From Adineta vaga (taxonomy: Eukaryota > Animalia > Rotifera): a stretch of DNA of 64,000 bases. The notes beneath the pieces are model-generated. The model was given only the letters and a program-made list of their open reading frames with translations. It was not told the origin of the DNA and did not search any database. Shown piece by piece: positions 1 to 64,000 of this stretch. The stretch spans positions 496,001-560,000 of the forward strand of contig CP075495.1 in assembly GCA_021613535.1 (NCBI GenBank), written 5' to 3'. Each line of letters begins with the position of its first letter. Positions within the stretch are counted from its first letter, which is position 1. The position numbers and the translations under genes are program-made.

Positions 1-364
1 GAAAATGTATCAATATAAATTTCATTTGTGTTTGTTACAAAAATAGTTGATGAATTTATTGTTGCTGTAAGATTTCCTTGGAAAAGAAGAATAATTTGAC
101 CATTATCTCGATTAGGAACGAATATTGTATTATTTGTATTGATAAATATATCCAAAGGATATGATCCAATAGACACATTATTGGCAATAGTTGTTCCATT
201 TGGATTCCAGGAATCATCGGAAGAGAGTTTTGGTTGATTATAAGAAACCCCTAAAGTATATCGATTTTATTTCTTGTCATTCGTAGAATTTCAAATAACT
301 TACCTTTCGTTTCTTTAATTATGAATAAAACTATTGAGAAAATCAATTCTTTATTTGCAAACAT
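1..364 (-). CDS. Secreted NHL-repeat (beta-propeller) protein, 5' part; runs off window start
   Basis: Exon 1 364..304 (MFANKELIFSIVLFIIKETK, signal-like), GT-AG intron 303..251, exon 2 GVSYNQPKLSSDDSWNPNGTTIANNVSIGSYPLDIFINTNNTIFVPNRDNGQI; the SYNQPK..W.PNGTT start is typical of bdelloid NHL proteins. Confidence 0.75.
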
Positions 365-524
365 TATGAAGAAATGAAATGCTCGCAATTTCTTCATCTT
401 TTATTTTATTTACTTTAAACATCGAATCGATTATTAAATAAATAAAAAAAAGAAGTCTGGTTTGAAATTCTACAAATTATACATGTTGGAGAATATGATT
501 TTGCAAAAAAAATGAACAAATATA

Positions 525-960
525 TGTCAGAGTTGACTCTAAAATAAATAATCGTAAACTTTTTTCAATATCATAAATAGTCTTTTATTGAGTACATTAG
601 ACAGATATAAAGCAAACTAATGGAAAACAATTTAAATCACTAGGAAATTGCAAGTGTTTGGGCAATTGTAGCACGAATCTGTGTTATTGCAAGAAAAATA
701 ATCGAAAATGCTGTACGAAATGTCACAGCGATAATCATTCAAAATGTAAAAATTGCTAGATTTTCTTTTATATTTATCAGCAATAGGTTAGAGATTTTTT
801 TGTTTACGATAGTTGTTTTTTTTTCATTAGTTTGCTTTATATCTGTCTAATGTACTCAATAAAAGACTATTTATGATATTGAAAAAAGTTAACGATTATT
901 CATTTTAGAGTCAACTAGTTGCCTTTTAAAGGCAACTGGATTTTAGAGTTAACTCTGACA
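525..960. mobile_element. Fold-back MITE with ~105-bp terminal inverted repeats in a TA context
   Basis: 525-627 (tgtcagagttgactctaaaat...agcaaactaatg) is the near-perfect reverse complement of ~820-960; both ends are flanked by TATA; the right arm carries an extra internal hairpin agttgccttttaaaggcaact. Confidence 0.85.
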
Positions 961-1020
961 TATATAAATATGTTAAGCAACACTCTCTCAGTTAGAAAAA
1001 ATTCTGGAAATGCGTGAGAT

Positions 1021-1058
1021 AACTGATTCTGGAATGTTCAACATCGCGGAATAGAATG
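1021..1058. mobile_element. Solo terminal fragment of the MITE family seen at 10081-10224
   Basis: aactgattctggaatgttcaacatcgcggaatagaatg matches the TIR of the 10081-10224 element. Confidence 0.6.
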
Positions 1059-1240
1059 AGCGCTCGAATCGTTGATATTTTAATAATCGATTCTGTTTAG
1101 TTTTTTTCGCGATTTTTTATGTAAAGAGTTTATCGGAATTTGAGTTTGTCATAAACTCAAATTCTTCATCATCTCCATCGGGTTAAAGGTTAAAAAAGAA
1201 AGTCGTAGCCAAAGATTAAGCAAACGTTTATTTTAGGATA

Positions 1241-4200
1241 TTAATGAAGTCGTTGTTGCCATTTTTTCCATGTTTCTTTAAATGATTTGTTATATAAATC
1301 AGATGGAAGAACAAAAACAACGAAAATTAACATTGATGGAATAAATGAAATGAAATAACTTGAAATAAATAACCAAGGATATCGAGAAGTATTGATACAT
1401 CCAGATAATAATGATATAGTTAGACGAGGTAATGCTAAAATCATTAGAATAATCGGTCCAATAACTAATTGTTTATGTTCATGAAATTGTTCATAAATAT
1501 GTTGTTTAAATGTTTGTTTTGTTCGAATTATTGATCGTTGTCGAGCAGATCGAAAGATAATAAATGAAGCACAAAAAAGATTTGCTGTAAATGGAATAAG
1601 TAAACGAATAAATAAAATAATTGTATTATAATCTTGAATAAATGAAGTATAAGAAGTAATACAATATGTATAAATTTCTATTTCATCATATTCAGATTTC
1701 AATACAAATAAATCGCGATAGAAAAATTCATGACTCAATGAACCAATGATACAAATTGGTAAGATGAAAACTATCCAATAAGCAATTTGTTTACTTTTTT
1801 CTCGATTAAATTTGACTCCTTTGTAAACTGTCAATGCACGTTCAAGAGCAACACAAGCATTTAACCAAGTATCGAAATATAAGAATAATTTAAGAATTGA
1901 TTCAATAATTAAACATCCACCACGAAGAATTGAACGAGACATTGAAATATTCATTTCAGTAAATAAAACAAAGGAAAATTTCACAATAAACATATTAATT
2001 GTAAGAAATGAAGTTATCGATGATGCAAATAGATAAATTCCACAACCATTTTTTCTTAATTGTTTCTTTTTAAATATTAAAAATGAAAGAATACTATTAA
2101 TTAAACCTATAATATACATTAATATTGTAAGAATTGTATTGATTTTTATAAAAAATCTTTGTTCATTAAATGTCATATTTCGTCGAATTTCATCACGTAA
2201 AATATCATCAAGTGTAATTCCAATACTTTTTGTATAAAATTGACATTTATTTCCAATAAAACAATCAGTTGAACTTTTAACTAAAAATAATATTTAATTC
2301 AAATTTTAAATAATATAACTATCCTATTTGAAAAACCTTTCAAGTTCTACATAGATATCTTTTTGATAAAACGAAATGATATACTTACTGAATGAGACTA
2401 AAGTGATATTCATTGGACCAGATATTACAATAGTAAAATTTCCTGTTATATTTGGATATTTTGTTGTTAAAACAATGATATATGTCGAATGAGATTGAAA
2501 ATAAGGAATTAATTGAAAATCTTGATGAGAACAACGATGATAATTTTGTGAAAGTTTATTTACGAATGGATTAATTGGATCAAATTTATCTTCATAAATA
2601 TCAGCATATGTATTTATTATACTATGACTAATTAAATTATAATAAGCATTTGTATGAACATTGATTCGAATTGTTTGATAATAATAATTAGATTTTCGAC
2701 AATCTCGAGAATATGTTTGACTACTTTCAGTTAATGAAAAGAAATAATTTGTTGTAACATTTGTTGAATAAGATATTGGAACAATTGAAAGTGTATCATC
2801 TTGTGAGAGATCAATATATTCATATTTATCTTTATCAAAACAAATCTTTCTACGTACTAATTCGTTCAAAAATAGCTTCACTTTTACCATAGACAAGGAT
2901 CGAAAATGAACCTTGAACATTAGGATGAAATGTTGTTATAACTAGAATATATGTGATTGTATTCGAAAGAGAAATGTTTATTTTAAATTGATGTGCAGTA
3001 CAATTTTCATCATCTTCAGCAATTCGATTATCCGATGGATTGAAAGGATTAAAATTATTTTCATAAATCGTTCCATATAAATCAATATTACTTTGACTTG
3101 AAATTATATACGAATCTGATATATCTACATTGATTTTAATTGCTTCATAGAAATAATCAGAAGTTTCACAATTTCGAAAATATTTCGAACTATTTATTGT
3201 TAATGCTGATGAATATATTGATTGATAGATTTGTAAAGGAACTATTTGAAGAAAATATGATAGTAAATTGAAATTTTAATGTATTTATGTAGTATAAATA
3301 CTTACTACTTTGATTGAGAATAAGTTGACTTGGACCACGAATAGTAATTAAAAATTGACTTGTTAGATTTCGAGGACCGAATGTAACAATCAATTCATAT
3401 GTTTCATTCTTATGAAGATTAAATGAAAGTTTTTGTAAAGGAAAAACAATGTTGGAATTATTATTTCCAAGACGATTTTCTAAACTATTCAATGAATTGT
3501 ATCGATGACGATACATGAAAAATAATAATGATCTTTCACTTGTCCATGATAAAGTATAAGAACCTGTTATTGGTACAATAATCTTTATTCCTTCATAGAA
3601 ATAAATAGATTTTTCACAAGCATCATAATTTATTGAACTATTCGATGTCAATTTTGATGAATATATTGATTGAAAAATTGATGGATGAACTATTTAAATG
3701 TTATAAAGTAAAATGAATCGATTAAAAAGAAATTTACCGATTCGATTGAAAGAAACTTGACTAGGACCAATAGCTAAAATTGAAAATTCATTTGTCACAT
3801 TTTGATATGGTCTTTTCACAACTAATTCATAAGTTTTATTATATTCAATATGAACTACTACTATAGATTGATTAATATGACAATAATGATTAAAATCCCA
3901 AAGAAAATTCAAAGTAGGATTTGATGGATTAAAATAATCTTCATATATTGATGTAGGTGTTTGAATATTTGTATTTATTATAAAGACATAAGAGCTAAGG
4001 ATTCCTACATTAATTCTTATTGATTCATAAATAAGAGTAAAGAATTTGGGAGGTGATAAATACGTTGAACTATTTAATGTTAATGTTGATGTATAACTTG
4101 TTTCATATATTGATGGATTAATTAAATGATTGAAAATAATTTTACTCTTACCATGAGCAATGATGAAGAATGAAGCGATTGAATTTAAAGTTCTTTTTTT

Positions 4201-5551
4201 TATAACAAGTAAATATTTATCAGTGTTTTGAATGTTAACAGTGAGTTTAATCTCATTTGTATTACATTTAGATCTTTCAATATTGAGAAAACTTGAAGTA
4301 CTTATGTAAGGATTATAAAGATCTTGGAAAATATTAGCATCAATATCAATTGTGTTGAAAATTGAGAAAGTGTATCGTCCACTGATCGTTATATTCACTT
4401 GAATAATTTCATAATATTCAGCTGGTTTACATTGATGAGGTGATAAATAAAAAGAACTATTCGATGTTATTGTTGATGCGTATGTTGATTTAATGTAGAG
4501 TGAAGAATGAACTATAAAGAGAATAATTTTAGGAGATAAAAGATAATAGAAATATTTACCAAAATAGTTAAAAATGATATGATTTGGACCGAAAGCAAGA
4601 ATTGAAAATTCACCTGTGATATTTCGAGAAGTTGTTGCTACAATTAATGAATATTTCGTATTGCTTTGAAGATCAAGTGTTAATTTAAATTGAGATTAAT
4701 TACAACTATTATCATCTTTTGCTAAAATCATGTGTGAAAAAAACCGTTCATATGGATTGAAATCACCTCGATAAATATATCCATATAAATCGATATTACT
4801 CAGACTGAAAAATGTATAAGAACCAGTGATTGTTACGTTAATTCGTATGGATTCGTAATATTGTACTGATTGACATGTAGGAAATGAGTAAAAGAGACTA
4901 TTCGATGTGAATTCTGATGTATAAATGGATTCAATTAACGGTGAATGAACATCTACAAATGAAAAATAATATAGAAAAAAGACAATATAGTTTTATAAGA
5001 ATATATTTACTAATTTCATTAAAAATAACATTAATTAATCCAAAAATAAGGATAGAAAATGTTCCTGTTACATTTGGATAAAATGTTGTTACAACCAATA
5101 GATATTTTGTATTATTATTAAGATTATATCTTGTATCTTTGACAACTAAGTTACGATATGGTTCTAATGGATCGAATTTCTCTTTATAGAGATAATTCAA
5201 TATATTGATAGTACTAATACTATCAAATTTATAACAACCAATTTGTTTGATTTGTATTTCGATCACTGTATAATAATGACTCGGTTTTTGACAACCAGCA
5301 GGGAAATATTTCGAACTATTTGTTGTTAATATTGAGGAATAATTTGATTCTATAAATGTAACATTATCTATTCAATGAATAAAAAAAATATTTGAGAAAT
5401 TTTCATTCAGAAATTTTCAATAATAAATACCAATAACATCGCATAATTGATTATGTAAAAGAGCTAAAATATTCAACATAAGTCTGAATGTAAATGTAAT
5501 GATTTTACCTGATCTTTGACTGATTATAATGATGAAAATATTAAAATTCAT
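1241..5551 (-). CDS. Multi-exon rhodopsin-like 7TM GPCR with ~7 tandem extracellular ~120-aa beta-sandwich (PPC-like) repeats; one in-frame stop (possible pseudogene or sequencing error)
   Basis: ORFs 4931-5266, 3694-4398, 3190-3651 and 2324-2920 plus unlisted exons share S.YSS.LT.NS..Y...YYE.I.INV...Y...FNP..P..N...Y.LVVTT...G.FSI...GP; they are joined by GT-AG introns to exon ~2280-1241 (CFIGNKCQF...GCGIYL...ACVALER...LPRL). In-frame TAA at 4696-4698. Confidence 0.8.
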
Positions 5552-5927
5552 AATTATACTAACGTAATCATCAAACCTGTTACTAAAACGTGTTCAATCG
5601 AGAGAAATAATATTATATTTATAAACGATAACGTGACACATAGACATCTGACAAAACATATTTAAATACTGTCACACAATCCTTTCAAACGTCAATAAAT
5701 CCAGATTGTCTTATTGAATTAAATATCAACGAGAATATTCAAATCAAGAATAATACCTCGAATAATTCTATAATTAATTGAAGATTTCGAATCGAGTGTG
5801 AGTATATCTTCTTCACTCACATCTCCACCCTTATTTTCATTTCTATAAAGTCGGTTGATGAACTATATTCTTATTCGAAGTATAATAACTATATATATAC
5901 GATAGTTTTTTTTAATAAGAAAAAATA

Positions 5928-7931
5928 CTACAATTTATTTTTTACACGTTCGAGATTTTCTTTGGAATCTTGAAGATTAGGATGATTTTCAGATAATGAT
6001 TGTTGTGCAATTTTTACGGCATAATTAAAACATGAGCAAGCTGCTGAGTAATTGTTCAAGCTTTCATGTACTAAACCGATATTATTGTAGGATGATGCCA
6101 AATCTGGATGATTTGAAGGAAGTGAATGTTCTCGAATTGCAAGAGCTTTTTCATACGATGATAGAGCTTTCTTATAATCACTCATGATTCGATATACTGC
6201 GCCGATATTGTTGTAAGATGCAGCTAAATCCGGATGATTTGAAAGAAGTGATTTTTGCCGAATTGCAAGTGCTTTCTCGTAAGATGATAGAGCTTTTTTA
6301 TATTCACCCATGTTTTGATACACGACACCAATGTTACTGTAAGATGAAGCTATATCAGGATGATTTTCATCGAGCGATTGTTTACTAATTTCAAGGTCTT
6401 TTTCATAATAAAAAAGTGCTTTCTTATAATCGCCCATATTTTGATATACTACACCGAGATTATTGTAAGATGAAGCCAATCGAATATCATTAGAAGAAAG
6501 ATTTTTTTCTTCGATGTCAAGTGATTTTTTATAGAATATAATTGCCTCTTCATAGTCTCCTTGATTGTATTTGATGATTCCAAGTTGATGATAGAGTGGC
6601 GCCTTGTCACTATCGTCCGTTGTTTCAATAAGTAATGTTTCATAAATCTCTTTCGCATTGTCGTACTGACCCATTTGAATTAATACCAAACCTAATCTTT
6701 CCCATCCTTCATTGTCTGGAAAGCTTTCTTCTCGAATTCGTTCGGTAAGTGCATTTAACTCTTGGTCATTGTCGCTAGTAAGTGTTAAGCTTACTTCGTA
6801 GAGTTTGTTTGTCTTATCTATTAGTTTGAAATCATGAACACGAAATACACTATGCATAGAAAATAGCACTTCATTTTCAGATCCCACGGCACTAATATCA
6901 TCAATAGAAGCAAATGATGTTGTTGATTGACCAGGATCAATTTTCATCACAAAAAGAATGCCAACTAGATCAGGATTCTTTGTAGCTCGCAGAGCAAATT
7001 CTACTGAAACTTCACGAGTCTTGCTAGTTGACAAGAAGTTGTTGAATGACATTAATCCACCCTTTGTTTCTTTCAGCTGTTCAAAATCTTCTTTTGATAA
7101 GCCTTGACCTCGGTAAACTTTAAAAATTTCAGTAACATTTTGTTCTTTATGTAGTTGTTCAATTTGAAGATCAAGATCCTTTATAAAGAATCCCATCAAT
7201 ATTATTGTATCAGTATTCATCATTCGTAAACCATAGTTGAGCATGGAATATAAGAAACATTCACAGGTATACCACCATATGGGTGTGTTCTGGTGGTAGT
7301 AGTCGTTCAATTTTTCAACATACTTCAATTCGCGCTCATTATTAGCTAAAGGTTTGCGACAAGAATCAAGATAATTTTTAATGTGTGTTTGATCAAAAGT
7401 AATGGTTAGTAAAATTTCTTTCAAGATTTGTGTATACATGAAAGATGAATCCAATTGATTCAATTTCTTGTCAGACTTCATAAAACTCATGGACATAGCA
7501 TTTTGTTCACATTGTTGCGCTACTTGTTTGAGAGCATCACAGATTGGTGTTATCTCTGTGAAAATACCTTTAATTTTAGGCCATTCTTTTGCCCATTCTT
7601 CATGACGATGCTTATTACCACAAAAAATAAAGATCGAATCTACTTGAGACACATTGTGTGCACGAGGTACAATATGTTGCCCAAGTGAACCCGAAATAAT
7701 CATACATGCTTTACGATCTTCGATTGTTTCGAGAAATTGGATACAATGTTTTCCATCGGTATACGTTTTAACATCATTGACAACATGTCGTAATTGAGTA
7801 ATGGTGTTTTGACAATCTTTACTGCCGTTATTTATGTTGCTATCTAACCATATAAGAAGTACATTTTGAACTCTTTGAATATCAAGTCGTTGATGTCTAT
7901 GTACTTCAGTTGTCTTACTGTTACTTGCCAT
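5928..7931 (-). CDS. NAD(+):arginine-type ADP-ribosyltransferase (R-S-E) with N-terminal receiver-like domain and C-terminal TPR repeats
   Basis: Intronless 667-aa ORF; YRGQG, FLSTS and SENEVLF motifs; ~6 TPRs of the ASSYNNIG.VY..MG.Y.KAL..YEK type. Confidence 0.9.
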   Translation of the reverse strand: MASNSKTTEVHRHQRLDIQRVQNVLLIWLDSNINNGSKDCQNTITQLRHVVNDVKTYTDGKHCIQFLETIEDRKACMIISGSLGQHIVPRAHNVSQVDSIFIFCGNKHRHEEWAKEWPKIKGIFTEITPICDALKQVAQQCEQNAMSMSFMKSDKKLNQLDSSFMYTQILKEILLTITFDQTHIKNYLDSCRKPLANNERELKYVEKLNDYYHQNTPIWWYTCECFLYSMLNYGLRMMNTDTIILMGFFIKDLDLQIEQLHKEQNVTEIFKVYRGQGLSKEDFEQLKETKGGLMSFNNFLSTSKTREVSVEFALRATKNPDLVGILFVMKIDPGQSTTSFASIDDISAVGSENEVLFSMHSVFRVHDFKLIDKTNKLYEVSLTLTSDNDQELNALTERIREESFPDNEGWERLGLVLIQMGQYDNAKEIYETLLIETTDDSDKAPLYHQLGIIKYNQGDYEEAIIFYKKSLDIEEKNLSSNDIRLASSYNNLGVVYQNMGDYKKALFYYEKDLEISKQSLDENHPDIASSYSNIGVVYQNMGEYKKALSSYEKALAIRQKSLLSNHPDLAASYNNIGAVYRIMSDYKKALSSYEKALAIREHSLPSNHPDLASSYNNIGLVHESLNNYSAACSCFNYAVKIAQQSLSENHPNLQDSKENLERVKNKL

Positions 7932-8296
7932 AACTTAATTTTTTTACGATTGGTATATTTTGAGCACGGTGAATTCCAGTCACTAGAGATAATCTTTTCG
8001 TAGTTTTATAAGCCTTCATTCACTTCCTAGGTGTTTTTCTCTTTTCTTCTTTACTGTTCTTCTTAAACGTATTTTTCTTCTGTTGTTATTTTTATTATTC
8101 CTTTAAAACGTACAAGTATGAAATATAATTGTTGTTGTTAATATAAAATGAGAACAGAAGAATATTCAACGACTTATTCTTACATTTGAGAGTCGTCAGA
8201 ATTTTCGGAGAAAAAAAAAGCGTGTGGGTGAATACAAGAGATCTTCGCCCACACCCACACCACACCAATTTGACTACGATAAATTAATCGAGAAAA

Positions 8297-9321
8297 TTAT
8301 GATCGAATCGTTTGAAGAAAGCTCGTTTTGTAAGTTTTCGACGGAAATACAAATACGGCAAAGATTGAAGCAGAAGATAGTAGAGAAATGAAATAACTGA
8401 TAATAAAAATCCATGGATTCCGAGCTGATTTCATACATCCAGAAAAGAATGAAATAATAAGACGAGGTAAAGCAAATAATGTCAGAATCAAAGGACTAAT
8501 TAATAGATGTTTATGTTCTTGCAATTGTTTCCAAAGATGTTGTTTGTAAGTTTGTTTTTGTCGAGTTGTCGATCGCAAACGAGCAATTATAAAAATTAGA
8601 GCCAAAGTTGAAAAAATATTAATAAAAAATGGAACAAAAAAATGAAAAATATCCAGAATTGAATTATAAATTTGTAAAGGTAAGGGATAATTCGTTACAC
8701 ACCAAGTACGTTGTTCTTCAACATCATCAGTCAATTGACGATAAATTGGATCATGAATCGTCGTACCAATGACAAAAACTTGTACAAGAAGAATAACAAT
8801 TTTCGAAATACGATTACTTAAATTTTTATCAAAATTAATTCCTTTACTAATCGTAAAAAATCGATCAACTGATACACAAGCATGTAACCAATCTCTCATA
8901 CTCGGTAAGATTTTTATTAAAAATTCCATTAATTTACATTTAATAAGAAGAAATGAATGATTATTTACCAGCCCCATTTGTGAGAATAGAAGCAACAAGA
9001 ATTGAACTGTAAATATCGTTATATGTAAGGGACAGATAATCGATAAAGTTAATAGATAATTTCCACAACCAACTTCTCGAAGTGTTTTTGATTTAAATGT
9101 TAAAATAGATAAACAACCACTAATTAAACCAAGAACTAATATAATTAGAATAATGATCAAACAGATTTTTAACGATTTTCGTTGATAAGAAAAGGAAATA
9201 TTGGGATAAATTTGATAACTAATAATAATATCAAAAGATAAATGAAAATCTTTGCTCGTTAATTGACAATGACTACCAAAATAACATTCACTACAAACAC
9301 ATATCGATTTTCTTGGACATC
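8297..9321 (-). CDS. Rhodopsin-like GPCR, apparently 5'-truncated
   Basis: ORF 8297-9160 (GCGNYL, ACVSVDR, LPRL) continues in frame upstream as CPRKSICVCSECYFGSHCQL (EGF-like tail) up to the TGTGGG-like motif at 9322; no upstream exons visible. Confidence 0.8.
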
Positions 9322-9662
9322 TTGAGGGTGTGGGTGTGGGGTGAACACTAGCTGATCTTCTAAACCCAAACCCCGATCTATATCGACGCCGTCATAATTT
9401 AGAAGTTGAATAGTTTGAAGCTCGAGTACTCGAATTCTTACTTTAAAAGTTTAGAAGTTGAAAAAGAAGTTTAATACTCGAATCGAGTTAACGATTTTTA
9501 CGCTACTCATATTATCAGTGTCAATTTCACTCCTTTGGGAATAAAACAAGTGCTGGCCATTCACTGATTCTATATATAGAGAAAAGTATAAAAGAGTGAC
9601 AAGTCAGTTGCAGAAAACCATCTTATGGGTGTGGGTGGTATATGTGACACCCACACCCTCAA
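9322..9662. mobile_element. Element bounded by perfect 16-bp telomere-like inverted repeats
   Basis: ttgagggtgtgggtgt (9322-9337) and acacccacaccctcaa (9647-9662) are exact reverse complements. Confidence 0.6.
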
Positions 9663-10080
9663 TATTTCAAAGTTCTTTTATACAAAATACTGCGTACGTC
9701 ATAACTTTATAAAGGTTTTGTATAAAACATGATTCTAATAGACCCCCTAAAGATAAATGGTGTCCTCGCGGAAAATACCGGCAAGGAGTTTATTGAGAGA
9801 GTCACTTATTTTACAGTTGGTAAGAATGCTACACTTTCTGCAACGTAATAGAAGTCGAGTGATAATGATAAGGTTGGAAAAAAACACTTTATTCGCCTTT
9901 GTGTCACAAAATATTCATGAAGTTATCTTTTCTTTTTCACCCGTCCTTATTCGTCTACATTATAGTATATTTTGACTGTTGACAACAAATCTTTCTATAA
10001 GCATAGTCATCAATATTCATGATAGATTAGATATGTTAAACTTAGTTGCAAGTAACCTATGATCATGCATAAAGAGAGTA

Positions 10081-10224
10081 CATCCTGTTCCGCGATATTG
10101 AACATTTCGAAATCAGTTCCGCTCCCGGTAACAGTTCCTACCGATTCTTGGAATCATGGAAGTATTAATAATTCCGAAAATCCTACACGGAATTCCGGAA
10201 TGTTCGACATCGCGGAATAGGATG
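10081..10224. mobile_element. MITE with ~30-bp imperfect TIRs
   Basis: catcctgttccgcgatattgaacatttc ... ggaatgttcgacatcgcggaataggatg. Confidence 0.75.
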
Positions 10225-10368
10225 GCTGCTTTACTCATCATAAGACTGATCAGTTTGCTGAAATATGTAAAACTAGAATACAAAAGTATCTTACTGCAGA
10301 GGATGAGAAAGTAACATATAACTCTTATGATTTAGTATCGTTTTGATTTCAGCAGCTGATTCGAAACA

Positions 10369-11439
10369 ATGGCTACTTCGATATCGGCAATCAATCAATC
10401 TCCAACACGTATTCAATGGATGTGGAAGGCTGGTGCAAATCCTTTTTCAAAGACAAGATTAGAAGAGTGGAAGCCATACTCTGATGTGGAAAATATAATC
10501 ATCGAAGAAGCATATCAATCTGGTAAAAAACATGCCGTATTGGATAATTACAGCATCGATTTCAAACACAGATTACAAATACTCAATACGGATGGTAACA
10601 AGCAACGCCCAATCAAAAGAACAATGTGTAATCGAAGCGATCTTTTACGAGAAGAACGATTTACATTTACTCCCATTAATCCTGAACAACCTTTCGGTGG
10701 TCTGTATGGTTGGATTTCACCATTTATTAAAGAAGTAGTGAAGCATCTAAATATCACGCATGAGCAACTACCTTCAAAGGATGAAACAGTCGTTCCTATG
10801 GTTGTAGGAAAAGCTGCATGTGGTATTATTGAAGAAGGCAAGAAAATTGGGAAGCAACGTGAGGCCGAACAGATTGCAAACACATTGCGAGAGCAGAAAA
10901 ATGCAGGAATTCAAAAAGTATGGCAGTGTTGTGCTCATCTATATTCATTGGAAAGTTTTTTATACAAGAAACTAAACGAGACAATGCGATTAATTGGCAG
11001 CAAACAACACGAACAAGAATGGCGAGATAAAATACATACATTAGGACCATTCTGTCTGCTCCTATGGGACAATCCATCCAATTACAAAACAACCGAGCGA
11101 GGAGCAATTTTCTATCGAGGAGGTAATTTATCGCAGGAACAAATTTTGTTATTCAAAAATGACAGTTCAAAAAGTATTTATGAAAAACCAATGCGTTCTT
11201 TTCCGTCATTCACCTCATGCAGTCGAAATCGATCTAAAGCTGAAAAATTTGGAAACGTTTTGTTTATCATGACAGTAAAGCATGCTTTTACTGTGGATCT
11301 TAAACCGTTCTCCAAGTATCCTGATGAAGAAGAAGAATTACTCTCTCCTGGTGTTTGTTTTACTGTTGATCGTTTGGAAAAAATTAACAAAAAACATCTA
11401 ATCTATTTGACACTTATACAGCAATATAGCCGTAAGTAA
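10369..11439 (+). CDS. WWE-domain + ADP-ribosyltransferase (R-S-E type) protein
   Basis: N-terminal QWMW...W.PYSDVEN.IIEEAY...Y.IDF...Q...QRPIKR (WWE); C-terminal YRGG, FTSCS, DEEEELL; possible terminal intron (gtaagt at 11432). Confidence 0.85.
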   Translation: MATSISAINQSPTRIQWMWKAGANPFSKTRLEEWKPYSDVENIIIEEAYQSGKKHAVLDNYSIDFKHRLQILNTDGNKQRPIKRTMCNRSDLLREERFTFTPINPEQPFGGLYGWISPFIKEVVKHLNITHEQLPSKDETVVPMVVGKAACGIIEEGKKIGKQREAEQIANTLREQKNAGIQKVWQCCAHLYSLESFLYKKLNETMRLIGSKQHEQEWRDKIHTLGPFCLLLWDNPSNYKTTERGAIFYRGGNLSQEQILLFKNDSSKSIYEKPMRSFPSFTSCSRNRSKAEKFGNVLFIMTVKHAFTVDLKPFSKYPDEEEELLSPGVCFTVDRLEKINKKHLIYLTLIQQYSRK

Positions 11440-12137
11440 TCGACATATTATTTTCTTGCTTTTTTTATCATCTTAATCTCCATGTCTTTTCGAACAGTAT
11501 AATATCAATCAGAAATATCAAGGTTTTTATGTATTAAAAGGAGACCTTATTTATGGCATCCTTATTATGTAACGTATCCTTACCTTTTTCTCAGCAGTAT
11601 ATCAGCGGCTAAAACGCAATCATAGTGTATCATTCAACACATTATAGAGTTAAGTGGTAGGAACAGATTACTCTCCATCAAAGTGATTCACTTCACATTA
11701 AAACTCTGTGAAATAACCGTGAATACTAATGGAAGTGTCGTAGGATGCATCAACATAGTAGAACAATGTTGACGACAACACATCTATCGAATGTTTTGTT
11801 TGAGTGACTACAGATAATTATAGTCAAATCTTCTAAGGAGAATGATGCATTAAGTTAACAAGTTTTGTAATATGTGCAACGCAGCGATTTTACTGGTATA
11901 CAGTTTTATTCATCTGACTAAGTAATATTGATCTGACTGATTTACCTGTAATAGTACTTGATGTGATCAACTGTAATTGTTGTGTAATTACGGACTATTG
12001 AATTACGAAAAAATAAGTTCTAAACCCCTTCAAAATTTCGCACCTTTTTTTCTTATAATGAAGCATATTTCAAGATTCTGCAAGTAGTGGTAACGCATTC
12101 ACTGTAAGATTGACAAATGTGGAACGCGATAGATATT

Positions 12138-12431
12138 CCCAGGTGAACAAATCCGATATTGAATCCGATAGGACCCTATAGGATCCAACGTTCCTACAAA
12201 ACCCTATCGGATTCCGTCAGTAAAATTTCCGTCGGAAGCTGCATATTTTATGAGCGTTCTTTTTAGTTATATTTTATTACGGTCTTATGGCCACCTGTCG
12301 GATCCGCAACAGATAGAATCCGAAGTGATTCCGTCACCAGGAATCCGATAGGATATTGTCGGATCATCGGATTCCGATAGAATCCGGCATGGGATCCGAT
12401 CGGATCCGAGTATCGGATTGATCGACCTGGG
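12138..12431. mobile_element. MITE with CCCAGGT termini and internal ATCCGA/TCGGAT subrepeats
   Basis: cccaggtgaacaaatccgata ... tatcggattgatcgacctggg; many atccgat/atcgga subterminal repeats. Confidence 0.8.
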
Positions 12432-13964
12432 TTCTTATATAACCAATGGCGGAATCCACTAATACATATAGTACGTTTTTTAATACTGTGTGTCGTTGTA
12501 GTTTGGGTGGAAAGAGAAACATTCAAACATGGACAACTTTAATTTCATTATTTTTCTCAAAAATACACGTAACTTGATGAGTACAGCTATTTTCTAGCTT
12601 AATTGGCGAACTTATGCCTTGTTTGATCTTGTCATACTTGTACAAAATATATCACAAGTTCAAGACATATCTTAGATTAAGAGGATCCTTCACAATACTC
12701 TAGAAGCTTCTAGAAACGTACAGAAGGATCTAATCGTAGCTATGAGACAGAGAACTTTTTTCAATGCCGTGGAGGGCTCTTCGTAAACTGCTGCCTCCTT
12801 CTGCTACTATCGAAATTTATAAGACGACCATTGCCCTCTGCCTATCAACTCGAGTAAAGGTGTCCACAGATCCATTCATCCAGAGTTTATGAGGAGGAGA
12901 GTGTTACTTTTTTCTCTCGAACACTTTTACACTTTCTTTCAGATCATATGTTCACACAAACTTCTATTTCTCAGTGTAGTTACGGTACTAGATGTTGGAG
13001 TAGTAGCAAATTCTCTTTGAAAGATTGCCTGTGGGAATAGTTATTAGGAGACTACTAGAGTAGCTCAACTATTTAGTAATCCACTCGTCGCTATTTTTCA
13101 CCTTTTTCACAAAATATTTGATGCAATTCAAGACGAACGAAATGAATTGACTAATACTAGACTATAGATCGATTTTTAAGGACGTTATCATTAGTCTAGC
13201 TTTTACGAAAAAAATTGATCATTGAAAATAGCAAGTTCTATCTCGATGTTGTATATTACAAAATCAGTTCATTCGGGTTGTGATCATTTCATTATCAAAT
13301 AATTTCAAAGATCAACTCGACATTAACCGATATTCGTTTACTTTTAGCATTATGAAACTGAATCGTATTTCTAAGCCTAGAGGAAGAATTATATCTTGGA
13401 CTCTTCTTCATATCTTGTGTAGTATTTGAGAAATATGCAGAGGCTATAATATATCATTTCATGAAAAAACATAATCACTACTTAGTTTTAAGTGCTTTAA
13501 AACGTCTCACTCTCATTACATCGCACCGCTTTTTCTCAAATTATTAGTTCAATCCAATAAAGTAGAACATCAGAACAGAAGTTGTGCCGCTCAACTGTTC
13601 TGTACAGCAGTAACATTAATTAAGCTTCATATCTCTCTTTATCATTATAACAAATAGAGAGATTCAGCTTTGTTTTTGTTAATACTATATTTCATTTGCC
13701 TAGCATCTACGTACATTCATATGTGACTATTTTACATACCACATGATCCTATATACTGAAGAGAACCATAGAAAGAAACAAAGGAGCAGATCACGTGTTG
13801 TATGTACTAGAGTCGTACATATTAATAAAACTTGTAATCATCATCCCGTTCACAATTTCATTCAGCTTCGTACTTGGCATTGACATGATTCCGATGATCT
13901 AACATAATAGATGCCGTAACCAGCTTCGTATCTCTATGAATTCGTATTTCTTCTCTCGATCATG

Positions 13965-14122
13965 TAGAAGGGGGAGTGAGTGCAACCATATTTTTTGGGT
14001 ATACTACCACCAAAAAAACGAACTTTCTAAAAGCAGGGAGGCGCAACCCCCTTTCTTCCTATTAATTTTCTGACGAAAGGGGGTCGCCACACCTCACTTG
14101 CCCCTCCCTATCTAGCCTACTG
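13965..14122. mobile_element. Small hAT-like MITE remnant with 8-bp target-site duplication
   Basis: cgatcatg at 13957-13964 and 14123-14130; right end reads CAGTAG on the minus strand; GC-rich imperfect inverted arms. Confidence 0.55.
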
Positions 14123-14478
14123 CGATCATGTGTTTGATAATACAATCGACCTTTGACGACTACTTAGTAGTATAAAACAAGATAGGGAGATCCAATACAT
14201 GACTGAGTAACGAAGGAGATCTACATCGAGTTCCGCAGTATAAAACTTAGGGAGAAAACGTGTAACAATTTCCTAGAAGTAAGCGGGCTCATACATGATA
14301 TACCTTTTTCAGCCACTCCTAAAAGAAAATGTGTTGCGAAGGATCATAAACATTATTTATCATCTCGATCTCGTGTTGACATATCCCTTCCGACACTTCT
14401 CATTTCACGCGATAAGCAGCAAAACGTACAAACGAATACTACTTTCTACGACGAATATCTACCAAAACCAGTGAGCAT

Positions 14479-14804
14479 CAGTGACATGATCGATTCGGTT
14501 TCGAACCGAACCGAACGGAACCGAATTGACTCGGTCCGGTTCGATTTTAGATTTTTAGTAAACGGTTTGGTTTAATTTAAAACTTTTTTGGTTCCATTCG
14601 ATTCGGTTTGAGAATAATGGGACGGAATCCCATCAAAATCGATAATTCTAACACATTTCTATACTTTTTAAAAATTTTGACTCGATTCGACCCGGTTCGG
14701 CTCGACTAAAAACGTTTTCGGTTCGAATCGATCAACGATTTTCTAACGTCGGATCGACTCCGTTCGGTTCGGTTCGACAAAAATAAAACCGAATCCCATC
14801 ACTG
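14479..14804. mobile_element. hAT-like MITE with AACCG/CGGTT subterminal repeats
   Basis: cagtga...gattcggttt / aaaccgaatcccatcactg TIRs; near-identical 8-bp TSD gtgagcat / ctgagcat. Confidence 0.8.
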
Positions 14805-15168
14805 CTGAGCATTCAAATCTTCTTTTCGTTCTTCTCTCACGTCCAAGCGATCTGTAGGTGAAGCGATACACCATCACAACTTATACCTTTCTCACAAATT
14901 GCTAAATCGACATTAACTTCATTTTAAGATTTTTTTAGGTAGAGACCTAAAGGACGTCAGTCACCAATACTCAAATAAAATCTATTCAGATATCCGACTT
15001 ATAAATTGTATCCGACTGACCATATCAAACGCTTCAAACACATCAAGACTGAACTGTTCTATCTCCACTGTTCCTTATTCCAGTGACAAAAAATCCTTTG
15101 ACATACTGCAATCACTAAACTGGTGCAAATCAAATATTTTCATAAACAGTTAATACTTCAGGTTCTAC

Positions 15169-18100
15169 TTCCATGTGATGTCCGTTGATGTTCTCATACT
15201 CCTACACTTTGGTTCGATGTTAGTCAAACGGTTGAACAGAAGTCTCATGAGAACTGTCTCTATTCCATGTGATGTCCGTTGATGTTCTCATGCTCCTACA
15301 CTTTGGTTCGATGTTAGTCAAACGGTTGAACAAAAGTCTGATGAGAACTGTCTCTATTCCATGTGATGTCCGTTGATGTTCTCATGCTCCTACACTTTGG
15401 TTCGATGTTAGTCAAACGGTTGAACAAAAGTCTGATGAGAACTGTCTGTATTCCATGTGATGTCCGTCGATGTTCTCATGCTCCTACACTTTGGTTCGAT
15501 GTTAGTCAAACGGTTGAACAGAAGTCTGATGAGAACTGTCTGTATTCCATGTCATGTCCGTTGATGTTCTCATGCTCCTACACTTTGGTTCGATGTTAGT
15601 CAAATAGTTGAAGCGAAGTATTATGAGAACTGTCTCTATTCCATGTGATGTCCGTTGATGTTCTCATACTCCTACACTTTGGTTCGATGTTAGTTGAATA
15701 GTTGAAGAGCAGTCTCTTCAGAACTATCTGTATTCCATGTGATGTCCGTTGATGTTCTCATACTCCTACACTTTGGTTCGATGTTAGTCAAACGGTTGAA
15801 CAGAAGTCTCGTGAGAACTGTCTGTATTCCATGTGATGTCCGTTGATGTTCTCATGCTCCTACACTTTGCTTCGATGTTAGTTGAATAGTTGAAGAGCAG
15901 TCTCTTCAGAACTGTCTGTATTCCATGTGATGTCCGTTGATGTTCTCATGCTCCTACACTTTGGTTCGATGTTAGTCAAACGGTTGAACAGAAGTCTCGT
16001 GAGAACTGTCTCTATTCCATGTGATGTCCGTTGATGTTCTCATGCTCCTACACTTTGCTTCGATGTTAGTTGAATAGTTGAAGAGCAGTCTCTTCAGAAC
16101 TGTCTGTATTCCATGTGATGTCCGTTGATGTTCTCATGCTCCTACACTTTGGTTCGCTGTTAGTCAAACGGTTGAACAGAAGTCTGATGAGAACTGTCTC
16201 TATTCCATGTCATGTCCGTTGATGTTCTCATACTCCTACACTTTGGTTCGATGTTAGTCAAATAGTTGAAGCGAAGTATTATGAGAACTGTCTGTATTCC
16301 ATGTGATGTCCGTTGATGTTCTCATACTCCTACACTTTGGTTCGATGTTAGTTGAATAGTTGAAGAGCAGTCTCTTCAGAACTGTCTGTATTCCATGTGA
16401 TGTCCGTTGATGTTCTCATGCTCCTACACTTTGGTTCGATGTTAGTCAAACGGTTGAACAGAAGTCTCATGAGAACTGTCTGTATTCCATGTGATGTCCG
16501 TTGATGTTCTCATGCTCCTACACTTTGGTTCGATGTTAGTCAAACGGTTGAACAGAAGTCTCGTGAGAACTGTCTCTATTCCATGTGATGTCCGTTGATG
16601 TTCTCATGCTCCTACACTTTGGTTCGATGTTAGTCAAATAGTTGAAGCGAAGTATTATGAGAACTGTCTCTATTCCCTGTGATGTCCGTTGATGTTCTCA
16701 TACTCCTACACTTTGGTTCGATGTTAGTCAAACGGTTGAACAGAAGTCTCATGAGAACTGTCTCTATTCCATGTGATGTCCGTTGATGTTCTCATACTCC
16801 TACACTTTGGTTCGATGTTAGTCAAACGGTTGAACAGAAGTCTCGTGAGAACTGTCTGTATTCCATGTGATGTCCGTCGATATTCTCATGCTCCTACACT
16901 TTGCTTCGATGTTAGTCAAACGGTTGAACAGAAGTCTGATGAGAACTGTCTGTATTCCATGTGATGTCCGTTGATGTTCTCATACTCCTACACTTTGGTT
17001 CAATGTTAGTTGAATAGTTGAAGAGCAGTCTCTTCAGAGCTGTCTCTATTCCATGTGATGTCCGTTGATGTTCTCATGCTCCTACACTTTGGTTCGATGT
17101 TAGTCAAACGGTTGAACAGAAGTCTGATGAGAACTGTCTGTATTCCATGTGATGTCCGTTGATGTTCTCATGCTCCTACACTTTGGTTCAATGTTAGTTG
17201 AATAGTTGAAGAGCAGTCTCTTCAGAGCTGTCTCTATTCCATGTGATGTCCGTTGATGTTCTCATGCTCCTACACTTTGGTTCGATGTTAGTCAAACGGT
17301 TGAACAGAAGTCTGATGAGAACTGTCTGTATTCCATGTGATGTCCCTCGATATTCTCATACTCCTACACTTTGGTTCGATGTTAGTCAAACGGTTGAACA
17401 GAAGTCTCGTGAGAACTGTCTGTATTCCATGTGATGTCCGTTGATGTTCTCATGCTCCTACACTTTGGTTCGATGTTAGTCAAACGGTTGAACAGAAGTC
17501 TGATGAGAACTGTCTCTATTCCATGTGATGTCCGTTGATGTTCTCATACTCCTACACTTTGGTTCGATGTTAGTCAAACGGTTGAACAGAAGTCTCGTGG
17601 AGAACTGTCTCTATTCCATGTGATGTCCGTTGATGTTCTCATGCTCCTACACTTTGGTTCGATGTTAGTCAAACGGTTGAACAGAAGTCTGATGAGAACT
17701 GTCTGTATTCCATGTGATGTCCGTTGATGTTCTCATACTCCTACACTTTGGTTCGATGTTAGTCAAACGGTTGAACAGAAATCTCGTGAGAACTGTCTGT
17801 ATTCCATGTGATGTCCGTTGATGTTCTCATGCTCCTACACTTTGGTTCGATGTTAGTCAAACGGTTGAACAGAAGTCTGATGCGAACTGTCTGTATTCCA
17901 TGTGATGTCCGTTGATGTTCTCATGCTCCCACACTTTGGTTCGATGTTAGTCAAACGGTTGAACAGAAGTCTGATGAGAACTGTCTGTATTCCATGTGAT
18001 GTCCGTTGATGTTCTCATGCTCCTACACTTTGGTTCGATGTTAGTCAAACGGTTGAACAGAAGTCTCGTCAGAACTGTCTCTATTCCATGTGATGTCCGT

Positions 18101-21100
18101 TCATGTTCTCATGCTCCTACACTTTGGTTCGATGTTAGTCAAACGGTTGAACAGAAGTCTGATGAGAACTGTCTGTATTCCATGTGATGTCCGTTGATGT
18201 TCTCATGTTCCTACACTTTGGTTCGATGTTAGTCAAACGGTTGAACAGAAGTCTCGTGAGAACTGTCTGTATTCCATGTGATGTCCGTTGATGTTCTCAT
18301 ACTCCTACACTTTGGTTCGATGTTAGTTGAATAGTTGAAGAGCAGTCTCTTCAGAACTGTCTGTATTCCATGTGATGTCCGTTGATGTTCTCATGCTCCT
18401 ACACTTTGGTTCGATATTGGTCAAACGGTTGAACAGAAGTCTCTTCAGAGCTGTCTGTATTCCATGTGATGTCCGTTGATGTTCTCATGCTCCTACACTT
18501 TGGTTCGATGTTAGTCAAACGGTTGAACAGAAGTCTCGTGAGAACTGTCTGTATTCCATGTGATGTCCGTTGATGTTCTCATACTCCTACACTTTGGTTC
18601 GATGTTAGTCAAACGGTTGAACAGAAGTCTCGTGAGAACTGTCTGTATTCCATGTGATGTCCGTCGATATTCTCATGCTCCTACACTTTGCTTCGATGTT
18701 AGTCAAACGGTTGAACAGAAGTCTGATGAGAACTGTCTCTATTCCATGTGATGTCCGTTGATGTTCTCATGCTCCTACACTTTGGTTCGATGTTAGTCAA
18801 ACGGTTGAACAGAAGTCTGATGAGAACTGTCTGTATTCCATGTGATGTCCGTTGATGTTCTCATGCTCCTACACTTTGGTTCAATGTTAGTTGAATAGTT
18901 GAAGAGCAGTCTCTTCAGAACTGTCTGTATTCCATGTGATGTCCGTTGATGTTCTCATGCTCCTACACTTTGGTTCGATATTGGTCAAACGGTTGAACAG
19001 AAGTCTCTTCAGAGCTGTCTGTATTCCATGTGATGTCCGTTGATGTTCTCATACTCCTACACTTTGGTTCGATGTTAGTCAAACGGTTGAACGGAAGTCT
19101 TTTCAGAGCTGTCTGTATTCCATGTGATGTCCGTTGATGTTCTCATGCCCCTACACTTTGGTTCGATGTTAGTCAAACGGTTGAACAGAAGTCTGATGAG
19201 AACTGTCTGTATTCCATGTGATGTCCGTTGATGTTCTCATGCTCCTACACTTTGGTTCAATGTTAGTTGAATAGTTGAAGAGCAGTCTCTTCAGAGCTGT
19301 CTCTATTCCATGTGATGTCCGTTGATGTTCTCATGCTCCTACACTTTGGTTCGATGTTAGTCAAACGGTTGAACAGAAGTCTGATGAGAACTGTCTGTAT
19401 TCCATGTGATGTCCCTCGATATTCTCATACTCCTACACTTTGGTTCGATGTTAGTCAAACGGTTGAACAGAAGTCTCGTGAGAACTGTCTGTATTCCATG
19501 TGATGTCCGTTGATGTTCTCATGCCCCTACACTTTGGTTCGATGTTAGTCAAACGGTTGAACAGAAGTCTGATGAGAACTGTCTGTATTCCATGTGATGT
19601 CCGTTGATGTTCTCATGCTCCTACACTTTGGTTCAATGTTAGTTGAATAGTTGAAGAGCAGTCTCTTCAGAGCTGTCTCTATTCCATGTGATGTCCGTTG
19701 ATGTTCTCATACTCCTACACTTTGGTTCGATGTTAGTCAAACGGTTGAACAGAAGTCTGATGAGAACTGTCTGTATTCCATGTGATGTCCGTTGATGTTC
19801 TCATGCTCCTACACTTTGCTTCGATGTTAGTCAAACGGTTGAAGAGAAGTCTCATGAGAACTGTCTCTATTCCATGTGATGTCCGTTGATGTTCTCATAC
19901 TCCTACACTTTGGTTCGATGTTAGTCAAACGGTTGAACAGAAGTCTGATGAGAACTGTCTGTATTCCATGTGATGTCCGTTGATGTTCTCATGCTCCTAC
20001 ACTTTCGTTCGATGTTAGTCAAACGGTTGAAGAGAAGTCTCATGAGAACTGTCTCTATTCCATGTGATGTCCGTTGATGTTCTCATACTCCTATACTTTG
20101 GTTCGATATTGGTCAAACGGTTGAACAGAAGTCTCTTCAGAGCTGTCTCTATTCCATGTGATGTCCGTTGATGTTCTCATGCTCCTACACTTTGCTTCGA
20201 TGTTAGTCAAATAGTTGAAGCGAAGTATTATGAGAACTGTCTCTATTCCATGTGATGTCCGTTGATGTTCTCATACTCCTACACTTTGCTTCGATGTTAG
20301 TCAAATAGTTGAAGCGAAGTATTATGAGAACTGTCTCTATTCCATGTGATGTCCGTTGATGTTCTCATACTCCTACACTTTGGTTCGATGTTAGTCAAAC
20401 GGTTGAACAGAAGTCTGATGAGAACTGTCTCTATTCCATGTGATGTCCGTTGATGTTCTCATACTCGTACACTTTGGTTTGATGTTAGTCAAACGGTTGA
20501 ACAGAAGTCTCGTGAGAACTGTCTGTATTCCATGTGATGTCCGTTGATGTTCTCATACTCCTACACTTTGGTTCGATATTGGTCAAACGGTTGAACAGAA
20601 GTCTCTTCAGAGCTGTCTCTATTCCATGTGATGTCCGTTGATGTTCTCATACTCCTACACTTTGGTTCGATGTTAGTCAAACGGTTGAACAGAAGTCTGA
20701 TGAGAACTGTCTGTATTCCATGTGATGTCCGTTGATGTTCTCATACTCCTACACTTTGGTTCGATGTTAGTCAAACGGTTGAACAGAAGTCTGATGAGAA
20801 CTGTCTGTATTCCATGTGATGTCCGTTGATGTTCTCATACTCCTACACTTTGGTTCGATGTTAGTCAAACGGTTGAACAGAAGTCTGATGAGAACTGTCT
20901 GTATTCCATGTGATGTCCGTTGATGTTCTCATGCTCCTACACTTTGGTTCGATGTTAGTCAAACGGTTGAACAGAAGTCTGATGAGAACTGTCTGTATTC
21001 CATGTGATGTCCGTTGATGTTCTCATGCTCCTACACTTTGGTTCGATGTTAGTCAAACGGTTGAACAGAAGTCTCGTGAGAACTGTCTGTATTCCATGTG

Positions 21101-22058
21101 ATGTCCGTTGATGTTCTCATGCTCCTACACTTTGGTTCGATGTTAGTCAAACGGTTGAACAGAAGTCTGATGAGAACTGTCTGTATTCCATGTGATGTCC
21201 GTCGATGTTCTCATGCTCCTACACTTTGCTTCGATGTTAGTTGAATAGTTGAAGAGCAGTATTATGAGAACTGTCTCTTTTCCATGTGATGTCCGTTGAT
21301 GTTCTCATACTCGTACACTTTGGTTTGATGTTAGTCAAACGGTTGAACAGAAGTCTCGTGAGAACTGTCTCTATTTCCTTGCATGTCTTTGGTTCTCATT
21401 TTACTCCTACACTTTGTTCGAGTCAAACGACGGTTGAACAGAGTCTCGATGCAGGGAACTGTCTGTATTCCATGTGATGTCGTTGATATTCTCATGCTCC
21501 TACACTTTGGTTCGATGTTAGTCAAACGGTTGAGACAGAAGTCTGATGAGAAGCTGTCTGTATTCATGTGATGTCCGTTGATGTTCTCATTACTCCTGAC
21601 ACTTTGGTTCGATGTTAAGTTTGAAACGGTTGAACAGAAGTCTCTTCAGAGCTGTCTCTATTCCATGTGATGTCCGTTGTTGATGTTCTCATCATGCTCC
21701 TAACCCAACTTTGGTTCGATGTTAGTCAAAACGGTTGAACAGAAGTCTGATGAGAATCTGTCTGTATTCCATGTGATGTCCACGTGATACAGTTCTCTCA
21801 TGTCTCCTACAACTTTTGGTTCAATGTAGTATCTCCTGACCATAGTTGAAAGAGCAGTCTCTTACAGAAGCTGTCTGTATATCCATGTGTCATGCTCCGT
21901 TGATGTTCTCATGCTCCTACACTTTGATGTTCGATGTTAGTCGAAACGGTTGAACATGAAGTCTCCCTCATGAGAACTGTCTGTATTCCATGTGATGTCC
22001 GTTGATGTTCTCATAATAGCTCCTACACTTTGTTTCGATGTTGGTCAAACGGTTGAAC
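15169..22058. repeat. Tandem satellite array, 94-bp unit, ~73 copies
   Basis: Unit ttccatgtgatgtccgttgatgttctcat(a/g)ctcctacactttggttcgatgttagtcaaacggttgaacagaagtct(g/c)(a/g)tgagaactgtct(g/c)ta repeated head-to-tail; indel-rich from ~21360. Confidence 0.97.
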
Positions 22059-22347
22059 GGATCCAGGATATATAGTTAAGAAGGTAACCAGGTGACGATC
22101 CAACGATCTAACGATCTAACTCATGCACTGACGATGTAATGAGGTACGTTGGTGGGGGTTAGCGTATGGGTGACCGTTAGAATAGGAACGCGATAATTGA
22201 ATGTTTGCTGTCAGAGAAGAGTATTTACGTGTTGAAAGTGAGAGCTCAAGTCATGGCGATTGCGCCGTCAGTCGTTGCAAACACTCAAAATTATGATTTA
22301 TGTCATATTCAAGAAGAAGAAAATAAACCTACCCACTTTGTATAAAT

Positions 22348-23608
22348 ATATGAGTGAATCGTAAGTTTTCTGTACAATTGAGGAAAAAAAATGAAAGTAC
22401 TCCGAGAGACAATTTGATTCGTACATTTTGTTCCTTATCATTCACTGACTCTGTAGTAAAAATTTCCGCGCTACCCGACTCGTCCTTGCGGAGATATTTG
22501 AGCATCAAGTTCGGGTTTTTCAACAAAAATTATTTTAAAAGAAAATGCGCCGCATATGCGTTGAAAGCCCATGTATGTTTTCTATAAACAATGTTTTTTC
22601 TTGTTGTAGATTTCATCTAGAAAACTTATACCGCTCCGGCACAAAGCTCCGGCTCTTGAAAATTTAAAAAGAAGCCTTAAATTTTGATATAATGACAAAA
22701 GGCGTATTAATTAAGACTTTAGCCCTAAGGTCTGATGATCTGCCAGAAATGGCTTCCGAATAGCCCAAAAAGAAATAAATGAGACTCAGAACGTGCTCAT
22801 GAGTCGAAAGGTCTATGATAGTAATGCTTTCCATGGAAATCAGCTTAAAAATATATAAGAAAAAAAAATGGGTCTACAAGAAAAACTGGGTCTACATTCT
22901 GAAGTATATCGTAAAACCCTCCCTAAAAATAAGCGAAACAGAGAACTAGTTGATGATATTCTCGTTCAGTTTTTCAAGCTGCATCTTTCTGTGGTAGTCC
23001 GACTAATTTTCTACCAGTAGTTGAGGAATAAAAGAAAAAATAAAACTGAAAAACTGGGTCTACAGTTAGTATGTAATTAAAGCTTTTTGATCTTCTGACC
23101 TAATTATAAAAAGTTTATCACAACTATTTTTAGATAGTTATGTAGTATTTTTTACGCTCTAGCTTTGACTGATTTTGACTTTTTTTAAAAAAATGCTCCT
23201 TGTTCCTCTAGGATCATTTTAAACTGGGTCTACACGTTGTCTGTAAATCTGTTTTCGTCAAATAGACTAGAAAAAATAAAAACAAAACCAAAAGTGAGTT
23301 ACATGGATGGATAGAGAATTAAATTCTGCATAAAACGTGCTATTCGTCTTTTCTATTCTTCTCCTTTCGTTACTTCAAAAATTTCGTTTTCTATCGACGA
23401 CTCATCGAAAAAAATGCTTTTTTGGACTTGTCTCCCCTATATCTCAGCCGGACAATGAGTTATGGAGCTGAAAACTTCTGTGGTAGTGGGAGATACAGTA
23501 AGGAACGTGAGGAGAAAAAAGATCTAAGATCGCACTACAGGAACTAAAATTATAGGCGAAAAGGCTGAAAAAATGCAATTGTACAATAAAGTTACGATTC
23601 ACTCATAT
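22348..23608. mobile_element. Non-autonomous DNA transposon (~1.26 kb) with ~33-bp TIRs
   Basis: atatgagtgaatcgtaagttttctgtacaattg ... caattgtacaataaagttacgattcactcatat; internal (aaac)tgggtctaca repeated 4 times; no transposase ORF. Confidence 0.75.
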
Positions 23609-24191
23609 GTTTGTTGAGAACTATTGAAGAATGTGTGATAAGAAGTTTTGATGAAGTTACATTTTGTCAATTAACTGCAAATGATTGATTGACTACAAAA
23701 AGTGATGCTTTCTACGCATCGTGAATTTGAATAATATTACATAGACCCAACCTCAACTGCTGTTGATGGATTAAATAACTGATTACGACATATCGAAATA
23801 GTTTTGAAATTCTAGATGTTTGATATAAAATTGTAATAGAATTGACTTTTCTTTGTATTTGGAAAGTTGAATCTTCATGGGTCGACTTTCTGACTAAAAT
23901 TACCTATTATTATCATTTATCAACAACGAAAGATTACATAAAACTAGGCAAATATCTCAATCAGAGTCGTTCATCATTACTCTATTCATAGCAGATTTAC
24001 TGAATATTTTGTTTATCGAAGAAAAAGATTTTGTGTTAGAAATCTCTGTTGATTGTAAACAAAATAACAAACCAAAAGCGATTTCGAAAGTTTTTTTATA
24101 AACACATAGTATTGTTGAAAGAAATTAAAAAACTGTTAATCAGATTATAGTATTTATTGTCATAATGTCAGAATAAGAAGATTGTGTTGAG

Positions 24192-25172
24192 TTATTGATG
24201 ACGACGAAAAATTTTCCATAATTCTTTTCGAAAAACTGTTCCAGATAAAGTATAAATATAAAAATTAACACAATTATTTGAAAATAAACTTAAAATACTC
24301 AAAATAAAGATTGTATTTTCGATTGCTCGACGTAACGATGATTTATTTTCATTCATTGTTGCAATTGCATAAAATTTATAAATACTAATTGGAAATGATG
24401 AAAATACATAATAAATCACTTGAATTAATAACATCATGATTAATTGTACATCACGTTTTTGTATTGATTCTTTATTTTCATCATGTGTAACTCGATGACT
24501 TGTTATTGAATTCGTTCCATTTCGTTTTGTAATAACACGAAGATGTTTTCGACGAATATTTCGTACAATTAAATAACCAAATATCATCATCATTAAAGCT
24601 GGAGCAAAAATTTCGAAAAGAAATTGCATTAAACTATCAACAATTTGACAAATAACATTCTGTTGTAATTGATAACATGATTGTGGTGCGCCAAGTAAAT
24701 GTTGATAACTATCAATACAATAGAATTCTTCACCAAAGACAAAAATTCCAAAGATTAAAACAAAAATAATTGATAAATAAGTATTTTTCTTTGTCACTAA
24801 TTGTCGTTTATGAATATCAGTTGATGATGTTAAATAACGTTCAATACAAGCAAAACCAATGAACCAAGCGGCTGTATATCCCGAATAATAGGTTGTAAAT
24901 AATCGAAATTTACAAAGAATCGATGAATATTGTGATGCATCATAATTAAATCCATTGAGAACACGAGCAACAAGACCAGCAATGATTTTAATTCCATCGG
25001 AAATACTTGATGCCAAAAAGAAGATAATACATGAATTATTTCGAAAAGTTTGTCGTGTAAAAACTAAAATATTTAGAATATTTCCAATTAATCCAAAGAA
25101 AATAAGAGGTATTGGGCCATAACGATTCAATCCTTGATTAAATGTAACAAAATTAAATGATGAAGTTGACAT
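24192..25172 (-). CDS. Rhodopsin-like (class A) GPCR
   Basis: Intronless 326 aa; GLIGNILNILVF, CKFR, ACIERY, NFYIYTLSG..FRKEL. Confidence 0.9.
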   Translation of the reverse strand: MSTSSFNFVTFNQGLNRYGPIPLIFFGLIGNILNILVFTRQTFRNNSCIIFFLASSISDGIKIIAGLVARVLNGFNYDASQYSSILCKFRLFTTYYSGYTAAWFIGFACIERYLTSSTDIHKRQLVTKKNTYLSIIFVLIFGIFVFGEEFYCIDSYQHLLGAPQSCYQLQQNVICQIVDSLMQFLFEIFAPALMMMIFGYLIVRNIRRKHLRVITKRNGTNSITSHRVTHDENKESIQKRDVQLIMMLLIQVIYYVFSSFPISIYKFYAIATMNENKSSLRRAIENTIFILSILSLFSNNCVNFYIYTLSGTVFRKELWKIFRRHQ

Positions 25173-25450
25173 GTTATAATTAAGAAAGGATAAAAGAGAC
25201 TGACTTCTTTTCTTGTTTTCTCAAACATAAGTGATAATCGCCATGGGAGACGAAAACTAAAAAAAGAAAAAACCTTTCAAGCTAATTATCAACATGAAAC
25301 ATTAACCTACTTTTTCACAATTACATCAAATATTTATCCTTATTTACAATTGATTTTCAATAGTATGTTAACATTTACAAGATTCTGTTCTTAAATAACA
25401 CTGATAAGATGCTATCGCGTTTTATTTTAGAAATCATAAAATTATTGATA

Positions 25451-25536
25451 AAAATGTTTATTTTGTTACAGTTTTCATTTAGTGAAATATGTTTAATCAT
25501 CGATCGTTTCATCAAGAATTTCTTCTAATTCAATTT
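25451..25536 (-). pseudogene. 3'-end remnant of an ART gene (paralog of 28943-29357)
   Basis: Reads IELEEILDETIDD* plus 3'UTR with AATAAA; aligns with 28901-28992 (IELKEVLDKSLKIDD*); cut off at the ttgagggtgggtgtgggtg motif. Confidence 0.65.
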
Positions 25537-26088
25537 GAGGGTGGGTGTGGGTGAGAAAAATTTGAATCGTTTCCTCGTATATAAAGATGCAAGATCAATT
25601 CGTCTCACTATTGTGCACACGCAGAAAGTACCTGTCTTCCACAGTCGAAGGTAACGCGAGTCGGTACGACGAGCGTTACTTGTATAATAGGCCATTGTAT
25701 GAAAAAAATGGAGTGGGAAGTTGAGCGACTTACGTTATGGATATAGTCTTGCGCTAAGAATCATATAAAAATCAGTCACCAGACTTGACAACTTGCATAT
25801 TTCGTTATTTTCTCCGAAAAAAAAGTGGTTAATGTGATTATATTATGGGATGCTTAGCATCTGTCACAATAAACGAAGTATTGACTAAGTTCGCCGCCAG
25901 AACGTACATACATACTACCATTACGATTTGATGAAATTGTTTTTATCGTAATCATGGTCATGAGAACTGTTACAGGTGATCATGGATTTATAAAAAGCCA
26001 TTGTGTATAGCCTGAAAGTAATCAACTTCAATAAAGTGTTAACTGGACTCCACGATTATCTATAACGATACAACGAAAAGACGTGAAG

Positions 26089-28325
26089 ATGCACTTCAAT
26101 ATCAACGTTGTTATTATTGTCTATATCGTCATTGATCAGATGTCATGCAGTGTTCTGCAGACATCCATGGACAGTAAGTAATAATAATGTTCATATATTT
26201 ATTATGATAGATGTGATACAATTGAGAAACCTTATTGCCATCGAAAGGTTAGGAAAGTTGACAGGTTCTGTTCATTTCATCGTTGCTATTATTGCAGTCT
26301 CGGTATAAGAATTGAGTCGAAGTCATCCTTTTATTTTTCATCTGTTGATTATAGAGTATATACATCTTTGAATATAAGATTGAGAAATTGCTTCTTGTTT
26401 GATACAAGTCGAACTTTTCTTGAGCACAGTTATGTCTTGATTATTTTGGTAGCATGAGAACCATGAAATGTGAGTCATATAGAAAATTTCCTTGAGCAAA
26501 TAATGCAGCTGGCAAGTCTGTTGTATAAAGAGATCTCAGTTAGAGACGAACTCAAATGTTCAGAAGTGTGAGAAACACATTACGATAATCTTTTTTGGAT
26601 CGTGATGAAAAGAAAAATTTTCATCCAAGAAAACTCAAACATTTTCTATTGATGATGATGCTCCGTGTAATAGCAACTTTCACTTCATCACCACGCTGAC
26701 ACCTGCCAATATCCGACGAATAAAGAGAATTACAGATATATTTCCTGTTTAGACATGTCGACAAAGGTCATTCAACTGGACTGCAGTCAGTTCCAGGATG
26801 ATTTGGCAATTTTGGATACGTTGCCATTTCGCACGTATATCGGTTCCATGGTTTATAATTGAACATATGCTCTTATGGACACTACCAATCACAAAATTCA
26901 CACTCTACAAATCAGCAAAGAAAGTTACGTTCCATTGAATATCTTCTGTTTGAAAAATCTTCTTACTCTCATCATCGATCGAACACCTTTCAATTACGGT
27001 ATGTAAACTGGTATACAGCCATATCTGTAGGACATTCGAGCATTATTATTGAATTTAATCTGGGTGATTTTGCTCTTTTTCAATATGGTAGTGTTCCAAT
27101 GAACATAAGAGAGTATCTATTAAATTGATCAGAATTTTCACACACTTACTGGTTAGTAAGATATAAACAACAATATGTAAACATCTTTTCATCCTACTGC
27201 TGTTGAAAATTATGAACTGATGTCAACATATTATGACTTCCAGTCGTAAAAAAACGGATCCATTGTGCCTTATCACAAGACCATTTCAACTCATCTGCAT
27301 ACTGAAGAAAATCTCTTACAGTATTTGAAATAGTTCACGAGAATTCTAACGCCTGAACAATTGCTGATGTAATGAGCTACAGTATATATATATAAAGTGC
27401 ATCCAGAACATATGTTCATACCCACAATTCTCAGGGTATAAGTACTTTTTCCGGATAGATTGCACTGAGCCTAATAATGTAAAAACAACTTTTAACCATC
27501 AATAGTTAGTTATTCAAGGCTTAAAAATCAAGCTTATCCAAACCTTGTCAACTAGAGAAACATTATTTCCCTTATTAATTCAATATGATATCATCTCCTT
27601 GCATACGGCTCGCACCGTAGAAACAAATAGAATCGAAATATATATTTTTCTTCAATCGAACAAAGTTATCTTTTGGAATAGTAATAAGGATGATCTTTGT
27701 AGGAAATGGAAACTATGACGTTGGTGTGATACCGGATGCAATTGGGAATTTGAAGCAGTTGACTAATCTCTACGTTCTAGACACAACAATCAATAAGATG
27801 GCTGACGAGTTGGGCAATCTCACAACACTTACCTCACTCGTTCTAATCAACTGTGGTCTGTCTGCTCTGCCAAATCTCAGTAAACTCACGCGTCTTTCAA
27901 ATTTGAACATCTCTTCGAATCCCTTGACATCGCTGATCGGACTCCAAAATATCGGTACGATGGATCTCCAGAATTGCCAATTTTACAGTATACCTGTCAT
28001 GGCCAACCCAGCGGCTCTTAACTATCTCTACATGAGAAGCAATCGAGTCAGTCAAATCATCGACTTGTATCTGTACAGGTCTCTGAGAAAAGCCGACTTC
28101 CATGGAAATACAATCGCTCGACTTATGCCATCTATTGATCGTCTACCATATCTCGATACTCTGATCCTAAGCAACAACAAATTGTGGGATTTGCCAAATG
28201 AAATCCTTCAGCTGAGTTTACTGAGAGTACTTGACATTTCCGACAACGCATTCTCGTCAACTGAATTGCAACTCATCAAAGATAAATTCAAGGTGCAACG
28301 TCCGGCGGTTAAACTCATAACATAA
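26089..28325 (+). CDS. Leucine-rich-repeat protein, probably secreted (upstream exons tentative)
   Basis: Last exon ~27702-28325 has LRRs (IPDAIGNLKQLTNL, LPNLSKLTRLSNLNISSNPL, LILSNNKLWDLPNEI); candidate signal-peptide exon MHFNINVVIIVYIVIDQMSC at ~26089 and small exons at ~26210-26247 and ~26753-26834. Confidence 0.7.
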
Positions 28326-28496
28326 AGTTTCGAGAGGTGTGAGGATTTTTACAATTGTTGTCAAGATTTCTTATGAAAAAATAATAGACACACCGGTGGT
28401 TATCTTACTTAACAATAAAGAAAAGCTTATATTCTTAACTTCAGGATAGGATGTGGGCGAGGGTGGAGGATGAGTTTTTGAGACAATTTCAAACTG

Positions 28497-28545
28497 TTTT
28501 TCGACGCGTTTCGTCCTGACTGAAAAGTCGAGTTCATGCCGAAAA
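28497..28545 (-). ncRNA. Decayed minimal hammerhead-ribozyme-like motif (Penelope-like element type)
   Basis: Minus strand ttttc-ggcatga-actcgact-tttc-agtcaggac-GAAA-cgcg-TC-gaaaa; stem I, GAAA, palindromic stem III and GUC are present, but the CUGAUGA core is mutated. Confidence 0.4.
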
Positions 28546-28942
28546 TGAATTACAAAATAATTCATGTCTGCATTTTCCTCGAAATTACCAAAAACACCGA
28601 AATTAGTATATGATTACTAGAAATACTGCTTGTCTATCAATGGGCGTCTAGTTTGTCTCTCTTTCCTCTCAAATTTACAGCTACATATCTAATTATGACA
28701 ATGAAAAATTTCGGAATTTAATCGAAATTTCCAAAAATTGTTACGTGCGGCAATCTGATTGTCGTTATAATTTAATGTAACATTCTTTGCATATTATACG
28801 AATTTTGGAAATTCCTCTTTCCGCACTGATGTGACATGATTTGAAATGAAATGATTATTAATCGACAGCCATAGATACTCTCGTTTTACTGTGAAAAATA
28901 AAAATGTTTATTTTATTGCAATTTTTATTCATTGAAATATAT

Positions 28943-29357
28943 CTAATCATCGATTTTCAGTGATTTATCAAGAACTTCTTTTAATTCAATTTCAATTGTA
29001 TTTTTTGATAATCGTCAAACACTTTGGACTTTAAAAATTGAAAATGGTAAAATTGAAACTTCTTTTTCATCCGATATTCACGCTGATATAATTTCTATAT
29101 CTAAAACTGATCCAGAATTCTTAATGGTATAGATACAAAGGACATCAATATGGATCGTTTTGTTTATCTTGTGTTATTCTTAAGAAACTTTGTTGTCCAT
29201 AATCACTAAATGTTTCTGGGATTTCTTTTGACTTTGTTGTTGAAAAATATGATCTATTCATTATTTTTGAATTAACAACACATCTATATAAATCTTCAAC
29301 AATCATTAAAATTCCACCGTATGTTTTTCCACAATAGCTATATTGATGAGATCTCAT
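28943..29357 (-). pseudogene. ADP-ribosyltransferase domain pseudogene
   Basis: KTYGG...IMNRSYFSTTKSKEI then, after a frameshift, VLCIYTIKN..VLDIEIISA*ISDEKEVSILPFSIFKV; stops and frameshift. Confidence 0.7.
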
Positions 29358-29588
29358 ATTCTAAAGGCGGGAAAAGCGAGACTTCCTTACTTCGAAGTAC
29401 GGCGGAACCAATCAATTGATTTCGACACATCGAATTAATTGTCGAAGCGAAAGCAGAAGAAGAAGAACACACAGGTAAGAACTTCCGGAATTTATGTCTA
29501 TGTAAGTAACATAAGTAACGCATCAGTCTCTTAGACCTCACTCGACTCAATTCTAAAAGGGCTGATGATGGCGATTCAGCTACGTTTA

Positions 29589-30405
29589 TTATGTGATGAA
29601 AATATTTGTAAGAAAAAATAAAAAGAGAATATTGAAAATGTTAAAGACATTTGATGATCCGTGAGAGGGTGAGAATGTCGATGTCTGTTCCATTATTTCA
29701 ATTTCACAATTTTTTCCTGTATATTTTGGTGAACAAACACACATTTCAATTCCTACATTTTGAAAACATTTTCCATTATGTTGACATTTTTGACTTGTAT
29801 TACACGGCACTATGAATCAAAATTCATATCATATTTAATCTTAATCCAAAGACAAATAAAACTTACTTTGATATTCACAAATAAAAGGTAATATTTTAAA
29901 TTCATTTTCATCCATCAATTGATAAATTGATTGATTTGAATTATAACTTAATTTATAATTCATTCCATTTCCTATCAATGCTGTTTCATTTGGAGTAAAC
30001 ATATGTTCTTTCATTGGTTGATTTGACCAAGTCCATACTAATGTCGAAACTTGTCCATCAATCCAAAATTCATTTTGTATATTCCAAGCTAATATGATTT
30101 TGAGAAGACAAAGAATAAAATATTTTCATTCATTTATCAAAATTACCTTTCATCCAATAGAAAACAGCGGATTTCTCTATAGGAATTTCAAATGCAACTA
30201 GATGTGTTGTTCCATTGAGATTTAATTTTCTAAAATCATCTTCACAATATTGTTTAGCATTTGACCATGTCAATTTTAAATTAACAATTATTTTATAACA
30301 TCCATTTAGAATAACACTGTATGTATCTGGACATGGAATTGTTTCTCCATTCATAAATAAGATGAATAATACATATCCAAGGAATAAACGAGATCGGATT
30401 GACAT
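29589..30405 (-). CDS. C-type lectin + EGF-like domain protein with C-terminal hydrophobic (GPI/TM) tail, 3 exons
   Basis: Signal peptide; CP...GCYK...LTWSNAKQYC...HLVAFE; middle exon FWIDG...WTW...FICE; CQHNGKC...CVCSPKYTGKNCE; hydrophobic C-terminus. Confidence 0.85.
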
Positions 30406-31344
30406 ATTATTGATTTACTTGAAAATCAAAATCAAATCATATATTATATACTCAAAATTGAATAAGAACAAATAATCAAGAAAAGATGAAATTACAAACG
30501 AAACTTTAGAGAATAAAAGCAAATATTTTTAAGATAAAAATCGAATTTCAAGTGAAAATGAAATAAGCAGTAAGATAATTAATCAATAAAAATTTCAACC
30601 ATAACCAAGGAAAAATGGTGTGGGTGTGGGTTGGGGTGTTCGATAGCAGAAATATACACACCCACACCACGATTACAAAACCATTTCATAAAAGAATTAG
30701 ATCTTCTGCGTATGTTAGCATCATGTTGTTGAAATGTAAATGTATTCAAAGTGGTAACTACTTTTGAAGTTTGTGCTAGTGATTTAGTTGTATAATATTG
30801 TCGATTCATGGACAAATTAATTCATTTTCACCATTCTCGCAATTGAAAAATCCATCGCAATGAATGACATCAAGTATCGAACCAATAGCTTAGAAATAGT
30901 ATCTTAAATACGATAAATCAGAAATATCTGTGAGAATTATTACCTAAACAATTACAATAGTGATACGTATCAAGTAATAGATCATTATTACTTAGATATT
31001 TTTGATAATTATTGATTGTATCCATATAAGTGCATTCCATTTATATAAATGATCCATGAACAGTTATAAATATCTATTTAAAATAAGCAGAAAGAACGTG
31101 TCTTTTCTTTTTTATCTTTTACAAACATATAGATTGTTAATTGTCGATATCAAATATTATCTGAAAGAAGTAATAAAATATCTATAAATGTATTGAATTT
31201 ATGTTGACAAATCATTGTGTGAAGGAAAGAATAAAAAAGAAATACATGTGCATTATTCATCTATGGAAAGAAATGATACTTTTCAGTCGATTTTCTTCAG
31301 TTTATAAAAAAGTGCGTCAATAAGAGAGAAGTAAAAATCGAACA

Positions 31345-31944
31345 ATGAGTTCGTCTCAACGTATTAAAGGTCTTCTATCAATTACAATTCTCAAAGCAAA
31401 TAATTTAATTAAAGGTGATTGGATTGGTGAAAATGATTGTTATGCTGTTCTTTCACTTGAACCATTACCGACTGAATCCAAAGGAAGATCCAGAAATAAA
31501 GATCGACAAACAGAAACATCACAATTGACACAAATTCATGATGGTTCAAATCCAATTTTTAATGAAAAACTCATCTTTCCTGTTCCAGATAGATTAGAAA
31601 CATTATATGTTCAATTATGGGACTCAGATCCTGGTAAAGATGATCTTTTAGGACATGGAACAGTAAGTTTACTTGACGATGATCAAGGCGGTCAATTTGA
31701 TACGAATTTGAAGAAAGAATGGCTTCATATAACAACAGTTTCATTAACAACTGAAAAGGGTAAACCAGGTGGAACCGTCGATCTTATTCTTCATTTTATT
31801 CCTGAAACTGTCGCTTCGTATATGAGCAAAAGATTTGATACGGCTCAAGCAGATTTAAAGAAGAGATTAACACAAAAAATTATATCAAAAGTAACAGATG
31901 CAGCAACAGATAAAGTTTCTGGATATATGGGATTTACTGATTGA
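31345..31944 (+). CDS. C2-domain protein (copy 1)
   Basis: GLLSITILKANNL..D..GEND.Y...T.I..G.NP.FNE.L.F...LYVQLWDSD..KDD.LG. Confidence 0.9.
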   Translation: MSSSQRIKGLLSITILKANNLIKGDWIGENDCYAVLSLEPLPTESKGRSRNKDRQTETSQLTQIHDGSNPIFNEKLIFPVPDRLETLYVQLWDSDPGKDDLLGHGTVSLLDDDQGGQFDTNLKKEWLHITTVSLTTEKGKPGGTVDLILHFIPETVASYMSKRFDTAQADLKKRLTQKIISKVTDAATDKVSGYMGFTD

Positions 31945-32246
31945 AATTTTTAAGACGTAAATTGACTTTTATAAAAACTTTCTTTTTTCTGTTGAATTAA
32001 GATTTGATGTATTGACAAAAAACAATGATGAATCATAAAATATATTTGATATTCGAAACGATTTAATCTTTTCTTATTCATACATCTTTCAATTTATGTT
32101 GAAAGAAGCGAGTTTTGATGACAAACAATATAGAGGGCAGAAGAAAAAAAAGAACAAGAAAAAACATGTGTATTATTCACCTATGCAAAGAAACATCACC
32201 ATTTTCTACTTAATTTTGATCGCAATTGTGAAGAAAGAATCTGAGA

Positions 32247-32845
32247 ATGAGTTCGTCTCAACGTATTAAAGGTCTTTTATCAATTACAATTCTCAAAGCA
32301 AATAATCTAATTAAAGGTGATTGGATTGGTGAAAATGATTGTTATGCTGTTCTTTCTCTTGAACCTCTTTCATCTCAATCGAAAGAAAAATCTAAAAATA
32401 AAGATCAACAAACTGAAACTCATCAAATCACTCAAATTCATGATGGTTCAAATCCAATTTTTAATGAAAAACTTATCTTTCCTGTTCCAATAGATTAGAA
32501 ACATTACATATTCAATTATGGGATTCTGATCCAGATAAAGATGATCTTTTAGGTTATGGAACATTAAATTTACTCGATGATGATCAAGGTGGTCAATTCG
32601 ATACAAATACGGATAAACAATGGCTTCATATAACAACAGTTTCATTAACAACTGAAAAAGGTAAATCAGGTGGAACAGTCGATCTTGTTCTTCATTTTAT
32701 TCCTGAAACTGTCGCTGCTTACATGGAAAAACGATTCGATTCTGCACAAGCAGAAATCAAGAAAAAATTAACACAAAAAATTGTATCGAAAGTAACAGAT
32801 GCAGCGACAGATAAAGTTTGTGGATATATGGGAATTGGTGAATAA
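32247..32845 (+). CDS. C2-domain protein (tandem paralog, copy 2) with a single-base frameshift at ~32490
   Basis: Collinear with copy 1 to the stop (GYMGIGE*); one base is missing at ccaatagattag versus ccagatagattag. Confidence 0.8.
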
Positions 32846-33780
32846 AAAATTTCTTAATAAACTCTTTGCTTTTGTTTGTTATAATCATTATTTAAATTCG
32901 AAATAAAATTTATCAACGCGAGAATAAATCGAATGTTACATATCTAAGAGAAAAACCATATATTTATTTTTTTTGTTATTTCTGATAGATGGTAAGAAAA
33001 CAGGGAAAGAAAACTATGATTTAGTAGAAAATGTTTCCATCAAAATCAATGTGTTGACATATTTACATATTTCAATGCTCTTTTGTCAATATTTGTAACC
33101 ATAGTATGTTATTTCTTTCGCTATCATAAAATCGATCTTCTATTCTGTTATGATATTTTGTTTTGTCGTAAAAATAGTACAGTAATACAATATCATCACA
33201 TTTTTTCATGTAAAACATCCGCGAAAATACATTTGCACATTGAAGAAATAAATATTAGATTAAATTAAATTTTATTAGTTGAAGTTTTGTCTGACAAGAA
33301 CTGATACGATCAGAGAACATCGACTGATCTTTATGTTATAAAGCATTTTGAACTTTTTCATTTAGTAGTTCTATTTTTTCGATTCATTAAAAAGCTTTTT
33401 TGTATGGTTGATTTTGAGAAAAGATAGGTAAAAACAAATGATCACATTCTCGTAAAACAAAGGTGACGTATTTTAATATAGAAAACCAAAAACATGTGCG
33501 GCATATCGTATAAAAAGAAAGAAAATGTTCGTTTCGTGTTTGTTTTTTCTTCTCTTTTTTATTGCTATTATCAAATGTATTCATATCAAATCCTCGTCAA
33601 AATATCTATGTGCTCAGTAATAGTAAACATTTTTATTGTTTCTGTTAGAATGAAGAGTTATAGAAAATGAAAATCCGTTTTCAGCATTAAAATACTTTGA
33701 AGATATTTATTTTTGTTTTAGACTCGCGTGAAAGATTTCAGTTTAACAAAAACTATTCAACTATCGAACCATTTTTGAAC

Positions 33781-34533
33781 ATGTCAAGAAAACGTATAGA
33801 AGTGAAACCATTAGCTGATTTCGAGAGTGAACTTGAATATGAATTTAAAAATAAAGATTTTCTTCGACAAGCTTTAACTCATGCATCAGCAATAAGTGAA
33901 AAACATCCGATGGCTTATCATCAAGATTATTCAACATTAGCATTTCTTGGCGATTCTGCACTTAAATATGGTGTTGCTCGATATTTAATTCAAAATGGAC
34001 AAGAGTACATAATCTCAGATGCTGCAGAATTACACAAAGGTACACAAACAGTTGTTCCAAATACTGTTTTAGCTGAAATTGCGCAAGAGAAACTTTGTTT
34101 AGAAGAATATATGATACGTGGAAATACATGTGCAGAAATTTCCAAAAATATGTATGCAAGTTGTTTCGAAGCTATTCTAGGTGCAATCGCTCTCGATTGT
34201 GGAGTCGACCATCAGGAAGTCATTTTCCGTCTGATTGAAAGATTATGTTCTGATCGATATGAAACACTGCTCAAACCGGTCGATCCATATAAAATAAGGT
34301 TTACATCGGCGTGTGGTGGTGATGATGACGACGAAACTACGGACACCACCGTTCCTTTCGTCAATTATATGCAGTGGCAAGGAGAAATGTATCGACCACG
34401 TTGTGAAGTCATAGTACAGCTACCTAAAACAACTCGCTTACAAAATTTAGGTTTCGGTATTTTATGGTTCTTTGCTATTTTAGGTATTTTATTCATCATC
34501 TGGCATTTTCTTCTATTCATCGAACCTCATTAG
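33781..34533 (+). CDS. Ribonuclease III-domain protein without dsRBD, with C-terminal transmembrane helix
   Basis: FKNKDFLRQALTHAS...LAFLGDSALK...N.VLA.IA...L.L..Y...YASCFEAILGAIALD; C-terminus LGFGILWFFAILGILFIIWHFLLFI; ATG at 33781 (an acceptor at ~33721 suggests an upstream exon). Confidence 0.85.
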   Translation: MSRKRIEVKPLADFESELEYEFKNKDFLRQALTHASAISEKHPMAYHQDYSTLAFLGDSALKYGVARYLIQNGQEYIISDAAELHKGTQTVVPNTVLAEIAQEKLCLEEYMIRGNTCAEISKNMYASCFEAILGAIALDCGVDHQEVIFRLIERLCSDRYETLLKPVDPYKIRFTSACGGDDDDETTDTTVPFVNYMQWQGEMYRPRCEVIVQLPKTTRLQNLGFGILWFFAILGILFIIWHFLLFIEPH

Positions 34534-34889
34534 TGGAACTATATTAGAAATCGACATCTAGAATTTTAAGAAATAGATAGTACATCTATTCTCATTCATG
34601 AACTGAATATCCTATCGAGAACTCATTCTTTCTTTTTCAAAATAAATTCATGCCATTTTCATTATTTATTTGGACGCATCCATCGAAAAATCTAATTAAT
34701 AATAAAAATAACAATCCGCTTGTTACACCTAATACTGTTTCAACAACAAATTTCAATTGAATAAAGAAACCTTTTGAATTCGAATTGAAAATTTGTTCTT
34801 TTTCATAATAATAAGGAAAAAAAACAAAGAAATTATTCTGTATATAAAAGTATTCATCATCATTCGTTTTCATTTTGTGAAATAAGATC

Positions 34890-36635
34890 ATGCAAAACAA
34901 TGTTATATCCTTTCAATCACAACAGCCTCCCGGACGGCGAATGATCAGTCAAGATAAATTCAGAAGAATATCGGATTATCCACCAATTCATTCGCCATCA
35001 AGTAACAAGCGTAATTCTCAATTTATTTCATCACGTAAAAATATACCACAACAAATTACACCAAAATCAATTCTTAAAAGACAATCATTAATTCATAATC
35101 CATATACTCGAAATACAGATAGTTTACATAGTCTTTCAGTGAGTATTTCTATTGAAAAATTTATAATAAAGTTTAATTGATTGTGTACATATTTTATTTT
35201 ATTAGTCAATCAAAGTTGAATCACCAACATTACGAGATAATTTTCGATCGTTATTTAAACAAAAGAAGGATTTCAATAAAACAAAGAAACGAAGAGATAA
35301 GAATAGTCTTCGACGAGCTTTTCTACTTGTATGTGGTTGTCTAGCAATTCCTCTTTTACTCGGCCTATTACTTGCTTTACTCCTCGGACTTCTTTATCGT
35401 ACGTATTCAGTTTATACTGTTCAATGTTATTTATACTTAGAATATATAGGTCCTCATTCTACTACAACAACCATAACAACAACAGTGACTACTACAACTA
35501 CAACAACACAGAGTAAGAAAACATCGAACAGTCCGATAGTTAAGCATATATTCTTCTTCTATTTAGCAACTACAAGTACAACGAGTACTTCAACAACGTC
35601 AACAACAACTTCAGGCATGAATTGAAGATCTATTCTGTCTAATTTCTTTCTCTTTATAAAATAGTTACAACGTCAACAAGCAGTGTGACAACAAGTACTA
35701 CATCAGAGACAAGTATGACATTAAACCCAATATCGAATGAAAATTTTCGAATAATTCATTATTCTTTTTATTTTAGCTACAACTACATCAAGTAAGGATA
35801 TTTCTTGTAATTCATATACATGATTTTATCGAATGATGAATTTAATGAAGGTACGAGTACTACTACAGAAAGTACAATAAGCAGTGAGTTTTCTACTTTA
35901 ATTATTTTATTTAATAATCAAAAACTTGAATTTTTATAGCTTCAAGTACTACAAGTAAGTTTTCGGTTAGACAAAACTTTATTCTATATCAATATATCAA
36001 GGTACAACGAGCACAACAACAACAACATCAACATCAAGTAAATCTTTTGAAGTTTTCTTTACTATTTCTTATTTTGTTTTCATTTCTTTTAGCTACAACA
36101 ACGACCGGTGAGTATTATTTGTCACTTAAATTTTCCTATCGATATAAATTTATTTTTGTTATGAATATCAGCCTTCAGTTGTGCTTCAACTGTTACTTCT
36201 ACTTTGGGATCGTATAAAGAAAATATTTGTGTAAAGAATACTTGGCATACATTTTCGAAAAGCTTTGTTGCATCATATACTGGCATACGTACACTTGTCT
36301 TTTCGTTTACTAATATCTTTCATGCAGAGATGTATCTGACGAACGTCAAAGTACATGATGCAAGCAATGTTGATCTACTAAGCAATGGAGATTTTGCTTC
36401 ATCATCTGGAACGATACCAACAAACTGGCTTAAATGTTCAGACAATGGATCTGTTAGTTCTTCATGTTCTGTTGCTGTTTCTATTGCATGTTACACACTT
36501 TCTACAGATGGAGGAACAATTTCACAATCATTTCCAGTTGTATCCGGTACAAATTATACTGTTACCTTTGATCTTTATCATATTTCTACAAATGGAAATA
36601 GTGGTACAATCACGTTAGATGTATCTGCTGTCTAA
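34890..36635 (+). CDS. Type II membrane protein: cytoplasmic N-terminus, TM helix, Thr/Ser mucin stalk from micro-exons, C-terminal carbohydrate-binding-like jelly-roll domain (11 exons)
   Basis: Exons 34890-35138, 35206-35398 (TM AFLLVCGCLAIPLLLGLLLALLLGLLY), 35450-35512, 35567-35614, 35665-35712, 35777-35791, 35851-35883, 35940-35954, 36002-36037, 36093-36107, 36172-36635 (LLSNGDF...W...ISQSFPVVSGTNYTVTF). Confidence 0.8.
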
Positions 36636-36788
36636 ATATCATCGGCAATAATTCTGACATAAACACACAATTTTTTCAACATAGTTGAGATGTATTAAGA
36701 ATATATGTGTGATTTAAGAAAATTTATTTCAATCGAATTCTATTTCAAAGAAAGAAATAACAAGAAATTCGAGTCATATTGATTGTTC

Positions 36789-38811
36789 TTAATATCCTTG
36801 ACCAAGATTAACCAATTGTTGAACTGCATTAGCAATAGCATTGTAGAGTTGGGTGTTTGAACCAAGATATTGTTGAATTTCTGCTAATAATTGACTTGCA
36901 GCTACATTAGCATCGAGTTGACCACTAATGACATTTTGAGCAAGATTAAGAACTGATGCTTGAAGTGAAGCTAATTGAGGTTGTGAAAAAGCAACTATAG
37001 CTTGTTGAGCAAGAGCAGCAAATGGAGCAACTAAAGCCTGGATAGACAAAACAACAATAGATATTTAAAAAAAGGAATAAATTATTCTATTTACTGCATA
37101 TTCGGGATATTGAGCAACAATAGCTTCTAAATCACTAAGTTGTAATTGTCTGCTGATTGCTGGACGAGTTAAACCGGCACCACTAAGACTAATCACTTGT
37201 TGAATAGCATTAGCAATAGCATTGAACAGTTGAGTATTTGAGCCAAAATATTGTTGAAGTTCTCCCAATAATTCATTAGCAGCTGTGTTAACATCCATTT
37301 GACCACTGAACATACTTTGAGCAAGTTGAAAAACTTGTTGTCCAAGTGTTTGTAATTGACCTAGTGATAAAGTAGGAATAACTTGACCGGCAAGACCAGT
37401 AAGTTGATTGATCAAAGCCTATTGAAATAAGTAGATTGATCTTATGATAAAATAGTTTTCCTTACTGCATATTGTGGATATTGAGCAAGAAGTCCTTGTA
37501 AGTCGCTGGGTTTAAATTGATTAGCCAAGTTCAAAAGATCAGCTGGTGATGGAAATGCAACACGAGTGTTGGAGCGTGAAATGAAATTTGGTAAAACTGC
37601 TTGAGCAGCGTTGACTACTTGTTGAACAAATGATTGTACTGCATTGAATAATTGAGGATTTGAGCCAAGAATTGATTGAAGTTGTCCAAATAATTGACTG
37701 GCAGCTGCGTTAGCATCGATTTGACCACTGAAGACACTTTGAGCAAGTTGACAAACTTGTTGTCCGAGTGTTTGTAATTGACCTTGTGATAAAGCAGATG
37801 CAACTTGACCAGCAAGACTAGTAGCTTGATTAATCAAACCCTATTGAAACAAATAGATTGATCATAGAGTAAAATATATTTTCTTACTGCATATTGTGGA
37901 TATTGAGCAAGAAGTCCTTGTAAATCACTAGGTTTAAATTGATTAGCCAAATTCAAAAGATCAGCTGGTGATGGAAATGCAACACGAGTGTTGAAGCGTG
38001 AAATGAAATTTGGTAAAATTGCTTGAGCAGCGTTGACTACTTGTTGAACAAATGATTGTACTGCATTGAATAATTGAGGATTTGAAGCAAGAATTGATTG
38101 AAGTTGTCCTAATAATCGGCTGGCAGCAGCATTGACATTGAGTTTACCATTAAGAACTTTATCAGTGAGATCTTGTGTTAATTTTTGAAGTGACATTAAT
38201 TGAGCTGGTGACAAAAGAGGTAAAACTTGACTAGCAAGATCAGCAGCTTGATTAATCAAACCCTATAATGAAGTAAATAGATGATTGATGTGATAAAAGA
38301 TCTTTTCCTACTGCATATTGTGGATATTGAGCAATAACATCTTGTAAATCACCAACTTGGAATTGTTTACTTATTGCTGGACGAGCTAAACCAGAACCAC
38401 CAAGATTCACCAATTGTTGAACAATATTGGAAACAGTATTGAAAAGTTGAGTATTTGAACCAAGATATTGTTGAATTTCTGCTAAGAATTGACTTGCAGC
38501 TACATTAGCATCAAGATTACCACTAAGAACATTTTGAGCAAGTTGAAAAACTTGTTGTCCGATAGTTTGTAATTGACCTGAAGAAAGAGCATTAGTAATT
38601 TGAGCAGCAAGACCATTGAATTGATTAGCTAAATTCTATAATAGAAAAAAGACGAATAAAGATGAAAATAAACAAATGAAAATGTTTTTACATTTTGTGA
38701 AGCAAGTTGAGCAAGAACTGCATTGATATCATTGACTCCATTGAAGAGAGGTTTGCTTTGTACAAAAGCAATAGCGACGAGAAGAAAAGTGAATCCAATT
38801 GAAAGACGCAT
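36789..38811 (-). CDS. Secreted Gln/Ala/Leu-rich alpha-helical repeat protein, 6 exons, ~5 repeats
   Basis: Signal peptide MRLSIGFTFLLVAIAFVQS; repeats INQ...LAGQV...LS.GQLQTLGQQVFQLAQ.V.SG..D.N.AASQL..E.Q...GSN.QLFNA, each bounded by phase-0 introns after YPQYA. Confidence 0.85.
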
Positions 38812-39154
38812 ATTGGAAGATATTTCAGTTGAAAATTGACTGAAGAATATGAAAATTTTCAATCATTTTTATACTTTCAGTACGGAGAAAAAGAGATTAA
38901 TTTCCGATCACATGTTGATTTCTAATTAAATTGAATATTATTCTGTAGGTGGAAGATAGGATTAAAAAAATAACGAAAAACACAAAAATGGACGTATTAA
39001 GCTTTAATTCAAGGTTATGTCAATCTCATATCTAAGTACAGATTCAATTTTCAAAATTTAGACCATTGTTTTAGTAGTTTGGTACGAATTTTTTATTCCT
39101 TTTATTTGAAATATAACCCAACGAAGTAAGCCCTTCGCCTTCTTTTTAATTCAT

Positions 39155-39727
39155 TTATACAAAACAATATTCAAATTTAAATCCTGTACGCTCAAAACGA
39201 AGTAATTGTTGAAGAAAACCAATATTAGGACATGCACATGGACGTGCTTGATTTACACGTTGTACAGCTTCAATAGCATCAATCTGATATATAACCATTA
39301 AATAAGCAGCAACAATTGTCGCTGAACGAGATACACCTGCAGAACAATGAACTAGAACAGAACCATCATTTGCTTGTAATGATTTATGAATAAAATTCAA
39401 AGCAATTGGAAAATGTTTAGAAATTTCAAAATTATCAAGATCATGAGTATCCAGATTAAGAACAATTATATGTGGATATCCTGAAATAGTGAAAAAATCA
39501 TTTGCATACGATGTTGATCCTGTCATATTCAATATATATTTGATGCCATGATGTTTTAATTGATCTAAATTACGAGCATCAGGTGCAGAACCAAGAAATA
39601 ATCGATCACATATTAATGAAGGTGTTTCATCAGTATCTTCGAGAAGTTTACCAAACATTGAAGCATACAAACGACGTGCTTCTTTTAAAATCATTTCTTC
39701 ATTATTAGGTACATCAACATACGACAT
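39155..39727 (-). CDS. Dual-specificity protein phosphatase
   Basis: PS.I.DRLFLGS, VLVHCSAGVSRSAT.V.AYLM, R....PN.GFL.QL. Confidence 0.92.
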   Translation of the reverse strand: MSYVDVPNNEEMILKEARRLYASMFGKLLEDTDETPSLICDRLFLGSAPDARNLDQLKHHGIKYILNMTGSTSYANDFFTISGYPHIIVLNLDTHDLDNFEISKHFPIALNFIHKSLQANDGSVLVHCSAGVSRSATIVAAYLMVIYQIDAIEAVQRVNQARPCACPNIGFLQQLLRFERTGFKFEYCFV

Positions 39728-40028
39728 AATCTTCTACAATGATTTATAATTTCAAAAACATATCGATTAGTCAGTCCATTTGATCAATGAAAAGACGAAA
39801 ACAAAAGATGGCGCATGTGATTATATGAATTTTAAAGAACACATTACAAACTAAAACTAAATATTCAGATTTTGAAAGTTCTGTTCAATTGAAAAGCCAA
39901 GTTTCAAGTTTAAAATTACTACATTTCATCATAATCGTAAATGATTTATTCAAAATTCATTAACAAAAAAAATTAAAATTAATTACGTAAAAATTTTGTT
40001 TATTAGTTTGTATTTGATCATTTATATA

Positions 40029-42059
40029 TTAATATTGATTTATATCAGTTGGTGTGGTTGAAGCCGTATCATAATAATCGGGATAGTCAACTATATGTCT
40101 ATTTGAATTCGTTTCATTTTGTATTATTTGTTCAGTTCCTGGATGAAATATATTAAATAAATATTTTCGATCAATATATTGTGGTGTTGTTGAATCATCT
40201 TCAATTTTCGATACAACAGTTGTTAAATCATCAATTATATTAGAAGAATAGAATGGAATGATTTCTTCTTCAACAAATTTATCTTCATCTATAATTGAAG
40301 TCGTTTCATATGTAGGTAAATCTTCTGATGATGTTGTAGAATATACAGTAGTTAAATTCGACTCATCTTCGATATGTTTTGATTCGTTTTCAGCGATTGA
40401 AACGAAAGTTAATGTACATTCTGAATATGTGGAATATTGTCCTTCGTTTTCATCATCTGATTTTGTCACATTTTCACAACGTTCAATTACCTGATAATTG
40501 TTATCGTCATTTTCATCCGATGTTGATACAGTCGTTGTTACATCGACTATTTCTTCGGATTTCTCATCTTCATTTTCATTTAAATGAGATTTACCTTGAA
40601 CTATTGTTGATGTTTCAAGAAGATATGGATTAATCGAAGTAAAGTCATTGACCATAGTTGTAGGAGCGATTGTTGAAATTGTTTCCTCTACCATCGAGTT
40701 ATTATCAGATTCTGATGCTGTTGTACTAATCGATGTGTTGTCGATTATCGGAAGATAAGTTCGTGTACAATTTAAATTTGCTGAATGTTGTTCATCATTT
40801 TCATCTTCAGATCTTGTCATATTTACACAATCATCCATTACTTGATAGTTATTCTCTTCAAGATCAGTAGTCGACGGAGTAGTTGTAGAGGCAAAACTTA
40901 ATTCGTGGATAATTGCTGTGGTATGTGTTTCATCATTTGTTGTCGCATCGATTTTATTCAAATCAGATTCATCTTGAATTGTCGTTGATGTTATTCGAAA
41001 GTTTTTTAAGTATAATTCTAATTCATTAACTTTTAAATCAAATCTTTGTATATCTTTATAAGAAATAAGTGATTCACCAAATGGAATAATCGTATAATTT
41101 TGTTTGAGAACAATATAAAGAATATTCATTCGTTTAATTATAGATCCAAGATTAGATAGTTGATGAATAAGATGATCATCTGTTAAAGTTAAATTCAAAT
41201 TGTTGTACATGGATTCAAAATTATTAAAAAAATTATTGAAAAGAATTTGTTTCTTTTGAGCTGATGTTGATCTTTCTATCATAGAATTGAAATTTTGACG
41301 ATGATGACGAATACGTTCTTCAACGCTCGAAATTAATGTTCCCAATTGTTCAACTTCTCTTGTAACACTATTCGCTTCTGAATCAAGAACGAAAAGATTA
41401 TCACGTTGTGTTTCCATTTCAGTTTTCAATTTTTTACAAGAAATCCAACAAGCTGAATAAGCTTTCGCTGCTTTCTGAAACAATTGAGATTGTTCTAATA
41501 GAGACGTATATAACTCTTTGGCACGCGTTTGTCTATTAGATATTCTCTGTTGAACAGTAGAGAGATAAGCGCGTAAATTGATTAAACATTTCTCATGTGA
41601 ATCAATGATTGGTTGAAAATTATTCGAACGATTTACCTTCACAAACGGATCCAACATTGTAACAGCTTGAAGAAATGTTAAAGTCAACGTTCTCATTGAC
41701 GATTGAAGTGTAGTGATATTTATTGAATTTTCATTATCATGATTAAGTAACGTTTCGACAAGTTCAGTACGAATTATACGATAGGCTTTGGCATAAAATG
41801 GAACAACAGTTAAACGTACAGTGAATCGATAATCAATGGTTGAATCAATAAATGGTCCATTGAATAAATTAGATGAACAATGTTCTAAATTATTCAATTG
41901 AATCAAATGAAATTGAGGATAATGAAATGTATTGAACATCTTAAGTTTTATATTTCGATCGATTTCTTCAATTTTTTCATTCGATTTCGAAATAATAACA
42001 TTTTGTATCGAATAGAATGGAATTATTATTAATAGAAAAACATTGAATAATGATATCAT
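40029..42059 (-). CDS. Secreted protein with coiled-coil region and acidic Thr/Ser-rich C-terminal half
   Basis: 676-aa ORF with signal peptide, heptad-rich middle and a twice-repeated NNYQV..C.N.T.S.DEN..Q.S...CT.T motif. Confidence 0.75.
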   Translation of the reverse strand: MISLFNVFLLIIIPFYSIQNVIISKSNEKIEEIDRNIKLKMFNTFHYPQFHLIQLNNLEHCSSNLFNGPFIDSTIDYRFTVRLTVVPFYAKAYRIIRTELVETLLNHDNENSINITTLQSSMRTLTLTFLQAVTMLDPFVKVNRSNNFQPIIDSHEKCLINLRAYLSTVQQRISNRQTRAKELYTSLLEQSQLFQKAAKAYSACWISCKKLKTEMETQRDNLFVLDSEANSVTREVEQLGTLISSVEERIRHHRQNFNSMIERSTSAQKKQILFNNFFNNFESMYNNLNLTLTDDHLIHQLSNLGSIIKRMNILYIVLKQNYTIIPFGESLISYKDIQRFDLKVNELELYLKNFRITSTTIQDESDLNKIDATTNDETHTTAIIHELSFASTTTPSTTDLEENNYQVMDDCVNMTRSEDENDEQHSANLNCTRTYLPIIDNTSISTTASESDNNSMVEETISTIAPTTMVNDFTSINPYLLETSTIVQGKSHLNENEDEKSEEIVDVTTTVSTSDENDDNNYQVIERCENVTKSDDENEGQYSTYSECTLTFVSIAENESKHIEDESNLTTVYSTTSSEDLPTYETTSIIDEDKFVEEEIIPFYSSNIIDDLTTVVSKIEDDSTTPQYIDRKYLFNIFHPGTEQIIQNETNSNRHIVDYPDYYDTASTTPTDINQY

Positions 42060-42695
42060 TGTATTATAAAAAAATGATTTGAATGTGAAGAGAAAAATGA
42101 AGATTGTTTTATATGATTAGAATTGAATGTGCACATCTATCATCATGAAAAGTCTAAAGTTTAATTTAGTTCTAAATAGAAATATGATCTCTAAACAAGA
42201 AACTATTCTATTGATAAGACGAGTCATGTGAAGTAATAAAACTATTTATATTTTCTTCTACTCAAATTTCTTTTTATTTTGTGTCCATCAAATATAAATC
42301 ATTTACATAAACAATACATATAAAGATTTTTATATTGAAAATAATACTATGATCATATTGTTTTCACACTCTAAAAAGAAAAGAATACTATTATAATTAA
42401 ATAATTGCGAAAAAATTACTTGAATTTTCTAATTTCTTTCATATCATAGTTTTCAATAGATTGATTATGATCATAACGACGAATTTGATGTTTCTTTATA
42501 TCATTCATAAGTCGTTGAACATAAATTCCTACTTCCTATAAGAAGAAAAAAATCCTATTCAATGTACTATGTAAAAATAACTAAATTATACATATTGATC
42601 CATTCGTGATATATTTTTTCTCGTTATCCATAAATGTTCTGTTGGTCTCATTCTAAATATACAAAATGAGATGGAATTTTTATTTGTATATTTTT

Positions 42696-43490
42696 TTACT
42701 TGTTTTTCCATTCTAAATTAATATATTGATTGTATTTGAAGAATACTTGTTGTGTCTCTTGAATTTCTTCTGTAGTAAATTGTGCTAATTCAAAAGCTTC
42801 CGAATGATTTCTTAAAAATGTTGATAATTCCATCTTTTCCTTTTCGTCATTTGAACAATGTTGTGAATAATGTCTAATGAAATTTTCAGCTTTGTGTACT
42901 TCATAGTTTCTCTTATTTTTATCTGTTAAATATTGGACAAGACGAGGCAATGACATATTAAATTCTTTAGCAACTTTTTCAAAAATTTTGATAGTTTTAA
43001 GAGATCTCGTCATTGAAATCTCCATGGTATACAACTCTCGTAATGTTTTGACACGTGTGGCATGTAATGGTTCTATACGTTGAAGTAACATATGTTTATT
43101 TATTTCATCAATAACTATTGAATATAAATCACTCATAAAATATTGTTTTGTTTGTTGACGATAATCTTCTATTATATTTTGAGCAATGATTTCAAATGAA
43201 TATTGAAATACTTTTTTGACTTGTTTAATTCGATCAGATTTTTCTGCTAATGTCATATCAACTGTGGTCAAAATTGTTTCATAGACCGTTTTTATCGTTT
43301 GAAAACCTTCTTTTTTAGTCCAAACATCATTAAACATCTTTTCAGACTTGTTAATACATGTATCTATTATAGAATCACTAGATGATTTTTGTTCATATCC
43401 AACATTGATTTTGTACAAGTTCGTAAAAGTTTTCATCAAATTTACGATTGATTGACAGACACGAATCTTTGTTGTTGACATCTGCGTCAC
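42696..43490 (-). CDS. Hypothetical helical protein (5' end or upstream exon uncertain)
   Basis: 264-codon open frame in AT-rich DNA; no recognised motif. Confidence 0.6.
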   Translation of the reverse strand: MTQMSTTKIRVCQSIVNLMKTFTNLYKINVGYEQKSSSDSIIDTCINKSEKMFNDVWTKKEGFQTIKTVYETILTTVDMTLAEKSDRIKQVKKVFQYSFEIIAQNIIEDYRQQTKQYFMSDLYSIVIDEINKHMLLQRIEPLHATRVKTLRELYTMEISMTRSLKTIKIFEKVAKEFNMSLPRLVQYLTDKNKRNYEVHKAENFIRHYSQHCSNDEKEKMELSTFLRNHSEAFELAQFTTEEIQETQQVFFKYNQYINLEWKNK

Positions 43491-43678
43491 TAAAGTGGAA
43501 ATGAAAGCATTAATTAATCATTAAGTGAAACGACGTATATGAAAAGAAAAGAAAAGCGTTTTCTTTTGTATTGACAAAGTCGATTCCTAAAGTAACAGTT
43601 GGAAAAAAAATTTTCTTTTCCTTTTCAAAAACTATACTTAAAACCGACTGATTTTGTTTTTTTTTTACAATGTAAAAA

Positions 43679-44680
43679 ATGCAAACAATAAGAAAAGTTA
43701 TACCAAAGTTATTTTCCCGTCAAATTGTTATTCGAAATAGTTCAATTTCCAATAATAATATATATAATGATCTTCATGCGTTATTGAATAATTTACGTAA
43801 AAAATCCCTTTTAACTAATGAATTAAATAATAAATTGGTACAACATATCATTCAATGTGATCATTCGATATCTGGTAATGAAAGAACTATGATTGAACCT
43901 TATTACAATGATTTAATACAATTAAATCAAAAGAATAATTATGTTAATAAGTATAATAATGATCAAATTCAACTTCTATCAACAAATTTATTAGAAACAA
44001 TGGAATATGAGAAATATTCTATAGTTGAATTATTAATTAAATTAAAAATGATTTTTAGTGATTTATTAAAAGATCCTCAGAATGTCGATGAAAACACTGA
44101 TGAATGGTTTTCAACACCTTCAAGTGAACATGATCAATTATTAAATGAACTTATCAATGCTCCATTAGATGATATACGTATCTTTCTTGAAGAACATGGA
44201 AAAACTTTTGAAACCTATTTCACAACAGAAATTCTTGATGAACTTGTTCATCGTATTTCCAATAATATTTATAATTCAAAAGATTTCCTTGATAAACTCT
44301 GCAATTTTCTGAAGAATACAATGACTAATAAATATAGTCCATTAACAGCAATAGATTTGATTATTTATATTCAAGATCAATATTATTCAGAAGAAAAATT
44401 CAAATATCGACGTTTATTACAGAAATTTGATGAAGTTGAACCGAAAATTTTTACATTAGAAAACTTTTATCAGACAGTTAAAATCAATCCTGTTTTTACG
44501 GCAAATATTGAACAATCATTTGAAAAACTCTTTCGAAATTACTGTCAAAAATACTTAAAGTCATTTCCAACCGAATCAATTTCAATAGAAAAACATAATA
44601 CTAAACAAACAACAACACAGACAAGATTCAATGAAACAAATTATTCTCGTTATCAGCATATTTATGGCATGTCTCATTAA
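43679..44680 (+). CDS. Hypothetical protein with possible mitochondrial presequence
   Basis: 333-aa ORF; basic, acid-free N-terminus MQTIRKVIPKLFSRQIVIRNSS; divergent from 42696-43490. Confidence 0.65.
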   Translation: MQTIRKVIPKLFSRQIVIRNSSISNNNIYNDLHALLNNLRKKSLLTNELNNKLVQHIIQCDHSISGNERTMIEPYYNDLIQLNQKNNYVNKYNNDQIQLLSTNLLETMEYEKYSIVELLIKLKMIFSDLLKDPQNVDENTDEWFSTPSSEHDQLLNELINAPLDDIRIFLEEHGKTFETYFTTEILDELVHRISNNIYNSKDFLDKLCNFLKNTMTNKYSPLTAIDLIIYIQDQYYSEEKFKYRRLLQKFDEVEPKIFTLENFYQTVKINPVFTANIEQSFEKLFRNYCQKYLKSFPTESISIEKHNTKQTTTQTRFNETNYSRYQHIYGMSH

Positions 44681-44987
44681 ACGTTTGTCAATTTCTATAC
44701 ATTGTAAATATTTATAACACATATTTTTTATTCAAACACTCACAAAATGTTTCGAATTGTCGTTTATTTCATCATATTGAATTATTTTTATTATATTCTT
44801 ATCTCTCCAGTAAAAAATTAGTTTCTAATAAGATAAGATATATGATCAACTTGTTTTTTTTCAGTTCTTCTATTTCCGCTATCGTCAATGATAAATTTAA
44901 TATAATTTCATTTGAATATTCAAATATCAATTAAAATTTTATCTAATTATAATACTTTATAAAAGATTTTCCGAATCAAATAGTTTG

Positions 44988-45695
44988 ATGATGACATATG
45001 AAAGTTCTCAAATTGATTTTCAAGCAACTGAAAAACCTGAACGATCACATATAACTTTAACTGAATATGTTAAACCAAACGCACAACAATTATTACCTTG
45101 TTTATTTCATTTTGAAAATTTACCTTCAAATCCAAGTGAAGATCAATCTGAAGAAGAATTTGTTACATTAGATCGATATGTTCAATTAAAATGTCAAAAA
45201 TCTGAATGGTTAGAAATGGATCAATTATTTTCCTCATCAATGGATTCAACTGTTGATAAACATCATAATCCAATGATTCGACGTGTTGAATGTACAAGAC
45301 CAAAATTTGTACGTCAAAAAACAATTCGTATGAGAACATCAATGGAACAACGTATGATAAAAGAATCACAAACATTTGAAAATGAAAAATATGAAGATCG
45401 AATACTTCGATTAGTTGAACATATAAGACAAACAGTTTCTTGTCAGAATTTTCTTGATATACATCAACCATTTAGTTATCGAAAAGAACAAAGTTGCGAT
45501 TTACAAAAAATTCAATCAATGAATAAAAGAAATGCTCAAATAACAATGTTAAATTCATATGTTGGACAAATGGATTTAGTAGAAATATTAAGTGTTAAAT
45601 CATGGATTACACCCTATTATCGACATGAAAATGACGATTTTATATCAGAATATCAAGTAAAACAAACAAAGAAAAACTTCTTTACAAGTTGTTAG
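44988..45695 (+). CDS. Hypothetical protein
   Basis: ~235-codon ORF followed by aataaa at ~45759. Confidence 0.6.
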   Translation: MMTYESSQIDFQATEKPERSHITLTEYVKPNAQQLLPCLFHFENLPSNPSEDQSEEEFVTLDRYVQLKCQKSEWLEMDQLFSSSMDSTVDKHHNPMIRRVECTRPKFVRQKTIRMRTSMEQRMIKESQTFENEKYEDRILRLVEHIRQTVSCQNFLDIHQPFSYRKEQSCDLQKIQSMNKRNAQITMLNSYVGQMDLVEILSVKSWITPYYRHENDDFISEYQVKQTKKNFFTSC

Positions 45696-46148
45696 TTGTG
45701 GATTATTTAAATGTTTACGGCGTGTTTAATATTTATTTAGAAAAATGATTTTAATATGAATAAATTAATTCTAAATTCTCAAATATTCGTCTAAATGATT
45801 TATTCTCGTAGTGAAAAATCTTCTCCAATTATTAGAATCGAATTCAAATTTAATATGTAGACGTGCATGAGATGTAACGTTTTCTGAATTTATTTTTATA
45901 CGTTTTTTTAATCAAATCTATCTAGTTTGATACATACCACATATATTGTTTATTATTTGATAAAGATATAAATTTTCTGTTGATATTGCGTACCTTGAAA
46001 GAACGACATAACGTTTTATTCATTTATTGACGACTTTTTCAACGTGTTCTCTCACAATTTCGCTGCATTACTATCTATTTTAGGTTTTGTATCTAAACTA
46101 AACTTACTAATCTTTTAATGAATTATACATATTCTTTATTCAACTAAG

Positions 46149-46544
46149 TACCCATATCAAATCGAGCATTACCCAACTGGATGCGATAAAACTACATGTT
46201 TTTGTACATCGAGTAGTATAATTCTTAGTAATGTCGAAAGTCAGCAAACTTCGTATACAAGTTCCATTTATAGTGATGTTTGTCCACAAACACCTTTGAA
46301 CGTTGATTCAATCATTGCAATGCCAACAAGTTTCACTGCTCAAGTACTATTCTTACATCAACCAAATGGAATAAGACTTACTGAAGATAGTCGACAAATA
46401 ATATTTATCAATCCTATATTTCCTAATTGTAATGGTGATGCTATTCGAAAAAACGGTGCTTTTTCGTCAATTGGAACGAGTTCAATTGTCATTGTCATTG
46501 TCATATTAAGTGTTTTAGTTGCAACTAAACAACTAATGATATAA
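46149..46544 (+). CDS. Small Cys-containing protein with hydrophobic C-terminus (likely GPI-anchored); first exon not resolved
   Basis: Frame is open upstream of ORF 46296 (YPYQIEHYPTGCDKTTCFCTSS...VCPQ...FPNC.G.AIRKNGA + hydrophobic tail). Confidence 0.5.
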   Translation, partial: YPYQIEHYPTGCDKTTCFCTSSSIILSNVESQQTSYTSSIYSDVCPQTPLNVDSIIAMPTSFTAQVLFLHQPNGIRLTEDSRQIIFINPIFPNCNGDAIRKNGAFSSIGTSSIVIVIVILSVLVATKQLMI

Positions 46545-46712
46545 AACTCATATATTCTATTCGAACTTCTTTCGTTATTTACACTTTATTTAGTTAGAAA
46601 TTCTTTTCTTTTCTTTTAGAAAATTGATTTCCACCAGGGACTTATATCTGAAAAATAGAAAACGATTATATATGTTTAGCTTTGCTGTGTAAGTACAATG
46701 TTGACAAAGCAA

Positions 46713-47216
46713 GTAAGAAAAGTTAGCAACATATTCAAGTATTTTTTGCCAGGATTCGCCTGTAAACTTGTGCTAGCCTCCGAAAAGGTTGTGTTGGATG
46801 CAGAATTTACTTCCCTATCGAATGGTGACATTTTTAATAGGGTTCACCATCCAAAAACTAAAGTTTTCGACGAAAGACCGGTGTTTTCACCCATTTTTTG
46901 GACTTAAAGCTTTTGTATTTCTTGCCCGGATTCGCCTGAGAACCTGTGCTGTGTCTAAGAATGGTTGTGTTGAATTCAGAACTTGATTATCCATCAAAGG
47001 ATGTAGTTTTTGAAGAGGGTCACCGAGAAAAAAAATCGTCACACCCATACACCCACACCCACACTTAGATCTTCGCCTCCGGTAATACCCCTCAAGACCT
47101 ACATCATTTGATATAGAATTAAATTCGGCATCCAACACAACCTTTTCGGAGGCCAGCACAAGTTTACAGGCGAATCCTGGCAAAAAATACTTGAATATGG
47201 TGCTAACTTTGCCTAC
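46713..47216. mobile_element. Fold-back MITE with ~120-bp TIRs
   Basis: 46713-46830 is the reverse complement of ~47098-47216 (aaagttagca.catattcaagtattttttgccaggattcgcctgtaaacttgtgct.gcctccgaaaaggttgtgttggatgc); it generates the mirror ORFs 46698+ and 46887-. Confidence 0.88.
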
Positions 47217-47815
47217 GTCACAGAAGAAGAAAAAACAAAAGTTGTCACCGACAATGAATTGAATCACTGATATACGATATGTAAGAAGCTCATATGTTTT
47301 GTATATTATTGTAACGTTATAAACAAGTCAGATGAAAGTTCCCAGTGATATGTAGTTACAAGAATGATTGATTCAAAGCCACCAATTACAGAATAGAACT
47401 ATCTCGTAAGTAATCAGTGCATTTGATAAGATTAGGATCCTTATGCTTGATAAAAGCGATACACGTTATAAGTATTTGACATCCACCTCGGATAAAAAAT
47501 GTCAAAATTAATATCTATATGTGAGTCAATAGAAAGAATAAATGAAGCATGAAGACGTAGCACAATAATATAAAGATTGACAAATAAACGAAAATGAGTG
47601 TGCTGACGGACAGATATGTCTTGTCGGAATTGTCCAATGATCTTCTATCGAAAAAATTCAATCGGTCGACGACGAAAATGTTTGTGCTGAACATTTGAGA
47701 GAGAGAGAGAAAAAAAAGCTGGCATGATTTTTTTTCTTCTATTCAATGTCGATAAATGGACTATAAAATGTTACCCAAATATAATTCATATCATTTATTT
47801 CTCTTCGGTGGAAAA

Positions 47816-48165
47816 ATGAATAACATTAGAATGTTGTGTAGTTTGGTATTGTTGATAATGTAAGTTATTGATGAGTATGTTGAATACTTCATTGTAGATT
47901 ATGATTATTGTTTTATTGTAGTCTATTTGATATCACTTTTGCTCGTACAAGAAGTTTTAATTGTCCAGAAGAAGATATTGATAAAGGATGTAAACATCCA
48001 CTATCATGTCTCTATCCGAATCCTAATAATTGTCAAGAATTTATTCAATGTGATGATGCAGGTAGAGTTTATTATAAAAAATGCACGGGTGGATTACATT
48101 GGAATGATATTATCAAAAATTGTGATGAACCGCGTCGTGTAAAATGTAAAGTCCGTGGTTATTAA
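47816..48165 (+). CDS. Small secreted chitin-binding type-2 (peritrophin-A) domain protein, 2 exons
   Basis: Exon 47816-47859 (signal), intron, then C...YPNPNNCQEFIQC...KCTGGLHWND..KNCD.P..VKC. Confidence 0.88.
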
Positions 48166-48451
48166 TGAAATGTTCAATCTTTTCTTGTCTCGCAAAATTA
48201 CATAAAGTTTCATTTGTTTGTTCAATGTAAACGATATTATTTGATGAAAACAATTAATAAACGATTTATCTGCTTTTATTATCTTAGTGACTTTACTGAA
48301 AAGATGTTAGCGAAATCTTCAGAAATGAAGACTTGGAGATTAGGACGAACACCCGCACCCTCACCCTAGCAAATATAGATGATGTTTGTTTATTCTGTAT
48401 TGCAATATTAAAAGAAAAAAAAGATTGTCATTTAATTAGATTTGACATTTC

Positions 48452-50169
48452 TTATGCATAAACATGTCCTTCAATATATTTCAATAAAGCTAATTCACCA
48501 GCTAATGTTTCTTGACCAGTTGGAATAATTTGATCTTCTGGTAACAGAAATCCATATTTACCTAAGAACAAATCATCAAAGAAAATGTTCATGGGCGATT
48601 AAAAATAGTGGATATTACCTGTATCTCGAAGTTCTACACCATAACTAAATGTTATATTAACTTTACCATAAGTCCAATCAGCACTACTACCCGATGCAAC
48701 ATAAATAATTGAAGCAATATTACCATGAATATATTTTGTACCTGAAAGAAAAAGAATTTTCTCACAAAAATCTTTACATATCCAAACTGACCATAAACAG
48801 CAGCAAGTGCTTGAACAGCCACAGCAGATCCATCATCTTGTAATTTAAAATGAACTGGTTTTGCTGTTGTATAACCTATAATCAAGTATATATATATATA
48901 TATGATAAATTCGAGATCATATCAGACAACAAGAATTTACCCCATGGCGACATCCAAAATTGTGAATAAGAATGAAAGTTAATATAATGAATAATTGTAT
49001 CAGCATGTTCCTGAATAAATTTAGCAACTTGTGCTGTTTCAACTTCTGAAAATGCTTTACTACCACAATAAGTATCATCACATGGATCACTCGAAGCACC
49101 ACCTATATATTGAAGGATTTTATAAGTAAGAATAAGGAGAGGATGAAAATTAATATACTTTCACACCAATGATAATCCCAATTTCGATTTGGATCAGCTC
49201 CGAAACAATTAGGTTTTGATGTTTTACTTCGAGTTTTTCGCCATAATCGATCTAGAAAGAAAAAGAAAAGATTTTTAATGCAATATTCTTTCTTATATTC
49301 TCTCATTAACCTTTCGTCCATGTATATACATAACCATCGACATTGAATACAGGTAAAATATAATAATCAAATTGATCAATTAAATGAGTAATCGTTGGAT
49401 CTTTATTATAATTTGATAAAAATGCATAAGCAATATAAATATTAGTTGCTGGACTAATCCATTCTCGTGAATGAATACCTAAAAATCAAAATAAACTTTT
49501 CGAATAATTTTCAAATTCATTTCATATACCTCCATCCCACCAAACAGCTTTTTTCTGATTGATTGCAGTTCCATCTTGTTTAGTAGCGAATTTATTTGAT
49601 GATATTTTCAAACCTTTCAATGGACGATTTTCATATGATTGTCCAACGATAAATGATGTTGCTAATGATGGATATGTTGCCACCATTGTATCAATCCATG
49701 CATGAATTTCATCAAGTGTATGATATTTATCATATTCAAAATCATTCACCTGCATTTTTGATGATTGTGATCGATGAATTAATTTTTGTCCTTGAATTAT
49801 CGCACCAATATCTTTCATGATCACATCGTATTGCATTTTCATTACATCTGATGATAAATATGCATTAAAACTTTGAAGAGATTTAGGTGCAATACTAACA
49901 TCAATCTAAATCAATAAAATGAATCAATCAATGAAATAAAACAATCGAAAATTTACTGGAATATTAGTTCGAATATCTTCAGACCAAAAGTTAATGTTTT
50001 GTTCATTTGTTTTACGACGAAAATCAACTAATTGTTTCACTTGTTCATCATTTGTAATATTCAAACGCCATAATTGATATTGAGAATAGGATTTATAAGC
50101 ATTAACATTGATATTAAGAGTTGTTAAAAGAACGAAACTAACAACAATTGCCCAAAGCAACATTGTCAT
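48452..50169 (-). CDS. Zinc carboxypeptidase A/B (M14A) with propeptide, multi-exon
   Basis: Signal peptide, YQLWRL prodomain, [44 protein letters not shown]. Confidence 0.93.
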
Positions 50170-51239
50170 ATCTTTTAAAACACGAACTATAACCACCTAT
50201 ATAAATATAAATATAATAAAAGTTATCAGAATCTAAATAGATATACGCTTTTCTTTCACTTCATAGATAAATAAGACTAAATGATGATGAAGGACAAAAA
50301 AAAGCTCTTGGTCATCATGACAAATTAATCATTAGAAAAAAAACCATACGTAAATATGATCTGCAAAAAATCAAAGCATCGAATAAATTTACTTTTTTTC
50401 TATTTTATTTGATGAATATTTCATTGAAGTAAACACAGCATTCATTTTTTTGTTGCGATAAATTTCTGTGTAGTTTCGTTAAGAAGAAAGAAAAGGTTTG
50501 GCAACAGTGAGATGGAATTTACAAGAATAATCTTTGTATGAGAATCATCGTTCTAAATGATGTTTTAATTGAGGGTGGGTGTGGGTGTAATAGAGAAATA
50601 ATTAAACCCACACCCAAAGCCTAGCATTAGCAATAGATGAGTGTAGACGTTTACTTTACTGAATCAATTCATCAGATAATTTCACTATATAAAACCTGCT
50701 TAAAGATCCGATTCAATGACAAATGAATCGTTCATGTTTACAATTTCGAAGATGTGAGTGACGATATGTGACGTCGCTTCGATAACATAAAGTATTAAAG
50801 AAAATACGTGATGTATTCGAACAATATTAATGACTTATGTAGAGAAAAAACCAAGCAGGAGAAAAAGAATACCCAACCAATAGGACGATGCTGCGTATAT
50901 GTGAGGTAAGGAATTATATATAATCACTCAGTAAGAATATTTTCTCCTTTTTCTTATGAATTTTTTCCAAAAGCCAGACAAGTCAATATTGACCAGGATG
51001 TCAATGCAAGAAAAACTGCGTCAAAAGAATAGAAGAAAGATTATATTTCATATATAAATTACCAATCCTATTGACATATTATCAGTTTCCATGTAACACA
51101 GAACACAACAAAATATCTCAGACAGTTCCATCGTCAGTTCACATTGAAAATTAATATATCACAGTGAGAAGTTTTGTGAATAATCTATATTTTATTTCAA
51201 GACACAACAACAAAGTACTTGTGGAAAATACTGAACCAA

Positions 51240-51542
51240 ATGGATCAAGAAAAACCAAAAGGTAAATTTCTTTTTTTCGTCATCATATTTAAGAAGGGAA
51301 CGATAGATTTCAAAACTTTGACACTCCAAGAATTGCTTTTACCTTATGCGTGTTTTTATTTTTGTATAGAACAAGGCAAAGATGGTTCATATCTTCGTAG
51401 TCTATTAGCCGGTGGAGCTATTGGCGCAACAACAGGTGCTACTGTTGGCTTAATTGGTGGTCCTATTGGCTCTTTCGCTGGAGGCTTTTTCGGTGCATTC
51501 ACCGGAATTATAGTTGCTGGTGTGAAAGGAATGAAGAATTGA
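51240..51542 (+). CDS. Small glycine-zipper membrane-associated protein, 2 exons
   Basis: MDQEKPK|EQGKDGSYLRSLLAGGAIGATTGATVGLIGGPIGSFAGGFFGAFTGIIVAGVKGMKN with a GxxxGxxxG ladder; GT-AG intron 51262-51369. Confidence 0.8.
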   Translation: MDQEKPKGKFLFFVIIFKKGTIDFKTLTLQELLLPYACFYFCIEQGKDGSYLRSLLAGGAIGATTGATVGLIGGPIGSFAGGFFGAFTGIIVAGVKGMKN

Positions 51543-51737
51543 AAATAATCTTCTATTTTTTTATGTCTATTTTGAACTTCGAGTTCTTGTTTTACTTAAT
51601 CAAGAATGAAAGAAGATGTTAAGAAGTGTGTAACCGACATATATACTCTTATTCTCTAATCATACCAACACCATCAAGTTTGTTAATATAATTCGAAATC
51701 AATAAATTTTCTGAAATAAAAAAACAAAAAAAATTGA

Positions 51738-54700
51738 TTAGTCTATTTTGCTTCGTTTTGTCGTCAATCTTAATAATGAACAAATTGTACCAATAGGAAA
51801 ATTTAACCATTCTTTTTTTCCAATACAATTTCTATTTGATAATTCATCATCAGGAAGACGTTCTTTACAACTTGCACTTTTATTAATCACATCAATTAAA
51901 GCAATTGCCATACCTTGTGAAATAATAATTATAATTAATTGTATAAAACTTAAATGAACTGGTTGATGATAATCAAAAATAATTGCAAATGGTGTAATAT
52001 GAAACCAATGAGCATGTTCAAGATCATATAATGTAAAAATGAAATTAAATATAATTCCAACAATAATATAAATTAATATTGATAAATAATAAGCTCTTGT
52101 TCCTTGATTTTCTCTTACTGTTGCTAAATATTCCACATTTTTCGATTTATATAATAATAAATATCGTCGTATTGTAGTCCATGTATTTAATAGAAAAACA
52201 ATAATTGAAACACATGATAAACATATTAAATATAATTTTTGTATAATTTTCATATATTCAAATGATATTGTTAAAGAAAAAAGAGTAGTTAAATCCGTAA
52301 TAACAATCATCCAACTAAACCAATCAATTCCTTGTATTAAAATTGTTGTTAATAAACGTAAAATACTAATAAAATAACTTATTCTTTTATTTGCTCCATA
52401 AGCATGATTAATTGTAACACCAATATCAATCATTCTTGAATCATGTACAACTAAAATATTTCCTGTTATCATTGTTGTATATGCAGCACGTGTATATAAT
52501 AATATTCTATCATATGGTTGTTCAATTTTAACTAAAGTTTTAAAAATCCAAACAGATTTTTGTATTGGTTCAATTAAAAACATAATTGGAGCAATAATTA
52601 ACATTCGAATAAATATTAATCTTATACCAAATAAAAATCCTAAAAGATAATTTTTCCATGTAATATAATTATTAATTTGACTTTTTTTAATATAAGAATA
52701 TTCTTTATGATATTTATAAGTTTTAACAATATTAAATCGAGTTATTTTCCAATCAAATATATAACGTATTATATCAGGAATATTATCAAATAAACCACGA
52801 AAATGACTATAAGATATTTGATTATAACAATCAAGAACAAGTTTATTAACTGATGATGTAAATTGTTTAATAATTGAACAATTTTTTGGTTTAATATATG
52901 ATAAATTATTAAATTGATGATTTATACCAAATATTTTTAAATCTTCAATTAATAAATTTTGTATTTTAAATTCATAATTTAATATTTGAATTTGATTCCA
53001 TGAATAATTTTTATATTGATATAATTCTGATGATTGATCTAATGTTAATTGACGAGATTTCCAAAACTTTTCTAATTGATTTCTAGTTGGAAATATTCCT
53101 AATGCAAAATATTCACTTAATTTAGCACGATCATTTGCATTCATTTCATTAAATGGATATTTATATTTACGCATAGATAATAAATAATTTTCAACTAAAA
53201 TTCCTAAATGTTTTATTTGTTTATCATTATTAAAACCCATTCTATTCCATTGATGTTTACCTAAATCTAATAATGTATTTAATAAACGATATAAATATTT
53301 ACTACTACGATAAATTGTTCGTCCTGATTGAACTTGTTTTAATGAATAATTTTTAATATATTTTAAAAAATTTCCATATTGTTCATTAATTGATTGATAT
53401 AATTGATTATTTGTTAAAAGATTTGTACGTAAAGTTTTATCTTGAACATAAGAAACATCAACATAATTATTATATTGTTCAACATTAACATAATATAATG
53501 AACCTTCAGCAACACAAGCATCATTAGCAAAATAAATTGCTTTAGAAAATTTATGTCGCATTGAAACAGTAAGTGTATCAATATATAACATTTCATTTGG
53601 TGGTATTTGAAGTATTGGATGAAAAAATGAATTTTCATAACGATCTTTTCTTTCTCGAATTTCACGTTCAAGATGACGAGCTTGTCGAAGATATGAAATA
53701 AATAAAATATTACTTTGTTCCATTAAAATTGGTCTCATTTCTTCATGAATTTTATTCCATAAAATTTCAAATTTTGTTGAATCATATCGAGTTATTTTCA
53801 TTATTGAAATAAGATTTGTTATTTCATTTAATGCACAAAGAATTAATTCATTTGTTGGACTTATTTGTGTCAATAATTTTTTCGTATATTTCCAATAAGT
53901 TTTATCAGCATGAGAAAAAAATTCATTTAAAAATGGATCACAATCCATTGTTGTTCTTCTATCAATATAATCATGCCATTCTTTTCCTGTCATTGATTTT
54001 CGTAATTTAATTAATGACATTTGATTTTGTTTATAATCATTTACTTCAGTAAAGAAATACGAAGGATAATCACAACGTATAGTTATAAATATACCTAAAC
54101 CAGTTCCATTAATATTAAATTTTGGTTCAATAGTATTCATATGTCTTGGATATAAATTTGTATCAAATACAATACCAGATGGTAAAGACCAATGTTGAGA
54201 AAAGAATTCATTAAATATAACACATGCATCAATATCAGTATCACTACCATCAGTTGAACCTATACGAATATCATAATCAGATTCAGGATCTTTACTACCA
54301 GAATCATTTTGTATAATTAATTTATAAGGAAATAAATCCATTAATTGTTCTAATAAATTATTAATATACATTTCACGATACCAACAAAGTTTTAACATAA
54401 ATTTTGTTGTATCATTTGGTGTTAATTGTTTGACAATATCTATTATATAACGAGAGATATCATTACAAATAATATCAGAATGTGAATCATCAGCAAAGAG
54501 TTCAACAAGATTATCCCAATCTCTGATTTGATCAATAATTTGACTACATGAATATTTACTTGTAAATAGAAGATTATTATGATCATCCAAAAGAATAATT
54601 GAATCATTTTCAATCATTGGAATACGAAGTTTAATTAAGGTTTTTTGAAATAAATTCGATTCTAAACTTCGTATTTTATCACTTTTTCTCGATGTATATT

Positions 54701-55135
54701 CAGTGTTTATCATACGATCGATATTTAATGTAATAACATTATCTTTTATTTTATCTTGTGTTAACCAATCAACAAGAACAAGACGATTTTTAGATTTTGA
54801 TAATTGTTGATGAATATTCTGAGATGAAAGTAAACAACAAACACTACCTGTCATTTCAATTGACATACTTCCAATTGCCTTGAATGAACAATGAATAAAA
54901 ATAATACAAAGAAGTTTTGTCAATTCTAATTACTTACCGTTGTTAGTTTATTTTCTGTATATAGACAAACAATATCTCCTGATGAAAGATTGTAATTTTC
55001 TAAAATAAACATGGCGATGTGTTGTGCATGATAAATTAGTTCATTAGAAGTAAGAGATTGTTCATTAAATTCCACTGTTATTTGTTGAGGATGATTATTA
55101 ATATAATCCATTGCTTCACCTTTAATTACGACCAT
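51738..55135 (-). CDS. ~1112-aa fusion: degenerate NRPS adenylation-domain N-terminus + putative nucleotidyltransferase domain + multi-pass TM domain
   Basis: Exon 1 55135-54938, 59-nt GT-AG intron, exon 2 54878-51738. HPQQITVEFNEQSLTSNEL...GDIVCLYTENKLTT|AIGSMSIEMTGSVCCLLS; SGSKDPESDYDIRI...FDTNLY; ~6 hydrophobic helices in the last ~300 aa. Confidence 0.8.
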
Positions 55136-55688
55136 GTGTAAAACGATTGATAGGATATTTTATTAAATAATAATGTAATTATATATCGATCGTAAAATAA
55201 TATCACATGTGCACGTAAATTCAAATATAAGAATCAATATAATGTTATCAAAAAGGGCGTTACACGTCGTCATACGTATATTTTTTCTTCCTCTCTGTTT
55301 TTTTATCACGCATCGTTGACGTTTTATCGTCTTTTCTATACATCAATGACGTCAACTTTGAAAGTTCAACTTTATAATGAAAGCGATATAGAACGAGCGA
55401 GACGGATCGTCGTTCTTAAAAATTTATTTTCTTTATAATAACAAGTTCGTGTTATTTTCTATACTTCGTTGCTGATGAATAATTTTCATTGGTTAAGCAG
55501 AATCATCTGAATATGTTAATATAAAATAAGTCCATACAATCACCATATGTTTTTTAATACAATGTTGTGATTTTCGTTGTGCGAGGAAAATAAAAAGAAA
55601 CGATTGTAATACAATTTTATTGATATCAAAAATAACAGAGTAGAAAGAGAAAAATTAACAAGTTTTTTCATTCATTTTATAAAAGGTT

Positions 55689-57293
55689 ATGGATTTGATT
55701 ACATTTCTAATTCTTATCATTTCTCTTCTATTTCTAAAAGGTTAGTAAACTATAATTATCTCATTGCTTTGATTATCAATATCTTATTTCGAGATCAAAC
55801 CATCGCATCATCTAATTATTTATGTCATGAAAATAATATTGATGTTGAATTTTCATTGTCAACATCAGATCATTCTGCATCGAATTCAACATCAACTTGT
55901 TCTTTACAACAATGTAATGTAACTTCAACTGATTATCAAACTTGTTCTTTATCACCAACACCTTGTTTTAATTATCGTACAATAAACAATGTTAGTTATT
56001 GTGCTCCTGCTATTCAATGTTCAATTTTGAAATTATGTGATAATACGACATATAGTTGTGTATCAAATAGTTCAATATGTGTTGTTAATTCATGTTGTTC
56101 AACATCAACTGTATGTTTACCTGAGATGGTTACGAACTTCTGTCTACGAGGTAAGAATTAATATTTATTTAGTTTAGGATGGATGGTTGTGATTATCAGC
56201 TGAGAATATATATTGCTTACGTTCATCCTTAATTTTTAACGTTTCCAAAAAGGATAGGTTACTAATCAAAATCAGCAATGATTCAAATTATTTTATTTTG
56301 AATTGTATTTAGAAAAGAATCTTTGTTTTTTTAGGATGGACACTAACTGGAAATATGAATGTTGAACGATATGCTCATACAGCATCCGTATTATCGAATG
56401 GAAACGTATTAGTTACTGGTGGATATAATGGTAGTGTCTTTCTCACAAGTGCTGAATTGTATGATCCAACGACGGGTATTTGGACAATAACAGGAGATAT
56501 GAATGTTGAACGATATGCTCATACAGCATCCGTATTATCGAATGGAAAAGTGTTGGTTACTGGTGGTATTTATCTCAGAAGTGCTGAAATATATGATCCG
56601 TTGACAGGTATTTGGACAATAACAGGAGATATGAATGTTGAACGATATGCTCATACAGCATCCGTATTATCGAATGGAAAAGTATTAGTTACTGGTGGAT
56701 ATAATGGTAGTGTCTTTCTCACAAGTGCTGAAATATATGATTCGTCGACAGGTATTTGGACAATAACAGGAGATATGAATGTTGAACGATATGCTCATAC
56801 AGCATCCGTATTATCGAATGGAAACGTATTAGTTACTGGTGGATATAATGGCAGTGTCTTTCTCACAAGTGCTGAAATATATGATTCGTCGACAGGTATT
56901 TGGACAATAACAGGAGATATGAATGTTGAACGATATGCTCATACAGCATCCGTATTATCGAATGGAAAAGTGTTGGTTACTGGTGGTATTTATCTCAGAA
57001 GTGCTGAAATATATGATTCGTCGACAGGTATTTGGACAATAACAGGAGATATGAATGTTGAACGATATGCTCATACAGCATCCGTATTATCGAATGGAAA
57101 AGTGTTGGTTACTGGTGGTATTTATCTCAGAAGTGCTGAAATATATGATTCGTCGACGGGTATTTGGACAATAACAGGAGATATGAATGTTGAACGATAT
57201 GCTCATACAGCATCCGTATTATCGAATGGAAAAGTATTAGTTACTGGTGGACAATATGGTAGTGCTATTCTCACAAGTGTTGAATTATATTGA
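55689..57293 (+). CDS. Secreted Kelch-repeat protein with Cys-rich N-terminal domain, 3 exons
   Basis: Signal exon 55689-55740, Cys-rich exon ~55793-56150, exon ~56336-57293 with 7 Kelch repeats (MNVERYAHTASVLSNG.VLVTGG...SAE.YD..TG.W). Confidence 0.9.
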
Positions 57294-57806
57294 TTCATAT
57301 TGATTTGGACGTTATTTGTCTTGGAGACTGAAATATAGAATTTAATCTTGTGATAGTCGATTCATTGAGTAGTGAAAATTTCTATAAAATCTCTTTAATT
57401 AAATAAAAATATAAATCACATTAATTAGGATGAAAAAATCGATTGTCTTTTTATTGAATTGTTTTATTATTAACTTTACCAAAAATAACAATAATCAACA
57501 TCTAATGTTATTTGATTTTCTACTCAATATGAGCAGCTGTTGCCCAAGAAATATTATCGAAAAGAAGAAAAAAGAACGTATTGATAGATAATAAAAGTTT
57601 AGTTTTGCGATTTTCTTACTGAAAACATCAATAAAGATTTGTCATCATTTCGTTTTACTAGTCCCTAATAAACTATAGGATAATCAGATTTGTAAGATTT
57701 AAATATATATTTGTATTATTATTGAAAGCAAGAAAAGAAAAAGAAATAAGATGAATTCTCACACTACAATTCTAATTTTCATTTAGTTCAGAATCAATTT
57801 CGTTTT

Positions 57807-59464
57807 CTAAGCATGAAGTTTAATTTTCAACATCATCACTGAATGAGGATCAATATTTGGCGATGTAAAGTTATTACGAGAGAGTCCGAGTATCTGTTGT
57901 TTCCATACATCTTCAACAAGAGCTGAATCATGAATAGAAAATCCAATATCACTCCATTGAACAGTAACAGGTTCACTTGTACTATTCCGTCGATTTAATA
58001 AAACAACAGCTACTGACCCATCATCAAGAGCACCTACCCATACTTCTAATTCCAGTACTTGTGTTAAAAATCCACCATTCTGTTTATTCTGAAATGTCAA
58101 CTATAGAATTCTATGTACGTTGTTGACCGTCACTTTTGTTACATGTATAAACATCTACAGCCGGTCCTGCTGAACGAAATGTCTGCAAATAATACATCAT
58201 GTTGAACTTTACCATTTTTCATTCATTTGGGAAACAATTGGTTGATCAGCTGTATTGACGATCCATTGTCGATTTTGCCTTGACATTTTGCTTGTGAATC
58301 GTTAATATGACAATCAGCCACGACGATGTTCGCTCCGTCAGTGGTATCACAATTTTCAATGGACAAACATCTTCCATCTGGAACTGATCGAATCGATCCA
58401 TCTTCAGGATTATATTTCCATTGAAGACGTTTTGGTTGAATATTCGACGAAGATGATGAACAATTAGTAAGACCAACAATCGTTGATCTATTCAATGATT
58501 GTGACCATGCAAAGGCAACCTTCTTTCATTTAATACCTAATACATCCTAATTGATGGCAATGACTTCAGAATTCGTAAGAGTTGCTAGAGTAGCTGCAAT
58601 CATATCACTAATGTCACATCCAATGATCAGTGGTGTTTTGCTAATAGCCCAAAGAGAAAATGTGTGACATATTTAGCATCAGTCATACCATCATTACCCA
58701 CTTCGAGCACTAAAGATAAACAAAGATACATTTACAAAACCTTCGTATTATGATCTTATACAGCATCAATGTTATTAAACATTGATTTCCAATTATCTTG
58801 AATATCATCTGTTGCCCAACGAGCTGGTTGATCGACAACCCACCCTCAAGTATCATACCACATATAATCAATCAAAATAATTGAGAGACGTTTTCCTGAA
58901 CATACCACATATGGAATAGAAAATCTGTCTTCCAGTGGCATTTAATGCATCTCTCATCAGTGGATATCTTACATAGGGAGTAGTTCCATCTGTATTACAA
59001 TTGTCATGTTTTAGAATCCCGCATCTTTTAGTATAAATTTCAACTAAATAGATAGAAAGAATTCATCGCTATACCTGAATAGAACCCAAATTTAAGTTTT
59101 CTTCAGTGCACATAGTCAGCAAATGATGCAATACAACTTGGAAAAGCTTTTGAATCTGCTTAAATAGTACCATTCGCATCAGAATAATGAAGCAGAGATG
59201 ATATCGATATTATTAAGAGAACAAACCAAATTCGAAACCAACGGCAGCAAGACCTGTTGATACCATTAAATCTGCTGTTTTTTCAATAAGTTTTTGATTG
59301 ATATGACATCTAAAATGATTCCAACCTTTAAGAGAAGAACTGTTTAACTCTTTCTCTCTATTAGCACGTTATATACCCATCTGAGGTGTTAGACTGAGAC
59401 CATTATTAAGTTGATATGAAGTATGAATATAAATAATCACGAACAATAGTTTCAAAACTATCAT
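57807..59464 (-). pseudogene. Alpha-galactosidase (GH27) + ricin-B/CBM13 lectin gene, disrupted
   Basis: [64 protein letters not shown] (stop), QxW ricin repeats, EVW.G.L.DGSVAVVLLNR; internal deletions and frameshifts. Confidence 0.85.
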
Positions 59465-60275
59465 TTTGTTTTGTCATACGTTCTCAATATAAAAATGAAT
59501 TGTTAACGAAAGAATCTGATTCATTTATTCCTAATTTTATTGATGACTACATCGATGCATGCGGAGTAAAATGGTATTCTATGCCTTTGTCAAATATTAA
59601 TGACTAAGCAAAGAATAGAATATGTGTGAACAATATATGTCCTCGTTTTATAATCGCACACACACAAACCAATATTCTACTTATAACCAAAAGATGAACT
59701 TGGGGGATGCTTCGAAAGATTATTTCTCTATTTTCAGTATTTTCTATAACAAAATCAAACGTTTGATGCAAATGTATTTTAAATATACAATAACAAATAC
59801 GTAAGTATCGAACAAAATAATGTATTTTAGTAGTGAGCGATAATTATAAGTTTGTTTTATACGTCGTAAAATACTACGTGCACACTATAGTCGTACGTAG
59901 ATTGCTTTTCGTTACTAATTTTTTTATTTTACTTTAACCTTTTTTCTACTATGACTGAAACGATATTATTATATCGAAAATATGACACAACATTATCGAT
60001 CCAACGAGAACAAACGATTTTGTCATGCATAATGAATATCCTTTCTTTTGACGTTGTTTATTTGACATGAAAATATTTAGTCATAGGAGAAAATGTTTAA
60101 AAAAAGAAAAGGTGAGTATTTATATAAACAAATAGAACGAAGTTGTTTTTTCTTTATTTTTACACTATGAACAGTAAACCTATAGAGTCGATTAAAAGAA
60201 TTTCAACTGTTTTTGTCACATTTTAAATTTTTTTTACTTGTCTTATCTATACATCGATTTCTTAAAAACATATTC

Positions 60276-63200
60276 ATGGATATCGAAGTGATAAGAATCG
60301 AACAGTCTACAAATGCTGAACACCATCAATCGACTGGAAGACATATAATTTCATATGCAAAGGACAAAGTATTAAAAGCACAGTTTGTATATTCATTAGT
60401 AGTTCTTCTTTTTAATTAACTTCTATTATTCATAGAAAGAAAATTGGTTCTCGTTTGCTTTTTATATTATTTTCAATATTGACATGTATTTCAATGATTA
60501 TTGGAATTCTAGTTGTTTATTATACTGTACCAAAACAAAGTGAGTTATTGACAAAAAATTTCTAAATAAAACTTTAATTTCTTTATTAAAAGATCATATT
60601 TGTCAAATGACATATAAACAAACAATAAAAAGTTTAATTATTCATAATTCACAACCAAGATCAATTGATATTGGTGATCTTAATTATGATAATCAAATGG
60701 ATATTGTTGTTGCTAATACTGGTACAAATACAATTGGAATTTTTATTTCAATTAATAATGAAACGTTTCATAATCAACAAATTTATTCAACTGGATTAAG
60801 ATCTCAACCATATTCACTTGTTCTTAATTATTTTAATAATGATCATTATTTAGATATTGCTGTAGCAAATTATGGAACGAATAATATTGGTCTTTTCTTT
60901 GGTCAAGGTAATGGAACATTTCAAGATCAAATATTAATTTCAACAAATTCATTTCGTCCTTGGTTTATTGAATCTAATGATTTGAATAAAGATAATTATT
61001 CTGATTTAGTTGTTATTTTCTATGGAACAGATAACATGGGTATTCTTTTTGGTAAAAATGATGGATTTTTTGATAAATTAATCATCTATTCAACTGGTTA
61101 TGATTCTCTTCCACATTCATTAGCAATCAAAGATTTAAATAATGATCAATATTTAGATACTGTTGTAACTAATTATGAAACAAATAATGTTGAAATCTTT
61201 TTTAATTATGGAAATGGAACATTTCAAAATCCAGTTGTTTATTCAACAAATTCTAATTCTCATCCATCATCTGTTGTTATTAGTGATTTAAATAATGATG
61301 GCGAATTATATATGATTATTGATAATTTTAATGATAATTATATCGTTATTTTTTATGGGATTGGTAATGGAAGTTTTATTCGACGAAATTTTTATTCAAC
61401 TGGAGAAAATTCATCACCACAATATCTTTGTATTGGAGATTTTAATAATGATCATCGAATGGATATTCTTGTTGCAAATCTTGCTGGGAATAATGTTGGT
61501 ATTCTTCTTGGAAAAGATAATGGAACTTTTGAATCGATGATTCCTTATTCGAGTAGTATTGGATCACAACCATGGTTTGCAACTATTGGTCATTTTAATA
61601 ATGATACTTATCTAGATATTGTCTCTTCAAATAGCGATTTTGGAACAATAACTATTTGGTTTGGATTGGGTGATGGTTCTTTTACTAATATGACAATATA
61701 TTCTACTGATGTTTATGGTAGACCATTTGGGATCACTGTTGGCGATGCTAATAACGATAATCATTCCGATCTTATCTTTGCAAACTACAATATCTGATAT
61801 GCCAGGTGTTTTCTTAGGCCATAGTGACGGAAGTTTTACATTGATGACATCAATTCCGATTGAGATTTCTGACGATGGTTTTATGATTGTTCTTGCTGAT
61901 TTTAATGGAGATAATTATTTGGATTCTGCCATTTCATACATCAATTCAGCAATCATAGGTGTTTCTTTTGGTAATGGAGATGGTACATTTAAGAGCAGAG
62001 CTATTTATTCAACTAAAGATATTGGTCAACCATATTATTTAGCTGCAATTGATTTTAATAATGATAATTATATCGATATTGCTGCGACAATTTTGAGTTC
62101 GAGTGAAGTTGCTATTTATTTCAATGATGGTCAGGGTAATTTTGAACTTGCAAGATTATATTCAACGAAATACGGTTCAAATCTCTATGCTCTGGCGATC
62201 GCTGATCTTGATCATGATAATCAATTAGAAATTATTGCGACTTATTGGGGTACGGGTTATGTTGGAATATTAACTCAATATAATGCTGCAAAATTTACTA
62301 ATCAATCAACATATTCAACAGGATCTGCTCCACGTCCATATTCATTAGCGATAGGTGATTTTAATCTTGATAATCAAACAGATGTTGTTATTGCTAAGTC
62401 TGCAACTGATAATTTAAGTATTCGTTTTGGTTCAAATAATGATACATTTACAAATGAAATAATCTATGAAATAGGAAGTGATTCTTATCCACAATATGTG
62501 ATTACAAATGATGTTAATAAAGATAATTATTTAGATCTTATTGTTGTTAATTCAAAAAGTAATACAATGAGTTTAATGTATGGATATGGAAATGGTTCAT
62601 TTGCCAATCAACTAATTTATTCAACTGGAGATAATTCACATCCTTATTCAATTGTTATGAATGATGTAAATAATGATCAAAGAAATGATTTAATTATTGC
62701 TAATGAAGGAAAAGATAATATTGGAATATTTCTTGGATTTGACTATACAACTTTTATGAATGTAAATACTTATTTGATTGAAAATCATACAACACCATAT
62801 AGTGTTGTTGTTAATAATTTTAATAATGATAATGAACTTGATATTGCTGTTGTTTTTTATGATAGTTCGAATTTAGCGATTCTTCTTGGACAAGGTAATG
62901 GAAGTTTTATTATTTCAATGTCCTATTCTATAGGAGATGATTTATTTATATCCATTTATGTTGGTTGCAAATGATTTAAACAACGATAAACAATTAGATC
63001 TTATTGTTGTTATCTATGGTCTAAGTAGTGTTGGCATTTTTCTTGGATTTGGCAATGGAACGTTTGCTCCTATAATAACATCTTCAACTGGAAAATATTC
63101 CGGTCCTAAATATGCTGCTATTGATGATGTTAACAGTGATAATGTATCAGATATTATCTCAGCAAATTATGGTGCTAATACAATAAGTATTCTGATCGGA

Positions 63201-64000
63201 TTAGGTAATGGAAGTTTTATTCTGATGGATACATATTCAACTGGAGATTTTTCTGGCATACAAGCAGTTGCTATCAATGATTTAAATAATGATGGGCATG
63301 CTGATATCGCCGTGATTAATTATCTTATTAGTAATATGATCATTTTTCTTGGTTATGGAAATGGAAGTTTTACAAAACAAGTGACCTATAATATTTGTTA
63401 TCAATGTTGGCCAATATGGATAACAATAAATGATTTTAATAAAGATAATAATCTTGATATTGCTGTAACCACATATAATAATGAATACATAGGTATTTTT
63501 CTTAGTTATGGCAATAGTAGTTTTGCTAACGCTGTTTATTATTCAACTGGTGATGGTTCGGGTCCAACATGTCATAGCGTTGGTGATTTTAATAATGATA
63601 ATATCTTAGATATTGCTGTCGCAAATACTGGCATTGATAATATAGTTATTTTATTTGGATTTGGCGATGGAACATTTCTATTAGGACGGGCTTATTCAAC
63701 TGGAAAAGGATCAATTCCACAAGCAGTTAGTCTTGGTGATTTTAATCATGACAAACAATTAGATATTGTTGTTGTTAATTCACAATCAAATGATATTCAA
63801 ATCTTTCTTGCTAATGGTCGTGAACCTTTTGCAGGCATAAAGAAATTCGATACTGGTGATGGATCAAAACCTCATTCAATTGCTGTGAATGACTTGAATC
63901 ATGATGAATGGATGGATATTGTTGTAATTAATTATGGAACTGATAATATTGGTATTTTACTTGGATCTGGTAATGGAAATTTTCATAACATGACAACATA
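60276..64000 (+). CDS. Long FG-GAP/VCBS-repeat type II membrane protein; frameshifts near 61790 and 62950; runs off window end
   Basis: TM exon ~60436-60539 (WFSFAFILFSILTCISMIIGILVVYY), then many GDFNND...DI.VAN.G.NNIGI.LG.GNGTF repeats across three frames. Confidence 0.85.

Follow-up and report, generated by a model that had tools for sequence, protein, structure and literature searches.

A bdelloid rotifer gene joins an NRPS fragment to a putative toxin-type nucleotidyltransferase and a membrane domain

Introduction

Minimal nucleotidyltransferases (NTases) of the Pol-beta superfamily, among them the MNT/MntA antitoxin, Sulfolobus 2rff and kanamycin/ANT(4'), share a helix-strand-(GS)-strand(DxD)-helix-strand(D) core with an S-D-x-D form of the acidic motif; MntA is a protein AMPylase. 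In GlnE, GlnD and DrrA the NTase core is likewise followed by a helical domain, and DrrA, a translocated effector, AMPylates the GTPase Rab1 of the host. CBASS CD-NTases and cGAS-like enzymes with transmembrane effectors couple an NTase of the same superfamily fold to a membrane part, and MiD49/51 are membrane proteins of NTase fold without catalysis. The toxins associated with extracellular contractile injection systems (eCIS), known as EATs, carry a DUF4157/eCIS_core N-terminus and a C-terminal toxin domain (PMC8213781; PMC11297309); the terms nucleotidyltransferase, AMPylat- and adenylyl- are absent from the main text of both papers. Bdelloid rotifers have horizontally acquired NRPS/PKS genes (PMC11258130).

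Here we analyze a gene of the bdelloid Adineta vaga located on the minus strand of a 64,000-nucleotide stretch of DNA (hereafter the window, to which all positions refer). Its central domain shares the core and the S-D-x-D form with the minimal NTases, which are the top structural neighbours of this core yet have no detectable sequence relation to it; it differs from them in a GS-DxD spacer of 5 residues instead of 9-13, in an added helical lobe of ~300 aa with invariant motifs of its own, and in a membrane anchor. GlnE, GlnD and DrrA have S-D-x-D in common with it and may share the order of the two lobes. The structural likeness to GlnE and GlnD is weak (TM 0.28-0.33, Z 5.4), the domain has no Pfam GlnE, GlnD_UR_UTase or NTP_transf_2 match, the G-x11-D-x-D spacing is not kept, and DrrA itself is absent from the structural neighbour lists. 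The architecture of EATs is exactly matched by bacterial members of the family, one of which follows Pvc16 and an AAA ATPase at the 3' end of an operon, whereas the central domain lies outside the Pfam toxin families and the A. vaga protein is an endogenous membrane protein without eCIS_core. With CBASS CD-NTases and cGAS-like enzymes the protein shares the superfamily fold and the coupling of an NTase to a membrane part, but it has no PADLOC or Pfam match, CdnE and cGLR score no better than other NTases, and its bacterial relatives, where their surroundings were inspected, lay at the end of an eCIS operon, beside toxin genes or among housekeeping genes, with no defence operon. The N-terminal stub belongs to the same adenylation (A) domain family as the bdelloid NRPS genes and has the same intron position, yet only ~125 aa are kept, and A3-A10 as well as T, C and TE domains are missing. 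The best explanation overall, and one that we favour by a modest degree of confidence, is an expressed chimera of a dead NRPS fragment, a toxin-type NTase and a membrane domain.

Results

The gene lies in surroundings in which foreign-looking and expanded families are abundant, with the chromosome end 0.5 Mb away. Two open reading frames are listed for it, 54926-55135(-) of 69 aa and 51738-54923(-) of 1061 aa. A first-pass annotation made from the sequence had joined them in frame by one intron into a protein of ~1112 aa, and this join was borne out by a 59-nt GT..AG intron and by a contig that skips it. Exon 1 (54938-55135) encodes 66 aa from the ATG at 55135, the earliest start codon downstream of an in-frame stop, and covers the A1 region (LTSNEL) with which an NRPS adenylation domain begins. 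The intron (54879-54937, 59 nt, phase 0, GTAAGT...CAAG) separates it from exon 2 (51741-54878, 1046 aa), which is ended by the stop codon (51738-51740); both exons in frame give a predicted protein of 1112 aa. A transcript-like 679-nt contig of X8, a public run that is not recorded as RNA, spans 54485-54877 and 54937-55222 and leaves out precisely the 59-nt intron; its joint reads CT..AC on the plus strand, equal to GT..AG on the minus strand, and as it reaches 55222 the 5' UTR (55136-55222) measures at least 87 nt. Contigs of the DNA-like run X6 contained no intron-skipping joint. A further X8 contig (51480-52295) runs unspliced through the stop codon. Comparison of junction sequences revealed the same intron position in two orthologues, those of A. 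steineri and R. sordida, as well as in NRPS A domains that are its paralogues in A. vaga, and no paralogue or ohnologue of the gene itself was found in the A. vaga genome. Sequence searches were run with exon 1 and exon 2 separately. The locus is one expressed, two-exon, single-copy A. vaga gene for a chimeric membrane protein, and our confidence in this gene model is high.

Exon 1 matched the AusA NRPS model at positions 422-474 with an E value of 2.7e-4, which is weak in the A. vaga copy; the A. steineri orthologue, whose exon 1 shares 51% identity with it, passes the Pfam AMP-binding cut-off (32.5 bits against 29.9, profile positions 10-100 of 384). The remainder of the stub (54699-54878) comprises the first 60 aa of exon 2, a degenerate A2 region that stops short of core motif A3, as seen by tblastn with P0004 residues 63-159 and by own-genome matches to stub residues 58-125. 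No A-domain resemblance was found beyond residue ~125, and the rest of exon 2 gave no AMP-binding match at E<=1 and aligns instead with non-NRPS proteins. Core motifs A3-A10 (TSGxTGxPK, YGPTE, GELxIGG, PxxxxGK) are absent, and of the 384 profile positions the Pfam match reaches only position 100. An inactive A1-A2 fragment of an adenylation domain thus makes up the first ~125 aa, and the non-catalytic stub of the first-pass annotation was confirmed by the AusA match, the Pfam match of the orthologue and the lack of A3-A10. The A. vaga genome contains at least 173 matches to the stub, many of them broken at residues 61-63, and the intron junctions of three NRPS paralogues (L039-L041) are identical to those of the stub. 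The stub was thus copied, together with its intron, from the very large NRPS family of the rotifer itself; because it carries the family's own intron, the fusion took place within the rotifer lineage. No condensation-domain remnant was present 5' of exon 1 within the 64-kb window. In a related lineage, P0007, an NRPS condensation domain takes the place of the A-domain stub; a stub in P0007 was considered and rejected, as none is present. The earlier proposal of an "NRPS first exon and promoter" is right about the NRPS origin and wrong in taking it for simply a first exon and promoter: the evidence is an A-domain start with the conserved intron of the NRPS family, and P0007 bears a condensation domain instead.

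Downstream of the stub, a linker or N-terminal extension (54432-54698; IP.I.DSIILLD.H..IIFTS.Y.C) is conserved in the alignment of the rotifer clade, to which P0007 and P0009 belong (P0007 against P0004, BLASTP E 4e-21). It leads into a predicted Pol-beta-type NTase core (53922-54431) made of a helix, a strand, GS, a strand with SDYD, a helix, a strand with FDTN, and helices. The core carries GSKDPESDYD (54270-54299), in which G-S and S-D-x-D form the predicted metal-binding motif (exon-2 residues G194, S195, S200, D201 and D203), with G194-S195 (G45-S46 in domain numbering) at 54294-54299 invariant in 55 sequences, and FDTNLY (54150-54167), which places the third carboxylate, D239, together with N241 and Y243 in the third strand. 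An all-helical domain follows (53019-53921) with the family-wide motifs FANDACVAEG, SINEQ and SSKYLYR and the invariant residues N498, E499, K527, Y528 and R531. The motifs quoted in the first-pass annotation were all found in the sequence, namely SGIVFDTNLY (54150-54179), FANDACVAEG (53502-53531), SINEQYGNFLK (53361-53393), SSKYLYRL (53283-53306) and the acidic motif SGSKDPESDYDIRI; the last had been placed at 54265-54303 and spans 54261-54302.

A profile search retrieved 329 representatives at E<=1e-3, mostly bacterial, a family size of ~330 that counts clusters at 50% identity; distant relatives cover only profile positions ~158-600. The suspected foreign, bacterial-type affinity of the domain agrees with these mostly bacterial relatives. 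The motifs are no chance matches: 55 sequences with only 20-25% shared identity all have G-S, S-D-x-D, D-x-N-x-Y, N-E and K-Y-x-x-R, and all 14 invariant residues (domain numbering R19, G45, S46, S51, D52, D54, D90, N92, Y94, N349, E350, K378, Y379 and R382) are retained in every rotifer copy. G-S, D-x-D and the third Asp, on which the NTase assignment had been founded, are conserved in all homologues; of SDYD and FDTN, whose conservation had been suggested as a check, S-D-x-D and D-x-N are invariant. The GS-to-DxD spacing, recognized earlier as short, is 5 residues (GS-KDPES-DYD, canonical 9-13) and ungapped in every family member listed in the alignment; by this alignment the short spacer is a family-wide trait, bacterial toxins included, and not a defect of the A. 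vaga copy. Pfam, NCBIfam and PADLOC returned nothing usable for exon 2, the lone row being a spurious xanthine-permease match in the membrane part. Pfam searches of the 55 domain sequences one by one gave scattered noise at E<=1, profile searches of PDB sequences with the family alignments gave nothing or coiled-coil noise, and an ESM-Atlas feature search with the soluble domain gave only a faint NTP_transf_2 lead. In the literature we found no paper that describes the family. The central ~470 aa are a two-lobed enzyme-like domain of an uncharacterised, mostly bacterial family.

Sequence methods linked the central domain to no characterised NTase. An AF2 model of the whole 471-aa domain (ma3e615a01505) reached a pLDDT of 87.4 and a pTM of 0.87, and a model of the first 170 aa alone (m7bbe6b0bef73) a pLDDT of 83.8. 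In these models the secondary structure runs H5-33, E38-42, E53-59, H65-81 and E91-95, with D52-Y-D54 predicted to open E53-59 and D90 to stand just before E91-95. Helical-bundle noise dominated the Foldseek and VIA searches with the whole 471-aa model; the NTase signal was clear only when the first 170 aa were folded alone. With this core model, the top Foldseek rows were MntA, TUT7, GLD-2, CutA, HI0073 and CdnE. An unbiased VIA search of 48,161 chains placed NTases in ~30 of the 50 best rows (2rff Z 5.9, CutA 5.8), and in a second VIA listing they made up 48 of the 50 best (Z 5.0-6.1, rmsd ~3 A), with alignments of 83-100 residues across GS, DxD and the D90 region. The neighbours include CutA (Z 6.1), Cid1 (6.0), 2rff (5.9), Pol lambda, TdT, TUT7 and MntA, every structural Z being below 8, where according to the tool's own warning a match may reflect no more than a common arrangement. 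All 10 rows of an ESM-Atlas fold search were GlnD-type NTase plus helical domain, at a TM of only 0.28-0.33, and GlnE (3k7d) aligned over 217 residues across both lobes with a weak Z of 5.4. The central core very probably has a Pol-beta-superfamily NTase fold, and here the first-pass annotation was upheld by the AF2 models and the Foldseek and VIA neighbours, with a modest Z of 5-6.

These neighbours bear on the substrate. An RNA- or tRNA-directed NTase resembling the MenT/AbiEii toxins or terminal uridylyl/adenylyl transferases, which at a membrane would add tails to RNA 3' ends or block them, is suggested by the best core neighbours, which tail RNA (CutA Z 6.1, Cid1 6.0, TUT7 5.5, URT1 5.3), by the CCA-adding enzyme (Z 5.2) and the toxins MenT1 and TglT among them, and by the invariant basic residues R19, K142, R144, K378 and R382, which could contact nucleic acid. 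However, the Z values tie with those of protein and small-molecule NTases (MntA, ANT(4'), SAS, OAS), the match spans the shared minimal core only, the helical lobe is unlike the PAP-associated domain of TUTases, and a membrane anchor is unusual for RNA tailing enzymes. We regard this reading as unlikely.

Inspection of the bacterial relatives revealed eCIS_core (DUF4157) in 7 of 56 and Ntox3 in one of 56. In Laspinema (L010) the gene order is Pvc16_N, AAA ATPase, eCIS_core fused to the central domain, and a second eCIS_core protein. The neighbour of the Planktothrix family member is a protein with eCIS_core and Ntox11, and in Aggregatilineales family members lie among housekeeping genes. Given that some members carry eCIS_core, a minority of the bacterial ones, and that one ends a contractile-injection-system operon on its 3' side, some bacterial members are putative eCIS cargo toxins. 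The A. vaga protein has no eCIS_core domain and has the toxin domain alone in common with the bacterial members; descent of its central domain from the toxin family is probable, and it seems that the animal has adopted an enzyme of toxin type. The idea of reading a bacterial donor off the tree was rejected because a long branch parts the eukaryote-type clade from all bacterial rows and the amino-acid make-up of this clade is deviant.

The first-pass annotation had related the NTase to cGAS, CD-NTases and CBASS. A one-protein module of CBASS or Tas1 type, with the NTase making a second messenger or alarmone and the membrane domain as effector, received no backing from PADLOC, which was empty for the A. 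vaga protein and six relatives, or from Pfam, with no SMODS, Mab-21 or RelA_SpoT match within the domain. The bacterial relatives are without membrane partners and are injected eCIS cargo, not parts of defence operons. Such a module would fit the eukaryote-type clade, in which the NTase is always joined to a conserved polytopic domain with polar loops, and CdnE, OAS2, a cGAS-like receptor, small alarmone synthetases, SpoT and Tas1 occur among the neighbours (Z 4.4-5.3); yet the CD-NTases rank no higher than other NTases, and we give this module rather little credence.

A variable linker (52653-53018) with a dN/dS of 0.65-0.79, the highest of all parts, connects the soluble part to a polytopic membrane domain (51879-52652). 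A hydropathy scan, on which the membrane topology is based, revealed hydrophobic segments at exon-2 residues 743-773, 833-860, 876-903, 926-954 and 973-1000, each of 28-31 residues, with conserved polar loops QPYDR, VHDSR.ID, NTWTT.RR and RENQ.TR; the C-terminal tail (51738-51878, including the stop) reads LPDDELS.R..I..KEWLNFP.GTICS in invariant alignment columns. A conserved membrane domain of five segments thus occupies the C-terminal ~300 aa, so that of the earlier "~6 hydrophobic helices" the polytopic nature stands and the number becomes five. Pfam and ESM-Atlas gave no match for this domain. TM1-loop-TM2 has homologues in P0018 (E 2e-11) and in P0016 (E 1e-5), whose contig bears an ABCC-type transporter with named relatives that are all eukaryotic. 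By sequence comparison, the unit of NTase and five-segment membrane domain is common to two other proteins that are likely eukaryotic; since these are non-rotifer proteins, the unit appears older than the NRPS stub, at odds with the proposed joining of NTase and membrane domain within bdelloids.

For the membrane domain dN/dS was 0.28-0.32, for exon 1 0.28-0.50 and for the stub remainder 0.13-0.31; the stub, NTase, helical and membrane parts span 0.13-0.53 and all parts are below 1, values that are rough because dS is low and AT-biased. This dN/dS below 1 in all parts speaks against a pseudoenzyme or decaying gene-transfer relic, a membrane protein whose domain would serve for nucleotide binding or as a scaffold only, as do the 14 of 14 invariant residues, the three carboxylates included, kept in every rotifer copy, and the intact and expressed frame of 1046 codons. 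The non-canonical GS-DxD spacer might be read as a sign of decay, but it is short family-wide, in bacterial toxins too. That no activity is known for any family member, that the N-terminal fragment is certainly dead and that the region, 0.5 Mb from the chromosome end, is rich in foreign-looking, expanded families all leave room for such a relic, which we consider improbable. The deposited annotation, GenBank P0005 (I4U23_005816), which starts inside exon 2, treats 52533-53474 as an intron and then splices into the downstream M14 carboxypeptidase gene, can hardly be the true gene: the 3186-nt frame runs without interruption, the supposed intron is conserved coding sequence with invariant family motifs in the orthologues of A. 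steineri, A. ricciae, R. sordida and metagenomes, and contigs of X1, X2 and X8 pass 52532, 53475, 51783 and 51535 unspliced, one of them sitting within that intron.

Discussion

Under the favoured reading, a chimera of NRPS fragment, toxin-type NTase and membrane domain, the NRPS stub would have no chemistry of its own and would provide a translation start and an N-terminal appendage. The A. vaga protein has no signal peptide and its N-terminal part is of cytosolic type; thus the catalytic domain is most likely cytosolic, and the C-terminal domain would hold it at the cytosolic side of the membrane. D201, D203 and D239 (exon-2 numbering) may bind two Mg2+ while an NMP moves from NTP to a target hydroxyl, and the helical lobe (N498, E499, K527, Y528, R531) may provide contacts to nucleotide and substrate. 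The domain is predicted to be catalytically active, somewhat more confidently than not. The target would most likely be a protein, AMPylated or UMPylated as by GlnE, GlnD, DrrA and MntA; protein NMPylation specifically is a tentative suggestion drawn by analogy with these enzymes, and of the alternatives in the first-pass annotation the DrrA-type AMPylase comes closest to it.

A bolder version, to which we assign a low probability, is that a bacterial injection-system toxin domain was domesticated by an animal and by at least two other eukaryote lineages as an active membrane-tethered NTase, whose membrane partner is a functional effector or gate and not a mere anchor. If true, this would be a single-polypeptide device for nucleotide transfer or signalling at the membrane, of a kind undescribed in eukaryotes, and in bdelloids the device would sit behind sequence from a pathogen-responsive NRPS family.

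At the locus itself, the GenBank gene model was mis-fused and is now corrected. Beyond it, the analysis defines a sizeable unnamed family, ~330 clusters with an intact NTase signature and no Pfam model, in which conserved eukaryotic membrane proteins stand together with putative contractile-injection cargo toxins from environmental bacteria, cyanobacteria among them. For toxin biology the family is a candidate for a new enzymatic class among eCIS effectors, open to direct assay, and for bdelloid biology the gene offers a clean, datable case of foreign and resident genes recombining.

Gene structure and annotation

The gene lies on the minus strand at 51738-55135 and comprises exon 1 (54938-55135; 66 aa, ATG at 55135) and exon 2 (51741-54878; 1046 aa, stop codon at 51738-51740), separated by a 59-nt, phase-0, GT..AG intron at 54879-54937 (on the minus strand ...ACA ACG, then GTAAGT ... 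TTCAAG, then GCA ATT GGA...). The first-pass annotation had joined two ORFs, both present at the coordinates it gave, into a product of ~1112 aa, and the spliced product is 1112 aa long (66 + 1046 aa); all the motifs it quoted were found within a few bases of the positions assigned to them. Alignment of public sequencing runs over 51400-55500 revealed a 679-nt contig of run X8 that spans 54485-54877 and 54937-55222, omitting exactly the 59-nt intron and reaching 87 nt 5' of the ATG, which together with the intron sequence confirms that exon 1 is spliced in frame to exon 2. No such joint was seen in the DNA-like run X6 (depth >100 in nearly every bin), and a second X8 contig (51480-52295) runs across the stop codon without splicing. 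The patchy, gene-limited coverage of X8 and its spliced contig indicate that this run, whose type is not on record, is cDNA. The 100.8-Mb assembly contains one copy of the gene; database searches used exons 1 and 2 separately. In exon 1, behind 55121, an X2 contig has three extra nucleotides in frame (TTA, plus strand), probably a difference between alleles or strains in the fast-evolving stub.

The GenBank model I4U23_005816 (1129 aa; minus strand, 48455-54713) places the start inside exon 2, removes 52533-53474 and continues into an M14 carboxypeptidase gene, thereby fusing pieces 54713-53475 and 52532-51783 of the present gene to propeptide and peptidase domains at about 48455-50196 (minus strand). 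Orthologues and aligned contigs contradict this model, and conservation together with the contigs argues for two separate genes. Between the stop codon and the carboxypeptidase gene, X1 and X2 contigs at 51400-51566 reach 19-35x vs about 2-6x across the NTase gene; this segment, which overlaps a small Gly-rich plus-strand ORF (51219-51542), may mark a small transcript of its own with higher expression.

Some 0.5 Mb from where chromosome 2 begins, the region has the look of a hotspot for gene families and foreign genes. A Kelch-repeat ORF (56355-57293, plus strand; near-identical ~47-aa units, MNVERYAHTASVLSNG.VLVTGG...) adjoins the gene and two overlapping FG-GAP/VCBS-type repeat ORFs (60607-62974, plus strand) lie near it, both repeat families being common in bacteria. 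The window also encodes an ADP-ribosyltransferase and TPR protein (5928-7931, minus strand) and a WWE and ART protein (10369-11439, plus strand), and its 6-kb segment 16001-22000 has a GC content of 0.42 vs 0.25-0.35 in its neighbours and a strongly negative AT skew (about -0.23 to -0.25).

A conserved central domain with a predicted nucleotidyltransferase fold

A word-based protein search returned only nine relatives, from Rotaria sordida, Adineta steineri, A. ricciae, A. vaga itself or metagenome contigs. An exhaustive profile search returned 329 representatives at E<=1e-3, the distant ones aligning to profile positions ~158-600 only. Across a 55-sequence alignment of 20-25% identity, 14 residues are invariant (domain numbering, to which 149 is added for exon-2 numbering: R19, G45, S46, S51, D52, D54, D90, N92, Y94, N349, E350, K378, Y379, R382), and these coincide exactly with the SGS..SDYD, FDTN, NEQ and SKYLYR motifs picked out beforehand, of which SDYD and FDTN had been named as the ones whose lack of conservation would speak against the assignment. 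The spacer between GS and DxD is 5 residues in every family member vs the canonical 9-13. Pfam, NCBIfam, PADLOC and PDB-sequence profile searches assigned no family to the domain.

AlphaFold2 on the family alignment gave a model (pLDDT 87.4, pTM 0.87) with a long helix, strand 38-42, G45-S46, strand 53-59 starting with D52-x-D54, helix 65-81 and strand 91-95 starting with D90, followed by about 340 helical residues. Structure searches with the whole model were swamped by helical noise; their matches include GlnE (3k7d; Z 5.4, 217 residues aligned across both lobes), CutA, TUT7 and the minimal NTase 2rff, and all ten of ten rows of an ESM-Atlas fold search were GlnD-type 'NTase + GlnD_UR_UTase' proteins at a weak TM of 0.28-0.33. 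When the first 170 residues were modelled alone (pLDDT 83.8), the top Foldseek rows were MntA, TUT7, GLD-2, CutA, HI0073, CdnE, Tailor, TdT and Pol lambda (E 0.16-0.9). An independent search of 48,161 chains placed Pol-beta-superfamily NTases in about 30 of the best 50 rows, among them 2rff (Z 5.9) and CutA (5.8), then URT1, SAS2, a CCA-adding (tRNA-processing) enzyme, Cid1, OAS2, GLD-2, TdT, Pol mu, MNT, SpoT, PAP, Tas1, LinB, TglT, MenT1 and ANT(4'). Upon rescoring of the matches from Foldseek itself, NTases filled 48 of 50 rows at Z 5.0-6.1 (rmsd about 3 A, 83-100 residues over model residues 1-102); every Z is modest, the structure tool advising caution below 8. Because the match lists are almost all NTases and the invariant G-S, D-x-D and D fall on the expected elements of the predicted models, the central domain very probably has the NTase fold proposed for it.

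By the Nei-Gojobori method, dN/dS of the gene against A. steineri and R. sordida was below 1 in all parts, the ratios being rough because dS is low (0.3-0.9) in a very AT-rich gene: 0.28-0.50 in exon 1 (A. steineri vs R. sordida included), 0.13-0.31 in the stub part of exon 2, 0.33-0.45 in the NTase core, 0.40-0.53 in the helical lobe, 0.65-0.79 in the second linker and 0.28-0.32 in the membrane domain.

Kinship with bacterial toxins

Among 56 full-length relatives, seven carry eCIS_core (DUF4157) at the N-terminus, one carries Ntox3 and one a weak RelA_SpoT match. Named bacterial loci include the cyanobacteria Planktothrix, Oscillatoria, Laspinema, Coleofasciculus, Phormidium and Mastigocoleus as well as Aggregatilineales (Chloroflexota), Myxococcota, Alphaproteobacteria and other Pseudomonadota, and Gemmatimonadota. 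At the Laspinema sp. D2d locus a Pvc16_N protein is followed by an AAA ATPase, then by eCIS_core fused to the NTase-family domain and lastly by a second eCIS_core protein; the adjoining gene in Planktothrix encodes an eCIS_core and Ntox11 protein. The Aggregatilineales member sits amid housekeeping genes, so delivery routes vary between family members. The bacterial loci examined showed no CBASS-type context, and PADLOC gave no match for the encoded protein or six relatives, which leaves the CBASS analogy drawn at first without footing. The terms nucleotidyltransferase, AMPylat- and adenylyl- are absent from the main texts of Geller et al. 2021 (PMC8213781) and Danov et al. 2024 (PMC11297309), and an additional literature search brought up no description of the family.

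Origin of the membrane domain and of the NRPS stub

A hydropathy scan revealed five strong segments (exon-2 residues 743-773, 833-860, 876-903, 926-954 and 973-1000), in agreement with the membrane domain first proposed; the same scan found none of this kind in the bacterial relatives. A quick maximum-likelihood tree groups the window protein with R. sordida, A. steineri and the metagenomic P0007, plus P0009 and P0010 as outer pair, in a single rotifer-type clade, whose sister is P0016 plus P0018 (SH-aLRT 99); all bacterial rows are on the other side. P0018 is a EukProt entry, and P0016 adjoins a P450 and a full transporter of ABCC type, all of whose named relatives come from eukaryotes. The C-terminal ends of both are also hydrophobic, and their TM1-loop-TM2 is homologous to that of the window protein (BLASTP E 2e-11 for P0018, 1e-5 for P0016), so that the NTase and membrane unit appears, from these alignments, to predate the NRPS stub, reversing the order of fusion events first proposed. 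Profile and ESM-Atlas searches found no relative of the membrane domain outside this clade. The eukaryote-type rows sit on a long branch with deviant amino-acid composition, so the tree points to no particular donor; the breadth of the family in bacteria and its patchiness in eukaryotes tentatively favour transfer from bacteria to eukaryotes. The window protein is 75% identical to that of R. sordida and about 67-69% to that of the congeneric A. steineri, dN (window 51741-55135) is lower against R. sordida in every part, and the tree joins the two (support 87); this affinity could reflect differential loss of old paralogues, inter-bdelloid transfer, or a mislabelled or contaminated assembly.

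Exon 1 alone gave weak matches to A-domain starts (AusA NRPS model 422-474, E 2.7e-4; acyl-CoA ligases; DltA). The A. steineri orthologue, about 50% identical to exon 1 and the start of exon 2, exceeds the Pfam AMP-binding cut-off (32.5 bits; protein 12-107, profile 10-100 of 384), and a Pfam search of exon 2 found no A-domain resemblance past residue ~125. As judged from its sequence, the stub lacks motifs A3-A10 and hence cannot adenylate, as had been proposed. A search of the A. vaga genome with the stub gave at least 173 matches, many broken at residues 61-63; they represent the extensive NRPS family that Nowell et al. 2024 (PMC11258130) described in bdelloids. Stub-type matches (first ~125 aa of the A domain) often lie in tandem arrays near chromosome ends (e.g. 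C3:19.87-19.93 Mb, C1:17.96-18.02 Mb, C5:10.18-10.26 Mb); the phase-0 intron follows residue ~62-66 in some A. vaga copies, and other copies are unbroken (e.g. C1:13718588-13725822). The identical intron position (...ATG|GTAAGT...TTAG|nTnATTGG) is found in A. steineri (52 nt), in R. sordida, whose exon 1 we located upstream of the annotated start, and in three NRPS A domains of A. vaga paralogous to the stub. The stub was therefore copied, intron included, from a resident NRPS gene, which places the fusion within the rotifer lineage.

P0007, an uninterrupted 4797-nt ORF (8001-12797 of locus L002) on a eukaryote-like ENA contig of 191,744 bp whose host is a rotifer-like eukaryote, has an NRPS condensation domain (E 3e-28) ahead of the NTase-TM body and no A stub; no C-domain remnant was found within the window. 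That two different NRPS pieces head the gene in different lineages suggests that an insertion into a C-A module took place in an ancestor and that the lineages then lost different parts.

Proposed function

The analysis shows the gene structure, the predicted fold class, the intact catalytic signature, the kinship with a toxin family and the conserved membrane partner. The enzyme would be tethered to the membrane with its catalytic part toward the cytosol and would move an NMP from an NTP onto a hydroxyl group of its target. Protein-modifying enzymes are common among translocated effectors, DrrA being an AMPylase of this kind; for this reason, and because the two-lobe arrangement and S-D-x-D motif of the central domain recall GlnD and GlnE and its structural neighbour MntA is a protein AMPylase, we tentatively favour a protein as a possible target of AMPylation or UMPylation. 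RNA tailing or blocking seems unlikely, synthesis of a nucleotide signal still more so, and a non-catalytic role is the least probable of these readings. The NTase, stub, membrane domain and splice of the first-pass annotation stand, and its CBASS analogy and order of fusions do not. Together, the data describe a so far unnamed family of NTases that has a toxin ancestry and here takes on a new eukaryotic architecture.
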